Counted from the stretch's first letter, positions 1 through 64,000 are shown. The stretch is 64,000 nt of DNA from a virus (IMGVR_UViG_3300037780_000016:1-64000); one strand, 5' to 3'. Notes: generated from the letters alone by a model not told the origin. Translations and numbers: made by a program.

Positions 1-1
1 C

Positions 2-214
2 GTCTCTTTCCTCCTCCCGCAGGGCATCGCCCCGCAGATGGCCACACCGCTCATTGAGAGCCACCCCGCCGTCAAGAGCGTGACGTGGGAGCGCCACCCG
101 TCATCGACCGCCGAGGTCACTGTCGAGGCCGACCGGTTCGATGTCGCCGAGTATTGGGGTTCCTTCGGGACCAAAGAGCAGCCGGACCTCCCGGCAGTTA
201 GGAAAGCAGCATGA
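2..214 (+). CDS. hypothetical protein, 5'-truncated by the window edge
   Basis: Open frame from base 2 to TGA 212-214, ATGA overlap with next gene. Confidence 0.6.
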   Translation, partial: VSFLLPQGIAPQMATPLIESHPAVKSVTWERHPSSTAEVTVEADRFDVAEYWGSFGTKEQPDLPAVRKAA

Positions 215-588
215 ACACGAGACCGACCAAGCATTGGCTCAGCGCCCATATTCAGGTGAGCTGGGTGACCGTCATGATGGGAGCCGTGGCAGCCGCCATG
301 TTCGCCCTGAATGTGATCCAGCTCGACCGCAACACGGCGCTGGTGGAAGACCTTCACGAGCTGCACCGGGACCGCATGTTCGCCCAATACAATCGCGGCG
401 AACTGTCCGGCCAGTTTCAGCTCTGCCTGACCTATTACCGCTGGACGATGCTCGCCCTCGACCGGGTCGAGACCATGGACCTGTGGTGCGACGAACTGGG
501 AGCCGCCGAGCCTATGGACTGGGAGACCTTCATGGAGCGCCGTGCGGAAGTGGCAGCCGAGATGGCGGAGGCCGTGGCCGATGAGTGA
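211..588 (+). CDS. hypothetical membrane-anchored protein
   Basis: 125 aa, N-terminal hydrophobic helix, overlaps neighbours. Confidence 0.7.
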   Translation: MNTRPTKHWLSAHIQVSWVTVMMGAVAAAMFALNVIQLDRNTALVEDLHELHRDRMFAQYNRGELSGQFQLCLTYYRWTMLALDRVETMDLWCDELGAAEPMDWETFMERRAEVAAEMAEAVADE

Positions 589-982
589 GGTTCTGAGAGC
601 CGTCCAGAAGAAGGCGTTCACCTTCAACGACAGCCCGGTCGGCTCAGGCCACCGCGTCTTTTACGACGTGACTGGCAACGAGGATGACGGGGCTCCGGTC
701 CTGTTCTACCTGCCCAACTTCGTGACGTTCCGGGTGCGGGACGAGATCGACGCCAAGGCGTTCAAGCAGGCTGACCCGATCCTCATGGACCCGGACGAGG
801 AGATCGCCCTGATCACCAATCGGATCGCCGAGGCCCGGAAGCATAAACGACCTTGCCCCATGGGCACGCTGAACATCATCCTGAAATGGCTGGAATACCT
901 GAAGGCCAACCCCCCAGCGAGCCGCGCACGGAAGCGTGTCAGGCCCGTCGCCCGGAAGCGGACCCGACCGCAAAAAAGTTGA
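581..982 (+). CDS. hypothetical protein with Arg-rich C-terminus
   Basis: ATG 581 after GGAGG; ends RARKRVRPVARKRTRPQKS. Confidence 0.7.
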   Translation: MSEVLRAVQKKAFTFNDSPVGSGHRVFYDVTGNEDDGAPVLFYLPNFVTFRVRDEIDAKAFKQADPILMDPDEEIALITNRIAEARKHKRPCPMGTLNIILKWLEYLKANPPASRARKRVRPVARKRTRPQKS

Positions 983-1001
983 ACCCGGGTGCATTTTCTT
1001 C

Positions 1002-1063
1002 TTGCGTTCGGCCTCGGACCTGCTATTCTAAGAATGTAAGGAAGAGGTCAACGCAAGGGAGAC
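1002..1063 (+). promoter_or_regulatory. early promoter/leader cassette
   Basis: TTGCGT-N16-TATTCT-AAGAATGTAAGG...AGGGAGAC. Confidence 0.8.
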
Positions 1064-1067
1064 GCAA

Positions 1068-1328
1068 ATGACCACCCAGATCGAAATCAACGGCAAAGTC
1101 CTGAAGGTCGGCGACAAGATCGTCGTCACCAACCGTGGCACGTACGGCAACACCTACGCCTACGGCGTGGTCACGGGCATCGGCACCGAGAACGGTGAGC
1201 CGGTCGTGGACTATACCGACGAAATCCGCAAGCGGGATAAGTGGTGCTGGGCCGAGCAGGTCATGAAGTTCCAAGACGAAGATGATCAGGCGCACGTCGT
1301 TCTGATGACCGAACCGATCACGGCATAA
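1068..1328 (+). CDS. hypothetical early protein
   Basis: First ORF behind cassette, strong RBS. Confidence 0.8.
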   Translation: MTTQIEINGKVLKVGDKIVVTNRGTYGNTYAYGVVTGIGTENGEPVVDYTDEIRKRDKWCWAEQVMKFQDEDDQAHVVLMTEPITA

Positions 1329-1339
1329 GGGAGAGCCAG

Positions 1340-1885
1340 ATGACGAAGATTTTCCGCACCGACAACCGTGGCGTGGCCAAGAACTACGCCGACCAACGCA
1401 ACACGAACGCCACACGCGGCTGCGTCTCCGGACCGAAGCTGTCCACTGAGATACTTGGGTTCTCCGGAGCCCGGTCGAGCAACGGCCAGTTCTACCACGA
1501 CAACGAGACGATCTACTCGTACGGCCCGCACTTCCCCATCGCGACCCGCCGGAACATCAACAGCTCCGAGCAGGTCATTCTGGTGCGTCCGTACGACGAC
1601 GCCCCGAGCAGCACGACGGCCCGGCACATGGGTATGGTATGCTCTGCGCTGGCTCTGGAAGGATTGAGCTATATCCGCGTGAAGAACATCTTCGCCAAGA
1701 CCACGGAAGAGCATGCCGAGAACCTTGTGTTCATGGCCGAGCAACGTGATCTGGTCGAGGGCAAGATGAACCGTGCCCGCAGCCCGCACATGCGCCGGGT
1801 GCACGCCACCGATTACCAGAAGTGGACGGACAACATGCGCCGGTATCGCATGTACTTCTTCGCGTTCACCCCGACCACGACTTAA
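1340..1885 (+). CDS. hypothetical early protein
   Basis: RBS AGGGAG, 181 aa. Confidence 0.8.
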   Translation: MTKIFRTDNRGVAKNYADQRNTNATRGCVSGPKLSTEILGFSGARSSNGQFYHDNETIYSYGPHFPIATRRNINSSEQVILVRPYDDAPSSTTARHMGMVCSALALEGLSYIRVKNIFAKTTEEHAENLVFMAEQRDLVEGKMNRARSPHMRRVHATDYQKWTDNMRRYRMYFFAFTPTTT

Positions 1886-1901
1886 CCTCCTCCCCAACTG
1901 A

Positions 1902-1943
1902 TGCACCCGGGCGAAAATAATTTGAACCCGGGTGCAATTTTTT
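1902..1943 (+). terminator. intrinsic terminator built from two palindrome copies
   Basis: TGCACCCGGG...CCCGGGTGCA stem then T-tract. Confidence 0.55.
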
Positions 1944-1954
1944 CAGTTTAGGGG

Positions 1955-2017
1955 TTGCGTTCTGCACGGGAACCTGTATTCTAAGAATGTAAGGAAACAG
2001 AACAGGTCAAGGGAGAC
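1955..2017 (+). promoter_or_regulatory. early promoter/leader cassette
   Basis: TTGCGT-N16-TATTCT-AAGAATGTAAGG...AGGGAGAC. Confidence 0.8.
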
Positions 2018-2023
2018 AGACCA

Positions 2024-2377
2024 ATGGAAAATCGTGGCAAGAGCATCGGCGTTTCGGCGAAGGGCATCGAGTACAAGACGGACAGCAAAGGCCGTACGGT
2101 ACGGGTTCCGACGCGTGACATGCCGGTCACCAAGGAAGAGGTTGTGTTCTTCTTCAAGTGCCGTCGCGGTTTCGACGAGGACGAGGCACTGGAAGCAGTT
2201 GGACCGAACGTCCTGCGCTTCTGGAAGGACAAGGGTTACGTCCGTGAGATCGGCCCGATCAAGGGCATGTTTGGGATCACGGTGAAGGCTCAGGCTCAAT
2301 ACGACCTGCCGGACCCGTACCTGCCGATGGCTGGCTGCACGGCGAAATACTTCCCCGCTGAGCCCGCCAAGAAGTAA
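2024..2377 (+). CDS. hypothetical early protein
   Basis: ORF behind cassette. Confidence 0.8.
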   Translation: MENRGKSIGVSAKGIEYKTDSKGRTVRVPTRDMPVTKEEVVFFFKCRRGFDEDEALEAVGPNVLRFWKDKGYVREIGPIKGMFGITVKAQAQYDLPDPYLPMAGCTAKYFPAEPAKK

Positions 2378-2386
2378 GGAGGCCAT

Positions 2387-2716
2387 ATGGCCCAATCGAA
2401 GATGAGCCGGGTCATCACCGGCCTTGGATTTACCGGTATCGCCTTGGTGGGCGGGGCACTCGCGGGTGCCCTGCTCGCCGCTTTCGTCTGGCCTGTCGTC
2501 GGGATGACGCTCGTGGTCGGCGCGGCGATCCATCTGACCGGCCACCACGCGACGATCCTGCTGGGTCACGCCAAGATGGCCACGGCTCTCAGGGACGGTC
2601 GGCTGAAGGCTGACGTGCAGCGCTCCCTCGGCGGGCACATCTGGAATTTCCTGAGACGCACCGCTATGATCTGGGCGGTCACCATCTATGGAGTATGGCA
2701 TGCGGTTCAAACCTGA
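2387..2716 (+). CDS. hypothetical membrane protein
   Basis: RBS GGAGG, 2-3 hydrophobic segments. Confidence 0.7.
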   Translation: MAQSKMSRVITGLGFTGIALVGGALAGALLAAFVWPVVGMTLVVGAAIHLTGHHATILLGHAKMATALRDGRLKADVQRSLGGHIWNFLRRTAMIWAVTIYGVWHAVQT

Positions 2717-3029
2717 AGACCTCGAAGGCGTCAGCATCGCCGAACTGAGGCAGCTCATCGACGAAACAGACGTGAAGCTGGTCACGCTCATCCACGAGCG
2801 CATGTCTCTGGCAGCCGCCATGACGCAGCACAAGCATGACGCCGGGATGCCGGTCGCCTGCCCGGACCGGGAAGACGCCGTGATCCAGAACGTCGTGGAC
2901 CGGGCGAACACGCTGGACGACAAGCACGGCACCTCCTACATGGCCCGGGTCACCCTGAGCGTCATCTGGACAGCCCTCTTCAATCAGGCGAAGGTTATCC
3001 AGCACACCCTATTGGCTGAAGATAATTGA
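2700..3029 (+). CDS. chorismate mutase (AroQ/type II)
   Basis: ELRQLIDETDVKLVTLIHERMSLAAAMTQHK...PDRE...AKVIQ reproduces the spacing of E. coli CM catalytic R11, R28, K39, R51, E52, plus a Q88-like residue. Confidence 0.85.
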   Translation: MRFKPEDLEGVSIAELRQLIDETDVKLVTLIHERMSLAAAMTQHKHDAGMPVACPDREDAVIQNVVDRANTLDDKHGTSYMARVTLSVIWTALFNQAKVIQHTLLAEDN

Positions 3030-3048
3030 ACCCGGGTGCAAATAATTG

Positions 3049-3108
3049 TTGACCCTGATGTCCGATGCTGTATTCTAAGAATGTAAGGCAACGGACATCA
3101 AGGGAGAC
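3049..3108 (+). promoter_or_regulatory. early promoter/leader cassette
   Basis: TTGACC-N16-TATTCT-AAGAATGTAAGGCAA...AGGGAGAC. Confidence 0.8.
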
Positions 3109-3112
3109 AACA

Positions 3113-3394
3113 ATGTCCTACACCACCAAGACGAAAACCGCCGAGCTGATCGCCAGCCTCGTGGACCAGATCGCCGAGAGCGAGACCGATGTTTCTGCTG
3201 TCAGCATGGACATCTGGATGTTCACTGAGGTTCGGGCCGCTGCGGAAAAGCTGCACGGCCATCGTCTGGACCACCACTCATCCAAAAACGCGGAGCGTGC
3301 GGCTGCCGGGCTGAAGAGCCTGCTCTTTGCCCTTGAGGAGGCATCCTACGGCGCTCTGGTGACCAGCGTGCCCGGCGGCAAGCTGATCAGCTAA
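3113..3394 (+). CDS. hypothetical early protein
   Basis: ATG behind cassette RBS. Confidence 0.8.
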   Translation: MSYTTKTKTAELIASLVDQIAESETDVSAVSMDIWMFTEVRAAAEKLHGHRLDHHSSKNAERAAAGLKSLLFALEEASYGALVTSVPGGKLIS

Positions 3395-3418
3395 GTTTGA
3401 ACCCGGGTTCAGAGGGGG

Positions 3419-3480
3419 TTGACTTAGCCTCCTCTGTCCCCTAGTCTAAGAATGTAAGGCAACCGCTCACATAGGGAGAC
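3419..3480 (+). promoter_or_regulatory. early promoter/leader cassette
   Basis: TTGACT-N17-TAGTCT-AAGAATGTAAGGCAA...AGGGAGAC. Confidence 0.8.
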
Positions 3481-3485
3481 ACATT

Positions 3486-3695
3486 ATGAGCACCATCTTC
3501 AACCGCTTTATGAACCTGATGCGCCGCAAGGAGCAGACCATGGAAGACATCTCGCGCGAGGCCGCTGAAGCCGCGCTGGCCGAGATCATGGGCAAGCCCA
3601 ACCTGAACGGCATCATCGAAGCCTCTGAGATCATCGGCGACTGGGAAGCGGAAGGGCAGATCGAGATCACCTCCACCGGGGACGTTCTGGCATGA
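3486..3695 (+). CDS. hypothetical early protein
   Basis: 69 aa behind cassette. Confidence 0.75.
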   Translation: MSTIFNRFMNLMRRKEQTMEDISREAAEAALAEIMGKPNLNGIIEASEIIGDWEAEGQIEITSTGDVLA

Positions 3696-3814
3696 TCGAC
3701 GCACTGATCCTGATCTGGTGCCTGTGCGCAGGCTTGGCCGCGCTGGGAACCATCGATAAGGTGATCCGCATGATCGCCAACCACAACCGGGAGGTTCGGG
3801 TATGGAAGCTCTGA
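3692..3814 (+). CDS. small hydrophobic peptide (40 aa)
   Basis: ATGA-coupled; MIDALILIWCLCAGLAALG... Confidence 0.5.
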   Translation: MIDALILIWCLCAGLAALGTIDKVIRMIANHNREVRVWKL

Positions 3815-3888
3815 TCGAAGTATCGGCGGCTCTGACCGCCATGGCCTTCGCGCTGTCAGCCTTCTGGCCGCGCAAGCACAAACGATAA
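3802..3888 (+). CDS. small hydrophobic peptide (28 aa)
   Basis: GGAGG RBS; MEALIEVSAALTAMAFALSAFWPRKHKR. Confidence 0.45.
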   Translation: MEALIEVSAALTAMAFALSAFWPRKHKR

Positions 3889-3933
3889 GATGAACCCGGG
3901 TGCAAAAAGTTTCGCATCCGGGTCATTTTTTTG

Positions 3934-3996
3934 TTGCGTCACGCCGGGGAAGGTGTATTCTAAGAATGTAAGGCAACAGCATCAGACAAGGGAGAC
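3934..3996 (+). promoter_or_regulatory. early promoter/leader cassette
   Basis: TTGCGT-N16-TATTCT-AAGAATGTAAGGCAA...AGGGAGAC. Confidence 0.8.
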
Positions 3997-4000
3997 GACG

Positions 4001-4306
4001 ATGCAAACCTACACGACCCTCTGGAACGAGCCCCACTGCCGCTTCACCGTCGAGCACAAGCGCAAGACGATGCCGGAAGGATACCCGGAAGCGAAGTACC
4101 AGCTCGACAGCTCCTTCCTGAACCGCGACGACGCGTTCAACATGGCCAAGGAAGACTTCGACGTCTGGGGCGATGTGAGTTTCATCCGCGTCCGCGACGC
4201 CGAGAACCCGGACGTCATGTGGATCGTCTGGCCGAACAGCGCTGGCGAGCCGACCATGGAGCGGATCGACATCCTCCGCAAAGAGATCACGTCGGAGGAG
4301 GCGTAA
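4001..4306 (+). CDS. hypothetical early protein
   Basis: ATG 4001 behind cassette. Confidence 0.8.
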   Translation: MQTYTTLWNEPHCRFTVEHKRKTMPEGYPEAKYQLDSSFLNRDDAFNMAKEDFDVWGDVSFIRVRDAENPDVMWIVWPNSAGEPTMERIDILRKEITSEEA

Positions 4307-4530
4307 TGGCCAACCACGACATCACAGGGAAGACCGGCGACACGCACTGGGTGGCCGCACGGTATTACTGCCGGGAGTTCCGGTGCTGGGTGACCTATCG
4401 GGCATCCGGCCCCTCCCCGGAGGAGCTGGATCAGATCGGTGAGTGCGAATACCACGGCACCCGGGCTGACGCCTGCGAGGAACAGGACGCGGACGTGAGC
4501 CGCCTCGATAACGGAGACTTCGGATCATGA
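4306..4530 (+). CDS. hypothetical protein
   Basis: TAATG coupling, GGAGG RBS. Confidence 0.65.
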   Translation: MANHDITGKTGDTHWVAARYYCREFRCWVTYRASGPSPEELDQIGECEYHGTRADACEEQDADVSRLDNGDFGS

Positions 4531-4871
4531 CCCTACCAATTCTCAAGCATTACGCGTTTATCGCTCCCGTCACGTCTGACACTCGCCCTGACGATTTGCA
4601 GATGTGCCAAACAGAGGCCGGGTTCGAGGGCTGGGCCGTATACCGGTTGGTCTACGACGAGACGAACTACGTGGACCCTATCGGGACTGAATGGGCCATG
4701 CACCACGAGATATTCGATTGCTATTGGCAGGCTACAGCGTGTGCCCTGCGGTTTCACGGTGAGATGTGTGAGACATTGTATCAGGCTCAGGGATGGAACT
4801 ACCCACGGAGGACGTCCCGCGAAAAAACATTGCGTCGGATGAAGAAAAAGGTTGCACCGCTCCCGTGGTAG
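4527..4871 (+). CDS. hypothetical protein
   Basis: ATGA coupling; less typical codon usage. Confidence 0.6.
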   Translation: MTLPILKHYAFIAPVTSDTRPDDLQMCQTEAGFEGWAVYRLVYDETNYVDPIGTEWAMHHEIFDCYWQATACALRFHGEMCETLYQAQGWNYPRRTSREKTLRRMKKKVAPLPW

Positions 4872-4911
4872 TGTATTCTAAGAATGTAAGGCAAGGCCAA
4901 CCAAGGGAGAC
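4852..4911 (+). promoter_or_regulatory. early promoter/leader cassette
   Basis: TTGCAC-N16-TATTCT-AAGAATGTAAGGCAA...AGGGAGAC. Confidence 0.8.
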
Positions 4912-4915
4912 GGAA

Positions 4916-5116
4916 ATGGCAACGCTTCGCACTCAGATCAAAGAAGCTCGCGCAGAGCTTGGCGCTGTGGCCAGCAAGGCTAAGGTCACGGCATTCTTCA
5001 AGGCTCGGGGCCTGAACGCCCAAGAGCGGATCACCAGCGCTGGGGTCATGAACCTCGCACACGTCGAGCTGCACCCAATCATGGGTGAGCAGGTTCGCTT
5101 TGTGGTGGGAGGATAA
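4916..5116 (+). CDS. hypothetical early protein
   Basis: ATG behind cassette. Confidence 0.75.
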   Translation: MATLRTQIKEARAELGAVASKAKVTAFFKARGLNAQERITSAGVMNLAHVELHPIMGEQVRFVVGG

Positions 5117-5117
5117 G

Positions 5118-5603
5118 ATGCCGAACGTTCTTGATCGCAGCCGCACCAAAGGCAACCACGGCTCTCAGCGCCAATTCCACGCGGACCCGGACTTCATCGA
5201 GCTGGTGGACAGCCAGCACGAGCTGCACGCCTTCCGAGCCCGCATGACCGGTGACCCGGAAGCCCACATCGTCGCAGTCCCGAACCAGTTGCGCCTCCTG
5301 CGCAGCCTGCTCAAGCGGAACCAGTACCCGACCGTGGAGTTCTACGTCCGCAAGGGCATCGGCTCCCTGAAGTGCGCCACCCCGACCGTCCGCCAACTGG
5401 AAGCGCTGGGGTACTGGAAAGAGCACTCTCGCTATTCCGGCGGCACCTGCGTCGAATACTGGGACGAGTACAGCGGCCCCAACCCGTTCATCCGGGAAGA
5501 GAACCGCACCATCTGGAAGGATGACAAACGCACCGTCCAGAAGCACCGCGAACTGATTGAACCCGGGTTCACGAGTGACCCCATCGAAGTGGACAGGGGG
5601 TAG
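5118..5603 (+). CDS. hypothetical protein
   Basis: GGAGG RBS, operon position. Confidence 0.75.
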   Translation: MPNVLDRSRTKGNHGSQRQFHADPDFIELVDSQHELHAFRARMTGDPEAHIVAVPNQLRLLRSLLKRNQYPTVEFYVRKGIGSLKCATPTVRQLEALGYWKEHSRYSGGTCVEYWDEYSGPNPFIREENRTIWKDDKRTVQKHRELIEPGFTSDPIEVDRG

Positions 5604-5605
5604 AG

Positions 5606-5866
5606 ATGCTGACGACCACCTTTGATCTTGTGGAGAGCAAATACGCTCTCCGCGACTTCGACGACGAGTTCGTTGCGCTGGACTACGACGCGCAGCAGCG
5701 CCTGATCGACGTCCTTCTGTCCATCGGCCCAATCACCGAGGTCGAGCACTACGACGGGATCGTGATCACCCTGAAGCATGAGCACGCCAGACCGGACGCT
5801 CAGCTCAAGGCCCAGATCGCGGTCATCATCAAACAATTCCTGCGCAAGGAGGAACCCCATGTCTGA
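5606..5866 (+). CDS. hypothetical protein
   Basis: Operon position, codon usage. Confidence 0.7.
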   Translation: MLTTTFDLVESKYALRDFDDEFVALDYDAQQRLIDVLLSIGPITEVEHYDGIVITLKHEHARPDAQLKAQIAVIIKQFLRKEEPHV

Positions 5867-6116
5867 CCACGAGACCATCCAAGACGCCGCCGACAAGATC
5901 ATCGACAACGCCGTGCCGGAATTGCGGGAAGCCATCGAGAAGCGAGCCTTGAACAACGCCGAGGTCGCCGAGCTGGCAGTCTACCGCAAGGTGGTGAACC
6001 GCACGACGAACCAAGTCCTGAACATCATCACCGCCCGTGTGGCCCTGTACGTCGCGATCTATCTGGTCGGCAAGTGGGCATGGGTCGAGGTCACGGCCCA
6101 ACTCGCGGGAGGCTAG
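5859..6116 (+). CDS. hypothetical membrane protein
   Basis: AGGAGG RBS, C-terminal hydrophobic helix. Confidence 0.7.
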   Translation: MSDHETIQDAADKIIDNAVPELREAIEKRALNNAEVAELAVYRKVVNRTTNQVLNIITARVALYVAIYLVGKWAWVEVTAQLAGG

Positions 6117-6117
6117 G

Positions 6118-6447
6118 ATGCAGGTCCGTGATCCCATAGCTGTCCGGGAGGCGAAACTGCGGGAACTCTCGCAACTCCCCCGGGGAACCGTCATCGAACT
6201 GATCGAGCACGCCCATGGGGTAGACACCGCCCAAGGCTATCGCGTCCACCTGAAACCGGGGCAGGTCTTGATGCTGGTGCAGGCGACAGACGAATACGCT
6301 CTGTTGCGCGACACCAGACTGAACCTGATCCGTATCGACCACCACAACATGATGCGGATCAAGGAACACGACCCCGAGCCGAAGAACAACTACCGCCCCC
6401 TCAAGGGACCGGAACGGAAGATGGAGTTCGACGATGATAGTTATTGA
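6118..6447 (+). CDS. hypothetical protein
   Basis: GGAGG RBS; ends RKMEFDDDSY. Confidence 0.7.
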   Translation: MQVRDPIAVREAKLRELSQLPRGTVIELIEHAHGVDTAQGYRVHLKPGQVLMLVQATDEYALLRDTRLNLIRIDHHNMMRIKEHDPEPKNNYRPLKGPERKMEFDDDSY

Positions 6448-6700
6448 CGTGAACCTGATCAGTGCGGTCTCCCGCACCCGTGACTGCAAACTGGGCACCA
6501 TGGTCATCTGCAACGTCGCGACCTCCCAGTGCGGCAACTACGGGGACTACAAGGTGGACGTCTATAAGAAAGGGACCAAGGACTTCAGAGAGGCCAAACC
6601 CTTTCGCTCTGGTCGCGTCTTCAACCACCCACGCAAGAGGGAACCCATCTGGAAGCTCCTCGCGAAAGCACTGGAAGCAGCAGGATACGAGACGATCTGA
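6434..6700 (+). CDS. hypothetical protein
   Basis: Overlapping start, operon position. Confidence 0.65.
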   Translation: MIVIDVNLISAVSRTRDCKLGTMVICNVATSQCGNYGDYKVDVYKKGTKDFREAKPFRSGRVFNHPRKREPIWKLLAKALEAAGYETI

Positions 6701-6853
6701 GCCCTGATCCCTCCGCCCATCTCCAATGAACCGGGGTTCAAAATCGTGTAAATCGAGTATCCTCAGCCCAAATCTGAAATCGCACCTGTGATTTGACGGC
6801 CCCCGAAAGGCCACCTAGAACTGACCACCAAGACGCCTGAGAGGAGGCCCCAC

Positions 6854-7060
6854 ATGCCGAGACGATCACCACAAGGAGGGACAGGGAGTGACATTGTCTG
6901 GCTGATGCTGGCGCTCTTCTTCTTCGTCCTGATCAGCGGATGCGCGACCACTATGAACATGATCCCCCGCTCAGAAGACCCGGGAGTGGAACCCGGCGGA
7001 TACGCGGAGATGTGCGCAGACCCTGAGCGCTACGAACCGACCCTGTGCCCTGAGCAATAA
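6854..7060 (+). CDS. small lipoprotein
   Basis: Hydrophobic stretch ending in lipobox ISGC; C-x10-C downstream. Confidence 0.65.
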   Translation: MPRRSPQGGTGSDIVWLMLALFFFVLISGCATTMNMIPRSEDPGVEPGGYAEMCADPERYEPTLCPEQ

Positions 7061-7070
7061 GGAGGAGCCC

Positions 7071-7247
7071 ATGCACAACCCGCTTCAGATGGCCTACAGC
7101 CTGTCACGGACAGGTGAGCCCGAGCCCGGCGACATCGTGACCCAGCGACAGCCCCGCACCAACGAGAAACGAGATCGCGGCATCATCCGAGAGGAATACC
7201 GTGACCCGGACCAGAACGACCCGTATCGCGGACAGGGGGAAGCCTGA
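7071..7247 (+). CDS. hypothetical protein (58 aa)
   Basis: AGGAGGAG RBS, TGATG coupling to next gene. Confidence 0.55.
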   Translation: MHNPLQMAYSLSRTGEPEPGDIVTQRQPRTNEKRDRGIIREEYRDPDQNDPYRGQGEA

Positions 7248-7684
7248 TGTCTGAGAACCCGAGCATCCGCCGAGCCTGCGAGGAAGTGAAGCGCCGAGTG
7301 GACCGCGCCCTCGAATGGAAAGACGACCGCGAGACCATGGGCATGCTGGAACACTGGCAATCCCACGCCCGGGAGATCATCGCGAACGAGGAGCACCGCT
7401 ATTACGACGACTGCGACGGTTTCGCCCTCACGTCGGCTCAGCTCCTCATGGAGCAGTATGACATCGATCCCGGGGCCGTCCGACTGGTCCTGTGCCTCAC
7501 CCCGGGTGGACATCACGTCTTCTGTGCGGTGGACGATGAGGAGGCCGGTGAGACGTACTGCCTCGACAACAACATGGACCGGGTGGTCTCCCCTGCCCGT
7601 CTACGCCGTGAAGAGTACAAACTGATGAGCTATATGGATTTTGCCCGCAAAGGCGTGTGGCGAGCGATTACGGACGTGGGCTAG
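7247..7684 (+). CDS. transglutaminase-like cysteine peptidase (BTLCP/C93, LapG-like)
   Basis: DCDGFAL...GHHVFCAV...YCLDNN catalytic Cys-His-Asp motifs. Confidence 0.75.
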   Translation: MSENPSIRRACEEVKRRVDRALEWKDDRETMGMLEHWQSHAREIIANEEHRYYDDCDGFALTSAQLLMEQYDIDPGAVRLVLCLTPGGHHVFCAVDDEEAGETYCLDNNMDRVVSPARLRREEYKLMSYMDFARKGVWRAITDVG

Positions 7685-7708
7685 TCTCCCCCTCGACCAC
7701 GTCCGTAG

Positions 7709-7755
7709 GAACCCGGGTGCTGTCTCCCTCCCATGCACCCGGGTTCATTTTTTTC
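7709..7755 (+). terminator. intrinsic terminator built from two palindrome copies
   Basis: GAACCCGGGTGC-loop-GCACCCGGGTTC then ATTTTTTT. Confidence 0.65.
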
Positions 7756-7765
7756 AGGATAGGGG

Positions 7766-7823
7766 TTGTATCATGTCCGTGATCGTGTATTCTAAGAATG
7801 TAAGGACACAGACCAAGGGAGAC
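7766..7823 (+). promoter_or_regulatory. early promoter/leader cassette
   Basis: TTGTAT-N16-TATTCT-AAGAATGTAAGG...AGGGAGAC. Confidence 0.8.
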
Positions 7824-7827
7824 GGTC

Positions 7828-8022
7828 ATGGATACGCAAGAGACACTGATCATCGTAGCAATCATGGTTCTGCTGAGCGGCGTCGCTATCGCCCTGCTGA
7901 GCTGCATGGCTGTCGAGGGTTACCGGGTTCTGGCCAACGCCATCGACCAGTATCGCTTGGACCACGGCAACATGGGCTACGGCAAGCGCCGCCAAATCCG
8001 CACCCGCATGATGCGCCGCTAG
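7828..8022 (+). CDS. small membrane protein
   Basis: N-terminal TM helix behind cassette. Confidence 0.7.
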   Translation: MDTQETLIIVAIMVLLSGVAIALLSCMAVEGYRVLANAIDQYRLDHGNMGYGKRRQIRTRMMRR

Positions 8023-8045
8023 GGAAACTTTTTTCAGTGTAGGGG

Positions 8046-8105
8046 TTGCATCCCACAGTGAAACGTGTATTCTAAGAATGTAAGGCAACAGAGACCAAGG
8101 GAGAC
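8046..8105 (+). promoter_or_regulatory. early promoter/leader cassette
   Basis: TTGCAT-N16-TATTCT-AAGAATGTAAGGCAA...AGGGAGAC. Confidence 0.8.
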
Positions 8106-8109
8106 GGTC

Positions 8110-8268
8110 ATGACTATCGACAGCACAGTGGAATTCCTGAACGACGACGACAAGGTCGTGGACACTCGCGAGATCGAGGCCACCGACGAACTGACCGTCG
8201 AAGATCAGGCAGTCGCTATCGCCACCTGCAACGAGTACACCTCGTTCCGCATCGACGGTGAGGACTAA
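8110..8268 (+). CDS. small acidic hypothetical protein
   Basis: 52 aa behind cassette. Confidence 0.7.
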   Translation: MTIDSTVEFLNDDDKVVDTREIEATDELTVEDQAVAIATCNEYTSFRIDGED

Positions 8269-8271
8269 GCG

Positions 8272-8511
8272 ATGAACACGAAGAACCGCTTCTCCACCAC
8301 GGGCCGCGCCGAGGCGACCATCCGCCGGTTCGGCCTCCGCCACATGAACTATAGCATCGCACGCGTCGATCTGGACAACCCGGAAGTCCCGCGTGAGGTG
8401 CAGCTCTCCAACCCGTTCGAGGTCACGTTCTACGTGCGCGGCCAGAACTTCTACAAGATGCTGACAGCCGCAGGCTTCAAGGCTGTGATCTGCGAGGACA
8501 GGGCAGCATGA
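8272..8511 (+). CDS. hypothetical protein
   Basis: GAGG RBS, operon. Confidence 0.7.
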   Translation: MNTKNRFSTTGRAEATIRRFGLRHMNYSIARVDLDNPEVPREVQLSNPFEVTFYVRGQNFYKMLTAAGFKAVICEDRAA

Positions 8512-8816
8512 CCAGTCTTCAGAAGCGCATACTGATCGCTCTGGCCGTCTTGGAGTGGGAGTGTCCGAACCGGGGCCTCACCGCCAAGGAGATCGCCAAG
8601 GTGCTGAAGCAACGCCCCCGCAAGGCGGCGAAGAGCGCAGCCGGTACGATCCAAGGGTGCCTGTCCGGGATGCGGAGAATGAAGAACCGCAACTGGGTGG
8701 AACAGATGAACCCGGGTTCAAACTGGGATGACCGCCGCTGGGTCATCACGAAGAAGGGACTGCTGACCCTCACCTTCGCGGCCAAGAACACGATCCACCG
8801 CAGGAGCTGGAAATGA
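8508..8816 (+). CDS. putative winged-helix DNA-binding protein
   Basis: LTAKEIAKVL...LSGMRRMKNRNWVE...WVITKKG wHTH pattern. Confidence 0.55.
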   Translation: MTSLQKRILIALAVLEWECPNRGLTAKEIAKVLKQRPRKAAKSAAGTIQGCLSGMRRMKNRNWVEQMNPGSNWDDRRWVITKKGLLTLTFAAKNTIHRRSWK

Positions 8817-9103
8817 GCCTACACACCGAAGCAGCCGAGAACCTGAAGCGTCTGGCCGACCTGTCTGAACAGAAGGCCGAGACCGCACGGAAGCTGGCCA
8901 GCGCCTTCCTGATCCAGTCCATCTGGCCGGAGGCGTTCAAGGACGACCAGAAGTGTGCCCTCCGCTTCAACACGCGCAAGAACGGGTATCACCGGACCGT
9001 GGTGACCCGCCGGTATCTGAGACGCGGCGATGGTGTCGAGTTCGAGATCACCCGGGCGCAACACAAGCTGATCATGGGAGACCGCTATGTCGAGCCGTCC
9101 TAA
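8813..9103 (+). CDS. hypothetical protein
   Basis: ATGA coupling. Confidence 0.7.
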   Translation: MSLHTEAAENLKRLADLSEQKAETARKLASAFLIQSIWPEAFKDDQKCALRFNTRKNGYHRTVVTRRYLRRGDGVEFEITRAQHKLIMGDRYVEPS

Positions 9104-9320
9104 CTTCCGCTCCGACTTCCCCAGCGTGTTGCACACGTCCATGACGATCTGCGCGGACAAGGCGATGGAGTATTTCCGCCTCCCCGTCCCTCAGATCGCT
9201 ATCGAGGGGAAGCCCTACGAGATCACCGCCGTTCTGATGAAGAAGGAATGGAACGACACCCTGTCTGACTTCGCCTTTCGCGGCGAGATGCAATTGAAAC
9301 CATGGGAGACATGCAGATGA
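9087..9320 (+). CDS. hypothetical protein
   Basis: GGGAGAC RBS. Confidence 0.6.
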   Translation: MSSRPNFRSDFPSVLHTSMTICADKAMEYFRLPVPQIAIEGKPYEITAVLMKKEWNDTLSDFAFRGEMQLKPWETCR

Positions 9321-9907
9321 TCACCAAAGACGAACAATGCGCGAGCTACACCCGCGAGATCAACTCCAACCTCGACGCCCTCACCGGCACGCTGGAAGGC
9401 ATGGACAAGGCCCATAAGATGGCTGGCGGCGATCTGGACCGCAAGCTCTTCGGAGACGACATCTGTCGCCTTGGCAACGTCCGGGCTCTGGTGCTGGAAC
9501 TGTCCACGGATGCGCAGGACGCACTGGGCGCTCTCCGCCACCACAAGCGAAAGGCCGAGGCCAAGGACGAAGAGTTCCGTGTGCTCCGCAAGGAGATGAA
9601 CCGGAAGCTCTCCGACGCGATGATGAAGGCACAGTTCAACATCGAAGGCTACGACAACCTCATGGACGTTCTCGTGGACGCCATTGAAGCGGTGGACCTG
9701 ACGTTGGACGACCTTGAGATGGCGAAGTCGAAGGGCGCTCTGAAGGCAAAACACGCAGGTATCTTGAACCCGAGCATCAGCCATCTGCGGGACCGACAGA
9801 AGCGCTTCAACGAAGTCTTCGAACACCACATCAAACGCCGTGCCAGCCTGTCTCAGGCGGTCATCGACAACTACCACGCCAACAAGGAGAGCGCCGATGA
9901 GAAGTGA
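9317..9907 (+). CDS. coiled-coil hypothetical protein
   Basis: Helical, charged; start uncertain (9302/9311/9317). Confidence 0.7.
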   Translation: MITKDEQCASYTREINSNLDALTGTLEGMDKAHKMAGGDLDRKLFGDDICRLGNVRALVLELSTDAQDALGALRHHKRKAEAKDEEFRVLRKEMNRKLSDAMMKAQFNIEGYDNLMDVLVDAIEAVDLTLDDLEMAKSKGALKAKHAGILNPSISHLRDRQKRFNEVFEHHIKRRASLSQAVIDNYHANKESADEK

Positions 9908-10451
9908 GCGCACCACCACCCAAGACACCGATATTGAGATCACGGAAAACGACAAGATCATAAAAGGGCTCCATGACGGCTCTGAGAGGGCGCGAAGGTT
10001 TCTGGGCCGGGTATCTGGCCTTCTCCTCGGTCTGAGGTTGTCCGACACGTCCTCCGACGAGAACGACCGGGGCGAGCTGGACACTATGCGTGATCAGGTG
10101 GAGCACGCTTCTCGGGTCATGTTAGGTCAGAGAGATTTGATCAGAGACATGAACCGGGTGCTTCGCAAGATGCGGGACGAGGCTACCGACCAGATGACCG
10201 CGATCCAGAAGCGCGATGACGATCTTCGTGCGTCGCTGGTCGAGGTCCGTGCGACCTACGAGATCGCAGAGGACATCCAGCGGAGCCTGCACACGCTCAA
10301 AGATCGGCTCAGGGGCAAGGACACTCCGATCACGAAGGAGCACGCCTCAGACGAAGTCCTACGGCTGGCTGTCCGCCTTCGCGCAGTCGAGGGCAACCTG
10401 AACTCTGTCATGGAGCGTATGGAGAAGAAGTTGGATCAGTCGGACGGCTGA
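9897..10451 (+). CDS. coiled-coil hypothetical protein
   Basis: AGGAG RBS, heptad-like pattern. Confidence 0.65.
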   Translation: MRSERTTTQDTDIEITENDKIIKGLHDGSERARRFLGRVSGLLLGLRLSDTSSDENDRGELDTMRDQVEHASRVMLGQRDLIRDMNRVLRKMRDEATDQMTAIQKRDDDLRASLVEVRATYEIAEDIQRSLHTLKDRLRGKDTPITKEHASDEVLRLAVRLRAVEGNLNSVMERMEKKLDQSDG

Positions 10452-10795
10452 GCAGCGACCGGGATGCCGGGGAGGATACTGGGGTCTCCGCCCAGTTCCG
10501 CCCAGCGAGAGACGAGACGTTCGCGTTCTGCAAGCATCCCGTCTCTCGCATCCCCGGACGGAAGACGAGTGAGTGCTTTGTCGATGTTCGTGATGGATAC
10601 GCGGGTGCGCTGGCGCTCTTCCCCGTTGTCGTAGACCGTGTGGACGTAGCCCCGGGTAGCCGGGCGATGTTCGGGGGGAATGAAGTTCCAGCCCGTGATC
10701 GCGCCCCCGATGATGGCAACTGACCCCGCGACCCCAGCGCCAATTTTCTTGATGCCTTCGCCGTGCTCTTTGAGCAGTTCGATGATGATCGCCAT
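10436..10795 (-). CDS. membrane-anchored hypothetical protein (only convincing minus-strand gene)
   Basis: GGAGG RBS on - strand, Gly-rich TM segment, fills a + strand gap. Confidence 0.65.
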   Translation of the reverse strand: MAIIIELLKEHGEGIKKIGAGVAGSVAIIGGAITGWNFIPPEHRPATRGYVHTVYDNGEERQRTRVSITNIDKALTRLPSGDARDGMLAERERLVSRWAELGGDPSILPGIPVAAQPSD

Positions 10796-10852
10796 GGGAG
10801 CCTCCGTCCAGTGACGCATCTATAGCGTTGAACCCGGGTTCACGCAACCGAC

Positions 10853-10909
10853 TTGACCCCGCCCCTGTGATGGGGTAGTATCAGAATGTAAGGCAACTGA
10901 AAGGGAGAC
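10853..10909 (+). promoter_or_regulatory. early promoter/leader cassette
   Basis: TTGACC-N17-TAGTAT-CAGAATGTAAGGCAA...AGGGAGAC. Confidence 0.8.
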
Positions 10910-10912
10910 CGC

Positions 10913-11857
10913 ATGGTGTACCGAAGAACTGAGGCTTGGACCGTGAACCTGAAGTGGGTCAAGAAAGGCGTCTTCGACGTCGATGACCCTGTGTTCGCGG
11001 AAGCCGCCCTGACGATCCGAAAGGACGAGGGGCAGAAACAATGGACCATCTGCACGCCGCATGGCCCGCTCTGCATTCAGTGGGGTGAAGGTCTGGCCAT
11101 TACGTCTGCTGGCGACGCGGTCTACAAGTCCGAAGAGCAATCCGAACACGGGAACCCGAACTACACCGAGTTCACGCGGACGCTGTTCAGGTTCAAGACC
11201 GCCAAGGAGGCCGCGTACTACCTGTACCGGATGCGCGACGACTGGGAGCGCTACTGCCGGTTCAACGCTGAGAAGCGCCTTGCGGTCATCGTGAAGCCCT
11301 TCAACCCGGCGGTTCAACTGCCGGAGGTCTTCCACAAACCTGTCGTGGGCATCCCCCTGACCGGTGTGCAATTGGTCAAGATCAAGGACGGCGAGTACGC
11401 GGTGATCCCGGGTGCATTCTTCCGGGGTACGATGTTCCGGGGCTACCCGCTCTTCTTCTCCGTCTACAAACTGGCGGACAGGCACTGGCACGCCCGGGCG
11501 TATGTTTACGAGGGCGGCGGATGGCGTCAGATGGACATTCGCTCCTACAACCCGAGCTGGGACCGCATGGGTATCTGGGTGCGCCAGACGCGGGTTGAGA
11601 TGATGGGATACGTGAAAGACCTCATGGTGCGCATCCTGAACACGCAGGAAGACGAGACCCACGTGGAACGGCTCTACACCGAGTACGCGGACTTCGGCGG
11701 ACAGCGGCAACACCGTTTGGTCCTCCGTCGGTTCCCGCGTGCCCTGCCCAAGGCGGCGACTGGCCGACCAACCCCGGACGAGGACGTGACCTGTCAGCCC
11801 ATGCTGGACAATGAGGAGAACATCTTCCTCAAGCTCTGGCGATGGTTCACGAACTAA
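10913..11857 (+). CDS. hypothetical protein (aromatic-rich)
   Basis: 314 aa behind cassette. Confidence 0.8.
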   Translation: MVYRRTEAWTVNLKWVKKGVFDVDDPVFAEAALTIRKDEGQKQWTICTPHGPLCIQWGEGLAITSAGDAVYKSEEQSEHGNPNYTEFTRTLFRFKTAKEAAYYLYRMRDDWERYCRFNAEKRLAVIVKPFNPAVQLPEVFHKPVVGIPLTGVQLVKIKDGEYAVIPGAFFRGTMFRGYPLFFSVYKLADRHWHARAYVYEGGGWRQMDIRSYNPSWDRMGIWVRQTRVEMMGYVKDLMVRILNTQEDETHVERLYTEYADFGGQRQHRLVLRRFPRALPKAATGRPTPDEDVTCQPMLDNEENIFLKLWRWFTN

Positions 11858-11871
11858 AGTGTGTGAGGGGG

Positions 11872-11928
11872 TTGACTTCGCCCCCTCCACCCCTTAGTCT
11901 AAGAATGTAAGGCAAGCGCAAGGGAGAC
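11872..11928 (+). promoter_or_regulatory. early promoter/leader cassette
   Basis: TTGACT-N17-TAGTCT-AAGAATGTAAGGCAA...AGGGAGAC. Confidence 0.8.
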
Positions 11929-11932
11929 GCGC

Positions 11933-12226
11933 ATGGAAAGAACAATTCGCACATTCACGGTCGGCGACATCCAGCTCATGACCGATCTGGGAGCCGAAGC
12001 CTGTATCGCCATCAGCGACTTCGAAGAGACCAAGGACTACAAGGACACGCTCCTTGACCGGCTCTCTGCCATCGGCTGCGAGAGCATCAGCTACGGCGAC
12101 CACAACACGAACCTGTTCGTCACGATCACGCAAGACGACGACAGCCCTGCATTCCGGGCGCTGATCTCGACCATCGTGGACAACTATCTCGACGAGGCCA
12201 AGGAGGCGGCACGTGAAACGGACTAG
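11933..12226 (+). CDS. acidic hypothetical protein
   Basis: Behind cassette. Confidence 0.75.
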   Translation: MERTIRTFTVGDIQLMTDLGAEACIAISDFEETKDYKDTLLDRLSAIGCESISYGDHNTNLFVTITQDDDSPAFRALISTIVDNYLDEAKEAARETD

Positions 12227-12593
12227 GACACGCCCCACCCCGATCTCGTTCGACGAGGCCCACGCACAGGCCCGGAAGTCTGGGTATGTGATCACCCTCA
12301 CCGAGCGGGGCTCTGGGTGGAACGCCTCATGCAGTGAACCCCGGTTCACGCCCATCTACTCGACCATCCCTTCCCCGCCTCTGGGCGTGGGCAAGACGGC
12401 TGGCGAGGCCATCGCAGACGCACACCGCAAGGCCAGCGAGTTCTACAACACCATGATCGGTAAGTGGACAGCCGCTGACTGGACGAGACTGCGCCGCCTC
12501 TGGGACTACCACAAGCGCCGGTTCCCGGAAGACGTCATCCCTGACCTCAAGGCACCGAAGCCGAAGGTCCGCAGACGCACGAGGGCAGCCTGA
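12213..12593 (+). CDS. hypothetical protein
   Basis: GTG start after AGGAGG; Arg-rich termini. Confidence 0.7.
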   Translation: MKRTRTRPTPISFDEAHAQARKSGYVITLTERGSGWNASCSEPRFTPIYSTIPSPPLGVGKTAGEAIADAHRKASEFYNTMIGKWTAADWTRLRRLWDYHKRRFPEDVIPDLKAPKPKVRRRTRAA

Positions 12594-13033
12594 TGTTCAA
12601 ACTGAAACGACCCTGCAACAACTGCCCATGGTCGAAGGGGAAGGGGAGCAAGTTCCTCCTCCCCCGGGACCGGCTCGAAGAGTTCGCGGCTGCGGACGCC
12701 TTCCAATGTCACAAGACCATCGACTATGGAGCGGGGCTCAAGGGCAAGAAGGTCTTCGACCGGCCCATCGACGAGAACACCGTGGACCCCGACGCTGGCC
12801 CGGGAGACAAGCCGCAGCAGTGCGCCGGGTATATGGCCGTCCTCGAACGCTCTGGTCGCCGCAACGCGATCATGGAGTTGGGGATCATGGCAGCCAACAG
12901 CACTGGCATGTTCGCAGACGGGGATGTCCCCGAGGAGTTCTGCTATCGGCCCGAGGAGCTGGACCCGGACAACGAAGCCTATGACGATCTGGATCAGGCG
13001 ATCCGGGCGCACACGGAAGGTATCGAACCATGA
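12593..13033 (+). CDS. Cys/His metal-binding protein (DUF6283-like)
   Basis: PCNNCPW...FQCH...QCAG. Confidence 0.6.
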   Translation: MFKLKRPCNNCPWSKGKGSKFLLPRDRLEEFAAADAFQCHKTIDYGAGLKGKKVFDRPIDENTVDPDAGPGDKPQQCAGYMAVLERSGRRNAIMELGIMAANSTGMFADGDVPEEFCYRPEELDPDNEAYDDLDQAIRAHTEGIEP

Positions 13034-13326
13034 CTGAGCAGTACGAACCTCTGGCCGACCACGTCGTGACACTGGCCATCTTGGACGCCGCCGATCAACT
13101 GCACATGGTGAGTATGCAGCTCAACGGATTGCAGAAGTCGGTCGCCGAGGAAAACGCCGAATTCTTGGCCCGGTCGAACGGGTATCTGCAAGAGGGTGAG
13201 CGCGTGGTGCAGGTGGCCTGCCTGACCATCGACCCCACCCAACTGGAAGTGAGAGACAGCCATGAGCGTAAGAGCCCGCACACGAACACGACCCGGGACG
13301 GCAAGCGCAAGCTCGACGTCAATTGA
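13030..13326 (+). CDS. hypothetical protein
   Basis: ATGA coupling; ends RKLDVN. Confidence 0.7.
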   Translation: MTEQYEPLADHVVTLAILDAADQLHMVSMQLNGLQKSVAEENAEFLARSNGYLQEGERVVQVACLTIDPTQLEVRDSHERKSPHTNTTRDGKRKLDVN

Positions 13327-13336
13327 ACCCGGGTTC

Positions 13337-13513
13337 ATGGAAGTGGTGAACCAGCTCAATGAGAAGGGATGGTTCGTGAACAACTGCTATCAGCGGCGGT
13401 TCGGCCACTGGACGATCAACATCCGCAGGCGGGATGATCCGGACGCCGTGGAGTACACGAACGCCGACAATCCGGTCGATGGCTTCAAGGCCCTACTGAA
13501 GAAAGTTGGTTGA
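13337..13513 (+). CDS. hypothetical protein
   Basis: Coding-like; start uncertain. Confidence 0.5.
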   Translation: MEVVNQLNEKGWFVNNCYQRRFGHWTINIRRRDDPDAVEYTNADNPVDGFKALLKKVG

Positions 13514-13538
13514 CTTACGATCTGGGATAGGGTAGCTA
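13510..13538 (+). promoter_or_regulatory. putative promoter for the 83-aa gene and ncRNA cluster
   Basis: TTGACT-N17-TAGCTA; spacer similar to those at 27424 and 30932. Confidence 0.5.
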
Positions 13539-13612
13539 TACTGTAGACGAGAAACGGGGGCCGTGCTAGGAATTGCGCTTCACCCTCACTGTGCACATAG
13601 AGGAATACGACA

Positions 13613-13864
13613 ATGATCCCTGCTGGTACTCTTTTCCGCGTCTCGAACGTGGGCATCAACGACGGTACGGCTGATCCGGAGAGCGGTATCGTCTCCAATC
13701 GCCTGAACGTCACTTTCAAGGAAATCGATCCGGCCACTGGTCGCTTCGCTCAGAACGGCATGCAGATGTCCGCTCAGTACGAAGCCGAGATCGCGGCCAG
13801 CTCCGTGGACGTCAACGCCGTCTACGACAGCTCTTTCGAGGTCACCACCTTCCCGCTGGCGTAA
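13613..13864 (+). CDS. hypothetical protein (strongly biased codon usage)
   Basis: GAGG RBS, 83 aa. Confidence 0.75.
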   Translation: MIPAGTLFRVSNVGINDGTADPESGIVSNRLNVTFKEIDPATGRFAQNGMQMSAQYEAEIAASSVDVNAVYDSSFEVTTFPLA

Positions 13865-13869
13865 GCCAC

Positions 13870-14212
13870 GGGTCCGAAGTCAGTCCACTCGCCTCTAGGA
13901 CTGAGGGGGACGTAGCAGCCATGGACAATGCTGCATCTGCGACCGAAAAACCATAGGCGCTCGCTGAGCCGGGGCGAGTAATAAGAAACCGGCTAGGAGA
14001 CTAACGACAGGGCGTCTCCGTTTGGTGCCTAACCGCACTGTGGCCATCCCTGTTGGCTCTCACCCGGCGAGCATGTCGGGAGCGACCTTAGCTGGCCCGA
14101 AAGGCCGATGGGTGACTGAGGGAGAGACCTCACCGAGATTTGGGGTATCCGCCGTCGTCACCTGAAGACATAGGCCGGGCGGATGAAAAGAATGGATGCG
14201 TGACTGCCCCAT
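13870..14212 (+). ncRNA. candidate structured non-coding RNA, family unassigned
   Basis: No credible ORF; many complementary stems; directly upstream of tRNA. Confidence 0.45.
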
Positions 14213-14214
14213 AT

Positions 14215-14291
14215 GCACCGGTCGTCTAAATGGTCAGGATACCGCTCTTTCACAGCGGCGATGTTGGGTTCGAGCCCCACCCGGTGTACCA
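14215..14291 (+). tRNA. tRNA-Glu (UUC)
   Basis: Acceptor GCACCGG/CCGGTGT, anticodon arm CCGCT-CTTTCAC-AGCGG, TTCGA T-loop, encoded CCA. Confidence 0.9.
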
Positions 14292-14296
14292 AATTC

Positions 14297-14374
14297 AAGC
14301 CTGTCGTCTAACACGCGATACAGGACACCACTGCGGAGCCGGTGGAGATACGGGTTCAACTCCCGTCGGGCTTG
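14297..14374 (+). tRNA. tRNA-like RNA (Glu-type body, non-canonical 8-nt anticodon loop, no encoded CCA)
   Basis: AAGCCTG/CGGGCTT acceptor, ACGGG-TTCAACT-CCCGT T-arm, CCACT-GCGGAGCC-GGTGG arm. Confidence 0.55.
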
Positions 14375-14383
14375 ATGAAAAAA

Positions 14384-14644
14384 CCTCCCGCGTCCCGCCC
14401 CTTCTGGCGGGCTAGTGGAGGGGAGAGATAGGACGAAGGCCCCACTGCGGAACGGGCTGGACAATCTAAGCGAGGCCGCAGCCTCCCGGGCATAAGGAGC
14501 CTTCAAGCTCTGGACCCCGCTCTCCAAGTCATACCGGGGGTTTGCCTTACACCCTCCCCCGGCTGGTGCGGTACGGCAAGCCCCCCCTGCCCCACGCACC
14601 CTGAGCCCCCTGACTGTCTCCCCATGGTCAGGGGGTTCTTCTTT
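14384..14644 (+). ncRNA. candidate structured sRNA(s), with a segment antisense to the early leader
   Basis: Nested hairpins, possible pseudoknots, loop TTTGCCTTACA, terminal terminator. Confidence 0.45.
14603..14644 (+). terminator. intrinsic terminator
   Basis: GAGCCCCCTGAC-loop-GTCAGGGGGTTC then TTCTTT. Confidence 0.65.
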
Positions 14645-14650
14645 GCGGGG

Positions 14651-14702
14651 TTGACTGGGAATGCTGATATGGTAGTCTCAGTTTGTAAGGCAATGGGAGA
14701 CA
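14651..14702 (+). promoter_or_regulatory. early promoter/leader cassette (variant)
   Basis: TTGACT-N16-TAGTCT-CAGTTTGTAAGGCAATGGGAGAC. Confidence 0.7.
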
Positions 14703-14705
14703 CAC

Positions 14706-15131
14706 ATGGACCTCATCAAAGAAATCGCGCCCATACACGCGGCCAACGACACCGACGACGGGAAGCTGGACATCAAGACGCCCCTGTCGATCCTGTTCCG
14801 TGGCTACCGCGACAAGGTCAGGAGCCGCCGCATCTATGGCACCGAGGAGTACGCCTACTCCGGCAACCGTGACATCAGCGAATGCCTCGACGGTGTCGGC
14901 CTCACCTACATGCTCGAAATGTACGATGGGAAGCGTGTCGGCTGGTGGGTCATCGAAGGGCTCACGGTGGACTACCACAAGGACTACTACGGCGAGGTGG
15001 ACGAGGAGTGGCACTGGACCCGCATGCGCCGGGCCACGATCCCTGAGATCATCCGCTGTCAGATCGGAGCAAAGTGGACAAACCTGCTGGACGACATCAA
15101 GGAAGGGCTGTTCCCATGGGTACTCCGCTGA
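14706..15131 (+). CDS. hypothetical protein
   Basis: Behind cassette. Confidence 0.75.
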   Translation: MDLIKEIAPIHAANDTDDGKLDIKTPLSILFRGYRDKVRSRRIYGTEEYAYSGNRDISECLDGVGLTYMLEMYDGKRVGWWVIEGLTVDYHKDYYGEVDEEWHWTRMRRATIPEIIRCQIGAKWTNLLDDIKEGLFPWVLR

Positions 15132-15451
15132 ACCTGACAGAGCGCTGGCACGAGACCCTGCAACGCATCATGTCCAACGTGGATATCACCGAGGACGGGT
15201 GCTGGCTCTGGAAGGGCGGAACGTCCGGTGATGGTCGTGGTGGCGGATACGCTCGCATGAGCCTCAACGGCTCCACTGTCGCGGTCCATCGCGTCATGTA
15301 TACCCACTTCAACGGGTACATCCCGGGGAAGAAACAAATCGATCACGTCTGCCGCAACCGAGCGTGTGTGAACCCGGCCCATCTGGAAATGGTGAGCCAT
15401 AAGGAAAACCAGAAGCGCCGCGACGCGGCCAGAGAAAGGGCAACGTCATGA
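15116..15451 (+). CDS. HNH endonuclease (HNH_3-type)
   Basis: GCWLWKG...GY...VHRV...IDHVCRNRACVNPAHLEMVSHKEN. Confidence 0.85.
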   Translation: MGTPLNLTERWHETLQRIMSNVDITEDGCWLWKGGTSGDGRGGGYARMSLNGSTVAVHRVMYTHFNGYIPGKKQIDHVCRNRACVNPAHLEMVSHKENQKRRDAARERATS

Positions 15452-16026
15452 TCATCATCGACGATTTCATCTCGACCAAACGCCAAGGGATGCTCCGCAA
15501 CCACCTGATGACGGAGATCGACTGGGAACGCCGAGAGGACGCCCCACGATCCGAATACTGGATGAACGAACTGGGCGAGGATTACACCTACGGCCAAGGT
15601 CGAGGCGTCCGCACCTACGAGCCCCACGAGATGACTGATCTGGTCAAGAACCTGCGTGAGGTGATCAGGCACTACTACCTCGCCGGAGGTTTCCGAGCCC
15701 CGTCTCTGGAAGGGTGCTTCCTGAACATGTATCGCGGTGGCCGCGACTGGCTGGGCTGGCACGCAGACGATGACCCGGGGATCAACCACGAAGACCCGAT
15801 TGCGATCATCACGCTGGGCAACTGCTCTCGGAAGATCGACTGGAAGGTCCAAGGCTCCAAGGGAATGGAAGCGATCAACAGCGCTGTCCTGCACCCGGGT
15901 TCATTGGCCCTCATGCCTGCCGGGATGCAGCAGACGCACTTCCACCGCATCCCCAAGGCCGTGGACCTCCCCGAGGACGCGTGGCGTATCTCTCTCACTT
16001 TCCGCAGCTTGATTGGTCAACAATGA
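15448..16026 (+). CDS. alkB: AlkB-family 2OG-Fe(II) dioxygenase (ALKBH2/3-like)
   Basis: LNMYRGG..LGWHADD (HxD), HRIPK, RISLTFR. Confidence 0.85.
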   Translation: MIIIDDFISTKRQGMLRNHLMTEIDWERREDAPRSEYWMNELGEDYTYGQGRGVRTYEPHEMTDLVKNLREVIRHYYLAGGFRAPSLEGCFLNMYRGGRDWLGWHADDDPGINHEDPIAIITLGNCSRKIDWKVQGSKGMEAINSAVLHPGSLALMPAGMQQTHFHRIPKAVDLPEDAWRISLTFRSLIGQQ

Positions 16027-16376
16027 TGAACCCGGATGTTATACTCTCGATACTTATGCTGACCGCTTCATCAGTTTTGATGTGGCTCCTCATCTCGAAA
16101 CCCCTCTACGAGATCATCAACGATCACCGCCGGAAACGGAACGCCCGGGACTGGGAAATCTGGCACGGTGAGTATGTGGCGTGGTTCGAGAAGCGGAGCC
16201 TGTTCATCAGCCAACGTGACCGCATGGTATGGAAACTGGACAGGCTGACAGGGGACATCACGGAGAAGCGCACCCTTGAGGTCGTCGAGGACAGCTACCC
16301 TGACCTGCAAGAGATCGTCCGCCGGAGACCTGTGCCCCGCAAGATGCTGCTGTGGCTCGGTCGCTTTCCCGTTTGA
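16023..16376 (+). CDS. membrane-anchored hypothetical protein
   Basis: ATGA coupling, N-terminal TM. Confidence 0.65.
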   Translation: MMNPDVILSILMLTASSVLMWLLISKPLYEIINDHRRKRNARDWEIWHGEYVAWFEKRSLFISQRDRMVWKLDRLTGDITEKRTLEVVEDSYPDLQEIVRRRPVPRKMLLWLGRFPV

Positions 16377-16428
16377 CATCGGACCCGTGATAGGCTAGTA
16401 TCAGAATGTAAGGCAAACCAAGGGAGAC
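16373..16428 (+). promoter_or_regulatory. early promoter/leader cassette
   Basis: TTGACA-N17-TAGTAT-CAGAATGTAAGGCAAA...AGGGAGAC. Confidence 0.8.
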
Positions 16429-16431
16429 GCC

Positions 16432-17070
16432 ATGACCAGCGAGATATCGCACGCATTCCCCACGACCCTAGTGCCCTCCGGAGCTGAAGACGGTTCCAAG
16501 GTGCACGCCCATGTCCTGACCTGCCACCTGTGCGGCAAGTCGGACAACATCCGGTCCTCGAACAGCAAGCCGCTGCCTGAAGAGGTAGTCCGGCGGAAGT
16601 TCCAGCAGAAGGACTGGATCGTCGGGAAGAACGACAAGCGCAAGCTGGACACCTGTCCGGCCTGCATCGCCGCTGCCAAGGACAACGGGGTCATCGACAC
16701 CGTGCCCGAACCTGAAGAGACCATGCCCATGACCGCACCACGCCCCGATCCATCCCGCTCCGACCGCCGGAAAATCCGGGACGCCCTCGACGAGCACTAC
16801 ATCGAAGACAAAGGCTACGCGAAGGACATGACCGACGCGAAGCTGGCCGACCGTCTGAACGTCCCGCGTATCTGGGTCGAGGAGATGCGGGTGATGCTCT
16901 ACGGCGACGAGACCACCAACGAGGAAGCCGAACAGATCAAGGCTGAGATGGCCAAGATCAAGAAGGCTCTCGTGGAGGCGGAGACCGAAGCGTACAAAGT
17001 CCTCACCACGCTGGACGACAAAATCAAATCCTTGCAGCAGCGCATGAGCAAGCTGGAAACCAAGGTCTGA
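16432..17070 (+). CDS. Zn-finger + HTH-like + coiled-coil protein
   Basis: CHLC...CPAC; TDAKLADRLNVPRIWVEEMR; C-terminal heptads. Confidence 0.65.
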   Translation: MTSEISHAFPTTLVPSGAEDGSKVHAHVLTCHLCGKSDNIRSSNSKPLPEEVVRRKFQQKDWIVGKNDKRKLDTCPACIAAAKDNGVIDTVPEPEETMPMTAPRPDPSRSDRRKIRDALDEHYIEDKGYAKDMTDAKLADRLNVPRIWVEEMRVMLYGDETTNEEAEQIKAEMAKIKKALVEAETEAYKVLTTLDDKIKSLQQRMSKLETKV

Positions 17071-17112
17071 CGATTGAACCCGGGTGCATACCCACAACCA
17101 AGGAGAAGCCTC

Positions 17113-17409
17113 ATGGGCATTTTCAAATCCACCCCGTTCTCGACCGTGATCCGCTCGAAGAACGGCCCCTTCCGTGAGACCGGCATTTATGTCGGTCCGG
17201 ACAGCCGCTATTACGTCAAGCACTCCGGCGGCTACGTCCCGATGACTTTGGGCGGGGACACTGGCATCGTCGGCCTGACGTGGTACGGCATCTATTCTGC
17301 CGACGACGAACGCTGGGCGGCGGTCGATGGCACCCTGTCCTACCTGTACACCCCGGACACCCCGAATGCGAAGCGCAGCGTGCGCATGGTCAAGGGGATG
17401 CAGGGATGA
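17113..17409 (+). CDS. hypothetical protein
   Basis: AGGAG RBS. Confidence 0.7.
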   Translation: MGIFKSTPFSTVIRSKNGPFRETGIYVGPDSRYYVKHSGGYVPMTLGGDTGIVGLTWYGIYSADDERWAAVDGTLSYLYTPDTPNAKRSVRMVKGMQG

Positions 17410-18008
17410 ACCTCGGGGACGGTTGCTGGACATACGAATTCCACAACGGCAACTACCCCCGGTGGACCCAGAACTTCCTGAACGGGAAACTGCGTGAACA
17501 CGGGCACCTCCGACCGCTCGTGTTCATCGCAGCCGTCGGGTGGATACTCATGGGGGAGCAGACGACAGGCTGGCGTGACCGTTGCGGCGACACCCCTGAA
17601 GGTGAGTTCGCATTCCCGGAAGGGTCGATCATGCACGACGCCATGTGCAGGTTCGTGGCTGGCCTCGATCTGGACCGCTGGTACGAAGAGATCGCCCACG
17701 CTCCCCGGAGTAGAGACGAGCACCCTGACATGACCGTCGCTGCGGGCATCGAAACCGAGACCATGCGGGTGCAGGCGGCTGGTGGTCGAACAGTGACCAC
17801 CCCGGGCCGTCGGTGGGCTTGGCTTGAGATCGCGGGCGTGCGTCGTACAGTGAACCTGATGGACGGGGACATCCAGCGCCTCTTCGATCAGGCGAAGACT
17901 ATCGACACCCCCAAGGCATCTGGGGCACCGACGAACAAGATCATCAAGGCGATGAAGGCACAGCAGGACGCACTCAGTCCCCCGATACGGAGGCTCGACT
18001 TTGGCTAG
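17406..18008 (+). CDS. hypothetical protein
   Basis: ATGA coupling; ends RRLDFG. Confidence 0.7.
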   Translation: MNLGDGCWTYEFHNGNYPRWTQNFLNGKLREHGHLRPLVFIAAVGWILMGEQTTGWRDRCGDTPEGEFAFPEGSIMHDAMCRFVAGLDLDRWYEEIAHAPRSRDEHPDMTVAAGIETETMRVQAAGGRTVTTPGRRWAWLEIAGVRRTVNLMDGDIQRLFDQAKTIDTPKASGAPTNKIIKAMKAQQDALSPPIRRLDFG

Positions 18009-18684
18009 ACGACACACAGACGGTATCCCGGCGGCGAACCCTCACGAGGCGCGACGCCAGAGACGTAACGAACGAGCCGAGGGGCGCATGGCGGAAGTCG
18101 AGCGTTCCTTGGCCGAGATGGACGCCCTTGCTGAACGCGTGGTCCCGGCCCGTAACGGCTTCGACGCGATGCGCCATCTGCTCAACAGCATGGAAGTCTC
18201 GCCGCAGCAACGAAACGATATCGAAGAATACCTGAACGAACCGGTGGGAGATATCGGGGCAGAGGTCTATTCCGGTTCCCGGACTGGGCGCTTCCGCTCT
18301 GGGGGGTATGTGAACGCGCAGCAAATTCCTGCCAGTGAAATACCTCACAGCCTTAGCACCCAAGTCCACGAGGCCATGAGGCGAGCCGTCGAGCGGGAGA
18401 GCCGTATTGGGGGCGAGCTGTTTGGTGGGTCAATCCAGACACGCCATCCTCCTGTGCCCGACATCCCGGCGGTCCTCAATGTCCAAGGCGTGCCCACGCT
18501 CGAACTGGGTGACAAGGTGCGTGTCGGAGAGATCAGCGAGCCGATCCCGATCTATGCGGGCACAGGCGAGAACCGCCGTCTGGTCGGACACTGGCACCCC
18601 TTGAACCCGGGTGCAGACGAAGACCCGTACGAGCACACAGAATTATCACAGCGTGGACTTGACTTGGATGACGGCCAAGGCTAG
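18001..18684 (+). CDS. hypothetical protein
   Basis: TTG start after GGAGG; ends RGLDLDDGQG. Confidence 0.6.
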   Translation: MARRHTDGIPAANPHEARRQRRNERAEGRMAEVERSLAEMDALAERVVPARNGFDAMRHLLNSMEVSPQQRNDIEEYLNEPVGDIGAEVYSGSRTGRFRSGGYVNAQQIPASEIPHSLSTQVHEAMRRAVERESRIGGELFGGSIQTRHPPVPDIPAVLNVQGVPTLELGDKVRVGEISEPIPIYAGTGENRRLVGHWHPLNPGADEDPYEHTELSQRGLDLDDGQG

Positions 18685-18713
18685 TATCAGAATGTAAGGC
18701 AAACGAAGAGGGA
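18659..18713 (+). promoter_or_regulatory. early promoter/leader cassette
   Basis: TTGACT-N17-TAGTAT-CAGAATGTAAGGCAAA. Confidence 0.75.
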
Positions 18714-18718
18714 AGCCG

Positions 18719-19390
18719 ATGGGAGAATTCCGTACCATGAAAGATGTGCCCATGCCGGGACGCATCGCCAAGCTGCCGACCGACAAGCGTGGTCTGCCGA
18801 TCCCTGTGATCGTCATGCGGGACATCGACGGTCGTCCGCACTTCACGGTCAACGATACCGCCATGGTGTCCAAGGTGATCGCGGAGAAGCGCTGCTCGAT
18901 CTGTGGCGGGAAGCTGGAACGCACCGCGTGGTTCGTGGGAGGCATCCTGTCCGCCATGCACCCGAACGGGGCGTATATCGACCCCCCGGCGCACAAGGAC
19001 TGCGCCACCTACGCCCTGAAGGTCTGCCCTTTCCTTGCCATCCGCCCGTACTCGAAGCGGATCGACACGAAGACCATCGACCCGAAGAAGCTGCCCATCC
19101 ACATGAAGCTCTTCGCGGACAACTCGCAAGACCCCGATCAGCCGGACGTGTTCGTGCTCGCGGAGACCAGCAAGTATTGGCTCCACACCCCGGACCCGGC
19201 TCAGCCGATCAACCGATACCTGATCCCCAAGCGCCCGTGGAAGACGGTGCAGTATTGGCGGGAAGGCAAGCAAATCACCGAGGCACAGGCACGTACTCTT
19301 CTGAGCCTTGGTGTTGACGGGCGCTCTCGCCCGGGCATCAAGAAAGAGTACAGCGAAATCGACTTCAAGAACGAGATGGCCAATGAGTAG
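18719..19390 (+). CDS. Cys/His-containing phage protein of unknown function
   Basis: RGLPIP...CSICG...DPPAHKDCATYALKVCPFL. Confidence 0.75.
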   Translation: MGEFRTMKDVPMPGRIAKLPTDKRGLPIPVIVMRDIDGRPHFTVNDTAMVSKVIAEKRCSICGGKLERTAWFVGGILSAMHPNGAYIDPPAHKDCATYALKVCPFLAIRPYSKRIDTKTIDPKKLPIHMKLFADNSQDPDQPDVFVLAETSKYWLHTPDPAQPINRYLIPKRPWKTVQYWREGKQITEAQARTLLSLGVDGRSRPGIKKEYSEIDFKNEMANE

Positions 19391-19691
19391 CAACATCCCC
19401 GCAGCCCGTGAGCGCATCGAGCGCTTGATTGCCGACCTTCGGGCAGGCACCCGTATCACCCCGACCGAAGCCGCTGACATTCTGGAAGACGAAGTCCTCC
19501 CGAAGATGACGCGGGACTTCAAAGGCCGGGTCTCTGTCCAGTCCAACCCGGTCACGGCCAGCCTCCGCGACAGTGTGTTGGCCCGCCGACTGGCGTTCCC
19601 GGATGAGCCCATTCAGACCACGGCCCAGCATTTCGGCTTGAACTCTGGCCGGGTCTCTGAAATCATCGCGGGCGATTACAGCGACCTCTAG
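19383..19691 (+). CDS. HTH domain protein
   Basis: IQTTAQHFGLNSGRVSEII. Confidence 0.6.
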   Translation: MSSNIPAARERIERLIADLRAGTRITPTEAADILEDEVLPKMTRDFKGRVSVQSNPVTASLRDSVLARRLAFPDEPIQTTAQHFGLNSGRVSEIIAGDYSDL

Positions 19692-19775
19692 GTCAATAGA
19701 ACCCGCCGCTCACGCTGAACAGGGCGCGTGACGGATAAGGGACCAAGCCCTGTCTTTGAGCCAATGGAGAGTGAA

Positions 19776-20087
19776 ATGGTGAAAGAACGTTTCTTCATCC
19801 TCGCGTCCATGGCGATCTCGATGCTGATGTTCGCGACCCTGCCGTCGCAAGCTGAGGCACTGGACTTCGAGCGAAGTATCGCGGTGACGGCTGACGTCGC
19901 CCCGGATTACCCGTTCGATCTTCTGGACGTGCGTGCCGACGCCGATGTGGTGGTCGAGCGCTTCACGGCCTACAGTACCGAGGGCGGTGAAGCCCTCTTC
20001 GAGACCGCCGACGTTTCTGCCCCTCAGCCGGTCCGCCTGACCAATGTTCAGGCCCGTGCGCCGCCGGGTTTCCATATGCTCTGTTAG
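19776..20087 (+). CDS. putative secreted protein
   Basis: Signal peptide ending AEA; GGAG RBS. Confidence 0.55.
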   Translation: MVKERFFILASMAISMLMFATLPSQAEALDFERSIAVTADVAPDYPFDLLDVRADADVVVERFTAYSTEGGEALFETADVSAPQPVRLTNVQARAPPGFHMLC

Positions 20088-20120
20088 CGAGCCACAGCTC
20101 ACGAACACAACCCCTCTTGC

Positions 20121-20156
20121 GGCCCCTGTCATTCACATGGCGGGGGTCGTTTTTAT
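20121..20156 (+). terminator. intrinsic terminator
   Basis: GGCCCCTGTCAT-TCAC-ATGGCGGGGGTC then GTTTTT. Confidence 0.55.
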
Positions 20157-20249
20157 AAACGATCCGCATGTCAAGCGAAAAGGGAGGTTGAACCCGGGTG
20201 CACGCCATGCAACTGATAAGCCAGTTAGTGAGACCCGAGGAGGTGGACT

Positions 20250-20966
20250 GTGAGCAAGCGGACTGCAAAAGGTAAGAGCAACGGACACAAGATCACACCT
20301 CTCTCGCCCCTCACTAACGCTCAATCCGACCTGATTGCTGCCATCCACGAAGCCATCACGACCGTCGTCTTCGGACCGGCGGGCACGGGTAAGACCTACG
20401 TCGCGGCCTGCAAGGCTGCTGAGATGGTCTACGACGGCGAGATCGACAGGATCATCCTCTCCCGCCCCAACGTATCTGCCGGTCGCCCGCTGGGTTTCCG
20501 CCCGGGCTCCGAGGAAGAGAAGATGGCAGACTGGGTTGTTCCCCTCATGGACGCGATCAAGACCCATATGGGCGGCGGCTGGTGGGGCGAGAACAAGAAG
20601 AAAATCCAAGTGATCCCCTTCGAGACCATGCGCGGTCGCTCCTTCAAGGACGCATTCGTCATTCTGGACGAGGCGCAGAACACCTCCCCGGCTGAAATGA
20701 AGATGTTCCTGACCCGTATCGGGGAAGGCTCCAAGGTCGTGGTGAACGGCGACATCATGCAGAAGGACATCCGGACCGGGTCTGGGCTCGAACATATGCT
20801 CGGGCTCATCGAAAAATACGACCTTCCGGTGCCGGTGATCGAGTTTGATATCAACGACATCGTCCGTTCGGGGCATTGTGCCATGTGGATCAAGGCGTTC
20901 GAGGGGGTCCAACCTGACCTGCCTGAGCAGGCGTTTCCGGCATTCCTGAAGGCCGACGCCGCATAA
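20250..20966 (+). CDS. phoH: PhoH-family ATPase
   Basis: GPAGTGKT, ILSRP, LGFRPG, MRGRSF, ILDEAQN, GDIMQKD, DIVRS. Confidence 0.92.
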   Translation: MSKRTAKGKSNGHKITPLSPLTNAQSDLIAAIHEAITTVVFGPAGTGKTYVAACKAAEMVYDGEIDRIILSRPNVSAGRPLGFRPGSEEEKMADWVVPLMDAIKTHMGGGWWGENKKKIQVIPFETMRGRSFKDAFVILDEAQNTSPAEMKMFLTRIGEGSKVVVNGDIMQKDIRTGSGLEHMLGLIEKYDLPVPVIEFDINDIVRSGHCAMWIKAFEGVQPDLPEQAFPAFLKADAA

Positions 20967-21076
20967 AAACGCTGAACCCGGGTGCAAATAGGGTTGCCAG
21001 CCGTTTATGCTTGTGTGTATTTTCGCCTCATCAGCCGGGCACTAACGGCGCAGCAGAGCGACTTGGAGACACCAGC

Positions 21077-21886
21077 ATGACCGCGAAGGTTTCGTTCGAG
21101 CATATCAAACCGGGGGACATTGTACCCTATGACAACAACCCCCGTGACAACGAAGCCGCCATCGAAGCGGTCCGTAACTCCATCGAAGAGTTCGGCTTTT
21201 TGGTCCCCGTGGTCGTTGACGACGACAACGTACTGGTCGCGGGCCACACCCGCCTTGAGGCCATCACCCGCATCCTGAAGGATGATCCGACCAAGACGGA
21301 CATCTACGAGACCATCCCCGCGATCCGTGCCCGTCACCTGACGAAAGAGCAGATCGACACCTTCCGCATCGTCGATAACAAGACTTCCGAACTGGCGGAC
21401 TGGGACTTCGACAAGCTGGCCACCGAGATCGCTGCCCTCACCAAGTCCGGCATCGACATGGTGCAGTTCGGCTGGAAGCAGGAAGAGCTGGACTGCCTGT
21501 CCAACGTGGTCGCTCTCGACTGTCTCGGTGATGGTGCTCTGGCCGGGCTGGCTGACGCTGACGACGCCACCTCTGGCCAGACCAACGCAACCCCGGACGG
21601 CATCAACACCGCCCATGGTGGCGGCTACGAAAACGGCAAGACCCGTGACGGCCTCTCTGCCCGCATCGCCTTCGGCGGCATGCTGGGCTTCTTCGTACTC
21701 ACCGAGGACTTCGACCACTGGTGGGACGAGCAGATGAAGGCCAACGACTACAACCCCGAGAAGACCCTCGAAAGCCTCGCTGAAAAGCTGGGCCTGAAGG
21801 AAGCCTACGACCGCCGCAAGGAGATGGTCTCGGCTCAGGACACCGAGGACGAGGGCGAGAAAGCCACGGAGAGCAACGCCGCCTAA
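21077..21886 (+). CDS. ParB/Srx N-terminal domain protein
   Basis: PYDNNPRDN...SIEEFGFLVPVVVD...AGHTRLEA...FRIVDNKTSE. Confidence 0.85.
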   Translation: MTAKVSFEHIKPGDIVPYDNNPRDNEAAIEAVRNSIEEFGFLVPVVVDDDNVLVAGHTRLEAITRILKDDPTKTDIYETIPAIRARHLTKEQIDTFRIVDNKTSELADWDFDKLATEIAALTKSGIDMVQFGWKQEELDCLSNVVALDCLGDGALAGLADADDATSGQTNATPDGINTAHGGGYENGKTRDGLSARIAFGGMLGFFVLTEDFDHWWDEQMKANDYNPEKTLESLAEKLGLKEAYDRRKEMVSAQDTEDEGEKATESNAA

Positions 21887-21913
21887 CCACGTTCAAGATC
21901 GGAGGCATCTGCC

Positions 21914-23506
21914 ATGGCGGAAGCAAAACTCATCTCCCTCGCCGACCTCGAACCTGCGGCGTACAACCCCCGAGAAGCCGACACGGAACGCCTCCGTCTG
22001 CTGGGTATGTCCCTGCGGAAGCTCGGCTTCATCCTGCCCCTGTACGCGGACCCCGATGGTCGGCTCCTGTCCGGGCACCAACGCCTGTTGACGGCGACCA
22101 ATCTGAACTGCACCCATGCGCCGGTCATGGAGATCAACCCCGAGGGCTCCCATGGTGAGACCGCGAAGACGCTGAACGTGATCTTCAACCGGGCGACCAA
22201 TGACATGGCCGGGACAGAGGACAGCCAGCAGCTCCTGAAGAAGCTCGGCCTGTACGACCTCCAAGCGAAGCTGGACGCGGTGCCGGACAAGGACGTGACC
22301 AGCGACGAGTTCTTCCGCTGCGTGAACCCCGAGATGGTCCCGCTGGCTGATCTGAAGGACGGGCTGACCCGGACCTACGACATGGGCGCGGTCTCTATGG
22401 CCACGAAGCTGTTCCGCCGGGGTGTCAAGATGAACGCCGTGGTGAACCGGGACACTGGCGAGATCGTGAACGGGAACTTCCGTATCATGGCTGCCATGGA
22501 GAACGCGGGCAAAATCCAAGGGCTCGATCCGTACCCGGTCGTCTACATCTCGAACGAGGAAGCTGAGCTGGCCGGGCTCCTCCTGAACATGATCAGCATG
22601 CGGTTCACGCTGGAAAAGCAGTACGCGGACGATCTGCGTTTCGGCTCCTTCCGCCGGACGACGCTGGTGGTGGAAGACCTGACGCTGGCCATGCGTGCGT
22701 GGGTGGACGGGGCTGCGAAGAGCGCCCACGAAAGCCTCGCCAATCCGATGAAGTTCTGGTCGAAGTTCCGCAAGATGTACGGCAACTCCGTACTGGACTT
22801 CGGGGCCGGACAACGCCGCCAAGGTCGCATCTTCGAGCAGAAGGGCATCCGTGCAACGGAATGGGAGCCCTACCCCTGTGACGTGCACCGGGAAATCCCG
22901 GGCTCCGACAGCACCCGCCCGAACCTTCAACTGGCCCGACAGGTCACAGATACGTTTCTGGAAGACGTCCGCAATGGGGTCGCGTGGGATGGCATCTTCC
23001 TGAGCGCCGTACTGAACTCTGTGCCCTTCCTCCGCGACCGGCTGATCGTCCTGACCGTGGTGCATTCGCTCTGCCACCTGCACACGAAAGTCGCGGGCAC
23101 CTGCCGGGACGCCCGGTACAAGGACGGGACGAAGCGCCTGAACCGGGTGCGCCAAGACGGCAAGATCGCCACCGCCGTATCGGTGTTCGACCTCGACTAC
23201 GAGGAGGACGTCGTGATCGGCGACATCAACCGGGCTCCCAAGGTGCAGAAGTACGAGCACCCCGAGGGCATGCGGGCGATGATGCACCCCTTCTTCGAGA
23301 CGGTCGAAATCAAAGCTGGGCAGGGCAAACTCCTGTTCCAGTGCCAGCACCCGAAGCGTGTGAACCTGTCCCTGTTGAAGACTGCTCTCCTGCACGAGTT
23401 CAATCTGCCCTATCCGGACGGGGAAAGCCTCGACCGGGGACAGCAGGCTCTGGACGCGTGGGGCGAACGTCTCGGCGTGGACTTCTCCAAGATTGAGGAA
23501 GCATAA
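21914..23506 (+). CDS. tandem ParB-like domains fused to a SAM-dependent (amino-type) DNA methyltransferase-like domain
   Basis: YNPR...GFILP...SGHQR; second unit EIVNGNFR; motif I VLDFGAG; strand-4 motif FLSAVLNSVPF. Confidence 0.75.
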   Translation: MAEAKLISLADLEPAAYNPREADTERLRLLGMSLRKLGFILPLYADPDGRLLSGHQRLLTATNLNCTHAPVMEINPEGSHGETAKTLNVIFNRATNDMAGTEDSQQLLKKLGLYDLQAKLDAVPDKDVTSDEFFRCVNPEMVPLADLKDGLTRTYDMGAVSMATKLFRRGVKMNAVVNRDTGEIVNGNFRIMAAMENAGKIQGLDPYPVVYISNEEAELAGLLLNMISMRFTLEKQYADDLRFGSFRRTTLVVEDLTLAMRAWVDGAAKSAHESLANPMKFWSKFRKMYGNSVLDFGAGQRRQGRIFEQKGIRATEWEPYPCDVHREIPGSDSTRPNLQLARQVTDTFLEDVRNGVAWDGIFLSAVLNSVPFLRDRLIVLTVVHSLCHLHTKVAGTCRDARYKDGTKRLNRVRQDGKIATAVSVFDLDYEEDVVIGDINRAPKVQKYEHPEGMRAMMHPFFETVEIKAGQGKLLFQCQHPKRVNLSLLKTALLHEFNLPYPDGESLDRGQQALDAWGERLGVDFSKIEEA

Positions 23507-23508
23507 GA

Positions 23509-24234
23509 ATGGAAAACCACGACCCCCACTTCCCGAAGAGCAACTTTGCCTTCGACGAGACCGTCGCCCCGATCTTCGACAGCATGGCTGCTCGTTCGAT
23601 CCCGGGGTACGCGCTGGCACATCAGCACATCACCGAATACATGAGCGTCGCTGACCTGACCCCGTTCGACGCGGTCTGGGACTTCGGGTGCTCGACCGGG
23701 GCGGGGCTGGTCGCTGCACGTAAAGGTGCTGGCCAGACCCCGTTGCGCTATATCGGTGTCGATCCCTCTCAGCCGATGCTGGACATCGTCAAGGAGCGCT
23801 ATCCGTGGGTGCAGACGATCCAAGGTGAGCTGCCCCGGGCAGAAGCCTTCCCGTGGTCGGACATGCAGACGTTCGGCTCCGCCACGGCCTGCATCTTTGC
23901 CTACACGCTCCAATTCATGCCGAACCCTGACGACCGCCGGAAGATGCTGCAACAGGCATACGCGGCTCTTCAGCCCGGCGGCATGCTGTTCGTGTTCGAG
24001 AAGTGGAAGATCGACGGCATCTTCGAGGACATCGAAAACCAGCGCTATTGGAAGTGGCGTATGGACAACGGCTACACCGGTCACGAGATCGAGCACAAAA
24101 CCGAAGCGCTCAAGGGGTCCATGTGGCCGTGGCGCGAGACTGACCTGACCGATGCCCTCCAAGCGGCGGGCTTCACGAGGATCAACCAACTGTATCGCCA
24201 GTTCATGTTTGGCGGATACGTAGCAGTGAAGTGA
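23509..24234 (+). CDS. cmoA: CmoA-like carboxy-S-adenosyl-L-methionine synthase
   Basis: FAFDETVAPIFDSMAARSIPGY, DFGCSTG, YTLQF, LQPGGMLFVFEK, NGY..EI..K, AGF..LYRQFMFGG track CmoA end to end. Confidence 0.8.
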   Translation: MENHDPHFPKSNFAFDETVAPIFDSMAARSIPGYALAHQHITEYMSVADLTPFDAVWDFGCSTGAGLVAARKGAGQTPLRYIGVDPSQPMLDIVKERYPWVQTIQGELPRAEAFPWSDMQTFGSATACIFAYTLQFMPNPDDRRKMLQQAYAALQPGGMLFVFEKWKIDGIFEDIENQRYWKWRMDNGYTGHEIEHKTEALKGSMWPWRETDLTDALQAAGFTRINQLYRQFMFGGYVAVK

Positions 24235-24244
24235 ACCCGGGTTC

Positions 24245-25057
24245 ATGACAACGGAGAACGGTAGTCCACGTCCAAGGTGGCGACCGCGACCCGGAACACA
24301 GCCTTCTAGCCCGCTGTCGCCCGATGATCGCAGACGCTTCCTTGAGATGGCCAACAGCTCAGACCCTGTCGTGTCGGAGACCGGGAGAGCTGTGCTTGAA
24401 GGCCGTCCCCCGGACCACCGTAATCTGTTGTCCACCACCCCGGCTGAAGTCCTCGGCCCTGACCCGGTCGCCGAAGCGAACGCAGAACGCGCCCTAGCGA
24501 CGGCGGAAGAAAACCCCGGGCGTGCTCTGTCCCCGTCGGGCGGCAAGGAAGCCAAGCTCCGTATGCTCGCCATGCTGGAACCGGCTCGCCTGTCCGATGA
24601 AGCGGTCGCGAACCAGCTCGGGGTCAGCATAAACACGCTGAGGAACTATTACGTCGAACTGCGACGCCGACGCCGTGAGAAGCTGGCCTACACCGATCCG
24701 CAACAGATGGTCGCCGACCTCCTGATGCCGCTCGGGAATATCATGGCCGGTGTACAGCGCGACCTGATCAACCTGCCGTCCAATGCGACCAACGCGGAGA
24801 AGACAGCCCTCCGCCGTCTGGTGCTGGAAACGCAGCAGCGCATGGTGTCTACGCTCCTGAACTCCAAATACTTCGACTTCGCCCCGCTCATCGTGCAGAG
24901 CGATATCGAGGAGAGCGCCGGTACGGACATGGCGAAGATCGACCGCCTCTTGGCTATCGCTGTGCGTGACGACGTCGAGAGCGAGGAGGACTTCAAGGAG
25001 AAGCTGGGCGAACTGGAAACCTCCACTCTCGAAGAGCGTGAGAAGGGGCTGTTCTGA
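24245..25057 (+). CDS. putative terminase small subunit
   Basis: HTH-like AVANQLGVSINTLRNY, helical; coupled directly upstream of TerL. Confidence 0.55.
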   Translation: MTTENGSPRPRWRPRPGTQPSSPLSPDDRRRFLEMANSSDPVVSETGRAVLEGRPPDHRNLLSTTPAEVLGPDPVAEANAERALATAEENPGRALSPSGGKEAKLRMLAMLEPARLSDEAVANQLGVSINTLRNYYVELRRRRREKLAYTDPQQMVADLLMPLGNIMAGVQRDLINLPSNATNAEKTALRRLVLETQQRMVSTLLNSKYFDFAPLIVQSDIEESAGTDMAKIDRLLAIAVRDDVESEEDFKEKLGELETSTLEEREKGLF

Positions 25058-27012
25058 TGTTCGTAGACAAGTCCCTGAACGTCGAGGCGAAGCGGCTGGC
25101 GGAAGCCATGCTGAAGGTCTCCCAGCATCTCGGCCCCCGGATCGGGAAGGCTCACGAGTGGGCTGCCGAAGAGTGTATCGAGAACGACAACCCGTGGCCC
25201 CTCTTCCACCTCCGGATGCTGAACAAGTTCCCGGTGCAGATCGAAGAGTTTCTGGACAGCCCGGAATTCCTCGGTGGTCAGGTCCAAATCTGGCCGAAGC
25301 TGCGGGAAGAGATCATCGCCATGGCTCCGGACGTCTGGACTGGGGCGACGCACAATCACGAAGTCCTACTCGGCGGTGCGACTGGTACGGGCAAGACGAC
25401 CATGAGCTTCGCGCTCAATGCGTACCACTGGTATCTGACGACCTGCCTGAAGAGCCCCCAGCGCTATTTCGGCATGGCGTCGGTGACCGACATCGTGTTC
25501 GCGTTCATGTCCGTGTCGATGAAGGTCACGGAGCGAGTGATCTATGGCCCACTGCGTAAGGCCATCGAGAACATGCCGTACGCGAAGAAGCACACCAACT
25601 GGGACCGCTACACGACCCGGGAGATGAAGTTCTCCAACGGTGTCCGTCTGGTGCCCATGCTGGCGCTGCACGAGGCGATCCTCGGCCAGAACATCATCGG
25701 CGGCATGATCGACGAGATCAACTTCATGTCGATCATCGAGAAGTCCAAGCAGGTGGCAGGTGCCCGGGGCGAAGGCGGCTTCTACGATCAGGCCGAGATC
25801 ATCTACAACGAGACATCACGTCGTCGTGAGCGTACCTATCAGACGCCGGGCATCAACATGGGTGCTCTGTGCGTCCTGTCCTCGACCCGATACGAAGACG
25901 ACTTCATGGACCGCCGTATGCGCGAGGTACAGCAGGGGGACACGAAGAAGAAGTCTGGCGTCTACGTCTTCCGCAAGCGACGCTTCGACGTGGTGCCGTC
26001 GGCGAACCTGTCCAAGACCAAGTTCAAGTTCCTCGTGGGCTCGGCAGACTATCAGCCCATGATCATTGAAGACGGCATGGTCGAAGGCCGGGACTACCCC
26101 GACGGCGGCACGATCATGGAGGTGCCGGACAACTTCCTCGACAGCTTCGAGCGTGACCCGGCGGGTGCCCAGCGAGACATCCTCGGCGTGGCGACCGACG
26201 CGATCAGCCCGTTCATCACGAACCGCGTGAAGATCGTGGACAGCATCATGCGCTGGCGGGAGCGTGAGCAAATCCTGTTCGTCAAGAAGCAGAATGTGAA
26301 CTACGGCAAGGATGGCATGCCCGCCGTGGAAGAAGACCTGCTGCCGTACAAGGACGAGATGGAGCGGGACCACTGGGTGCACGTTGACTTGGCCATCTCC
26401 GGGGATAGCTGCGGCATCGCCATCGTCCGGCATGAGGGCTTCTCTGCGGTCAACGACCCTGACGACCCGACCATGGTGCACAACCTGCCCATGTTCACGG
26501 TAGTCGGAGCGTTCGGTATCGAGCCGTCGAAGGCACACCCGATTGAGGTCTCGGCTGTCCGGGACTGGGTGCTTCAGCTCGCCAATTACTGGGGCTTCAA
26601 CATTCGCCAGATCAGCTATGACGGCTTCCAGTCCACGGAGAGCCTGCAACTGATCCGGAAGGCTGGCATCCGGGCGAAGGAAGTCTCGGTGGACCGGACG
26701 GTCGAGCCGTACATGACCCTGCGCGACGCCATCTACCAGAACCGCCTCGACATGGTGGACAACGATATGCTTCGGCACGAACTGTCCACTCTGGAATTCA
26801 ACGCTGAGAAGTCCATCGTGGATCACCCGCCGAAGGGCTCCAAGGACGTGGCCGATGCCGTGGCCGGTGCGGTATTCGCAGCGACGAGCTTCCCGAAAAT
26901 CCGTGCCCAGATCAAATCCTACAAGGCAGACGGCAACCGCGTACGGAGCCCGGGCTTCACCAAGCGGAACGCGAACCGGAACCGCCCGCTCAATCTGGGG
27001 AGGAAGGCGTGA
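25057..27012 (+). CDS. terL: terminase large subunit
   Basis: Walker A GATGTGKT, Walker B GMIDE, nuclease HVDLA, YDGFQS, DHPPKGSKDVADA. Confidence 0.9.
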   Translation: MFVDKSLNVEAKRLAEAMLKVSQHLGPRIGKAHEWAAEECIENDNPWPLFHLRMLNKFPVQIEEFLDSPEFLGGQVQIWPKLREEIIAMAPDVWTGATHNHEVLLGGATGTGKTTMSFALNAYHWYLTTCLKSPQRYFGMASVTDIVFAFMSVSMKVTERVIYGPLRKAIENMPYAKKHTNWDRYTTREMKFSNGVRLVPMLALHEAILGQNIIGGMIDEINFMSIIEKSKQVAGARGEGGFYDQAEIIYNETSRRRERTYQTPGINMGALCVLSSTRYEDDFMDRRMREVQQGDTKKKSGVYVFRKRRFDVVPSANLSKTKFKFLVGSADYQPMIIEDGMVEGRDYPDGGTIMEVPDNFLDSFERDPAGAQRDILGVATDAISPFITNRVKIVDSIMRWREREQILFVKKQNVNYGKDGMPAVEEDLLPYKDEMERDHWVHVDLAISGDSCGIAIVRHEGFSAVNDPDDPTMVHNLPMFTVVGAFGIEPSKAHPIEVSAVRDWVLQLANYWGFNIRQISYDGFQSTESLQLIRKAGIRAKEVSVDRTVEPYMTLRDAIYQNRLDMVDNDMLRHELSTLEFNAEKSIVDHPPKGSKDVADAVAGAVFAATSFPKIRAQIKSYKADGNRVRSPGFTKRNANRNRPLNLGRKA

Positions 27013-27293
27013 TCCATCTGGCCAAGTCCTCCCGCACCGTCATCGTAATGCGCCAAAGACGGCACCTTACGGATATGGAGACGGTGTTATGCGCCATATT
27101 TGTCGCACGTGAACCCGGGTGCATCGTGTCCATGGACGACATCTTGGACGAGATGTATCCGAACCCGGACATGGAACCCCCGAACTCTGTGGCTGTGATG
27201 CGCACCCTGATCATGCGCCTGCGCAAGAAGATCGCGCCGTACCGGATCAAGAATGTGCGGGGTCGGGGTTACATGCTCTTGACCGAGGCATGA
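27009..27293 (+). CDS. stand-alone OmpR/PhoB(CtrA)-type winged-helix DNA-binding domain
   Basis: HLTDME...ILDEMY...LIMRLRKKI...IKNVRGRGYML; no receiver domain. Confidence 0.75.
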   Translation: MIHLAKSSRTVIVMRQRRHLTDMETVLCAIFVAREPGCIVSMDDILDEMYPNPDMEPPNSVAVMRTLIMRLRKKIAPYRIKNVRGRGYMLLTEA

Positions 27294-27371
27294 CACCTAT
27301 GTATAAACCTGCATCCCCGGACTGCGCGGTCCCTGACTGAGTTGCCCTACTACAGTTTCTGCGCTGGCCAT

Positions 27372-27406
27372 GAAGACCCGGTTTCTCTCACGAGGGCCGG
27401 GTCTTC
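27372..27406. terminator. strong intergenic hairpin (no clear U-tract)
   Basis: GAAGACCCGG...CCGGGTCTTC. Confidence 0.4.
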
Positions 27407-27538
27407 GCGTATCAGGACACCGCTTGACTTACAATCTAGGTGTGGTATGGTGTTCTTGATCAGGCCCCCAACGCCTCTCGAAGAAGCGCACCATGGGGGC
27501 TATTCATGCGCGTAAGTTCGAGCTACAAAGGGGACCAT

Positions 27539-28015
27539 ATGGGCAACTACAGACCGGGTGTTATGGACGACGACGATCAAGAGATGGAGTTCCGCGAGGA
27601 GTGCGCCAGCTACGCGCATTTCCATGGTGGGGACTTCTACATTCGCGGGGACGAGTATCATATCCACCTCTCCCCTCCCGCACGGCAAGGTGAGCTGTTC
27701 AACAAGGGCTCCCTGCAAGAAGGTCTCTTGGAGCTGGTCTCCTACCTGAGCCAGACCTCCGAGGAAGACGTCTTCCGTGTCTTGGCTGAACAACCCAGCG
27801 TCTACATGCCCGAGCTGGTCATGCACTGGAACCAGCGCATCGTGTTCCCTGATGGCAGGAGCTACCTCTACCACAACTCGGTGACCGGCGACCTGACCAT
27901 CCAGAGCCGGGACAACGAGATCATCAAGCGCTGGAACGATCTGGAACCTGACAGCATGGCGACCATGGGTCAGATGTTCCTTGCGTATGTCACTCCGTTC
28001 AACGGGTATCACTAG
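27539..28015 (+). CDS. hypothetical protein
   Basis: AGGGA RBS; putative promoter TTGACT at 27424. Confidence 0.7.
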   Translation: MGNYRPGVMDDDDQEMEFREECASYAHFHGGDFYIRGDEYHIHLSPPARQGELFNKGSLQEGLLELVSYLSQTSEEDVFRVLAEQPSVYMPELVMHWNQRIVFPDGRSYLYHNSVTGDLTIQSRDNEIIKRWNDLEPDSMATMGQMFLAYVTPFNGYH

Positions 28016-28027
28016 AAAGGAAACCCC

Positions 28028-28468
28028 ATGAAGGTCCAAGTCAAACGCCTCACCCCGACGGCGGTCATTCCCGCGTACCAATCCGAAGGTGCCGCCGGGT
28101 TCGACTTCCACGCCGATCTGGGCAAAGACCCCGCCGTCTTGATCAACCCCGGGCAGACAGTGCTGGTCGCCACCGGCCTCGCGTTCGCGGTTCCGAAGGG
28201 TTACGAGATGCAAGTCCGTGCCCGTTCGAGTATGGCGCTCAAGAAGGGCCTCACGGTCCAGAACTCCCCGGGCACCGTGGACAGCGACTATCGCGGCGAA
28301 GTTCACGTGATGCTGCACAACAACTCCGGCAAACTGCAAATGGTCAACCATGGTGACCGCATCGGTCAGGGCCTGATCAAGGAAGTCCCTCCGGTCGAAT
28401 TCGAGGAAGTCGATACGCTGGACGAAACGGCTCGCGGTTCCGGCGGCTATGGGTCCACCGGCCAATGA
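28028..28468 (+). CDS. dut: dUTPase (trimeric)
   Basis: AAGFD, RSS, GTVDSDYRGE, RIGQ, RGSGGYGSTG. Confidence 0.95.
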   Translation: MKVQVKRLTPTAVIPAYQSEGAAGFDFHADLGKDPAVLINPGQTVLVATGLAFAVPKGYEMQVRARSSMALKKGLTVQNSPGTVDSDYRGEVHVMLHNNSGKLQMVNHGDRIGQGLIKEVPPVEFEEVDTLDETARGSGGYGSTGQ

Positions 28469-29268
28469 TCGGGGCAGAAGAGCAGTATCTGGCCCTCCTG
28501 CGGACCATCTTCCACACAGGGGACAAGGTCGAGGAGCGAACCGGCGTGGGCACGCGCTCTATTCTGGGCGCACAGCTCCGCTATGACATCTCCGAACGCT
28601 TCCCCCTCCTGACCACCAAGAAGGTCTACTGGAAGGGCGTCGCTGAGGAGCTGTTCTGGTTCCTGCGCGGGGCGACCAACGTGCGGCCCCTACAAGCGAA
28701 GGGCGTCCATATCTGGGACGCATGGGCCGACGAGAACGGTGATCTCGGCCCGGTCTACGGGGCGCAGTGGCGTAACTGGCGCAGCGGCGGGCTCCGGTAT
28801 GATCAGGTGACACACCTGATGGACCAGCTCGAAGTGAACCCGGGTTCACGACGCCATATCCTGACGGCGTGGAATGTGGCCGACCTGAGCAACATGGCAC
28901 TTCCGCCCTGTCACCTTCTGACCCAATTCCATGTCCGGGATGGCAAGCTCTCGGCTCATCTGTATCAGCGGTCGGCTGACATGTTCTTGGGCGTGCCCTT
29001 CAACATCGCCAGCTACTCGCTTCTGGTGTACCTCATGGCGTACAAGCTGGGGCTTCAGCCGGGTGAGCTGATCCACACGTTCGGCGACGTTCACATCTAT
29101 GAGAACCACATGGAACAGGTGAACGAGCAGTTGACCCGCGATCCTCGGCCTCTGCCGACCCTTGAGGTCTCCGGCGAGTTCGATGACCTCTGTGAGGCGA
29201 CCATGGACAATCTCACCCTGACTGGCTACGATCCGCACCCGGCGATCAAAGCTCCGGTCGCAGTATAA
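28465..29268 (+). CDS. thyA: thymidylate synthase ThyA
   Basis: RTGVGT, PLLTTK, EELFWF, LGPVYGAQWR, SRR, ALPPCH, YQRSADMFLGVPFNIASY, HIYENH. Confidence 0.97.
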   Translation: MIGAEEQYLALLRTIFHTGDKVEERTGVGTRSILGAQLRYDISERFPLLTTKKVYWKGVAEELFWFLRGATNVRPLQAKGVHIWDAWADENGDLGPVYGAQWRNWRSGGLRYDQVTHLMDQLEVNPGSRRHILTAWNVADLSNMALPPCHLLTQFHVRDGKLSAHLYQRSADMFLGVPFNIASYSLLVYLMAYKLGLQPGELIHTFGDVHIYENHMEQVNEQLTRDPRPLPTLEVSGEFDDLCEATMDNLTLTGYDPHPAIKAPVAV

Positions 29269-29284
29269 ACGAGGAGGTGACATC

Positions 29285-29602
29285 ATGGGCATCAAAACCC
29301 CTGTCACTGTTGATGGCGTGAACGTCATTGACGCCGAAGGCAAGCGCATCGCTCTGTGCGGTAAGGACGACGGCATCGCCCGTACCGGTCCGGGTATCGC
29401 CAAAGAGATCGCTGCCGCCCTGAATGGCGAAGAGGCTCCGGCCCCTGAAGCCGAAGAAGCCCCTGTCGAGGAAGCCCCGGCAGAGGACAGCTCTGACAAA
29501 GAGCTGGTGACCCGCCCCGACGAGGCTGCGGACGAGGCTGCGGACGAGGCTGAAGAAGCCGAAGCTCCGAAGTCGCGTCGTCGCAGTCGCAAGGGCTCGT
29601 AA
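29285..29602 (+). CDS. hypothetical protein with acidic disordered tail
   Basis: GAGGAGGT RBS. Confidence 0.75.
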   Translation: MGIKTPVTVDGVNVIDAEGKRIALCGKDDGIARTGPGIAKEIAAALNGEEAPAPEAEEAPVEEAPAEDSSDKELVTRPDEAADEAADEAEEAEAPKSRRRSRKGS

Positions 29603-29622
29603 CCTAGAAGGAACTTCTCGCC

Positions 29623-29859
29623 ATGCCCGAGAACAAATTCGCTCTTCGCTCCAAGACCATCTGGGGCGCGATCCTCGCCTTCATCGGCTTCGTCGGTCCG
29701 GCTCTGTTCGGCGTCGAGATCGATCCGGCGGAGATCGAAAACGCCAACGAGATGTTCGCGGCTGCTGCCACGGGTATCTCTGGTGTCGTCGGCTTCGTGC
29801 TGACGATCTGGGGCCGGTTCACTGCCAAAGGCAATGTGACCGCAACCCCGAACTCGTAA
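29623..29859 (+). CDS. small two-TM membrane protein (holin-like)
   Basis: SKTIWGAI...TIWGRFTA, two hydrophobic helices. Confidence 0.55.
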   Translation: MPENKFALRSKTIWGAILAFIGFVGPALFGVEIDPAEIENANEMFAAAATGISGVVGFVLTIWGRFTAKGNVTATPNS

Positions 29860-29867
29860 ACGGGAGT

Positions 29868-29885
29868 GGGGGCTTCGGCCCCCCT
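29868..29885 (+). terminator. hairpin with C(UUCG)G tetraloop
   Basis: GGGGGC-TTCG-GCCCCC. Confidence 0.45.
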
Positions 29886-29930
29886 TCCACCTGACATCCT
29901 GTCACCAACCCCGCGTAGGAGACGGTTCAT

Positions 29931-30410
29931 ATGACCGCAAAACCCACCAAGCGTTCGCGTCCGGCTGCCAAGAAGCCTGCTGCGAAACCCAACAGTGTCG
30001 CTCCCAAGGCCGACCCGAAAGCGGACACCGCTATGTCGTCCGGCACTGTCCCCGCCCCTGCCGCTCAGGCTGAAGGCCCCATGCGCTTCGACAACCCGGA
30101 AGCTCTGGAAGAGTACCGCAAGGACAATCCGGACGTCGGCCTGAAGTATTTCGTCGTCGTCGAGAGCGTCGATGGCGTTTCCGAGCACGCCGCGATCATG
30201 ACCGTCCATGGGGACATGTTCCTCCTGATGGCGGACTATAAGGACCACGGCATTCAGGACTACATCTGTGCGGCTATGAACAAGGCCATGGTTCGCGGCC
30301 ACAAGCTGGGCTTCATGGATTGCCGCCAGACGCTCGCCGCCACGCTTGGCTTCGGCCAAGACAAGGAAGGGAACACCGTCTTCGACCCGACGGTCGGTCT
30401 CAAGGGGTAA
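29931..30410 (+). CDS. hypothetical protein
   Basis: AGGAGAC RBS; basic N-terminus. Confidence 0.75.
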   Translation: MTAKPTKRSRPAAKKPAAKPNSVAPKADPKADTAMSSGTVPAPAAQAEGPMRFDNPEALEEYRKDNPDVGLKYFVVVESVDGVSEHAAIMTVHGDMFLLMADYKDHGIQDYICAAMNKAMVRGHKLGFMDCRQTLAATLGFGQDKEGNTVFDPTVGLKG

Positions 30411-30413
30411 CCC

Positions 30414-30935
30414 ATGAACCGTAGGGAGGGGTGGTATCTCGCGGGAACGCCTTCGCAGCCGAACGCACCCGGGCTGCAAGAGGGCTCCGTATCCGACGTG
30501 GAAGTCTACATCAACCCGCACACCAACCAGTGTGTGGTCGATTACGCCGCCGTCAATGAGTACGGCGTCGAGGTGACCCGGACGATACGGTCCCGTGGAT
30601 GGACCCCTCCCCCCGCCTCTGTCAGCTCTGCCCATATGCAGATCGAGCAGAATATGGACACCCGCCAACGCCGAGTGACGATTGTCGCCCATGTCGATAT
30701 GGACGAGGATTGCCTGATCAGTCAGTTGGAGCACTACGCCCCGGAACGCGTTCAGCAGCAAATGCAGGCTGCCATGAGCCGGGTGTTCGAAGAACTATTC
30801 CCCACCCCTGCGTATGCGCAGCCTGCGACCATGGTTCCCGAGCCTGACCTCCCTGAAGATGCACCTGTGAACCCGGGTTCACCCACGCCGGATGCCCCCG
30901 CTCCGAGCCGGATGATCGACTTCGACGGGGATTGA
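30414..30935 (+). CDS. hypothetical protein
   Basis: Operon position; ends RMIDFDGD. Confidence 0.7.
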   Translation: MNRREGWYLAGTPSQPNAPGLQEGSVSDVEVYINPHTNQCVVDYAAVNEYGVEVTRTIRSRGWTPPPASVSSAHMQIEQNMDTRQRRVTIVAHVDMDEDCLISQLEHYAPERVQQQMQAAMSRVFEELFPTPAYAQPATMVPEPDLPEDAPVNPGSPTPDAPAPSRMIDFDGD

Positions 30936-30977
30936 CATACATTCTGGGATAGGGTATTGTTCTTAAAGTAAGGCAAT
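30932..30977 (+). promoter_or_regulatory. promoter with degenerate early leader
   Basis: TTGACA-N17-TATTGT...AAAGTAAGGCAA. Confidence 0.6.
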
Positions 30978-30993
30978 AACCCGGGGATACAGA

Positions 30994-32718
30994 ATGTTCA
31001 TAGGCATCAAGGTCGGCCAGCGCTCCGACTACTATTCCAGAAATGCAAAGACCCAAGGCTTCAGCGCCCCCTACTGGGCGTATAAGAACTGGGTCTATAT
31101 CGACTTCGACATGGACGACATCATCGGCACGTTTCGTGCTCCTCAAGTGGGGACGATGATGCCGCTGTTCCGCCATGAGAAGGCCCAAGAGATCATCGAA
31201 CTGATCGAGGGGTATGGCTGGCATGTGGACGGTGACCGGTTCTGGCCGGTGGTCGAGGCGGTGGCCATGCGCCAATATCTCGGTAACCGGGACAGCTCGC
31301 ACAAGCAGCGCATAGCGACCCACAAAGAGCGCCCCGGTGAAGGCCGTCGCTTGGTCGGCGATAGCGCCCTCTCGGAGCGGTGGGACAGCGACATTTGCGT
31401 CATCTGCATGTCGGACGAAGAGGCCAAGAGCTTCCCGGCGTGGATGACCTACACACATTGGCGCGGCTATGAAGCGATTATTGTTCAGGCGCAGAGAGAC
31501 CTGCCCAAGGCCACGACGATGCACCCGTCCATGGACAGCAACACCCGAATGCGGTCTCGCACAGGGTGGAGCGACATGGGCCTCGACGCGGGACATCTGG
31601 CCGAATGGTTCGAGCGCCCTCTGGAACGTCGGCATGTCACGCTCTGGGATATGTACAAGCGTGCACGGGAGATCGCGGCGTTCGAGATCGACAAGGGACC
31701 GTCGTCTGACGTGGAGGCCGGTTGCCGCCAATTGGCCAGCCGACCGCTCGCCCGGGAGGCCGTGAAGCAGACCAAACTGTCCGAGGAAGAGTGGGAGCGT
31801 AAGAAAGCCCACACGGTACGGGCAACCACCCGGAAGCGGGGCTTCGACTTCGAGGAGTTGGACAGCCTGCGTGAGGTGACCAGTTCGGCGACCCTGCCCG
31901 AAGGCTACGGCATGGGGTTCCCCGACCGGGTGCTGAACAACTGGAAGACGGTCGCCTATCTGCCTGTGGCTCACGACTTGTCCGGGTTCACCGATAAGAC
32001 CCGCATGCACGAGAAGCGCTACATGGTGGGCAACGGTGGTTACGCCTACCAGAACATCACGCTCCCGGTCAGAACCAAGTCGTTTCCGGCGGACCCTGAG
32101 ATCATCAATCTCAGGAATGTTCAGCGTCATGTGAGCAGCGACAAGGGCAGAGGCCGGGTGATCGCCCGCTTGCAACCGTTCGTCCTGATCGGGCAGGGCC
32201 GGGGCACGAACGAGCCCATCGCTATGATCGGCTACGCGTTCCCCGTGGGTGGTGGCCCGGAAGAGCCGCGCAAGGATTACGTCTATGCGTTGAAAATCAT
32301 CGAACTGGGGAACCTTCCCTCGACCCCGGCCACGGTGAACGTGTACGACCGTCAAGTCCGCCGAGCGTTCACCCGTGCACCGAGGCTGGCGCATGCAGCG
32401 AACATCTGCCTGAACTACCTGCGCGGTCTGGCGAAATCTGTGGAACCTCTTCGGGAGCCCGGTGCCAAGCTGGACAATCCGAGCTGGTCCCGCCGGGGTA
32501 TCCAGTTTGCGGCCCCGCACTTGGGCATGTTCAAGTGGACCCGCCGACGGTACGGCTCCCGGCGTGGGAACGAGCCCTTGAACACTCGTGAGTGCATCCA
32601 GACTTTCGCCAAGGAAGTGTGCGGTCACGGCCTCTTTCGGGAGGTGGAGCGGGAAGAGGAGACCGTGAACCCGGGTGCAAATGTTCCGGTGCGACGGTTC
32701 GAACTCGACAATGACTGA
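30994..32718 (+). CDS. large hypothetical protein
   Basis: 574 aa, no motif recognised; ends RRFELDND. Confidence 0.75.
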   Translation: MFIGIKVGQRSDYYSRNAKTQGFSAPYWAYKNWVYIDFDMDDIIGTFRAPQVGTMMPLFRHEKAQEIIELIEGYGWHVDGDRFWPVVEAVAMRQYLGNRDSSHKQRIATHKERPGEGRRLVGDSALSERWDSDICVICMSDEEAKSFPAWMTYTHWRGYEAIIVQAQRDLPKATTMHPSMDSNTRMRSRTGWSDMGLDAGHLAEWFERPLERRHVTLWDMYKRAREIAAFEIDKGPSSDVEAGCRQLASRPLAREAVKQTKLSEEEWERKKAHTVRATTRKRGFDFEELDSLREVTSSATLPEGYGMGFPDRVLNNWKTVAYLPVAHDLSGFTDKTRMHEKRYMVGNGGYAYQNITLPVRTKSFPADPEIINLRNVQRHVSSDKGRGRVIARLQPFVLIGQGRGTNEPIAMIGYAFPVGGGPEEPRKDYVYALKIIELGNLPSTPATVNVYDRQVRRAFTRAPRLAHAANICLNYLRGLAKSVEPLREPGAKLDNPSWSRRGIQFAAPHLGMFKWTRRRYGSRRGNEPLNTRECIQTFAKEVCGHGLFREVEREEETVNPGANVPVRRFELDND

Positions 32719-32770
32719 GACGTGAGTTAGTTTCGGCCCGAGATTTACCAGCTTAGGCCGAGGCTGCCCC

Positions 32771-34576
32771 ATGTCCGATACCACCGAGCAGAAGAAAAAG
32801 AACACGAAAGCCAAGAACGATCTGTTCAAGGCTGCCGCCAAAGAGCCGATGATCATTCAGGCTTTCCGCGATGCCGAAGGCAGTCAGCAGGTGGACGACG
32901 TGTTCGCGGCCAAGCAAGGTCGGTATGGCGGACAGGTCGGCGAGATGCAGGTCATCAAGCCGCCCTACAACCCGTCCTTCTTGCAGCGCCTGCCTATCGA
33001 AAGCTCGATCCTGCGCCAGTGCATCGACGCCACTGTCACCAACACTGAGGCCCACGGCTATATGCTGGACTTCGATGAGGAGTATTACATCGAGACCGAG
33101 GATGGTGAGAGCACCATCCCCGAGGCGGCTGAGCAGGAAAAGAAGCGCATCGAACAGCTCATGGATTACCCGAACGAGGATTACACGGGACAGGAGCTGC
33201 GTGAACGCCTCCGCCGTGACCTTGAGAACACGGGCAACGCCTACATCGAAGTGGTGCGCAACAAGAAGGGCGAGGTGGACCGGTTCTACCATCTGCCTTC
33301 TGCCACGACCCGTCTGACCTCCAAGGAGAAGACGGCGGTCGAGGTGGACGTATTCCTGCCCCGTTCGGACGGCGACACCAAAAAGGTGCCGAAGAAGTTC
33401 AAGCGGTTCGTGCAGCAGATCGGCACCAAGAAAATCTGGTTCAAGGAGTTCGGCGATCCCCGCAAGGTGAGCTGGGAGAACGGCAAAGCCGCCGAGACCC
33501 TGAAGCCCGAGGACGAGGCGACTGAGATCATCCACGTCCGCCTGTATGACAGCGACACGCCGTACGGCCTGCCCCGGTGGATCAACCAGCTCCCGAACAT
33601 TCTGGGTCTTCGCCAGTCCGAGCTGACGAACCTCGACTTCTTCAAGGACAACGCCATCCCGGCGCTGGCCGTTCTTGTGTCTGGTGGCTCCCTGACCGAG
33701 CGCGGTATGCGTGCTCTGGAAGAAACCCTGACGCAGGTCCGTGGACGTGACGCGGTGAACCGGGTGCTCCTGCTGGAAAGCACCTTCGACGAGGAAGCCC
33801 AGACTGACACGGGCGCGGCCCCTGTCCCGCGTCTGGACATCAAGCCCCTCGCTGGCGAGCGCCAGTCGGACGCGATGTTCCAAGAGTACGAGAACCGCAT
33901 CGCCGACAAAATCCGGTCCAGCTTCCGTCTGGCTCCGCTCTTCATCGGCCTGACCACGGACTACACGTACGCAACCGCCAAGACGTCGTTCGAGGTGACC
34001 GAGAGCCAGCTCTTCGAGCCGGAGCGCCGACGCTTTGACGACATCGTGAACTTCAAGCTCCTGCCGACGCTGGGGGTGAAGTATTGGACCTTCAAGTCCA
34101 AGTCTCCGACCCTGACCGACCCGCAGGACATCGTCTCGGCTCTGAACACTCTGGCGACGACCGGTGCCATGACGCCGAACCAAGCCATCGCCATCGCCAA
34201 CGAGCACTTCAACCTTGAGATCGACCTGATCGCCCATGCGTGGGGCAACTACCCGATGGAAATCGTCCGGATGCTGGCCAACAAGGTCACCCTGTCCGGC
34301 TCCGAGGAAGTCGGCGAGGCTCTGGACAACGCGGTGGAAGACCTCAACGACGAAAGTGAAGAGGGCGCGGAGACCGACGAGACCGCCGTCGAGGAAGGCG
34401 AAGAGGCGGAAGCCGTCGAGCCTGACCCGAACGCGGAGCCCGAAGAGGAAGACGCGAACAAGGTCATGCGCAAAGCGCTTCAGGCTATCGCTGACACCGT
34501 GCGCACCAAGGCAGAGTTCGACGTGCGGACCAACATGACCGTTCGCAAGCGGACCCGCCCCGATGTGCAGCAGTAA
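32771..34576 (+). CDS. portal protein (PBSX/P2-like)
   Basis: TGNAYIEVVRN, YGLPRW, FFKDNAIP, FRLAPLFIG; first head gene. Confidence 0.88.
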   Translation: MSDTTEQKKKNTKAKNDLFKAAAKEPMIIQAFRDAEGSQQVDDVFAAKQGRYGGQVGEMQVIKPPYNPSFLQRLPIESSILRQCIDATVTNTEAHGYMLDFDEEYYIETEDGESTIPEAAEQEKKRIEQLMDYPNEDYTGQELRERLRRDLENTGNAYIEVVRNKKGEVDRFYHLPSATTRLTSKEKTAVEVDVFLPRSDGDTKKVPKKFKRFVQQIGTKKIWFKEFGDPRKVSWENGKAAETLKPEDEATEIIHVRLYDSDTPYGLPRWINQLPNILGLRQSELTNLDFFKDNAIPALAVLVSGGSLTERGMRALEETLTQVRGRDAVNRVLLLESTFDEEAQTDTGAAPVPRLDIKPLAGERQSDAMFQEYENRIADKIRSSFRLAPLFIGLTTDYTYATAKTSFEVTESQLFEPERRRFDDIVNFKLLPTLGVKYWTFKSKSPTLTDPQDIVSALNTLATTGAMTPNQAIAIANEHFNLEIDLIAHAWGNYPMEIVRMLANKVTLSGSEEVGEALDNAVEDLNDESEEGAETDETAVEEGEEAEAVEPDPNAEPEEEDANKVMRKALQAIADTVRTKAEFDVRTNMTVRKRTRPDVQQ

Positions 34577-35510
34577 TTTCGACGACGCCTATGTGGCTCA
34601 AACGGAGGAGGAGTACCACGAGCACTATGTGTCTCGCATGGACCTCCTCCTGACGAACTGGCTCGATAACGACGAACGCCGGAAACTTGACCCCGGGTTC
34701 ACTGGCGGTCTGGAATTCTCCCCGGAAGAGGCGGCTATCGCGGCCAGCCTGACCCAAGCCACCGAAGACGAAGCGGCTCTGGCCCTCTCTCGCTGGGATG
34801 TGGTTGAGCGCCAAGGCATCACCATCGCACGAATGAATGATTTCATCGCTGCGACCAACCGCTCCTTCGAGGACCGAGCCAAGACACTGGAAGACGAGAT
34901 GGAAGCCCTCGCCATGGGCTCCTTTGTTCTGGGCTCCGCGACGCGGACCCGGGCGGTGAAGTTCAGCCTGACCGACCTGCCGATTGTCGGCTCTGTCGTG
35001 AAGGCGTTCTCGTCTCTGGCGACGTGGGCCTTCTCCCGGTTCTTCAACCAGTTCGTGGCCCCCTCCCTCGAAGCGGAAATCCTGAAGGCCATCAACACGG
35101 CTGGTCTGGACAGTCCGGACTTCTCTGAGATCAGGGCTCTTCTGACCAAGCGGTTCCGGTCGTCTCCGTACTGGTTCACCGTGGCCAACAACATCGCCAG
35201 CCGGGCGTATCACTATGGCTATGTGAAGAGCGCCGAAGCTCTGGGCTTCCGGACTGTCACGTACCGGGCGACCATCGACGAGGTCACCTCTGAAATCTGC
35301 CAGTATCTGGACGGCATGGTGTTCCAAGTCGCGACTGTGATCCGGATCGCAGAACGCGCTGCGAACTCCTCCCCCGAAGAGATTATGGAACAGGCCCCCT
35401 TCCGGCCCGCCGAAGACATTGTCGGCAAGACCAACGCTGAGCTGGAACGCATGGGCGTCGTCGTACCTCCCCAACATTTCAACTGCCGGTCCACTCTCGA
35501 AGTGAATTGA
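34563..35510 (+). CDS. head morphogenesis protein (SPP1 gp7/Mu F-like)
   Basis: ATIDEVTSEICQYLDG...VPPQHFNCRSTL. Confidence 0.85.
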   Translation: MCSSNFDDAYVAQTEEEYHEHYVSRMDLLLTNWLDNDERRKLDPGFTGGLEFSPEEAAIAASLTQATEDEAALALSRWDVVERQGITIARMNDFIAATNRSFEDRAKTLEDEMEALAMGSFVLGSATRTRAVKFSLTDLPIVGSVVKAFSSLATWAFSRFFNQFVAPSLEAEILKAINTAGLDSPDFSEIRALLTKRFRSSPYWFTVANNIASRAYHYGYVKSAEALGFRTVTYRATIDEVTSEICQYLDGMVFQVATVIRIAERAANSSPEEIMEQAPFRPAEDIVGKTNAELERMGVVVPPQHFNCRSTLEVN

Positions 35511-35583
35511 ACCCGGGTTCACTGTTGACCCTCGCGCGGGCGTGGAGTAGTTTGCGCTTCATGTTTACGCATCGGGCACGGAC

Positions 35584-36162
35584 ATGACCGAGAAAAAGAC
35601 CACATTTGTACGCATCGCGAATATCGACCACGAGCGTCGCATGGTCTACGGCGTGGTCTACGAGCCCTATGTGCTGGACACCTACGGCGAGATCATGCTG
35701 CCGGAAGACATCGAGAAGATGGCTCACCGGTTCATGCAGCTCCCGGAGCTTCATCGCACCATCGACGTGAACCACGACAATGAGGCGATCAAGGCGCACC
35801 CCATCGAAAGCTGGATCGTTCGCGAGACTGGCGGAGACTACCCCGTCGGCAGTTGGGTACTGGGTGTGAAGATCGACGACCCCTTCATCTGGGAGAAGAT
35901 CAAGTCCGGCGAACTGAATGGTTTCTCGTTCGAAGCCCTTGTCAAAGCCGTCGAAGTTGATATTGAATACGACATCGTCCGCGATCACGTGGGGCAGACC
36001 GAAGAGAACGATGACCATACGCACCTGTTTTTCGTCCAACTGGACGACATCGGACGCGTAGCACGAGGATGGACCTCGGTGGTCAACGGGCACTCCCATA
36101 AAATTCGTCACGGTACGGCGACCGAAAAGACCGATGGTCATGGTCACCGGCTGTTTTTGTAG
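35584..36162 (+). CDS. XkdF-like putative prohead protease
   Basis: VYGVVYEP..DTYGE, IEKMAHRFM, IDVNHD, GSWVLGVK, IKSGELNGFS. Confidence 0.85.
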   Translation: MTEKKTTFVRIANIDHERRMVYGVVYEPYVLDTYGEIMLPEDIEKMAHRFMQLPELHRTIDVNHDNEAIKAHPIESWIVRETGGDYPVGSWVLGVKIDDPFIWEKIKSGELNGFSFEALVKAVEVDIEYDIVRDHVGQTEENDDHTHLFFVQLDDIGRVARGWTSVVNGHSHKIRHGTATEKTDGHGHRLFL

Positions 36163-36177
36163 GAGAGGCTTAGGCCA

Positions 36178-37542
36178 ATGAAGCGCAACGCTATCACCAC
36201 ACGGGCTCGGGTACGGGCTCTCACCGATCCGGAACCGAAGTTCGTGTCGATTGTGAAGGCTGGCGCGAACCAAGTCCCGTTCCTGACTGTCAAGCTGGAC
36301 CCCAGCGCCCTCAAGGAGAACGACATCATGTCCCTGAAAACCGCTCTGGCCGCTAAGGGCCATGACATCGCCGTCCTGAATTTCTCTTCCGACAAGTTTG
36401 ACAGCGAAGCCGCTGTTCAGAAGTGGCTGGAAGAAGGCGGCTACACCGACGTCACGGTCGAAAAGACCGACGCCGGTTTCACCGTGGTCAACAAGACCAC
36501 CGAGTTCGACGGCGAGCCGGAAGAGATCGACACCGATTTCGCTGGCGTCTCCGTTCTGGTCGGCAAGGTCGCTGGCGCTGAAGTCGAAGCTGACGACGAA
36601 GACACCGAGACGGAAGTTGACGGTGGCTCCGCAGTGAAGACCGTCGATGACGAACCCGCTGTCGTCCGCAAGGGCGAAGAAGACGGCGAGGAAGTCCCGG
36701 CTGAAGAGACCATCGTCGAAGACGAAACGGCGGAAGACGCCGCCAAGTCCGAAGACGAGCCGGAAGCCGAAGAGGCTACCGCCGAAGACGAGACCGCCGA
36801 GAAGTCCGACGAGCCGGAAGCGGAAGACACCCCGGAAGTCACGGACGAAGACGTCGAGGTCGCCAAGTCCATCATCGCTGAGACGTCCCGCAAGGGCCTG
36901 TACGACGTGATGAACCTCGCCGAACTGGTCGCGCACTGCCGCTGGGTGGTCGCTGACTTCGAATACTCCGGTATGCCGGAAGACGTGATGGCCGCTCTCA
37001 AGGGCGCTGGTCAGAACCTTCTGGACGTCATGGCTTCTGCCATGGAGATGACGGTCGAAGAGCTGACGGAAGTCTTCCGCAAGGCTCGCGACACCGCTGA
37101 AAAAGGTCAGGGCATCGTGTCCGTGACCGACGTTGAGACCGAAGTGATCTCGACCAGCGACGAAGACAAGGTCGAGGCTGAAGCCGAGACCACCGAGAAA
37201 GCTGACGCGGAGGCCGATGCCGACGCTGATGCTGAAAAGACCCAACCCGCCGACGACGAAGTCGCCGCGCTGAAAGCTCAGGTCGAAGCCCTTACGGCCA
37301 AGATCGACGAGCTGACCGCCGCCGACGACGCCGACGATGGCGAGGGCGACGCCAGCACCACCGCCGAGAAGGCAGAGGAGCAGGATGACGGTCGGGAAGA
37401 CATTGCTCGTTCCCGGAATGGTGCAGACATCGACGAAGATGATGAAGGCAGTGAAGAGGAAGCGAAACGTGCTGAAGCTCGCAAGTCGAGCGATGAGCTG
37501 CGTATTCGCGGTTTCCTCGGACGGTCGAAGCCTCTTCGTTAA
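36178..37542 (+). CDS. putative capsid scaffolding protein
   Basis: Very acidic, between protease and capsid genes. Confidence 0.65.
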   Translation: MKRNAITTRARVRALTDPEPKFVSIVKAGANQVPFLTVKLDPSALKENDIMSLKTALAAKGHDIAVLNFSSDKFDSEAAVQKWLEEGGYTDVTVEKTDAGFTVVNKTTEFDGEPEEIDTDFAGVSVLVGKVAGAEVEADDEDTETEVDGGSAVKTVDDEPAVVRKGEEDGEEVPAEETIVEDETAEDAAKSEDEPEAEEATAEDETAEKSDEPEAEDTPEVTDEDVEVAKSIIAETSRKGLYDVMNLAELVAHCRWVVADFEYSGMPEDVMAALKGAGQNLLDVMASAMEMTVEELTEVFRKARDTAEKGQGIVSVTDVETEVISTSDEDKVEAEAETTEKADAEADADADAEKTQPADDEVAALKAQVEALTAKIDELTAADDADDGEGDASTTAEKAEEQDDGREDIARSRNGADIDEDDEGSEEEAKRAEARKSSDELRIRGFLGRSKPLR

Positions 37543-37591
37543 GCGGCAGCACCCCACCTCAACTTTCGACGACTAGGAAAGGAACACCACA

Positions 37592-38533
37592 ATGTCGAAG
37601 GAACTCTCCCAACGCGCCGACCTCGCCCTGTCCAACCTGACGGCGGACGGTGGCCTTCTGGATGCGGAACAGAACGACACGTTCATCCGCAAGCTCATCG
37701 ACCAGCCGACCCTGCTGAACGCGGTTCGTACGGTTCCGATGAACACCCCGGATGCGAAGATCAACAAGATCGGCTTCGGCTCTCGTATCCTGAAAGCGGC
37801 TTCGCAGGGCTCGTCTCCGTTCGCGGCTGACGACGGCACCAACGACCGTTATCTGGCCGCTGCTGATCGCAGCAAGCCGACGACCGAGCAGCTCTCCATG
37901 AGCACGCAGGAAGTCATCGCGGAAATTCGTATCCCGTACGAAGTCTTCGAGGACAACATCGAGCGTGACAATCTGGAAGACACCATCCTCGCGCTCATCG
38001 CTGAGCGTGCGGCTCTGGACCTCGAAGAGCTGTTCATCCTCGGTGACACCGCTTCCGGCGACGCCTACCTCGCCCTGCACGACGGTATCCTGAAGCGTAT
38101 CACGACCAACGTCGTTGACGCCGCTTCCGGCACCATCGACGCTCCGAAGTTCAACGCCCTGCGCAAGGCTGTTCCGACCCGCTATCGCCGGAACATCAAC
38201 GCGTACCGTTACTTCTCGCACCCGGACATCGAGAGCGATTACCGCCTCGCCGTGTCCCAGCGTGGCACCGACCTCGGTGATGCTGTCCTGACGGGCAACC
38301 AGCCGCTGCCGGTTCTGGGCTCCCGCCTCGAAGGTGTGGCTCTGATGCCGTCTGCGAACCTCGTGTTCACGGACCCGCAGAACCTGATCTTCGGCGTTCA
38401 GCGCAACGTGCGCATCGAACAGGACCGCGACATCCGTTCGCGTGAGGTCATCATCGTCCTCACCGCTCGCGTGGCGATCCAGATCGAAGAAGAAGCGGCT
38501 TGCTCCAAGCTGATCAATCTGACTTCTGCTTAA
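37592..38533 (+). CDS. major capsid protein
   Basis: GGLLDAEQNDTFI, EDNIERDNLEDTI, DLEELFILGD; position and codon bias. Confidence 0.88.
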   Translation: MSKELSQRADLALSNLTADGGLLDAEQNDTFIRKLIDQPTLLNAVRTVPMNTPDAKINKIGFGSRILKAASQGSSPFAADDGTNDRYLAAADRSKPTTEQLSMSTQEVIAEIRIPYEVFEDNIERDNLEDTILALIAERAALDLEELFILGDTASGDAYLALHDGILKRITTNVVDAASGTIDAPKFNALRKAVPTRYRRNINAYRYFSHPDIESDYRLAVSQRGTDLGDAVLTGNQPLPVLGSRLEGVALMPSANLVFTDPQNLIFGVQRNVRIEQDRDIRSREVIIVLTARVAIQIEEEAACSKLINLTSA

Positions 38534-38615
38534 TCGAACTCCGGTGATGGGGGAGCCTAACGGCTCCTCCTGAACCCGGGTTCAAACTGGGAACTTCGAG
38601 AGAAGGATAAGGACC

Positions 38616-39320
38616 ATGAAAAATGTGAAGCTCACCGCTTCTCCGGTGCACAGCGCTGTCAAGCAAGGCACGACTGAGGACGTTCTCGTCGCTCTCGCTC
38701 GTTCCCACGCTCGCGTGCAGGCTGCCGGTGTTGCGGACCTGACCAACAGCTCCGGTGGTTCCGGCACTGCGGTCAACCTCGTCGAAACGGCCTTCGCGAA
38801 CGAAGCCGCTTCTGGCTCCTCTCTGGCTGGTGAAGCTACGGTCGAAGCGGCCAACGCCAAGCTCGCCAACGCTGTTGCCACTCTGGCTGCCAAGGCGAAT
38901 GCAGCGGCTGCTGCGATTGGCGTCTCTGCTCTGACCGACAACTCCGGCGGCACGTCTGGTGGCGATACGCTGGCTGCGGTTGATCAGTCTGTCACGGGTG
39001 CCGCTACCGGCGCTCAGGCCACTCAGGCGAACGTCACGCGTCTGGCTGTCAACAACGCCCTCTATGAGGTCGCTGTGAAGGTCAACGAACTGGCTGTCGC
39101 TACCGGTCATGACGTGCTGGTCGTGGACAACTCCGACGGCTACGCTGCCGACGGCACCATCGCTGTCATCGCTACCGATGCTGGCACGGTTGCTGACCCG
39201 GGCGTGGGCAAGGCTGAGTTCGACGCCGCTCTGGTCATCTGGGCCAACACCATCGACGCCATTGCTGACAAGCTGGCAACCATCGTTTCTACGTCGGCCC
39301 CGCTGGTCGTCGTCGAATAA
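38616..39320 (+). CDS. putative head decoration/fibre protein
   Basis: Ala-rich, internal repeat LT(N/D)(S/N)SGG; follows capsid gene. Confidence 0.55.
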   Translation: MKNVKLTASPVHSAVKQGTTEDVLVALARSHARVQAAGVADLTNSSGGSGTAVNLVETAFANEAASGSSLAGEATVEAANAKLANAVATLAAKANAAAAAIGVSALTDNSGGTSGGDTLAAVDQSVTGAATGAQATQANVTRLAVNNALYEVAVKVNELAVATGHDVLVVDNSDGYAADGTIAVIATDAGTVADPGVGKAEFDAALVIWANTIDAIADKLATIVSTSAPLVVVE

Positions 39321-39356
39321 TCAACACTCACATCACAGGCAGTTTAGGAACAACCC

Positions 39357-39785
39357 ATGACTGACAAGCAGCCTCAAGAAACGAAGCAAGAAGAAGCTCT
39401 CTACGCGGTCCTGAACCGTGGTCGCGTTTACAGCTTTCTCGGTGAGCCGCGTATGGACTTCTTCTTCCTTCAGCCGGTGAAAGTCACCGACGACACCGCC
39501 GACTATCTCGACGAGCACGCCACCGACGTCGTCACTGTCGGCAATGAAGAAGACGGCGTCTCTGAGACCCGGGCCAAGTTCGAGTTCTTCACGTCCCTCA
39601 AGGCCGCGAATGACTTCTGTGCCCAGCGTCTTCGCAAACTGAAACTTCGCCCTGAAGACTTCATGGGCGTTGAGACCGAAGAGAGTGATGCTCCGGCGAA
39701 GGGTACGGCACGTGCCCGGGCTCGCTCTGATACTGGCAAGACCGCCGCTCGCGCACGTCCTCGCGGTCGCGCACGGGCTCGCTAA
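39357..39785 (+). CDS. hypothetical protein with (RA)n C-terminal tail
   Basis: Ends ARARPRGRARAR. Confidence 0.7.
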   Translation: MTDKQPQETKQEEALYAVLNRGRVYSFLGEPRMDFFFLQPVKVTDDTADYLDEHATDVVTVGNEEDGVSETRAKFEFFTSLKAANDFCAQRLRKLKLRPEDFMGVETEESDAPAKGTARARARSDTGKTAARARPRGRARAR

Positions 39786-39805
39786 TTCCACCGGATGGTG
39801 GTAGG

Positions 39806-39844
39806 AAGGGGCACGGTCCATACCCGGGCCGTGCCTTTTTTCTT
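39806..39844 (+). terminator. intrinsic terminator
   Basis: GGCACGGTCC-loop-GGGCCGTGCC then TTTTTT. Confidence 0.7.
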
Positions 39845-39855
39845 AGGAGGACGTG

Positions 39856-40563
39856 ATGACTGCTCTGATCAATCTTGACACGGCCAAGGCTCTCATGCCG
39901 ATCCGTGCCAACGACAATTCGCAGGACGACCTGCTGAAGTCCCTGATCGAAATCGCGTCCAACCAGTTGGAGCGGTACTGCCGCCGCTCGTTCGCCTCCC
40001 AAGAATACACCGAGCTGTTCCACACGCAGGACACTCGCACGACGCGCTACAACGTCGCTGGAAGCGTTGGCTATCAGGCCGCGACCCGGGTGGAAGGGCA
40101 AGCACGCTCATTCTTCCTGAAGGGCTGGCCGGTTGCCACTTCCCCGGCGATCACGGTCAATTACGACCCCCGCCGAGATTTCAACGCCCAGACCCTGCTG
40201 AACGTGGCGGACAAGGGCTACTACCTCGAAGCTGACGACGGCATCCTGAACCTGTATATCGCGACCGCAAAGGGCGCGGACTTCCTGAAGGTGGTCTACA
40301 CGGCGGGCTTTGCCTCTCAGGACGACAGTGGCTTCACGAACCTGAACGACGCAGTGGTCGCCAGCGCTCCGGCTCTGGCTGAAGCCTGTGCCCGTCAGGT
40401 CGCCTTCCTGTACAAGACCCGGGCCATCGAGAATATCGGCACCGGTCAAGATCGCACCTCCAAGGGTGAGGACAATGCCGTCGATCTGATGGGCACCGAT
40501 CTCGCCAACGAAGCCGCCGCGATGGTCCGCCATCTGGTTCGGCCCCTGCACGGAAAGGGCTAA
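39856..40563 (+). CDS. head-tail adaptor
   Basis: DDLLKSLIEIASNQLERYCRRSF, VVYTAGF. Confidence 0.75.
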   Translation: MTALINLDTAKALMPIRANDNSQDDLLKSLIEIASNQLERYCRRSFASQEYTELFHTQDTRTTRYNVAGSVGYQAATRVEGQARSFFLKGWPVATSPAITVNYDPRRDFNAQTLLNVADKGYYLEADDGILNLYIATAKGADFLKVVYTAGFASQDDSGFTNLNDAVVASAPALAEACARQVAFLYKTRAIENIGTGQDRTSKGEDNAVDLMGTDLANEAAAMVRHLVRPLHGKG

Positions 40564-41270
40564 TGTCGAACCGTCCTGACTATATCAAGGTCCGGGCATT
40601 CGGACGCGACTTCGAGGATATCTTCTCCGCAATGGCCTATTGGGTCACGTGGATGTTCGGATACCAGAAGCGCTACATGAAGGAGTATGAGCGCGGGGCC
40701 AAAAAGGCGATGAACACCGTCTACAAGGAGATGCGCAACCTGCACAGCTCCAAGTGGAACGGCCAGACCGTCAACCCGACCGACCGCCTTCAGAAACGTT
40801 CCGGCAAGGGCCTGAAGTCTATCGGCGACAGCCGGTATTTCGCGTACACCTCTGGCAAGGGCGCGACAGGGCGGAACTACGGCCAGAACCAATTCACCGA
40901 GTTTGGCATGTCCACGGGGACCATGAGCATCCACGAGACTGGCGGAGTGATCACCCCCCGCCGGTCGAAGTATTTGACGGTGCCCCTCCCCGCCGCCCTG
41001 AACCGGGACGGCACCCCGAAGAAAAAGTCCGCCCGCAAGTGGAAGAATACGTTCGTGATCAAGTCCAAGAAGGGCAACCTGATCATCATGCAAAACCGGG
41101 GACGCGGTAAGAAGCCGGTCCCGCTGTACGTCCTGAAGCCGTCGGTCCGCATTCGTCCCCGTCTGGGTATGAACAACGCGTGGGACCGGCATGTTGGCCT
41201 GTTCCTCTCCAAGTGGGGAAAGAAGGTCGCCGACACTATTGAGAGAGGCCCGTCGGGTTCCTCCGCGTGA
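40563..41270 (+). CDS. neck/virion morphogenesis protein
   Basis: Basic; IHETGGVITPRRSKYLTVP, VRIRPR. Confidence 0.65.
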   Translation: MSNRPDYIKVRAFGRDFEDIFSAMAYWVTWMFGYQKRYMKEYERGAKKAMNTVYKEMRNLHSSKWNGQTVNPTDRLQKRSGKGLKSIGDSRYFAYTSGKGATGRNYGQNQFTEFGMSTGTMSIHETGGVITPRRSKYLTVPLPAALNRDGTPKKKSARKWKNTFVIKSKKGNLIIMQNRGRGKKPVPLYVLKPSVRIRPRLGMNNAWDRHVGLFLSKWGKKVADTIERGPSGSSA

Positions 41271-41288
41271 ACCCGGGTGCAATAAGCC

Positions 41289-41753
41289 ATGCCGATCCAA
41301 GATGAGACAGTACGCCAAGCCATCGTTCAGAACCTGATCGACCGCTTCGAGGCGTATCAGGTGGACAGTACGACGTACTGGAACCACGTCACCAACGACG
41401 ATATCGAAGATCACGCCCTCTCGCAGCGGGATACCCGTGCGGTGGCGATCATCGACGTGGGCGAGCAGAAGGACTTGGAAGTCCAGCACTATCGCTCGAA
41501 CCTCCGGGTGGACATCGAGTTCGAAGCCCGGGCGTACACGGGTGAACCCATCCGTGAACAGTGCCGCGATATCCTCAAACACGTCCAGTTCCTGATTGCT
41601 CAGGACGTGTATTGCGGTGGAAACAGTTTGAATGTTATAGAGGTCGGGAACGAGTTTGACGTGGAGACGTCGGACGACGTGATTATTCGTGGCATCGTGC
41701 AGTACGTAGTCACCTATCGCCATCAAGTTTCCGATCCCACTCGGATCAACTAA
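41289..41753 (+). CDS. putative tail terminator
   Basis: Size, acidity, position before tail tube gene. Confidence 0.55.
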   Translation: MPIQDETVRQAIVQNLIDRFEAYQVDSTTYWNHVTNDDIEDHALSQRDTRAVAIIDVGEQKDLEVQHYRSNLRVDIEFEARAYTGEPIREQCRDILKHVQFLIAQDVYCGGNSLNVIEVGNEFDVETSDDVIIRGIVQYVVTYRHQVSDPTRIN

Positions 41754-41769
41754 GTAGGAGACCGCCAAA

Positions 41770-42987
41770 ATGAGCCTCATGACCTCGAAGGCCGTTCTGC
41801 TCGCCAAGCACGAAGTGACCCCCGGCACGGCGGTCGCTCTGGATGCCGCCGCAGACGCCGCCCTTGTGGGAGAACCGGAATACTCCGTGGACCCGCAAGT
41901 TCTGGAACGCAACTTTTCCCGGGACACCTTCTCCCCGCTGGAACACAAGATGGGTCGCATCCTCGGTTCCATGTCTTTCCAGCATGAAATCCGGGGCAAC
42001 TCGCCGATGCTTCGCCGCCTGCTCGCGGCCTGTGGCATGGTCGAGACGACCCTGACCGGCAACGACATGGTTCGTGCCGTCAACCCGGGTCCGGACAACG
42101 TCAACTCTATCACGTGGGCGAAAGGTGGCACCGCCGCCGTTTCCAGCCCGGTCCTGTACACTCTGACGGTGACTGACACTGACGAGCTGACGATCACGAA
42201 CAACAACCCGACCGAAGATGATCTGTCCACACCGCAGGTCACCGGTTCCATCGTGTCTGGTACGACCGCTGTCGCCCTCGGCGGCTCCGGCGCTACCCTG
42301 ACCCCGACCGGCACCTTCAACACCGGGGACAGCTTCACCGTTCTGGTGGTCCCGGCTAACACGAAGGGCTTCGCTCCGACGTCTGTTCTGGCCAACATGA
42401 AGACCATGACCATGGCTCTGAACCGTGATGGCCTGAAGTTCGGTCTGGTCAACGCTCAGGGCACCGTGTCGATCACGGGTGAGGCCGGTGGTTACGCCAT
42501 CGCCAACTTCACCTTCACTGGTCAGCACCAGACGGTCGTCGATCAGGCGTTCCCGAATGCGACCTATGAGCAGGGCCTCCCGCCGTGCGTCGAGCAGTCG
42601 CTCCTGACGTGGGGTTCCAGCACCAGCCTGATCGCGGCTGGCTTCGAACTGGACCTCGCCAACTCCATCGCACCGCGCCCGGACGTCAACTCCGCTCAGG
42701 GCTACAACGGTGTTCGCATCAACGGTCGCACGCCGACCGGCTCCTTCTCTCCGGAAGCGACGCTGGAAGGCACCAACCCGTTCTGGGGTGACTTCGAGGC
42801 TGCCAAGTCTCGCAGCTTCTTCAGTCGTGTCGGTACGTCGGCGGGCAACATGGTGGCGTTCTACGCTCCCAAGGCCCAGTCCTCCGGCCTCACTCCGGGT
42901 GACCGCGACAACATCATGACCTACGACGTGGCGTTCGGCCTGAAGGGCTTCAACGGTGACGACGAGGTCGAAATCCTCTTCATGTAA
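41770..42987 (+). CDS. major tail (tube) protein
   Basis: Thr/Gly-rich, position before chaperone and tape measure. Confidence 0.75.
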   Translation: MSLMTSKAVLLAKHEVTPGTAVALDAAADAALVGEPEYSVDPQVLERNFSRDTFSPLEHKMGRILGSMSFQHEIRGNSPMLRRLLAACGMVETTLTGNDMVRAVNPGPDNVNSITWAKGGTAAVSSPVLYTLTVTDTDELTITNNNPTEDDLSTPQVTGSIVSGTTAVALGGSGATLTPTGTFNTGDSFTVLVVPANTKGFAPTSVLANMKTMTMALNRDGLKFGLVNAQGTVSITGEAGGYAIANFTFTGQHQTVVDQAFPNATYEQGLPPCVEQSLLTWGSSTSLIAAGFELDLANSIAPRPDVNSAQGYNGVRINGRTPTGSFSPEATLEGTNPFWGDFEAAKSRSFFSRVGTSAGNMVAFYAPKAQSSGLTPGDRDNIMTYDVAFGLKGFNGDDEVEILFM

Positions 42988-42997
42988 GGAACTCAAC

Positions 42998-43180
42998 ATG
43001 TCGAGCAGTAAGAAGAGCATGACCGTGAAGACATATGTGGTCTTGCAGCGCGACAACATTCGGGGCACTGAGAGCGTCATCGCGGTCAAACTGACCGCAG
43101 ACGCCGCCCAGAAGATTGTTGACAAGACCCCGGGAACGCGTGTGCAGAAGTTTATCGCCGATAAGCTCCCCCACGCGTGA
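42998..43180 (+). CDS. small hypothetical protein
   Basis: AAGGA RBS, 60 aa. Confidence 0.6.
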   Translation: MSSSKKSMTVKTYVVLQRDNIRGTESVIAVKLTADAAQKIVDKTPGTRVQKFIADKLPHA

Positions 43181-43223
43181 ACCCGGGTTCACCCTTAGAG
43201 CCAGCAGCAGGAGAAAAGCAGTT

Positions 43224-43670
43224 ATGGCCATTCGTACCCTCAGCCTCAAAGCTATCGAGAAGTTCACCCCGTCGAGCGACCCGGACAAGGGCAAGCCCGG
43301 CGCTACGGTGTTTCACCTTCGCACCCTCCCGAGCCGTGTCTTCGGCGCTATTGTGGACGGCTCCATGACGTTCACCGTGGACACCTCCGGACAGGCGGAT
43401 GAGAACGCTGAAGCGTCCTCCCAGATGAACATGAAGCAGGCCAACTACGAGCTGGCCGCGTTCGCCATGGTCGGCTTCGACAACCTCCCGGACCCGGAAG
43501 CGGACGAGGGTTCTCTGACCTTCAAGGACATCGGTTCCAACGTCGGCGGCAAGTCGTATCGCCGTTGCCGTTCGGAAATCATGGACGTGATCCCGGCTGA
43601 CGTGATCGACGAGATCGCCGCGAAAGTCCGTGAGATGAATGGGGTCAGCGAGGAAGAAGAAAAAAACTAA
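43224..43670 (+). CDS. tail assembly chaperone (gpG-like)
   Basis: Ends EEEEKN on slippery A AAA AAC. Confidence 0.75.
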   Translation: MAIRTLSLKAIEKFTPSSDPDKGKPGATVFHLRTLPSRVFGAIVDGSMTFTVDTSGQADENAEASSQMNMKQANYELAAFAMVGFDNLPDPEADEGSLTFKDIGSNVGGKSYRRCRSEIMDVIPADVIDEIAAKVREMNGVSEEEEKN

Positions 43671-44035
43671 TCCTCTGGGTTCTCGGTCTCGAACTCCTCC
43701 CGGATAGAGACTGCGCTACGTGCACCTCCGCTAAGCAGAAAAAGTGGGGGTGCCACGAGCCCATCGAGAACCCAACGGATGGCTTCACAATTCCGGGCGG
43801 AAAGCGTATACCGGTATCGCGGTGCCCGCTCCGTCCGAATTATGAAGACCCGGAGAAGGCCGAGGAGCTATTCTGGCTCTACGCGCAGTTCGAGAAAGGC
43901 AACCTACCTGAAGACGGTGGACTTTCCGAGCAGCCTGCAAAGCTCATGAAGGTGTTTCGCGTGATCGCACGAGCGAGATCGTGGGCAGCGGAAGAGAAGA
44001 AAAAGCGGGAAGATCGGAAACGGAAGCGACAGTAG
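43661..44035 (+). CDS. tail assembly chaperone gpT part, reached by -1 frameshift
   Basis: -1 frame open 43667-44035 without its own upstream start; LPEDGGLSEQPA. Confidence 0.75.
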   Translation, partial: KKLILWVLGLELLPDRDCATCTSAKQKKWGCHEPIENPTDGFTIPGGKRIPVSRCPLRPNYEDPEKAEELFWLYAQFEKGNLPEDGGLSEQPAKLMKVFRVIARARSWAAEEKKKREDRKRKRQ

Positions 44036-44039
44036 GGCC

Positions 44040-47000
44040 ATGAAGAACCGCGAAATCACCTTCATCGTCAAGATGCGCAACGAAGCCTCCAAGGCTTTGA
44101 AGCAGATGCGCGAAGAGGCCAAGTCGGGTGCCCGGGCTGCCAAAGAGCAGGCTCGGGCTCTTCGCGAGAGCGGTGTATCTCAGGACAAACTGAAGAACGA
44201 CACCAAGGCCGCGACTGCTGCGACCCGGGAAAACAAGAACGCTCTCAATCAGCAGAAGCGGGCCGCGAAGGAAAACACCGACGCGATCAACCGCAACAGC
44301 AATTCCAAGCGCCGGGGGGTTCGGGACACCCGTATCTTCAAGGGCGCTTCGGATCAGCTCGCCAGTTCCATGCGCCGGACGGCCACGACCATCGCGATCC
44401 TTGACGGTCCGCTGGGTGGTATCGCGTCCCGCTTCTCGGCACTGGGCACCCTCCTGTCGAATACCGGCATCCTGTTCGGTGCTCTGGCTCTGGCGGTCTC
44501 AGGTGCCATTGCGACGTTCGGGCAGTTCGCGCGTACAGGTGCCAATTTCGAACGACAGATGCTCCGCATGCAGTCCCTGCTCCGGGCGACCGGCAATGTC
44601 ACGAATACGTCCGTGGCGGAGCTTGAGGAGTTGGCGGTTAGTGTGGGGCGTTCCACGCTGGCTTCCACTCAGGAGGTCCGTGACGCCATCGGCATCATGC
44701 TGACCTTCCGGGGTGTGGGCCGCGACGCCTTCGAGCCGTCGATCCGTCTGGCCCAAGACCTTGCCGAAGTGATGGGCACGGACATCCGTTCTGCCGCTCA
44801 GCAGCTTGGCCGTGCGCTGGAAGACCCGGTGCGTGGTATGACCGCCCTCCGTCGCTCTGGTGTGTCCTTCACGGATAGCCAGAAAGAAATGGTCGAGGCG
44901 ATGGTCCGGGCCGGTGATACCGCCGGGGCTCAGCAGTACATCCTCGAACGCCTCGAACAACAGTTTGGTGGTGCCGGTGAGGCTGCCGCTCAGGGTCTGG
45001 CCGGTGGACTGGACACTTTCCGAGAGAACTTCGTCAATTTCTTCGAGCTGTTCTCCGTCATGTCCGGGTCTGTGTATAGTTTGGCTCAACTCTTCCACAC
45101 CAATCTGAACGTGGCTCTTGAGTTTCTGATCAACAACATGGAACAGGTGGTCGCTGGCTTCCACCGCTTCATGGACGTGCTTCGTGGTGTGGTCGCGGCC
45201 ATGATCACCTATCGCGTGACGATCCTCGCTGCCCGCACCGCGACGATGCTCTGGACCCGTACGACCCAGATCGCGGCGATCACATCTGCGGCGTTCGGTA
45301 CGGCTATGGGCACGACCACGACCCGGGTCAACGCATTCACCCGCATGCTGGTGGTGGCACGTCGTGGCGTCCGCCTGTTCACGGCGGCTCTGGCTGCCAA
45401 CCCGCTCGGTGCGGTCGCAGTGGCAATCTCGCTTCTGGTCGGCTGGCTGGTGACCCTGCGCAACGAAACGTTCCAGCTCAATGGAGAGATGGTCTCCCTG
45501 AACGGCATCGTGCAGGAAGCATGGTCTCGCATCTGGGATTACATCACTCGGGCGGTCGGCGCGATCCGTGACGCACTGCAAGGTCTCTGGCAGGGCATCC
45601 AAGACGTCGCTACCCAGTTCGGCATCTCCGGCGACAACATGATCCAGACGGTGCTCGCCTTCGTAAACGTGACGGCTGGACTGATGGTCAATCTGCCTCA
45701 GCTCTGGACTGGTGCTTTCCGGCTGATCACCGAGACCGTCGTGGATGCACTGACGGCTATGGTGACCAAGGTCCGTCAGTTCGGTGACGTGTTCTCCAAT
45801 CTCCTGTCTGGTGACTTCGGTGCCGCTCGTGAGGCTGCCGAGAGCTTCCTGTCTGCTGACGGACTGGACTTCTCTGACACGTCCGAGGCGGCTGCGGCTC
45901 TGGCGTCAACCTTCGACGACGCTTTGTCCACGGAGCTGGTCGCTTATTCCCGCGAGAACGGCCTTACTGTGGCTGGTGAGTGGGCTGACGGCTTCAGAGA
46001 CGGCGCTGCTGCCCGCACGTCGGCTATCCAAGCAGCAGCACGTCAACAACGTGCGGCTATCGACGCTATGCTCAACCCGGAAGCGCCCTTCAGCGTGACC
46101 GGTGGTGCTGGCGACACGGAAGGCCCGGACTTCGATCACTACCGCTCTCTGATCCAAGGCATCGCCGGGGAATACGACCCCCTGCTTGTTCGCCAGATGA
46201 CCCTGAACCAGCAGATGGATGAATTCGGTGAACTCCTCGCGGCTGTTCAAGGCGAACGCGGCACTGCAATCATGGAAGAGCTGGGCCTCACCATGGAACA
46301 GGTGCTCACGATCCAGCAGGAGATGATCGAAGCACAGGAGCGATTGAACCTTGAGTTGGGCGTCCGGAACAACGACGTCATGGCCGGTCTGCGTCTGGGC
46401 ATCGTCAACTTCATGGAAGACGCCAAGAACATGGCGGAGATCGTGCAGGAGAGCGTGGGCGGCGTCCTGAACAAGATGAGCGATGCTTTCGCCGAGTTCG
46501 TGACCACGGGTAAGCTGAATTTCAAAGAGCTGGCCCGGTCCATCATCGCAGACCTCGCACGTATTGCTGCACAGCAGGCGTTCTTCGCAGTCCTGAACAT
46601 GGTCCTGCCGGGTTCGGGTTCCTTCCTGAATATGGCGTCTCAGGGTGGCAAGGTTTTCCACACTGGTGGTCTCGTCGGTGCGGGTGGTGCTGGTCAGCGC
46701 CAGCTCTCCCAAGGCGCTCAGATGGCCTTCTCCATGGCACCCCGGTTCCACTCCGGCGGCGGCTTCTTCAAGCCGGGTGAAGTCCCGGCGATCCTTCAGA
46801 CTGGCGAGCGTGTCCTGAACCGTCGGGAGACGGCACGCTACCACTCGACCATGGCCCGTGGCGCGATGACCATGGCACCGAACGTCTCGGTATCCGTAAA
46901 CGGCAACTTCGGAGGAGGTGGCGGTCTGGGCGGCGGCGATGACGGTCAAGACGAGATGATGTCCAAGATCGGTGACCTGCTCGGAGAGGAAGTCCAGAAG

Positions 47001-47072
47001 ACCGTGCACCAAGTCCTGCAAGACGAGGCTCGCCCGGGTGGCATGCTCGACGTCTCTCAGATGAGGAACTAA
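44040..47072 (+). CDS. tail tape measure protein
   Basis: 1010 aa, helical Ala-rich; LGRALEDPVRGMTALRRSG; FKELARSIIADL; FHTGG. Confidence 0.92.
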   Translation: MKNREITFIVKMRNEASKALKQMREEAKSGARAAKEQARALRESGVSQDKLKNDTKAATAATRENKNALNQQKRAAKENTDAINRNSNSKRRGVRDTRIFKGASDQLASSMRRTATTIAILDGPLGGIASRFSALGTLLSNTGILFGALALAVSGAIATFGQFARTGANFERQMLRMQSLLRATGNVTNTSVAELEELAVSVGRSTLASTQEVRDAIGIMLTFRGVGRDAFEPSIRLAQDLAEVMGTDIRSAAQQLGRALEDPVRGMTALRRSGVSFTDSQKEMVEAMVRAGDTAGAQQYILERLEQQFGGAGEAAAQGLAGGLDTFRENFVNFFELFSVMSGSVYSLAQLFHTNLNVALEFLINNMEQVVAGFHRFMDVLRGVVAAMITYRVTILAARTATMLWTRTTQIAAITSAAFGTAMGTTTTRVNAFTRMLVVARRGVRLFTAALAANPLGAVAVAISLLVGWLVTLRNETFQLNGEMVSLNGIVQEAWSRIWDYITRAVGAIRDALQGLWQGIQDVATQFGISGDNMIQTVLAFVNVTAGLMVNLPQLWTGAFRLITETVVDALTAMVTKVRQFGDVFSNLLSGDFGAAREAAESFLSADGLDFSDTSEAAAALASTFDDALSTELVAYSRENGLTVAGEWADGFRDGAAARTSAIQAAARQQRAAIDAMLNPEAPFSVTGGAGDTEGPDFDHYRSLIQGIAGEYDPLLVRQMTLNQQMDEFGELLAAVQGERGTAIMEELGLTMEQVLTIQQEMIEAQERLNLELGVRNNDVMAGLRLGIVNFMEDAKNMAEIVQESVGGVLNKMSDAFAEFVTTGKLNFKELARSIIADLARIAAQQAFFAVLNMVLPGSGSFLNMASQGGKVFHTGGLVGAGGAGQRQLSQGAQMAFSMAPRFHSGGGFFKPGEVPAILQTGERVLNRRETARYHSTMARGAMTMAPNVSVSVNGNFGGGGGLGGGDDGQDEMMSKIGDLLGEEVQKTVHQVLQDEARPGGMLDVSQMRN

Positions 47073-47075
47073 CCC

Positions 47076-47423
47076 ATGCCGACTTTCTCCCCTCCCCGGA
47101 ACCCGACGTACGGGTACAACCGTAAACGGAAGCCCAAGATGCTCATGGCCGAGTTCGGCGATGGGTACGCTCAGCGTGCAGGCGACGGCATCAACAACAA
47201 CCCCCGCACTCTGAGCCTGAATTGGGGCATGCTCTCCAAGACGGAGATGGAAGCGATCATCGCGTTCTTCGACACCCGGTCGGAGGATGCGAGTTCGTTT
47301 GACTACACCCTGCCGGATGAGGCATCTTCGAAGAAGTACATCGTCACGGAATACGAAGACGTCCATGACGAGTTCGACAATTACGAAGTCAAGGCCAAGT
47401 TCCAAGAGGTGTTCGAGCCGTGA
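47076..47423 (+). CDS. minor tail protein (lambda M-like)
   Basis: FGDGYAQRAGDGINN, AKFQEVFEP. Confidence 0.85.
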   Translation: MPTFSPPRNPTYGYNRKRKPKMLMAEFGDGYAQRAGDGINNNPRTLSLNWGMLSKTEMEAIIAFFDTRSEDASSFDYTLPDEASSKKYIVTEYEDVHDEFDNYEVKAKFQEVFEP

Positions 47424-48175
47424 GTACACTAGCAGACGTCCGCAAGTATTCGCTGGGTCAGACCGTCACGCTCTTCCAGATCGTGGCGACGTCTGCCGGT
47501 GCACCTGCGAACTATCACTTCACGAACACGGTTTTCGAGGAAGGGTTCGCCATCAAGTTCGGTGGCAACACCTATCAGCATCTGGCCTGCCAGCTCACGG
47601 GTGTATCGGCCCGGGGTGACGGCAAGCCTGCCAATCCGTCCTTCAAGATCGCGACCGGCGGTGGCCCTGTCACCTCGATCCTCCAACAGTACAACGACCT
47701 GAAGGGCGTCTGGCTGTGGCGCTATGAGACGCTGGCCAAATATCTGGACGAGCGCCCTGACGGCAACGGTGACCCCGAGGTGAACCCGGGTGCAGATAGC
47801 AGCGCGATCATTCGCCGTGAGCTGTACGTGATCGACCAGAAGGTCGCCTCCGACAACGTCTTCGCCGAGTTCAAGCTGGTTCCGCCGACCGACATTGCCG
47901 GGGCGAAGCTCCCGGGCCGGATCGCGGTCAAGAACTACTGCGACAAGCTGTACCGGTACTGGAACGGTTCGAGCTTCGAGAATTACGACCCCGAGACCGA
48001 GAACGGTTGCCCGTACAACGGCTCCGACTATTACGACGATCAGGACCAGACTGTGGTCGGAGCGGCCAACGACGTCCCGTCCAAATCTCTGGATTGCTGC
48101 ATCGCCCGGTTCGGGTATGGCGTCGATCTGCCCTTCGGCGGCACCCCGGGCATCAAACGAGCAGGCACTGCATAA
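47420..48175 (+). CDS. minor tail protein (lambda L-like)
   Basis: TLAKYLD, LPGR, conserved Cys pattern, LPFGGTPG. Confidence 0.85.
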   Translation: MSTLADVRKYSLGQTVTLFQIVATSAGAPANYHFTNTVFEEGFAIKFGGNTYQHLACQLTGVSARGDGKPANPSFKIATGGGPVTSILQQYNDLKGVWLWRYETLAKYLDERPDGNGDPEVNPGADSSAIIRRELYVIDQKVASDNVFAEFKLVPPTDIAGAKLPGRIAVKNYCDKLYRYWNGSSFENYDPETENGCPYNGSDYYDDQDQTVVGAANDVPSKSLDCCIARFGYGVDLPFGGTPGIKRAGTA

Positions 48176-48930
48176 TGACGTACACAGCGAGGCACCCGGA
48201 CCCGTATCCGGGAAGCGTCCTGAAGGACATCCGAGATCACGCCCGTTTACGCTTCCCCTTCGAGAGTTGCGGCGTCGTGATCAACGGCACCTACGTCCCC
48301 TGCGAGAACGTCCACGAGAAGCCGTGGGAAGCCTTCCGTATTGACCCCGGGTTCATCTCCAAGCACTGGGATGATATCGAGGCGATCATCCATTCCCACC
48401 CGAACGGGAACGGATACCCGAGCAAAGCCGACATGCGGTCCGCGATCCCCTCTGGAAAAATCTGGGGCCTGATCCCGGTCCAAGATGGGTTCCCCATGGA
48501 GATCACATGGTGGGGCGACCCGCTCCCGATCCCGCCCCTGACCCGGCGGTCATTCATCTGGAATGTGTTCCATTGCCTTCAGCTCTATCGGGACTGGTGG
48601 CGGATGGAGCGGGGCATCAACATCCCCAATTTCCCTGTTGCCAAGCTGGACTTCTGGCGGCGTGATGTCTTCGGAGAGCATTGCTTGGAAAGTGGGCACA
48701 TCGACCTCGGCAAGCCTAAGTCTCCTGTGGACCTCGAAATTGGCGACATGCTTCTGACGAAGATCAATTGCAGAAACCCGAACCATTGTGCTATCTACGT
48801 CGGTGACGACGTTTTCATACACCACCCGGCAGACGCTCTTTCCCAACGAGGCAGTGTCATTCGAGAGTGGGACAGACTTGATCGGGTGTTCCGCTATGAC
48901 CTTCGCAACACAGGAAGCTCCTCTCCGTAA
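48175..48930 (+). CDS. tail assembly protein K (JAB + NlpC/P60)
   Basis: ESCGV, HSHP...PSKAD, HCLQL, PNHCAIYVG. Confidence 0.85.
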   Translation: MTYTARHPDPYPGSVLKDIRDHARLRFPFESCGVVINGTYVPCENVHEKPWEAFRIDPGFISKHWDDIEAIIHSHPNGNGYPSKADMRSAIPSGKIWGLIPVQDGFPMEITWWGDPLPIPPLTRRSFIWNVFHCLQLYRDWWRMERGINIPNFPVAKLDFWRRDVFGEHCLESGHIDLGKPKSPVDLEIGDMLLTKINCRNPNHCAIYVGDDVFIHHPADALSQRGSVIREWDRLDRVFRYDLRNTGSSSP

Positions 48931-49633
48931 CCTGCACATTCACGGCCCTCTGGGTGACCGTTACGGGAAGACGCACCGGGTTGCAGCGGCCACGGTTCCT
49001 GACGCTCTCCGCATCATCGCCTGCAATGTGGACCGTGCTTTCGAGCGCGATATGTCCCGGGGCGACTGGCATGTGACGCTGGGCGAAGAAGAGCTGATGG
49101 CCGAAGAGCTGAACTTTCCTCGCTCCAAGGCCGACGACTTCCACCTGTATCCGGCCATCGAAGGCCAAGGCGGTGGCGGTGGTCGCGGCAAAGCGATCCT
49201 GTCCATCGTGATCGGTGGCGTCCTGCTCTTCACGGGTGTCGGTGGTGCTCTCGGCGCTCAGATCGCGGGCAAGGGTCTGGCGTCCGGCTTCGCCGCATCG
49301 GCTGCGAGCTTCGGTGGCCTGTCCATTTCGTATTCCACGGTGACCCTTCTGGGTGCCGCGTTCGCCCTCGGGGGTCTGGCTCGCCTTATGGCACCGGGCG
49401 TCCCGCAAGACACGGGTAAGAACGATCCGACCAATTTCACTTTCTCCGGGGCTCCGACCACTGATAAGGAAGGCTCCCCTATCCCGATTTGCTACGGTCT
49501 CGTGTGGACCGGCGGATTGCTGGCAGCAGCAGGTATCGAAGTTACCGGCGGCGGCTATGGAGGAGGCTACGGCTCCGGCGGTGTCGGCGGTGGCGGTGGC
49601 GTCTTCGATAACCTGTTCAACCAGCTCCTGTAA
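48896..49633 (+). CDS. tail assembly protein I
   Basis: HGPLGDRYG, hydrophobic core, EGSPIPICYG. Confidence 0.85.
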   Translation: MTFATQEAPLRNLHIHGPLGDRYGKTHRVAAATVPDALRIIACNVDRAFERDMSRGDWHVTLGEEELMAEELNFPRSKADDFHLYPAIEGQGGGGGRGKAILSIVIGGVLLFTGVGGALGAQIAGKGLASGFAASAASFGGLSISYSTVTLLGAAFALGGLARLMAPGVPQDTGKNDPTNFTFSGAPTTDKEGSPIPICYGLVWTGGLLAAAGIEVTGGGYGGGYGSGGVGGGGGVFDNLFNQLL

Positions 49634-49642
49634 GGTAGACCT

Positions 49643-52600
49643 ATGAAGTCGGAAATCGATCTCTCTGTAGAGTTCCACAAACCCGTAGCTATCGAAGGCG
49701 CTGGCGGTAAGGGCGGCGGTGGCGGAGGCAAGGAAGCCCCCGACAGCCTGCGCTCGAACTCGTCTGGCAAGCTGCAACACATCCTGTCCGAAGGTCCGTG
49801 CGGCGGCATCGAAGGCGGTCTTGAAGGCGTCCATTACAACGAGACGCCGCTGATGGTGGGCTCCCAGAAAAACTTCAAGGGCGTCCTGATGTACGAGAAC
49901 TTTGGCCGGGGCGATCAAGCGTCCATGCCGGGGTTCGACGCAGTCACGAACGTCGTACAGGTTCAGCAGGCCGTGACGCAGGCATCCGGCGGTTACGCCG
50001 TGGCCTTCACGGACGCTCAGGTCACCGCTGTCAAAGTCACGATCTCCACGTCCAGCTTCTTCGAGGCTGACGACAAGGGCAATGTGAACGGCTCCTCCGT
50101 CACCTTCGCTATCGACCTGTCTCTGGGCGGTGGTGCGTTCAATCAGGTTGCCACGGGCACCATCACGGGTAAGACGCGCACGAAGTACGAGCGCGACATC
50201 CGTATCCCGATTGACAGCCCCGGTCAGGTCTCCGTACGCCTTCGCCGCGTCACGGCTGACAGCTCGTCCCTGAAGATCGAAAACACGATCAGCTTCGAGC
50301 GCTATACGCGTGTGATCGAGCATCGCCTGAACTACCCGTTCCTCGCGACGGCTGGCCACATCTTCGACGCCAAGCAGTTCGGCAACCGCATCCCGCAGGT
50401 CCAGTACCGCTTCAAGGGTCGGAAGGTGAAAGTCTTCTCGAACATGGACGGTGCAGCCCGGACGTTCTCCGGCAACTGGGATGGCACGTTCAAGGTGGCT
50501 GAAGAGTGGACCACGTGTCCCGTCCTGATCTTCCGCGATCTGGTCCTGAACAAGCGCTATGGTCTGGGCAAGCATGTCCCGGAAAGCCTGCTCGATGGGC
50601 CGACCCTCTATCAGCTCTCGCAGTTCTGTGCCGAGCTGGTCCCCGATGGTAGCGGTGGGCAGGAACACCGTTTCAGCACCAACGTCGTCCTGAACCGCCG
50701 CTCTGAGGCGTTCAACCTGCTGCAACAGCTCACCGCTGCCTTCCGTTCCATGCTCTTCTGGATGGACGCCAAGCTGTGGCTCCTGTCCGACCAAGATCGC
50801 GACCCGGTCAAGGTGGTGACCAACGCCAATGTGATCGGCGGCAAGTTCACCTATGCGGGCGAGAGCAACAAGCAACGCTACTCCGTCGTCAACGTCTCCT
50901 ACACCCGGGATGACGATTACTTCCGCAAGGGCGTGGAAGTGGTCGAGGACCGTGAGTTGATCAAGGAGCTGGGCTGGAAACCGACCGACCTCGGCACGCT
51001 GGGCGTCTCCTCGCGCGGTCAGGCCCGCCGTCTCGGCCTCTACCTGCTGAACGATCAGGAGCGTGAAGGCGAACTGGTCACCTATCAGGCGTCCTTCGAT
51101 CACCTGCAAGTCGCGGCTGGCGATGGCCCCTCTGGCGTTGCACCCGGTTCACGCATCCTGATCGCGGACAAAGAACGCGGCAACGCTCTGGTGCAAGGCC
51201 GGGCGACCGGCGTGTCTGGCTCTGACATCACGCTGGACCGCGACACGGGCGAGACGGGCACCGGCAACGGCACTCTCTACATGGAGACCGACGAAGGTGT
51301 CATGGAGAGCGTGGCGTGTACCTACACCGGCTCTGTGGTCACCGCGACCGAAGCGTTTACCGGCACCCCGGCGTCGGGCAACCTGTTTATCCTTGTGACC
51401 GGTGTTTCGGTCGCGGAGGAGTTCACGGTCGTCAACGTCACCGAGAAGGACAAGAACACCATTGAGGTGGTCGCCAAGAAGTTCGACAGCACGAAGTGGG
51501 CGCGTATCGACAACGATACCCCGACCGTCGGCCCGGACATCATGCAGCGCCCCTCCCCTGAGTATGTCGAGGCCCCGACGGCTTTCGACGCTCAGATCAA
51601 CTGGGTGACGCACACCGACCACCTCGAAAAGAAACTGGACATCGACTGGACCGACAGCACCGATGAGTTGCTGGACAACTACATGGTCCTGTACCAGCAC
51701 AACAACGGGAACTGGAAGGTTCTCGAAGCGTCCACGTCCACCTCCAACATCATCTTGGAGAAGGCGGAGACGGGCACCTACAATTTCCAGATTTACGCGG
51801 TGAACAGCGCTGGTCGCCAGTCTCTGCCTCTGGAAGGTTCCATCGTGGTCCCGGCGGTCCCGCCGACCGTGGACAACGCCGTGGGCACCGTCTCCAATCT
51901 GGCTCTGGACGAAGGCGGCACCGAGTTCACCGGCCATTCCGCCAAGTTCAACTGGAACGTCAATTCCCCGACCGGCGTGGCAATCCAAGACGAGATCGGT
52001 GGAACGCAGAACACGGGCGCTATCGACCCGAATTTCCGCGACTGTCTGGTCACGGTGAAGCGCACCGACGATACGGTTCTGCGCACCGAGAGCGTCGTGG
52101 GTAACCACTACGTTTATACTTCTGAGAAGAACACCGAAGACAATTTCGAGCTGGACGCCTCGGCCCCGGTCCGTAATTTCAAGGTCGAGGTCCAGTACCG
52201 CGACAAGTTCAACCGGGTATCCACGGCGGAGGTGATCACCGTCAGCAACCCGGCTCCGGCTGCTCCGACCCTGTCCACCGAGACGGTCCCGCGTGGCGTC
52301 ATGCTGACCGCGACGTCCCCGACCGATCTGGACTGGGCGGGTGCTCGCGTCTGGACGAAGGACACGGCCAGCATCAACCCGGCCTCCGACCCGTACACCG
52401 ACTATGGCCGGGTCAACGCCTTCTTCATCCCCGTGAACCCGGGTGCAACGAAATACTTCCGCGTGGCCTTCTTCGACGAGTTCGGCAAGACCACGGGCGA
52501 ACTGAACGTCTCCGCTGAAGGTTCGGCGTCTGTCCCGCTTGTCGGCAATACCGACATCGGCGCTGGCGTCATCGCCATCGACCGGCTGGTGCAGACGGCT

Positions 52601-55600
52601 CAGGACCGTATCAACGCGATCCCGAATATCGAAAGCGATATCTCCACGCTGCAATCCGATCTGGGCACGGCTCAGTCTGATCTGGACGCAGCGGAACGTC
52701 TGCTCGATGCGACGAACTGGGGCGCTATCGTCGCCAACATGGAACCGATCCACCCGGACCTGCAATGGTCTGGCGGCACGGAGTTGTCCGCTGTCCTGAC
52801 GTCCGGGGGGAGCCGGGCTACTGAGAGCACGGTGAACGGTGATCTGCAACTGGTTACGAACGCGACCGGCTCGCAGTACCTGTACCTCGACAATCTCGTC
52901 GCTAATGGCCTGCCTGCCGAGGTGGCTGGTGACCTGTCGTATGCTGACGCTCGTTATCTGGTGTTGGAGTTCACGCCGACGGTCGATGCCGGTAACGACT
53001 TCACGACGCACCTCCGGGCGGCGTTCCGTACGAATAGCGCGGACAGTGCGAACTGGTTTGACCCGGTCACGGGAACGTCCAACGACCAGCTCGTGGTTGG
53101 TCGTCGCTACACGGTTGTCTGGGACTTGTTCGGCAAGACTGCCACGTCTGGTCAGGTGTGGGGCTCCGCCGCCCCGGATCGCATCTGGTTCGAGTGGCAG
53201 GACGGTAACGCCATTGGCAACACGGCGATCATCCATAAGGTCGCCCTGATGTCCTCCGGCGATGTCATGACGGCGTATAGCCGCGCTCGTATCACGGACA
53301 ATGAAACGCTGACCGCTGACCACGCTTCCCGTATCAATACGCTGGAAGCGTCGGACGGAACGAACACGTCCGCGATCAGTTCGCTTCAGAGTGTGCAGTC
53401 GGACCACGCGACCCGCATCAACAATATCGAGACGACGCAAGGCACCTACGGTTCTCGCATCACGACGGTCGAGAACACGACGGCCTCGCAGGCGACGGCG
53501 ATCACGAACCTCGAAACCACGTCGGCGTGGGTAGCTGGCGGGACGATCCCGCCGGGGCACGGCCATGTCGGTATGACGGGCGACCTGACGTTCGAAGCCA
53601 ATATGCTGACCACCGGGGCGAATGACGGTGAGATCAAGGTCACGGGCACGTACTACGAGCACCCGACCGCTGGTCGCCGCTCGACGAGCGCCGCGTTCGA
53701 TATCAACACGCCGTATGAAGGAAACACGTCTGGCTTCCAGACCCGGGCGTACCTGATCTGCTCGAATGTCGCCTGTCCGACCCGTTTCTCTGGCTGGGAC
53801 GGTGTGTCCTCGAACGGTGCGGAACACTTCTTCCTCGCTGTGTACTACGAGAGCAGTGGCTCTTGGACGGCCTTCGGCAACACGACCTCGCATCCGTACA
53901 CGCCTCTTGATAGCGATGTCGTCGTCGCGGTCCTGACCAAGCCGAACACTGCCTCCGGCGGTATCGATACTCTGACGTCTCTGGTCACCCAGACCGGTAA
54001 TCTGGACGGTCGCGTAGGCTCCGCCGAGAGTTCCATCACGATCCTGAACACTACGACGGGCAATCAGGCGACGGCAATCAGCAACCTTGAGACCGCAGTC
54101 GGCACCCCGTCTGGCGGTGACCTGTTCTCCCGCATCGCAACGGTAGAAACGACGTCTGTCGGTAACGCGAGCCGCCTGTCTCTGGTGGAGGTCGGCCAGT
54201 ACGAGCAATATCGCACCGGCCTGTCCATGAACGCAGTGGACCAGCGGATCGTCATGGACGATTACGCCATCGTGGACATTGTGGCGATGGAAGACAACGT
54301 CACGGTCTACCAGAACGGCTCTGTGCTCACGACCCTGACGAACCGTGGTGACGTTTACTCGCTGTCGGTCGGCAACCAGACCAAGGGCGATATCCTGACG
54401 TCTGACAAGCCGACAGCGATGTATGATCGTGGTGGTTACCCGCTCCCGCATCTGGGCTTCAAAGGACGCCAATTCATCGCCAAGCAGACCCGTGCGGCGA
54501 ACATCGAGCTGAACATCTACTCGGAAGAAGACGCTTTCGCTCTGATCTACGTCCGGAACAACACCAACTCCGAAGCACACCCGAACCCTGCCCGCGTCCC
54601 GACCCCGACGGCGGACCTGTCTGCTGGCTTGTCTGGTGGTGCCGTGACGACGATCACGCTGGATGCGGCCACGTATGGGTTTGTCGATGGCGACAACGTC
54701 TCCGTTTACATTCAAGCCTCGACCGACGTCGTCGTTATGTGCCGGGATGGAGACAGCGCCGACGACCACAGCATCGTCCCGCCGGTCTCCCGCCGCGTCC
54801 TGAACGCTCGGGCCAACGAGTTCAATACGTTTGACAGCGTCGCGACGTGGACGACCAACTCGTCTAGCGCTACGGCAAACGGCGACATCTACTATTTCTA
54901 CGACAGCGACGTACCGGGCTCCACGTTTGAAGCAGGTGACGGCTCTGGCACCGCCAACGCTCACGGCCTTCCGTACGAGGCTCTGGGTGACACGTACATC
55001 ATCCCGGCAAACACGGCGCTGGAAGTGACCGTTGTCGCGGTTGAGCCGTGTATCGTGGACGTCACGAATGTCGGCAACACGATCCAGCAGTCGCTGGATT
55101 TCACGGCAGCCTCCTTTACGAACCCTGTTGCGATCAGCATCGAAGAGCAAACCACCGGGACTTATCCGTGGTCCGGACAGGCTGTCACCCTGAAGTCCCG
55201 GGACGGCACCCCGTTCGGTGTCCGCATCGACGACAATGACGCTGACGAGATGTGGCTGCTCGGGTATCGCGAGAGCCTTCAGCAGAACTTCGTCGGTGGT
55301 CGCGTCGGCGTGGTCGAGAAGGTCACGAAAGATAACGCCTCTCGCCTGACCACGGTCGAGACCACGGCGGGCAACAACAGCTCCGCTATCTCGACGCTTC
55401 AGACGACGACTGGTAACAACGCCACAGCTATCAGTGCGATCCAGACGTCTATCGGCACCGACGACGCTCAGGGCAACTTGTTCAGTCGTATCGCGACGGT
55501 CGAGAGCACCAGCGCGGCCAACGCGTCCCGGATCACCACGACGGAAATCCAGATCAACGGTGCTCTGCCTCTGCTCCCCCAAGGTGGCAATCTGGCTCAG

Positions 55601-58600
55601 GACGCCTCGCACTGGTACATGCCGACGACGAATGACAGCTCGGGAACGTTCACGGGCGCTGACCTCGACGCCCACGCGAACATGACGGCAGCGACGGTCG
55701 GTACGGCGACGGCGGGCTCGGATACCGGCACCGGTCTCCAAGGATACGACGGTCGCTGGATGTTTACCCGTTACGCGATCCCTGTGGACACGAGCCGTCG
55801 CTACCGCATGCGGGTGAAGGTTCTGTTCCCGACGGGTGTTGGCGGCAACTTCTATGCCGGTCTGGCGACGCTGGACGGCAGCTACAACGCCATCACGGGC
55901 GGAGCTGGTACGCACCGCTATTTCGTCGGTTCGTTCTCGCAGTCCAGCAACGCCGGGACGATTGCCACGTTCGAAGGCGAAATCACGGGCGAAGGCGATC
56001 TGGCGACCCAGTTCCGGGCTGGTACGCAGTACGTCCGCCCGATGATCATCACGTCCTACAACACGACGGCAACTCCGCAGCCCATCGTCCTGTCTATCGA
56101 CTTCGACGATGTGACTGAGGAAGTGAACCTCGGTTCACGGACGGCGATTGTCGAGGAAGCACTTTGGGACGGCTCTGAGACGCGGGCTCGTATCATGTTC
56201 CTCGCGGACGCCGGTACGGGTGCAGTGGCTGCTGGGTGGCTGACCAGTTCGGCTAACCCTAACGGCGTGGTGCAGTCCGAAGTCGGCTGGGCCGCTGACA
56301 AGTTCCTCGTCTACAACTCGCAGACCACGAACAACGACCCGGTCTTCGCTATTGACACGCAGGCCAACAAGGTCCGCATTCTAGGCGACCTGATTGCAGA
56401 CGGCTCCATTGAGGGTACGTCCATCAAGGCTGGCTCGATTGTACAGGTCGGTACGGGTGACCTGATCTCTGGCACGTCGATCTACGACCGTGCTTCCATG
56501 GCGGGCCACAACAACGGCGACTACCGCTTCTGGGCCGGTGGCCTGTCCGGCGCTGGTGCGAACTTCTCGGTTGACCGGGAAGGCGCTATCACCGCTCGCA
56601 AGATCACGATCCTGTCCGAAGACGGTACGACTGTCTGGTTCGACAGCGTCAACGGCTTCTCTGCGGTGGCCATCGCTCAGATCAATGCGAACACTGCGAC
56701 CCGGGTCTCGTCCGTTGTTGGCACCCCGGCGAACAACACGACGCACACGGACTTCTCTCTGACGGATGACCCGGCCTCGACCAATGTCCGCATGAACGCG
56801 TCTGTGAACACGACGGGTATGTCCCTCACGCAGACGTGGCTCTGGGGCAATTCGGAACCGTCTGAAATCTTCCCGTCCTCCCTGACCATCGTGATCAAGT
56901 ATCGCGACAAGGACGTGGGTGGCGCGTATACGACCGGGGTCACCAAGACCCTGACGAAGATCACGTCCGGCACTCCGACGTCCAACCAGTTCCGCGTCAC
57001 CATCACGACGCAGGCTCCGTATTACGAGCCGGACCTCGAACTGGGAGGGCAGCCGATCAACATCCCGGGCTGGAAGACGGAAACGATCACCGACCCGTCG
57101 GCGCTGGTCGCGGAGTTCACCCAGTCTCTGGCGGGTGACAGCGATGGCCGCACGTGGGAGGTTCTGGTCGAACTGACCCCGACCGGCGGTGACCTCGCCT
57201 TCGATACCAAGACGCGTACCCTGACCGTTGACACGACCGACGGCGGCAAGCCGTTCGTGATCCTCGACAACGGTGCGGTCCCGGGTGACGGTAACGCGGA
57301 CACGCTGGACGGCTTCAACAGCTCTGACTTCGGTCGTCTTGCGTCTGCTCAGACGTGGACGCAGGAGAACACGTTCAACGCCAAGGCGTACTTTGGTGAC
57401 GGCATCATTGTGTCGGGTCCGGGTTCGTACAGCAGCACCAATGACACCCGCACGGATGTCGGTATCGTCCTCCCGTCTGGTGCAGCGATCCATGGTGACA
57501 GCGGCACGGGCTACCTGCGCTACCTGTTCGAGTGGAACAACAACGACAAGATTGTCATTGGCCAGACCGGCACGTCCTTGATCACTGGCGTTTCGCTGCA
57601 AGGCGGTTCTGCTGGCGGCGTAGATATGTATCACGCCGGTATTAAGCAGTGGGAGACGATCACGAACGGTTTCCAGTTCGGTGACGTGTCCACACGCACG
57701 TCGATCACGTCCTCCGGCGGCGGGTTCATCCTGAACCACGCTGACAACTCGGACCTGCACTTCCGGACGCAGGGTAATGACCGCCTGATCTATGACCACA
57801 GCGCGAACTATTGGCAGATCGCGAACAACGGCGGTCTGCGGTTCTCCACGAACAGCTCCCGGGTGAAGGTCAGCCTGTACAGCACCACGTCCACGTACGG
57901 CATCGGTATGCAGTCGGGCATGACCTACGGGCACCTGAACGACTGGGCGATGACGTTCTGCTTCAACAACGAGAGCGACCGTGGCTTCTGGTGGGGCCAC
58001 GAGAGCCACCTGAACTCTGAAGGCGCGATGTCCCTGACGACGGACGGCCAGCTCTGGCTCCACAACACCCTGACTGTGTCTGGTGCGTGGAACTCGACGA
58101 GCAACCTCACGGTCGCCAAATTCCGCCCGTCGAACTACGCCGTCGGAAACCCTGAGCTGAACATCAAGAAAGCGGGCACCGCCAATCAGTGGAATATCGA
58201 ACTCTGGGACGGCTCTTCTCAGGGTGGCGTGATCAACTTCGGTTCGACGTCGTTGCAGCACCAAGGCAACGAGATCGCAACGCAGAGCTGGGTGAACTCC
58301 CAGATCGGGGGCAGCGCAACCCTCGCCGGAACGAACACGTGGACGGGCAGTAATACGTTTGACGCAGGTATTCTGATCGGAAACTTGGGTACGGGTATCG
58401 ATCACCGTTTCGTGAGCTACAACGATGGGGGAGCGGGCACGCTGATCATGGCGTGGTCGAACTCTGATTGGTCGAACAGTTTCCGCCTCACTGCGTCGAT
58501 TGCTCAGGTTTATGCCGGAAATCAGGCGTACAACTTTAGCAGCTCGGCCTTTGATCTGAACAACAAGAACGTCGTTGACGTGAACCGTCTTCAGGTCGGT

Positions 58601-60763
58601 AACGGTGCAGGCGATGTCCACGCCAATTATTGGACCTATGTGTATGGTCGGGAGAACCAGAACGAAGACGCCCACAAGTACGGCATTTACACTCGCCTCG
58701 ATATTGAAGGGGAAGTCTCTAACTTCACGCAGGATCGGACCCGCGCGGCTATTTACGGCTATGCACTGCTGGAAGACAATTCGACCACGGCAGACACACA
58801 CGTCTCCTCCCCCGTAGGTGTTTACGGCTACGCTCTGGGGTCCAAAGGCCATGCCGACACCATGTATGGTGTGTACGGCTTTGCCAACAACAATGGCGGG
58901 GCCGACACCGATGTGAACACGATCTACGGCGGCTATTTTGAAAGCCGCGTAGACAACGCGGGTTCGACGGCGGGCACGCTTTACGGTATCCGGGCCGTGA
59001 CGCGACTGACGAACGAGGTTGACGGCAGCGTGGTGGCCAATGCGGTCCACGGCCTGTTGAACGTGGACGGCGGCACCATGTCCACCGCCCGCATGCTGTA
59101 CGGCACGGCAGACGTCGAGGTAGGTGCTACGGTAACGACCCTGTACGGCCTGCACCTCGACATGCAGAACAGAATGGACGGTACGGTCACGAACCGTCGG
59201 GGTATCTGGCTCGAAGGAAACACGACGTACCTGACCAACTCGATTGGCGGTCGGACGTACTTCGGCAACGCTGAAGGCTACGTCAACCCGGACAGCCCCT
59301 ACGTCGCGCACTTCGAGAATGAAGCCAACGTCCTCGTGACCCTGATCCAAGGTCCGTCCGACGGATCTGGTGTTTATACCCGGTATAGCCGAGGCACGGC
59401 GTATTCGTGGGATGTCGGCTTCGACAGCACGTCGGACTTCTTGTTCCGCCCGAACGGCACATCGACTGCGATGAAGTTCGACTACGACATGCTGCCGATT
59501 TCGTTCAACACCGTCGGTCTGGTGATGGACGGGAAGCAGGCGCTCAGTGGCACCGATAGCTGGCTGCGCCTTAACAGCGGTGGCCAGTTCACGTCCGGCA
59601 TCTACTGTGCCAGCTCTCAGGTCCGCACGGACAACGAGTTCCGGGTCCGGGGCCTCGGTGCCACGTATTTCCGTGGACACGAGCTGACGATCCAATCTGA
59701 CAGCGGGGTCTTGAACCGCATCCGGGTCCGTGGCCAAGGCACCGGTTACACGACCGCCAACGTCCTTCTCGAAGATGATAGCGGCTCGACCGTTCGCGGT
59801 ATGGGCATGTTCATGTACAACCGGGCCTCGGGCAAGGAGTGGTACTTCGGACAGCCGTATAACGGCGACGAGACGTACTCCGGCGTCTACTACTCGTATC
59901 AGTCCAACGGCTCTGAGGGTGCGGAGACTTCCGACGTTTCGAACTATATCGTCGAGTTCCACAACAATGGTCAGGTGCGGTTCCAGAACGGCACGTCCAG
60001 CCTTCCGTCCATCGCGTTCCATGACAATCCGGACTGCGGCTTCCGCCTGTCTTCCAATGAAATCATCGTCGGCTCGGACGGCAACAACGTCATGGGCTGG
60101 AAGCCGGGTCGGATTGAGGTCTACAACAACTCGATCATCGACTTCAATTCGCACACCGGCTCCCGCACGATGATGGAGCTTGAAGGCCGGGCGATCATGA
60201 ACCAGATGTCGGATCGGGGTGCACTGCTGCTTCGCTCTGCTGATGACAGCTTGAACCTGTACGCAGGTGACAGCCACGCAAACATGACGGACAACGTCGG
60301 TCTGACCGGTGAAGACATTCACATGGGCGCTGAAGGTCAGTTCGAGTTGTACACGAACCTTCAGAACGGCTGGGCGAACCGGGAGAGCCTGACGTTCTCG
60401 GCAGCCGGTGTTCTGACGTCGTCCGGTACGGTGGTTCAGCAATCGGACCAGCGCCTGAAGCATTCTATCCGGGACTGGGACTTCGATGTCTCCGCGATCA
60501 TCGACGGTATCCGCCCCCGCCGGTATGGCTGGAACAACGCGTTCAAGTCTCAGGATGATTTCGGTCTGATCGCTCAGGAACTTCAAGAAGTGTTCCCCAG
60601 CGCGGTCCAAGAAGACGAAGACGGCACCCTGTCCGTGGATTACAGCCGCCTCTCTGTGGTCGCCATCGCGGCGATCAAGGAGGAGCGAACCCGGGTTCAA
60701 AAGCTGGAAGACAAGGTCGCTGAGCTGGCAGAGGTGGTCGCGAAGCTGGTGGAGGCCGCGTAA
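49643..60763 (+). CDS. giant tail-tip protein: lambda J-like hub + FN3 + coiled-coil/binding modules + fibre + S74-type intramolecular chaperone
   Basis: LSEGPCGG, NKRYGLG, QARRLG; RITTVE heptads; GNADTLDG; SDQRLKHSI...GLIAQELQEVFP...VDYSRL. Confidence 0.88.
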   Translation: MKSEIDLSVEFHKPVAIEGAGGKGGGGGGKEAPDSLRSNSSGKLQHILSEGPCGGIEGGLEGVHYNETPLMVGSQKNFKGVLMYENFGRGDQASMPGFDAVTNVVQVQQAVTQASGGYAVAFTDAQVTAVKVTISTSSFFEADDKGNVNGSSVTFAIDLSLGGGAFNQVATGTITGKTRTKYERDIRIPIDSPGQVSVRLRRVTADSSSLKIENTISFERYTRVIEHRLNYPFLATAGHIFDAKQFGNRIPQVQYRFKGRKVKVFSNMDGAARTFSGNWDGTFKVAEEWTTCPVLIFRDLVLNKRYGLGKHVPESLLDGPTLYQLSQFCAELVPDGSGGQEHRFSTNVVLNRRSEAFNLLQQLTAAFRSMLFWMDAKLWLLSDQDRDPVKVVTNANVIGGKFTYAGESNKQRYSVVNVSYTRDDDYFRKGVEVVEDRELIKELGWKPTDLGTLGVSSRGQARRLGLYLLNDQEREGELVTYQASFDHLQVAAGDGPSGVAPGSRILIADKERGNALVQGRATGVSGSDITLDRDTGETGTGNGTLYMETDEGVMESVACTYTGSVVTATEAFTGTPASGNLFILVTGVSVAEEFTVVNVTEKDKNTIEVVAKKFDSTKWARIDNDTPTVGPDIMQRPSPEYVEAPTAFDAQINWVTHTDHLEKKLDIDWTDSTDELLDNYMVLYQHNNGNWKVLEASTSTSNIILEKAETGTYNFQIYAVNSAGRQSLPLEGSIVVPAVPPTVDNAVGTVSNLALDEGGTEFTGHSAKFNWNVNSPTGVAIQDEIGGTQNTGAIDPNFRDCLVTVKRTDDTVLRTESVVGNHYVYTSEKNTEDNFELDASAPVRNFKVEVQYRDKFNRVSTAEVITVSNPAPAAPTLSTETVPRGVMLTATSPTDLDWAGARVWTKDTASINPASDPYTDYGRVNAFFIPVNPGATKYFRVAFFDEFGKTTGELNVSAEGSASVPLVGNTDIGAGVIAIDRLVQTAQDRINAIPNIESDISTLQSDLGTAQSDLDAAERLLDATNWGAIVANMEPIHPDLQWSGGTELSAVLTSGGSRATESTVNGDLQLVTNATGSQYLYLDNLVANGLPAEVAGDLSYADARYLVLEFTPTVDAGNDFTTHLRAAFRTNSADSANWFDPVTGTSNDQLVVGRRYTVVWDLFGKTATSGQVWGSAAPDRIWFEWQDGNAIGNTAIIHKVALMSSGDVMTAYSRARITDNETLTADHASRINTLEASDGTNTSAISSLQSVQSDHATRINNIETTQGTYGSRITTVENTTASQATAITNLETTSAWVAGGTIPPGHGHVGMTGDLTFEANMLTTGANDGEIKVTGTYYEHPTAGRRSTSAAFDINTPYEGNTSGFQTRAYLICSNVACPTRFSGWDGVSSNGAEHFFLAVYYESSGSWTAFGNTTSHPYTPLDSDVVVAVLTKPNTASGGIDTLTSLVTQTGNLDGRVGSAESSITILNTTTGNQATAISNLETAVGTPSGGDLFSRIATVETTSVGNASRLSLVEVGQYEQYRTGLSMNAVDQRIVMDDYAIVDIVAMEDNVTVYQNGSVLTTLTNRGDVYSLSVGNQTKGDILTSDKPTAMYDRGGYPLPHLGFKGRQFIAKQTRAANIELNIYSEEDAFALIYVRNNTNSEAHPNPARVPTPTADLSAGLSGGAVTTITLDAATYGFVDGDNVSVYIQASTDVVVMCRDGDSADDHSIVPPVSRRVLNARANEFNTFDSVATWTTNSSSATANGDIYYFYDSDVPGSTFEAGDGSGTANAHGLPYEALGDTYIIPANTALEVTVVAVEPCIVDVTNVGNTIQQSLDFTAASFTNPVAISIEEQTTGTYPWSGQAVTLKSRDGTPFGVRIDDNDADEMWLLGYRESLQQNFVGGRVGVVEKVTKDNASRLTTVETTAGNNSSAISTLQTTTGNNATAISAIQTSIGTDDAQGNLFSRIATVESTSAANASRITTTEIQINGALPLLPQGGNLAQDASHWYMPTTNDSSGTFTGADLDAHANMTAATVGTATAGSDTGTGLQGYDGRWMFTRYAIPVDTSRRYRMRVKVLFPTGVGGNFYAGLATLDGSYNAITGGAGTHRYFVGSFSQSSNAGTIATFEGEITGEGDLATQFRAGTQYVRPMIITSYNTTATPQPIVLSIDFDDVTEEVNLGSRTAIVEEALWDGSETRARIMFLADAGTGAVAAGWLTSSANPNGVVQSEVGWAADKFLVYNSQTTNNDPVFAIDTQANKVRILGDLIADGSIEGTSIKAGSIVQVGTGDLISGTSIYDRASMAGHNNGDYRFWAGGLSGAGANFSVDREGAITARKITILSEDGTTVWFDSVNGFSAVAIAQINANTATRVSSVVGTPANNTTHTDFSLTDDPASTNVRMNASVNTTGMSLTQTWLWGNSEPSEIFPSSLTIVIKYRDKDVGGAYTTGVTKTLTKITSGTPTSNQFRVTITTQAPYYEPDLELGGQPINIPGWKTETITDPSALVAEFTQSLAGDSDGRTWEVLVELTPTGGDLAFDTKTRTLTVDTTDGGKPFVILDNGAVPGDGNADTLDGFNSSDFGRLASAQTWTQENTFNAKAYFGDGIIVSGPGSYSSTNDTRTDVGIVLPSGAAIHGDSGTGYLRYLFEWNNNDKIVIGQTGTSLITGVSLQGGSAGGVDMYHAGIKQWETITNGFQFGDVSTRTSITSSGGGFILNHADNSDLHFRTQGNDRLIYDHSANYWQIANNGGLRFSTNSSRVKVSLYSTTSTYGIGMQSGMTYGHLNDWAMTFCFNNESDRGFWWGHESHLNSEGAMSLTTDGQLWLHNTLTVSGAWNSTSNLTVAKFRPSNYAVGNPELNIKKAGTANQWNIELWDGSSQGGVINFGSTSLQHQGNEIATQSWVNSQIGGSATLAGTNTWTGSNTFDAGILIGNLGTGIDHRFVSYNDGGAGTLIMAWSNSDWSNSFRLTASIAQVYAGNQAYNFSSSAFDLNNKNVVDVNRLQVGNGAGDVHANYWTYVYGRENQNEDAHKYGIYTRLDIEGEVSNFTQDRTRAAIYGYALLEDNSTTADTHVSSPVGVYGYALGSKGHADTMYGVYGFANNNGGADTDVNTIYGGYFESRVDNAGSTAGTLYGIRAVTRLTNEVDGSVVANAVHGLLNVDGGTMSTARMLYGTADVEVGATVTTLYGLHLDMQNRMDGTVTNRRGIWLEGNTTYLTNSIGGRTYFGNAEGYVNPDSPYVAHFENEANVLVTLIQGPSDGSGVYTRYSRGTAYSWDVGFDSTSDFLFRPNGTSTAMKFDYDMLPISFNTVGLVMDGKQALSGTDSWLRLNSGGQFTSGIYCASSQVRTDNEFRVRGLGATYFRGHELTIQSDSGVLNRIRVRGQGTGYTTANVLLEDDSGSTVRGMGMFMYNRASGKEWYFGQPYNGDETYSGVYYSYQSNGSEGAETSDVSNYIVEFHNNGQVRFQNGTSSLPSIAFHDNPDCGFRLSSNEIIVGSDGNNVMGWKPGRIEVYNNSIIDFNSHTGSRTMMELEGRAIMNQMSDRGALLLRSADDSLNLYAGDSHANMTDNVGLTGEDIHMGAEGQFELYTNLQNGWANRESLTFSAAGVLTSSGTVVQQSDQRLKHSIRDWDFDVSAIIDGIRPRRYGWNNAFKSQDDFGLIAQELQEVFPSAVQEDEDGTLSVDYSRLSVVAIAAIKEERTRVQKLEDKVAELAEVVAKLVEAA

Positions 60764-61938
60764 TGTCCGCCCCTACCGGCGTCACAGTCGGCACGATCTC
60801 CGGAAGCACAGTTCCCCTCAGTTGGACGAATGGCTCTGTCACCTCGTCCTCTGACGGGGCCTGTACGGCTGCATTCCGACAGGAGAACCGCATCGAGCGG
60901 AGCCTCGACGGCTCAACGAACTGGATCAGCAACGGTGTTGTGGGTCCAACGGTCACCAGCACCAACGCGAATGTTCCCGACGGGAACTGGTATTTCCGCG
61001 TCGTGGCGGTCGAGCACTGGTACGTCGATCTGGGCGGCGGTTGTAACCTGATCGTCTCGGATTGGGGAAGTTCGGTTGTCGGGCCTCACCTGATCGGGGA
61101 CGACACCTATCCCGACGCGTTCGATTTCACGGATGTCGCAAACCAAGAGAAAAGCGCTGTTGTAACGTCGAACACGATCACTGTGACCGGCATCACCGCA
61201 GCCACCCCGATCTCGATCTCCGGAGGCATTTCCCCTGAATACCGGATCAACGGAGGGTCATGGACCAGCGCTGCCGGTAACGTGAACAACAACGACACTG
61301 TTCAGATCAGGGCGACGAGTGCCAGTACGTTTTCTACGACGACTACCACGACGCTGGATATCGGCACGCGCACAGACGACTGGGCTATCACCACTCAGAA
61401 CCTCGGAGGCTCAGTAACCGCCCCAGCGTCCGGGACGATCAGTTACGACGACATCCGAGCATGTTGGGGGCCGAGCACGGCGACCGATGTGGACATGAAC
61501 GATTGGCGGAAGAATGGCCCGTACTGGCAGGACTTGCCGGAGAACGCGTCAGTCCCTACCGGCAACCCCTTCGACCTGTCCGACTTCTATGGCATCAAGG
61601 GCATCTGGCAGTTGTCCACCCCTGCCCCGGTGGTTATGTCGGGCGCCTCCGGAACGGGGCAAACTGCTAGTGCCAGCTACCTACCGACGACCGCAGGTGT
61701 GGTGCCTCTGGAATTCAAGATCAGCGTCGTGTCTGGCTCGACGGCGGGATGCACGTTCAACTTGACCAACCCGTTGGACACATGGCGGGCGTTCACGACG
61801 TGGCAAATCAGCTACACTGACACCGAAGATAGCAGTATCGGGGCGACACTCCGACTGCACATTCGCCCTGTCGGTTCGACGACTGAGGTCACGCAAGACA
61901 TCACCCTGAGCCTCGTTATCGGTCTCGGCGGTCCGTAA
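60763..61938 (+). CDS. tail fibre-associated/adhesin protein
   Basis: FN3-like N-terminus, Thr-rich Ig-like unit, SGTISYDDI...DLSDFYG attachment-like motif. Confidence 0.65.
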   Translation: MSAPTGVTVGTISGSTVPLSWTNGSVTSSSDGACTAAFRQENRIERSLDGSTNWISNGVVGPTVTSTNANVPDGNWYFRVVAVEHWYVDLGGGCNLIVSDWGSSVVGPHLIGDDTYPDAFDFTDVANQEKSAVVTSNTITVTGITAATPISISGGISPEYRINGGSWTSAAGNVNNNDTVQIRATSASTFSTTTTTTLDIGTRTDDWAITTQNLGGSVTAPASGTISYDDIRACWGPSTATDVDMNDWRKNGPYWQDLPENASVPTGNPFDLSDFYGIKGIWQLSTPAPVVMSGASGTGQTASASYLPTTAGVVPLEFKISVVSGSTAGCTFNLTNPLDTWRAFTTWQISYTDTEDSSIGATLRLHIRPVGSTTEVTQDITLSLVIGLGGP

Positions 61939-62035
61939 AGGGCTTGAACCCGGGTGCAATCTCGCCTAGTGTCGGTCCCCATCTGGAAGCCGCAAGGCAA
62001 CCCGGGCTTAACCCTTGGCGAACAATGGCGAACAG

Positions 62036-62293
62036 ATGGACCCCACGAGCTACTTCCTTGACAACCCCAACCTGCTGGTCGGGATGGTGATTGTCATTGT
62101 GACGCTGACAGGTTCGGTCGGCTTCCTGTTCCGTTCTCTCCTGAAGTCCAAGGACGACCGGCTGTCTGACGAGCAGGAGAGAAGTCGTGAAGTCATTGAA
62201 GCCCTCAACCGGAACACTATCGCCCTCGACAACCTACGGGTTGCTATCTCCTCCTTGCGTGCTGCCTCGAACGGAGGTAACAATGTGGGATAA
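62036..62293 (+). CDS. single-TM protein (holin-like)
   Basis: One TM helix plus short coiled coil; start 62015 or 62036. Confidence 0.5.
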   Translation: MDPTSYFLDNPNLLVGMVIVIVTLTGSVGFLFRSLLKSKDDRLSDEQERSREVIEALNRNTIALDNLRVAISSLRAASNGGNNVG

Positions 62294-62468
62294 ATTCTGG
62301 GCATCCATCAAAGACCTGTTCGCGTATAAGCACCCCGCAGCCTGCAAAGACTGCGAGGTTTATCGCACAGAACAACGGCAGGCAGTCCAAGCGAACCGCG
62401 AAGCAAGCCGCCTCCTTGAAGAGGCCATTGCACAAATGGAACCTGTTGGAGGCCCTGTGGCGAAATGA
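62283..62468 (+). CDS. hypothetical protein
   Basis: GGAGGT RBS. Confidence 0.6.
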   Translation: MWDKFWASIKDLFAYKHPAACKDCEVYRTEQRQAVQANREASRLLEEAIAQMEPVGGPVAK

Positions 62469-63016
62469 ACTGGAAGACTGTAGCCCTTCGAACGGCAGCC
62501 GCATTCGGCCTGCTGGTCCTGTTTGCCCATATCGCGACGCAAATCGTCGAGGGTATGTCGGGCACGCTGGCGAACCTCTTTGGTGTCAATCTCATTCAGG
62601 CAACCGCTGGCGCGTATGCTGTCGAGGCTTTGGCGACGTGGTCTGCCGCGATCCTGTTCGCGTTGAAGTTGGTCACGTCCAGTTACCATCTGCCGAACTG
62701 GCGCTCTCGTCTGGATTTTCTTCGTCACTCCGCCACGCAATTCGGCGTCCTCTGGGTCGCGATCCTCTGGCTGGTGTTCTCGAACCGTATGTTCTGGCTG
62801 TTCGCGATCTATGACGACCCAAGCCTGTACGCCCAGTTTACTGACTACGAAGCCGCCGCCCGGTCGAACGTCCACGGTCTTATCGGTCTGTGGCTCAGCT
62901 TCCTGACGCAGTACATGGAGACCCATAATTTTCGACGAGCCGCGTGCGTGACCTTTGGCCTTACGGTTATGGTCGTGATCGCATTCTGGGCAGCCGCCCT
63001 CACCATCCCAGTATGA
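62465..63016 (+). CDS. multi-pass membrane protein
   Basis: About 5 hydrophobic segments, ATGA coupling. Confidence 0.7.
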   Translation: MNWKTVALRTAAAFGLLVLFAHIATQIVEGMSGTLANLFGVNLIQATAGAYAVEALATWSAAILFALKLVTSSYHLPNWRSRLDFLRHSATQFGVLWVAILWLVFSNRMFWLFAIYDDPSLYAQFTDYEAAARSNVHGLIGLWLSFLTQYMETHNFRRAACVTFGLTVMVVIAFWAAALTIPV

Positions 63017-63020
63017 CTTG

Positions 63021-63050
63021 ACCCCGGGTTCACCGCCCGGGGTTTTCTCT
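63021..63050 (+). terminator. intrinsic terminator overlapping a palindrome variant
   Basis: ACCCCGGG-TTCACCG-CCCGGGGT then TTTCTCT. Confidence 0.5.
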
Positions 63051-63116
63051 AACCTGCTTTGGTAGAAGCCCCTTGGACCGGGCATCGGTTAAAGCGCCCC
63101 ACGTAGGAGCGCCAAC

Positions 63117-64000
63117 ATGGCTGAAGACAATACCCCTGAGAATGAAACGCCGGAAGCAACGCCGGAACATATCGCAATGTTGCAAGAGGCCGTGGACCTC
63201 GACTACTCCATGCCCAGCGCGGCCACCGCTGCTGCTGGTCTGGGTGTGACCCCTTCCACCTTCAAGGCCCTGCTCAAGGAAGCCAAAGAGCTGAACCTGA
63301 CGCACAGCCCGGGCCTGCACCAATTCTCCATCCTGCATGAAGACCCAAGCAAGCAGACGTATGAGGCGAGCGCCGCCGACGTGATCGCTGACCTCCGCCG
63401 GGTGCAGGAACAGAACCCTGAACGGTACATCTCCCGAAATTACTATCGGGCCGTCGGTCGCTTCGCCGAGAGCGTATGGACCCGTTATTACGGCACCTTC
63501 AACGAGTTCCGGGCTCAGGCTGGCATCGTCACGAGCCGCCACGTCAAGAAGCTGGAACGGGACATCGCCAAGCACGCCAGCGTGTCGAACTATCGCCACC
63601 TGACGCAGCTCAAGGGCGACTATGAAGGAAAGTTCCTGAAACCGTCCACGAGCCTGATCAAGACGTTGGTCGCCTGCTCTGACCTCCACGACAAGCGCTG
63701 CGACCCGTTCATGCGCCGGGTGTTCATCGACCACGTTCGCCGCGTCCAGCCGGACGTCATCTGTCTGGCCGGTGACATCTTCGACCTGTACGAGTTCGGC
63801 AAGTACACCCAAGACCCCCGCGAGTGCGACATCATGGGTTCGATCCAGTGGGTCCATGCCTTCCTCGCCGATCTGCGCGACGTCGCCCCCAACGCGGAAA
63901 TCTGGTTCATCGAAGGCAACCACGAATTCCGTCTGCTCCGGCACCTGTCCGAAGCGACCCCGTTCATGAAGATCATCCTGTCCGAACTGCATGACATGAC
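63117..64000 (+). CDS. calcineurin-like metallophosphoesterase, 3'-truncated by the window edge
   Basis: Hand translation from ATG 63117: SDLHD, GDIFD, EGNHE. Confidence 0.85.
   Translation, partial: MAEDNTPENETPEATPEHIAMLQEAVDLDYSMPSAATAAAGLGVTPSTFKALLKEAKELNLTHSPGLHQFSILHEDPSKQTYEASAADVIADLRRVQEQNPERYISRNYYRAVGRFAESVWTRYYGTFNEFRAQAGIVTSRHVKKLERDIAKHASVSNYRHLTQLKGDYEGKFLKPSTSLIKTLVACSDLHDKRCDPFMRRVFIDHVRRVQPDVICLAGDIFDLYEFGKYTQDPRECDIMGSIQWVHAFLADLRDVAPNAEIWFIEGNHEFRLLRHLSEATPFMKIILSELHDM

What the first reader, a model, noticed from the sequence alone, without database searches (positions are those of the whole stretch)
21077..27012. Candidate carboxy-SAM-dependent DNA carboxymethylation system built into the packaging operon (ParB, ParB-ParB-MTase, CmoA, TerS, TerL)
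Seen: a tightly spaced run of ParB-domain protein, double-ParB/Rossmann transferase fusion, full-length CmoA-like gene and terminase genes; no CmoB-like gene is visible in the window. Established: CmoA makes carboxy-SAM from SAM and prephenate, normally for CmoB-dependent tRNA cmo5U. DNA-modifying enzymes often sit in ParB-terminase loci of phages. The carboxymethylating DNA transferases I know of are C5-cytosine type. Inference: the adjacent transferase has no C5 Pro-Cys motif but a strand-4 'VLNSVPF' resembling amino-MTases. It may move a carboxymethyl group onto adenine N6 or cytosine N4, guided by ParB and coupled to packaging. The same genome encodes the enzyme that makes prephenate (2700-3029), so the pathway could be self-contained. 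Caveat: by eye, the position of E. coli CmoA R199 is Thr here (EIEHKT vs EISQKR).
Basis: partly seen in the sequence, partly recalled or inferred. Interest (0 to 1): 0.92.

Follow-up and report, generated by a model that had tools for sequence, protein, structure and literature searches.

The report
Phage carboxy-SAM module, ParB-fused transferase
A complete 92-kb phage carries, just ahead of its DNA-packaging genes, a gene for a likely maker of the rare cofactor carboxy-SAM next to an uncharacterised enzyme fused to two ParB domains; together they probably carboxymethylate phage DNA by a route unrelated to the only one described (CmoX, 2025), but no chemistry has been measured.

Summary
In order they are ParB-like (21077-21886), a ParB-ParB-class I methyltransferase fusion (21914-23506), a full-length CmoA homologue (23509-24234), a putative TerS and a weakly matching TerL, spaced like one operon.

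The genome has no C5-methyltransferase, N6/N4-methyltransferase or CmoB match. The fusion is therefore the only candidate user of carboxy-SAM.

The fusion belongs to a large uncharacterised family (phrog_5475; 291 clusters at 50% identity). In 77 of 80 viral loci a CmoA-like gene sits directly downstream of it.

This phage also encodes a chorismate mutase with an intact active site (prephenate supply). Outside the window it has an AsnB-type amide ligase like CmoY, and that ligase lies beside the cassette in the two closest relatives.

The R199-to-Thr change is real. However, that position also varies in CmoA genes that sit next to C5-type CmoX genes.

The proposed N6-adenine or N4-cytosine target is not established. 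The nearest folds are small-molecule and tRNA N-methyltransferases, and the family has no invariant cysteine.

Best reading: a new variant of the CmoA-CmoX-CmoY system with a non-homologous transferase.

This scan has already noted the same cassette in at least 24 other genomes.

The parts
20994..21023 (+). Promoter-like site ahead of the cassette (TTGCCA, 18 nt, TATTTT). A copy of the genome-wide 14-bp palindrome lies at 20973-20986 just upstream.
   Evidence: Consensus scan only; sequence read; palindrome sites.
21077..21886 (+). Stand-alone ParB-like protein (269 aa) with a ParB/sulfiredoxin N-terminal domain and the GHTR box. Possible loader or activator of the transferase on double-stranded DNA.
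   Evidence: phrog_620 at 4.3e-44, no Pfam hit. GGAGA ribosome-binding site before the ATG. Homologues lie upstream of the fusion in 28 of the 80 related viral loci by blastp.
21914..22243 (+). Fusion protein, ParB/sulfiredoxin-fold domain 1 (about residues 1-110; invariant G54 H55 Q56 R57).
   Evidence: phrog_620 at 6e-18. hhalign against the ParB profile gives 98.4% probability. Invariant columns.
22247..22651 (+). Fusion protein, ParB/sulfiredoxin-fold domain 2 (residues 112-246; invariant N186 G187 R190).
   Evidence: AlphaFold2 model of the domain alone, pLDDT 84.9. Foldseek top hits are ParB, Noc and KorB. In VIA-align the top 8 hits are all ParB/sulfiredoxin fold, Z 5.3-7.8.
22652..23506 (+). 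Fusion protein, class I SAM-type transferase domain and candidate carboxymethyltransferase. Motif I is LDFGAG (D295, G297, G299) and the acidic residue is E318. Also invariant: N368, S369, P371, F372, R376, K443, Q445 and R519. The family has no invariant Cys.
   Evidence: phrog_5475 at 1.7e-85. Some family members hit PF13489. Full-length model pLDDT 89.9. Foldseek and VIA-align hits. Conservation.
23509..24234 (+). CmoA homologue (241 aa), candidate carboxy-SAM synthase. SAM-contact residues Y39, D62, G64, S66, D89, F137 and K198 are kept; R199 is Thr and N132 is Ala.
   Evidence: TIGR00740 at 3.1e-34, 118.7 bits, below the cut-off of 193.3. 1im8 at 1.1e-26 and 4gek at 1.7e-19, both full length. 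Residue table.
24245..25057 (+). Putative small terminase subunit (270 aa). The identity is unverified.
   Evidence: Position between the CmoA-like gene and TerL. No family hit. Language-model neighbours are viral hypothetical proteins and sigma-70 region 4 / helix-turn-helix clusters.
25057..27012 (+). Large terminase subunit (651 aa), weakly matching.
   Evidence: phrog_2 at 3.5e-7, phrog_9 at 2.7e-5, phrog_2699 at 1.3e-4; no Pfam hit. It is 37-45% identical to the gene in the same position in phages HJ05 and SM1. A portal gene follows at 32771-34576.
2688..3029 (+). AroQ-type chorismate mutase, the likely prephenate supply for the CmoA homologue. It is specific to this phage.
   Evidence: PF01817 at 3.3e-13, 50.1 bits against a cut-off of 27. 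Catalytic positions of the E. coli enzyme are conserved. Absent from 42 related records.

Best explanation
The proposed pathway, with each step marked as shown or inferred:
1. The phage chorismate mutase raises the prephenate pool (enzyme identity supported; role inferred).
2. The CmoA homologue converts SAM and prephenate into carboxy-SAM (inferred from homology).
3. The class I transferase domain of the ParB-ParB fusion uses carboxy-SAM to put a carboxymethyl group on replicated phage DNA. Its two ParB/sulfiredoxin-fold domains, and perhaps the stand-alone ParB, would bring it to double-stranded DNA (inferred).
4. There is no catalytic cysteine, so the chemistry would be direct alkylation of a nitrogen or oxygen nucleophile rather than C5 addition. 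The target atom is unknown.
5. An AsnB-type ligase elsewhere in the genome may then convert the carboxyl group into an amide, as CmoY does (inferred).
6. The genes sit at the head of the packaging operon, so DNA would be marked late, before it is packaged, presumably to evade host nucleases (inferred).

Only the gene identities, domain folds and co-occurrence are shown here.
For: 1. Tight pairing. Of 80 IMG/VR loci that encode a homologue of the fusion, 77 have a CmoA-like ORF directly downstream. Of the 3 exceptions, L029 ends at the contig edge. The same order is found in cultured phages of Aeromonas (HJ05), Pseudomonas (SM1 group) and Gordonia (Evaa).
2. No alternative transferase. The complete genome has no PF00145, PF01555 or CmoB match.
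3. CmoA identity. The homologue is full length, CmoA is its best family and best solved-structure match, and the SAM-contact residues and K198 are conserved.
4. Same cofactor enzyme with both partner types. In a quick tree, CmoA genes linked to the fusion interleave with CmoA genes from C5-type CmoX or CmoY contexts. Evaa pairs with TurkishDelight, and Y3 plus Afa-NA1 pair with the largest fusion-linked clade, both at 99% SH-aLRT.
5. Ligase. An Asn_synthase-family protein with the PP-loop SGGVDS lies at genome 89321-90562 (PF00733, 9.6e-15). It resembles the Asn-synthase-family genes that sit beside cmoA (the CmoY position) in S-B05 and Y3 (2e-8, 9e-10). Homologues lie 2.7-4.6 kb upstream of the cassette in the two closest relatives and are present in HJ05.
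6. Chorismate mutase with conserved catalytic positions.
7. Literature. Phage CmoA with CmoX makes 5-carboxymethylcytosine, with ParB-domain genes often nearby (PMC12783734). ParB-Methyltransf_23 fusions are enriched in phages (PMC12704722). A phage ParB activates a DNA dioxygenase on double-stranded DNA (PMC13229309).
Against: - No biochemical or DNA-composition data exist for any member of the family.
- The CmoA homologue scores below NCBIfam's equivalog cut-off and lacks R199 (Thr) and N132 (Ala). R199 is described as the key carboxylate-binding residue (PMC3663124).
- The transferase domain shows no specific similarity to CmoB or CmoX. Only motif I aligns.
- Its nearest folds act on small molecules or tRNA, so neither a DNA target nor carboxy-SAM use is demonstrated.
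- The chorismate mutase and the ligase are not universal partners. The mutase is in 0 of 42 relatives, and the ligase is missing from SM1 and Evaa.
Confidence: 0.6

Rival explanations
1. The fusion is an ordinary SAM-dependent DNA methyltransferase. The CmoA homologue would serve a separate purpose, for example draining host SAM into carboxy-SAM to blunt SAM-dependent defences, or modifying tRNA through the host's CmoB.
For: The transferase has a standard SAM-binding motif I and acidic residue. No carboxylate-binding residue has been identified. PMC12783734 itself raises SAM depletion by phage CmoA as a possibility. ParB-methyltransferase fusions are common in phages (PMC12704722).
Against: Adjacency in 77 of 80 loci across very different phages is hard to explain if the two functions are independent. 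An AsnB-type ligase beside the cassette in close relatives implies a carboxyl substrate. The phage invests in prephenate supply.
Confidence: 0.15
2. The module uses carboxy-SAM, but the target is not DNA. It could be a tRNA or other RNA, a nucleotide pool metabolite, or a protein. The ParB/sulfiredoxin domains would then act as nucleotide-binding modules rather than DNA-binding ones.
For: The nearest structural neighbours are METTL6 (tRNA m3C), Trm9, toxoflavin and glycine N-methyltransferases. ParB-fold domains bind ATP, CTP or GTP in many fusions (PMC12704722). Middle-domain hits include the kinase SerK and sulfiredoxin. The phage encodes its own dNMP kinase.
Against: The cassette sits next to the terminase in almost all loci. 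A stand-alone ParB partner resembles the one that activates a DNA dioxygenase (PMC13229309). The associated ligase resembles the candidate CmoY-type ligases of cyanophage S-B05 and Erwinia phage Y3, and CmoY acts on DNA. Thymidylate synthase and dUTPase are canonical, which argues against a modified-pyrimidine nucleotide route.
Confidence: 0.15
3. The CmoA-like protein of this sub-clade has diverged (R199T, N132A). It would make a different SAM derivative or act as a plain methyltransferase, so the mark would not be carboxymethyl.
For: Its score is below the equivalog cut-off. The Arg described as key for the carboxylate is absent in the window's 12-member clade.
Against: Position 199 is also non-Arg in CmoA genes that lie beside C5-type CmoX genes (S-B05 has Glu, TurkishDelight has Ala), while K198 is invariant. 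A phage chorismate mutase fits a prephenate-dependent reaction. The fusion pairs with R199-bearing CmoA genes in 32 of 70 cases.
Confidence: 0.1

Closest known systems
CmoA-CmoX-CmoY system of Synechococcus phage S-B43 (5-carboxymethylcytosine and its glycine amide; Yang et al., Nat Commun 2025, PMC12783734)
   Same: A phage-encoded CmoA homologue, no CmoB, an associated Asn-synthetase-type ligase, ParB-domain proteins nearby, and a presumed post-replicative DNA mark.
   Different: The transferase here is not a C5-cytosine methyltransferase homologue. PF00145 does not match, there is no SPPC motif, and the family has no invariant Cys. It is instead a ParB-ParB fusion to a Methyltransf_23-like class I domain. 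The cassette lies in the packaging operon. This phage adds a chorismate mutase. The authors state that they found no N6-adenine or N4-cytosine carboxymethyltransferase candidates linked to phage CmoA.
E. coli CmoA/CmoB tRNA cmo5U pathway (PMC3663124, PMC4482062)
   Same: A CmoA homologue next to a class I transferase that would use carboxy-SAM; dependence on prephenate.
   Different: There is no CmoB homologue, and hhalign aligns only motif I. The CmoB carboxylate triad K91/Y200/R315 has no identifiable equivalent. The CmoA homologue has Thr at R199. The transferase carries ParB domains and sits in a phage packaging context.
ParB-fold fusions to methyltransferases in phages, and ParB-activated phage thymine dioxygenases (PMC12704722, PMC13229309)
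   Same: A ParB/sulfiredoxin N-terminal fold fused to, or partnered with, a nucleic-acid-modifying enzyme. ParB-Methyltransf_23 is listed as a phage-enriched fusion.
   Different: Those papers assign no function, cofactor or CmoA link to the Methyltransf_23 fusion. Here the fusion has two ParB-fold domains and an almost obligate CmoA neighbour.
Phage Mu Mom (N6-carbamoylmethyl-adenine; PMC7261163)
   Same: A late-expressed phage enzyme that puts a two-carbon carboxyl-derived group on a base. The product of carboxymethylation followed by amidation could resemble the Mom product.
   Different: Per PMC7261163, Mom derives from an unrelated ancestral protein fold, not from a SAM-type methyltransferase, and is unrelated in sequence to the proteins here.

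Membership tests
CmoA (carboxy-SAM synthase, TIGR00740) | Score above the curated equivalog cut-off (193.3 bits) | tested here: not met
   118.7 bits, E 3.1e-34. It is the best-scoring family but below the cut-off.
CmoA (carboxy-SAM synthase, TIGR00740) | Full-length homology to solved CmoA structures, including the C-terminal helices | tested here: met
   1im8 at 1.1e-26 (residues 11-241 against 18-244); 4gek at 1.7e-19.
CmoA (carboxy-SAM synthase, TIGR00740) | SAM-contact residues Y39, D62, G64, S66, D89, D117 and F137 (PMC3663124) | tested here: met
   Y, D, G, S, D and F are conserved. Position 117 is Glu in the multiple alignment. N90 is Pro and N132 is Ala.
CmoA (carboxy-SAM synthase, TIGR00740) | Arg199 salt bridge to the carboxymethyl carboxylate | tested here: not met
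   Thr in the window. The position is Arg in 32 of 70 fusion-linked homologues, and is also Glu or Ala in CmoA genes beside C5-type CmoX genes.
CmoA (carboxy-SAM synthase, TIGR00740) | Makes carboxy-SAM from SAM and prephenate | not testable with these tools
   Needs an enzyme assay.
CmoX (C5-cytosine DNA carboxymethyltransferase) | C5-methyltransferase fold (PF00145) with the SPPC catalytic Cys and R350 | tested here: not met
   No PF00145 match in the genome. No invariant Cys in 50 family members. Positive controls S-B05 and TurkishDelight hit PF00145 at about 1e-53.
CmoB (tRNA carboxymethyltransferase) | TIGR00452 homology and the K91/Y200/R315 carboxylate triad | tested here: not met
   No genome match at E<=0.1. 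hhalign aligns 20 columns of motif I only, probability 20%.
DNA amino-methyltransferases (N6-adenine / N4-cytosine) | Motif IV (D/N/S)PP(Y/F/W) after strand 4, with PF01555-type homology | tested here: inconclusive
   N368-S369-V-P371-F372 is invariant but not canonical. PF01555 does not match. DNA amino-methyltransferases are not among the listed fold neighbours, which does not exclude them.
Class I SAM-dependent methyltransferase fold | Rossmann-like fold with motif I (DxGxGxG) and an acidic residue after strand 2 | tested here: met
   D295, G297, G299 and E318 are invariant. METTL6 gives Z 13.4 over 198 residues, rmsd 3.7. Some members hit PF13489.
ParB/sulfiredoxin N-terminal fold (two copies in the fusion) | ParB-type fold with the GxxR box | tested here: met
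   Domain 1: hhalign probability 98.4% and a GHQR box. Domain 2: the top 8 VIA-align hits are all ParB/sulfiredoxin fold, Z 5.3-7.8, and the box is NGNFR.
CmoY-type AsnB-family amide ligase | Asn_synthase domain with the PP-loop SGGxDS | tested here: met
   PF00733 at 9.6e-15, 55.5 bits against a cut-off of 21. SGGVDS is present. BLASTP gives 2e-8 to the S-B05 Asn-synthase-family gene in the CmoY position. There is no glutamine amidotransferase domain. Activity on DNA was not tested.
AroQ chorismate mutase | CM_2 domain with R11, R28, K39, R51, E52 and Q88 (E. coli numbering) | tested here: met
   PF01817 at 50.1 bits against a cut-off of 27. All six positions are conserved in the alignment with PheA and TyrA. 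The residue list comes from my own knowledge of the E. coli enzyme.
Terminase large subunit | Homology to the TerL ATPase-nuclease | tested here: inconclusive
   Only weak PHROG hits (3.5e-7 to 1.3e-4) and no Pfam hit. The syntenic gene in phage Evaa is annotated as terminase.

The most novel reading that the evidence does not exclude
The ParB-ParB fusion would be the founding member of a second, non-homologous class of natural DNA carboxymethyltransferases. It would alkylate a nitrogen or oxygen of a canonical base, for example N6 of adenine or N4 of cytosine, using carboxy-SAM. In this sub-clade the product would then be amidated by an AsnB-type ligase. The result would be a DNA base modification not yet described in any organism, spread across hundreds of phage lineages.
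Probability: 0.3. Interest if true: 0.88.

Novelty: new variant of a known kind. Interest (0 to 1): 0.75.

Why it matters
Carboxy-SAM-dependent DNA modification was first shown in nature only in 2025, and only for C5 of cytosine through CmoX. That paper states that no amino-type carboxymethyltransferase partners of phage CmoA were found.

This cassette supplies such a candidate: a widespread, uncharacterised transferase family (about 290 clusters at 50% identity, 395 IMG/VR contigs) that is almost always next to a CmoA homologue.

If confirmed, it would have three consequences:
- It would add a new enzyme class and probably a new DNA base.
- It would give ParB-methyltransferase fusions a function.
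- It would offer a new enzymatic way to put a carboxyl handle on DNA.

It can be tested directly, because cultured phages carry the cassette (Pseudomonas SM1, PaMx31 and UF_RH6; Aeromonas HJ05; Gordonia Evaa).

This particular genome is the most complete version of the pathway seen here, with precursor supply, cofactor synthase, transferase and candidate ligase.

Tried and rejected
- Near-identical DNA in the phage collection: megablast found none.
- Pfam on the ParB protein, the fusion, TerS and TerL: nothing at E<=0.01. PHROGs was needed.
- phmmer of the fusion against PDB sequences: only chance hits.
- hhalign of the fusion family against E. coli CmoB and CmoA: motif I only.
- hhalign of the fusion family against the TurkishDelight methyltransferase: nothing. 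That enzyme is a C5-methyltransferase.
- Chorismate mutase as a conserved partner: rejected. tblastn against 50,697 phage records found no match, and PF01817 was absent from 5 plus 37 related records, many of them fragments.
- A hydroxymethyl-pyrimidine route feeding an O-carboxymethylation: unlikely. The thymidylate synthase passes its equivalog cut-off (392 against 327 bits) and the dUTPase is canonical.
- Complex prediction of the stand-alone ParB with the fusion: no verdict (score 0.01 against a mark of 0.32). This is not evidence either way.
- The 14-bp palindrome array as a ParB loading site tied to the cassette: not supported as a general rule. It occurs in the window's phage lineage but not in five other carriers of the cassette.
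- Locating the invariant basic residues relative to the cofactor: not possible, because model coordinates are not exposed.

Full report
WHAT IS THERE

The window is the first 64 kb of a complete 91,687-bp virus record with direct terminal repeats. It has about 60% G+C and nearly all genes are on the + strand.

Five + strand ORFs lie at the stated coordinates: 21077-21886, 21914-23506, 23509-24234, 24245-25057 and 25057-27012. They are separated by 27, 2 and 10 nt, and the last pair overlaps by 1 nt. A promoter-like site (20994-21023) and a GGAGA ribosome-binding site precede the first ATG. No convincing terminator lies inside the block. A PhoH gene lies upstream. The portal, major head protein, tape-measure protein and a 3,706-aa tail protein lie downstream.

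GENE IDENTITIES

ParB-like protein. Pfam saw nothing in it, in the fusion or in either terminase candidate. PHROGs identifies 21077-21886 as a ParB-like protein (phrog_620, 4.3e-44).

The fusion (530 aa).
- It matches phrog_5475, a family of unknown function, over its full length (1.7e-85), and has an N-terminal ParB-like stretch.
- An AlphaFold2 model built on 50 homologues is confident (pLDDT 89.9).
- Residues 2-95 align with the stand-alone ParB profile at 98.4% probability.
- The middle domain (residues 112-246), folded alone (pLDDT 84.9), finds only ParB/sulfiredoxin-fold chains among the top hits in two searches. Foldseek returns ParB, Noc and KorB. VIA-align returns SerK Z 7.8, KorB 7.6, sulfiredoxin 7.3, PadC 7.3 and SbnI 6.6.
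- Residues 235-482 are a class I methyltransferase fold. The nearest chains are METTL6 (Z 13.4), the M. tuberculosis heterocyclic-toxin N-methyltransferase (13.3), the toxoflavin N1-methyltransferase (12.9) and glycine N-methyltransferase (12.1).
- Some homologues carry precomputed PF02195 and PF13489 hits.
- 'ParB-ParB-Rossmann transferase' is therefore right.

CmoA-like protein (241 aa). CmoA is its best NCBIfam family (TIGR00740, 3.1e-34), but the score of 118.7 bits is below the equivalog cut-off of 193.3. It aligns end to end with the solved CmoA structures 1im8 and 4gek.

Terminase genes. TerL is only weakly supported. TerS rests on position and helix-turn-helix-like features.

THE PAIR IS A UNIT

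- The fusion has about 385 close homologues in the 90%-identity collection.
- It has 291 clusters at 50% identity with E<=1e-30.
- 395 IMG/VR contigs encode a relative.
- Of the 80 loci fetched, 77 have a CmoA-like ORF immediately downstream, judged by an HMM search. This includes a divergent clade that tblastn missed but whose best NCBIfam hit is still CmoA.
- Of the 3 exceptions, L029 ends at the contig edge.
- The same order (ParB, fusion, CmoA-like, then the terminase genes) occurs in Aeromonas phage HJ05, the Pseudomonas SM1/PaMx31 group and Gordonia phage Evaa.

NO OTHER TRANSFERASE

The complete genome has no match to the C5-methyltransferase family, the N6/N4-methyltransferase family or CmoB at E<=0.1. 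The fusion shares only motif I with CmoB and CmoA.

The family has no invariant cysteine. Its invariant positions are:
- D295, G297 and G299 (motif I) and E318-P319;
- N368, S369, P371, F372 and R376 just after strand 4;
- K443 and Q445 in the insertion between strands 5 and 6;
- R519.

The lack of a cysteine argues against C5-type covalent catalysis. The invariant basic residues are candidates for binding a carboxylate, as K91/Y200/R315 do in CmoB (PMC4482062) and R350 does in CmoX (PMC12783734). I could not place them in space.

THE R199 CAVEAT

E. coli CmoA R199 binds the carboxylate of the cofactor (PMC3663124). In the window protein it is Thr, and N132 is Ala. Three observations weaken the concern:
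- Among 70 fusion-linked homologues the position is Arg in 32, Glu in 15, Ala in 9 and Thr in 8, while K198 is invariant.
- The position is Glu in the CmoA of cyanophage S-B05. That phage has the CmoA, Asn-synthase, C5-methyltransferase gene set (cmoA, cmoY and cmoX homologues) described for S-B43. The position is Ala in Streptomyces phage TurkishDelight, whose neighbour is a PF00145 enzyme.
- In a quick maximum-likelihood tree, fusion-linked and CmoX/CmoY-context CmoA genes interleave. Evaa pairs with TurkishDelight, and Y3 plus Afa-NA1 pair with the largest fusion-linked clade, both at 99% SH-aLRT. Branches are long, so this is suggestive only.

The caveat stands but is weak.

EXTRA PATHWAY GENES IN THIS GENOME

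Chorismate mutase. The ORF at 2688/2700-3029 is an AroQ chorismate mutase (PF01817, 50.1 bits). Positions matching E. coli R11, R28, K39, R51, E52 and Q88 are conserved. It is absent from all 42 related records searched. It is therefore a special feature of this phage, and it fits a need for prephenate.

Amide ligase. Outside the window, at genome 89321-90562, lies an Asn_synthase-family protein (PF00733, 9.6e-15). It has the PP-loop SGGVDS and no glutamine amidotransferase domain. It is similar around the PP-loop to the Asn-synthase-family genes that sit beside cmoA (the CmoY position) in S-B05 and Y3, and to beta-lactam synthetase. Homologues lie 2.7-4.6 kb upstream of the cassette in the two closest relatives (contigs of 96 and 82 kb) and are present in HJ05, but not in SM1 or Evaa. 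An amide ligase needs a carboxyl substrate, which supports a carboxymethyl product.

Nucleotide metabolism. The thymidylate synthase and dUTPase are canonical, so a hydroxymethyl-pyrimidine route is unlikely.

WHAT IS KNOWN

- Yang et al. (PMC12783734) showed that phage CmoA with the C5-methyltransferase homologue CmoX makes 5-carboxymethylcytosine and that CmoY adds glycine. They note ParB-domain genes in many contigs, and state that they found no adenine-N6 or cytosine-N4 carboxymethyltransferase candidates linked to CmoA.
- PMC12704722 lists ParB-Methyltransf_23 fusions as enriched in phages, without a function.
- PMC13229309 shows that a phage ParB activates a thymine dioxygenase on double-stranded DNA.
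- No paper in the library describes this cassette.
- This scan has already noted the same cassette in at least 24 other genomes, with the same reading. My conclusions rest on the tests above, not on those notes.

VERDICT

The core idea is well supported by context but unproven: a self-contained carboxy-SAM pathway whose transferase is not of the C5 type.

The proposed N6-adenine or N4-cytosine target and the coupling to packaging are inference. The fold neighbours are small-molecule and tRNA N-methyltransferases, so a non-DNA target cannot be excluded.

I rate this a new variant of a known kind. My confidence is about 0.6 for carboxy-SAM-dependent DNA modification and about 0.3 for a new N- or O-carboxymethyl base.

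SIDE OBSERVATION

A 14-bp palindrome, TGAACCCGGGTTCA (also TGAACCCGGGTGCA), occurs 33 times in the window against 0.06 expected, and 42 times in the genome. Copies lie at 20973, just before the cassette promoter, and at 24232, spanning the stop codon of the CmoA-like gene.

The four related large phages each have their own array of the form TGCAAC-NN-GTTGCA. Five other carriers of the cassette have none. The array therefore belongs to this phage lineage and is not a general part of the cassette. Whether the lineage's ParB binds it is open.

Noticed in passing
window 980-63032 (33 sites, e.g. 20973-20986 and 24232-24245); whole genome 42 sites: The 14-bp palindrome TGAACCCGGGTTCA (and TGAACCCGGGTGCA) occurs 33 times in the window against 0.06 expected. 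The asymmetric variant is almost always in one orientation. Related phages G001, G002, HJ05 and SM1 have their own arrays of the form TGCAAC-NN-GTTGCA (7-22 exact copies each). Evaa, G004, G020, G025 and G035, which also carry the cassette, have none. It could be an operator or ParB/KorB-like binding site specific to this lineage.
   Followed up: partly
L091:17321-18562 (genome 89321-90562, outside the window) and L091:16606-17340: An AsnB-type amide ligase (PF00733, 9.6e-15; PP-loop SGGVDS; no amidotransferase domain) overlaps by 20 nt a 244-aa protein that hits phrog_4786, annotated 'cysteine dioxygenase'. Both follow the ribonucleotide reductase genes. The ligase is a candidate analogue of CmoY. 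The role of its neighbour is unknown.
   Followed up: partly
window 15448-16026: AlkB-like 2OG-Fe(II) oxygenase (PF13532, 8.6e-16). It could remove stray N-alkyl lesions in a phage that alkylates its DNA, but this was not examined.
   Followed up: no
window 28028-29268: A canonical dUTPase (162 bits against a cut-off of 103) and thymidylate synthase (392 against 327) sit between TerL and the portal gene, inside the packaging and structural block.
   Followed up: partly
L090:1441-2652 (genome 64441-65652): A 403-aa protein combines a dNMP-kinase-like N-terminal part (phrog_139, 5e-41) with a transglycosylase or endolysin-like C-terminal part (phrog_873, 3e-50). This is an unusual fusion.
   Followed up: no
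L091:12291-13631 (genome 84291-85631): A 446-aa protein of unknown function (phrog_17202) has homologues directly upstream of the ParB gene in SM1 (gp050) and in five viral loci (L014, L025, L031, L051, L074). This may reflect genome-order conservation or a further partner of the cassette.
   Followed up: no
proteins P0021 and P0028 (homologues of the fusion, 874 and 881 aa): Two family members carry a LAGLIDADG_3 (PF14528) insertion, probably an intein, inside the ParB-methyltransferase fusion.
   Followed up: no
L007:1448-1906: In the close relative G002, a small SET-domain protein (PF00856, 4e-5) lies directly after the AsnB-type ligase and upstream of the cassette.
   Followed up: no
window 49643-60763: A single 3,706-aa ORF has a central tail fibre J-like N-terminus (phrog_31, 9e-168) and a tail-fibre-like C-terminus.
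   Followed up: no
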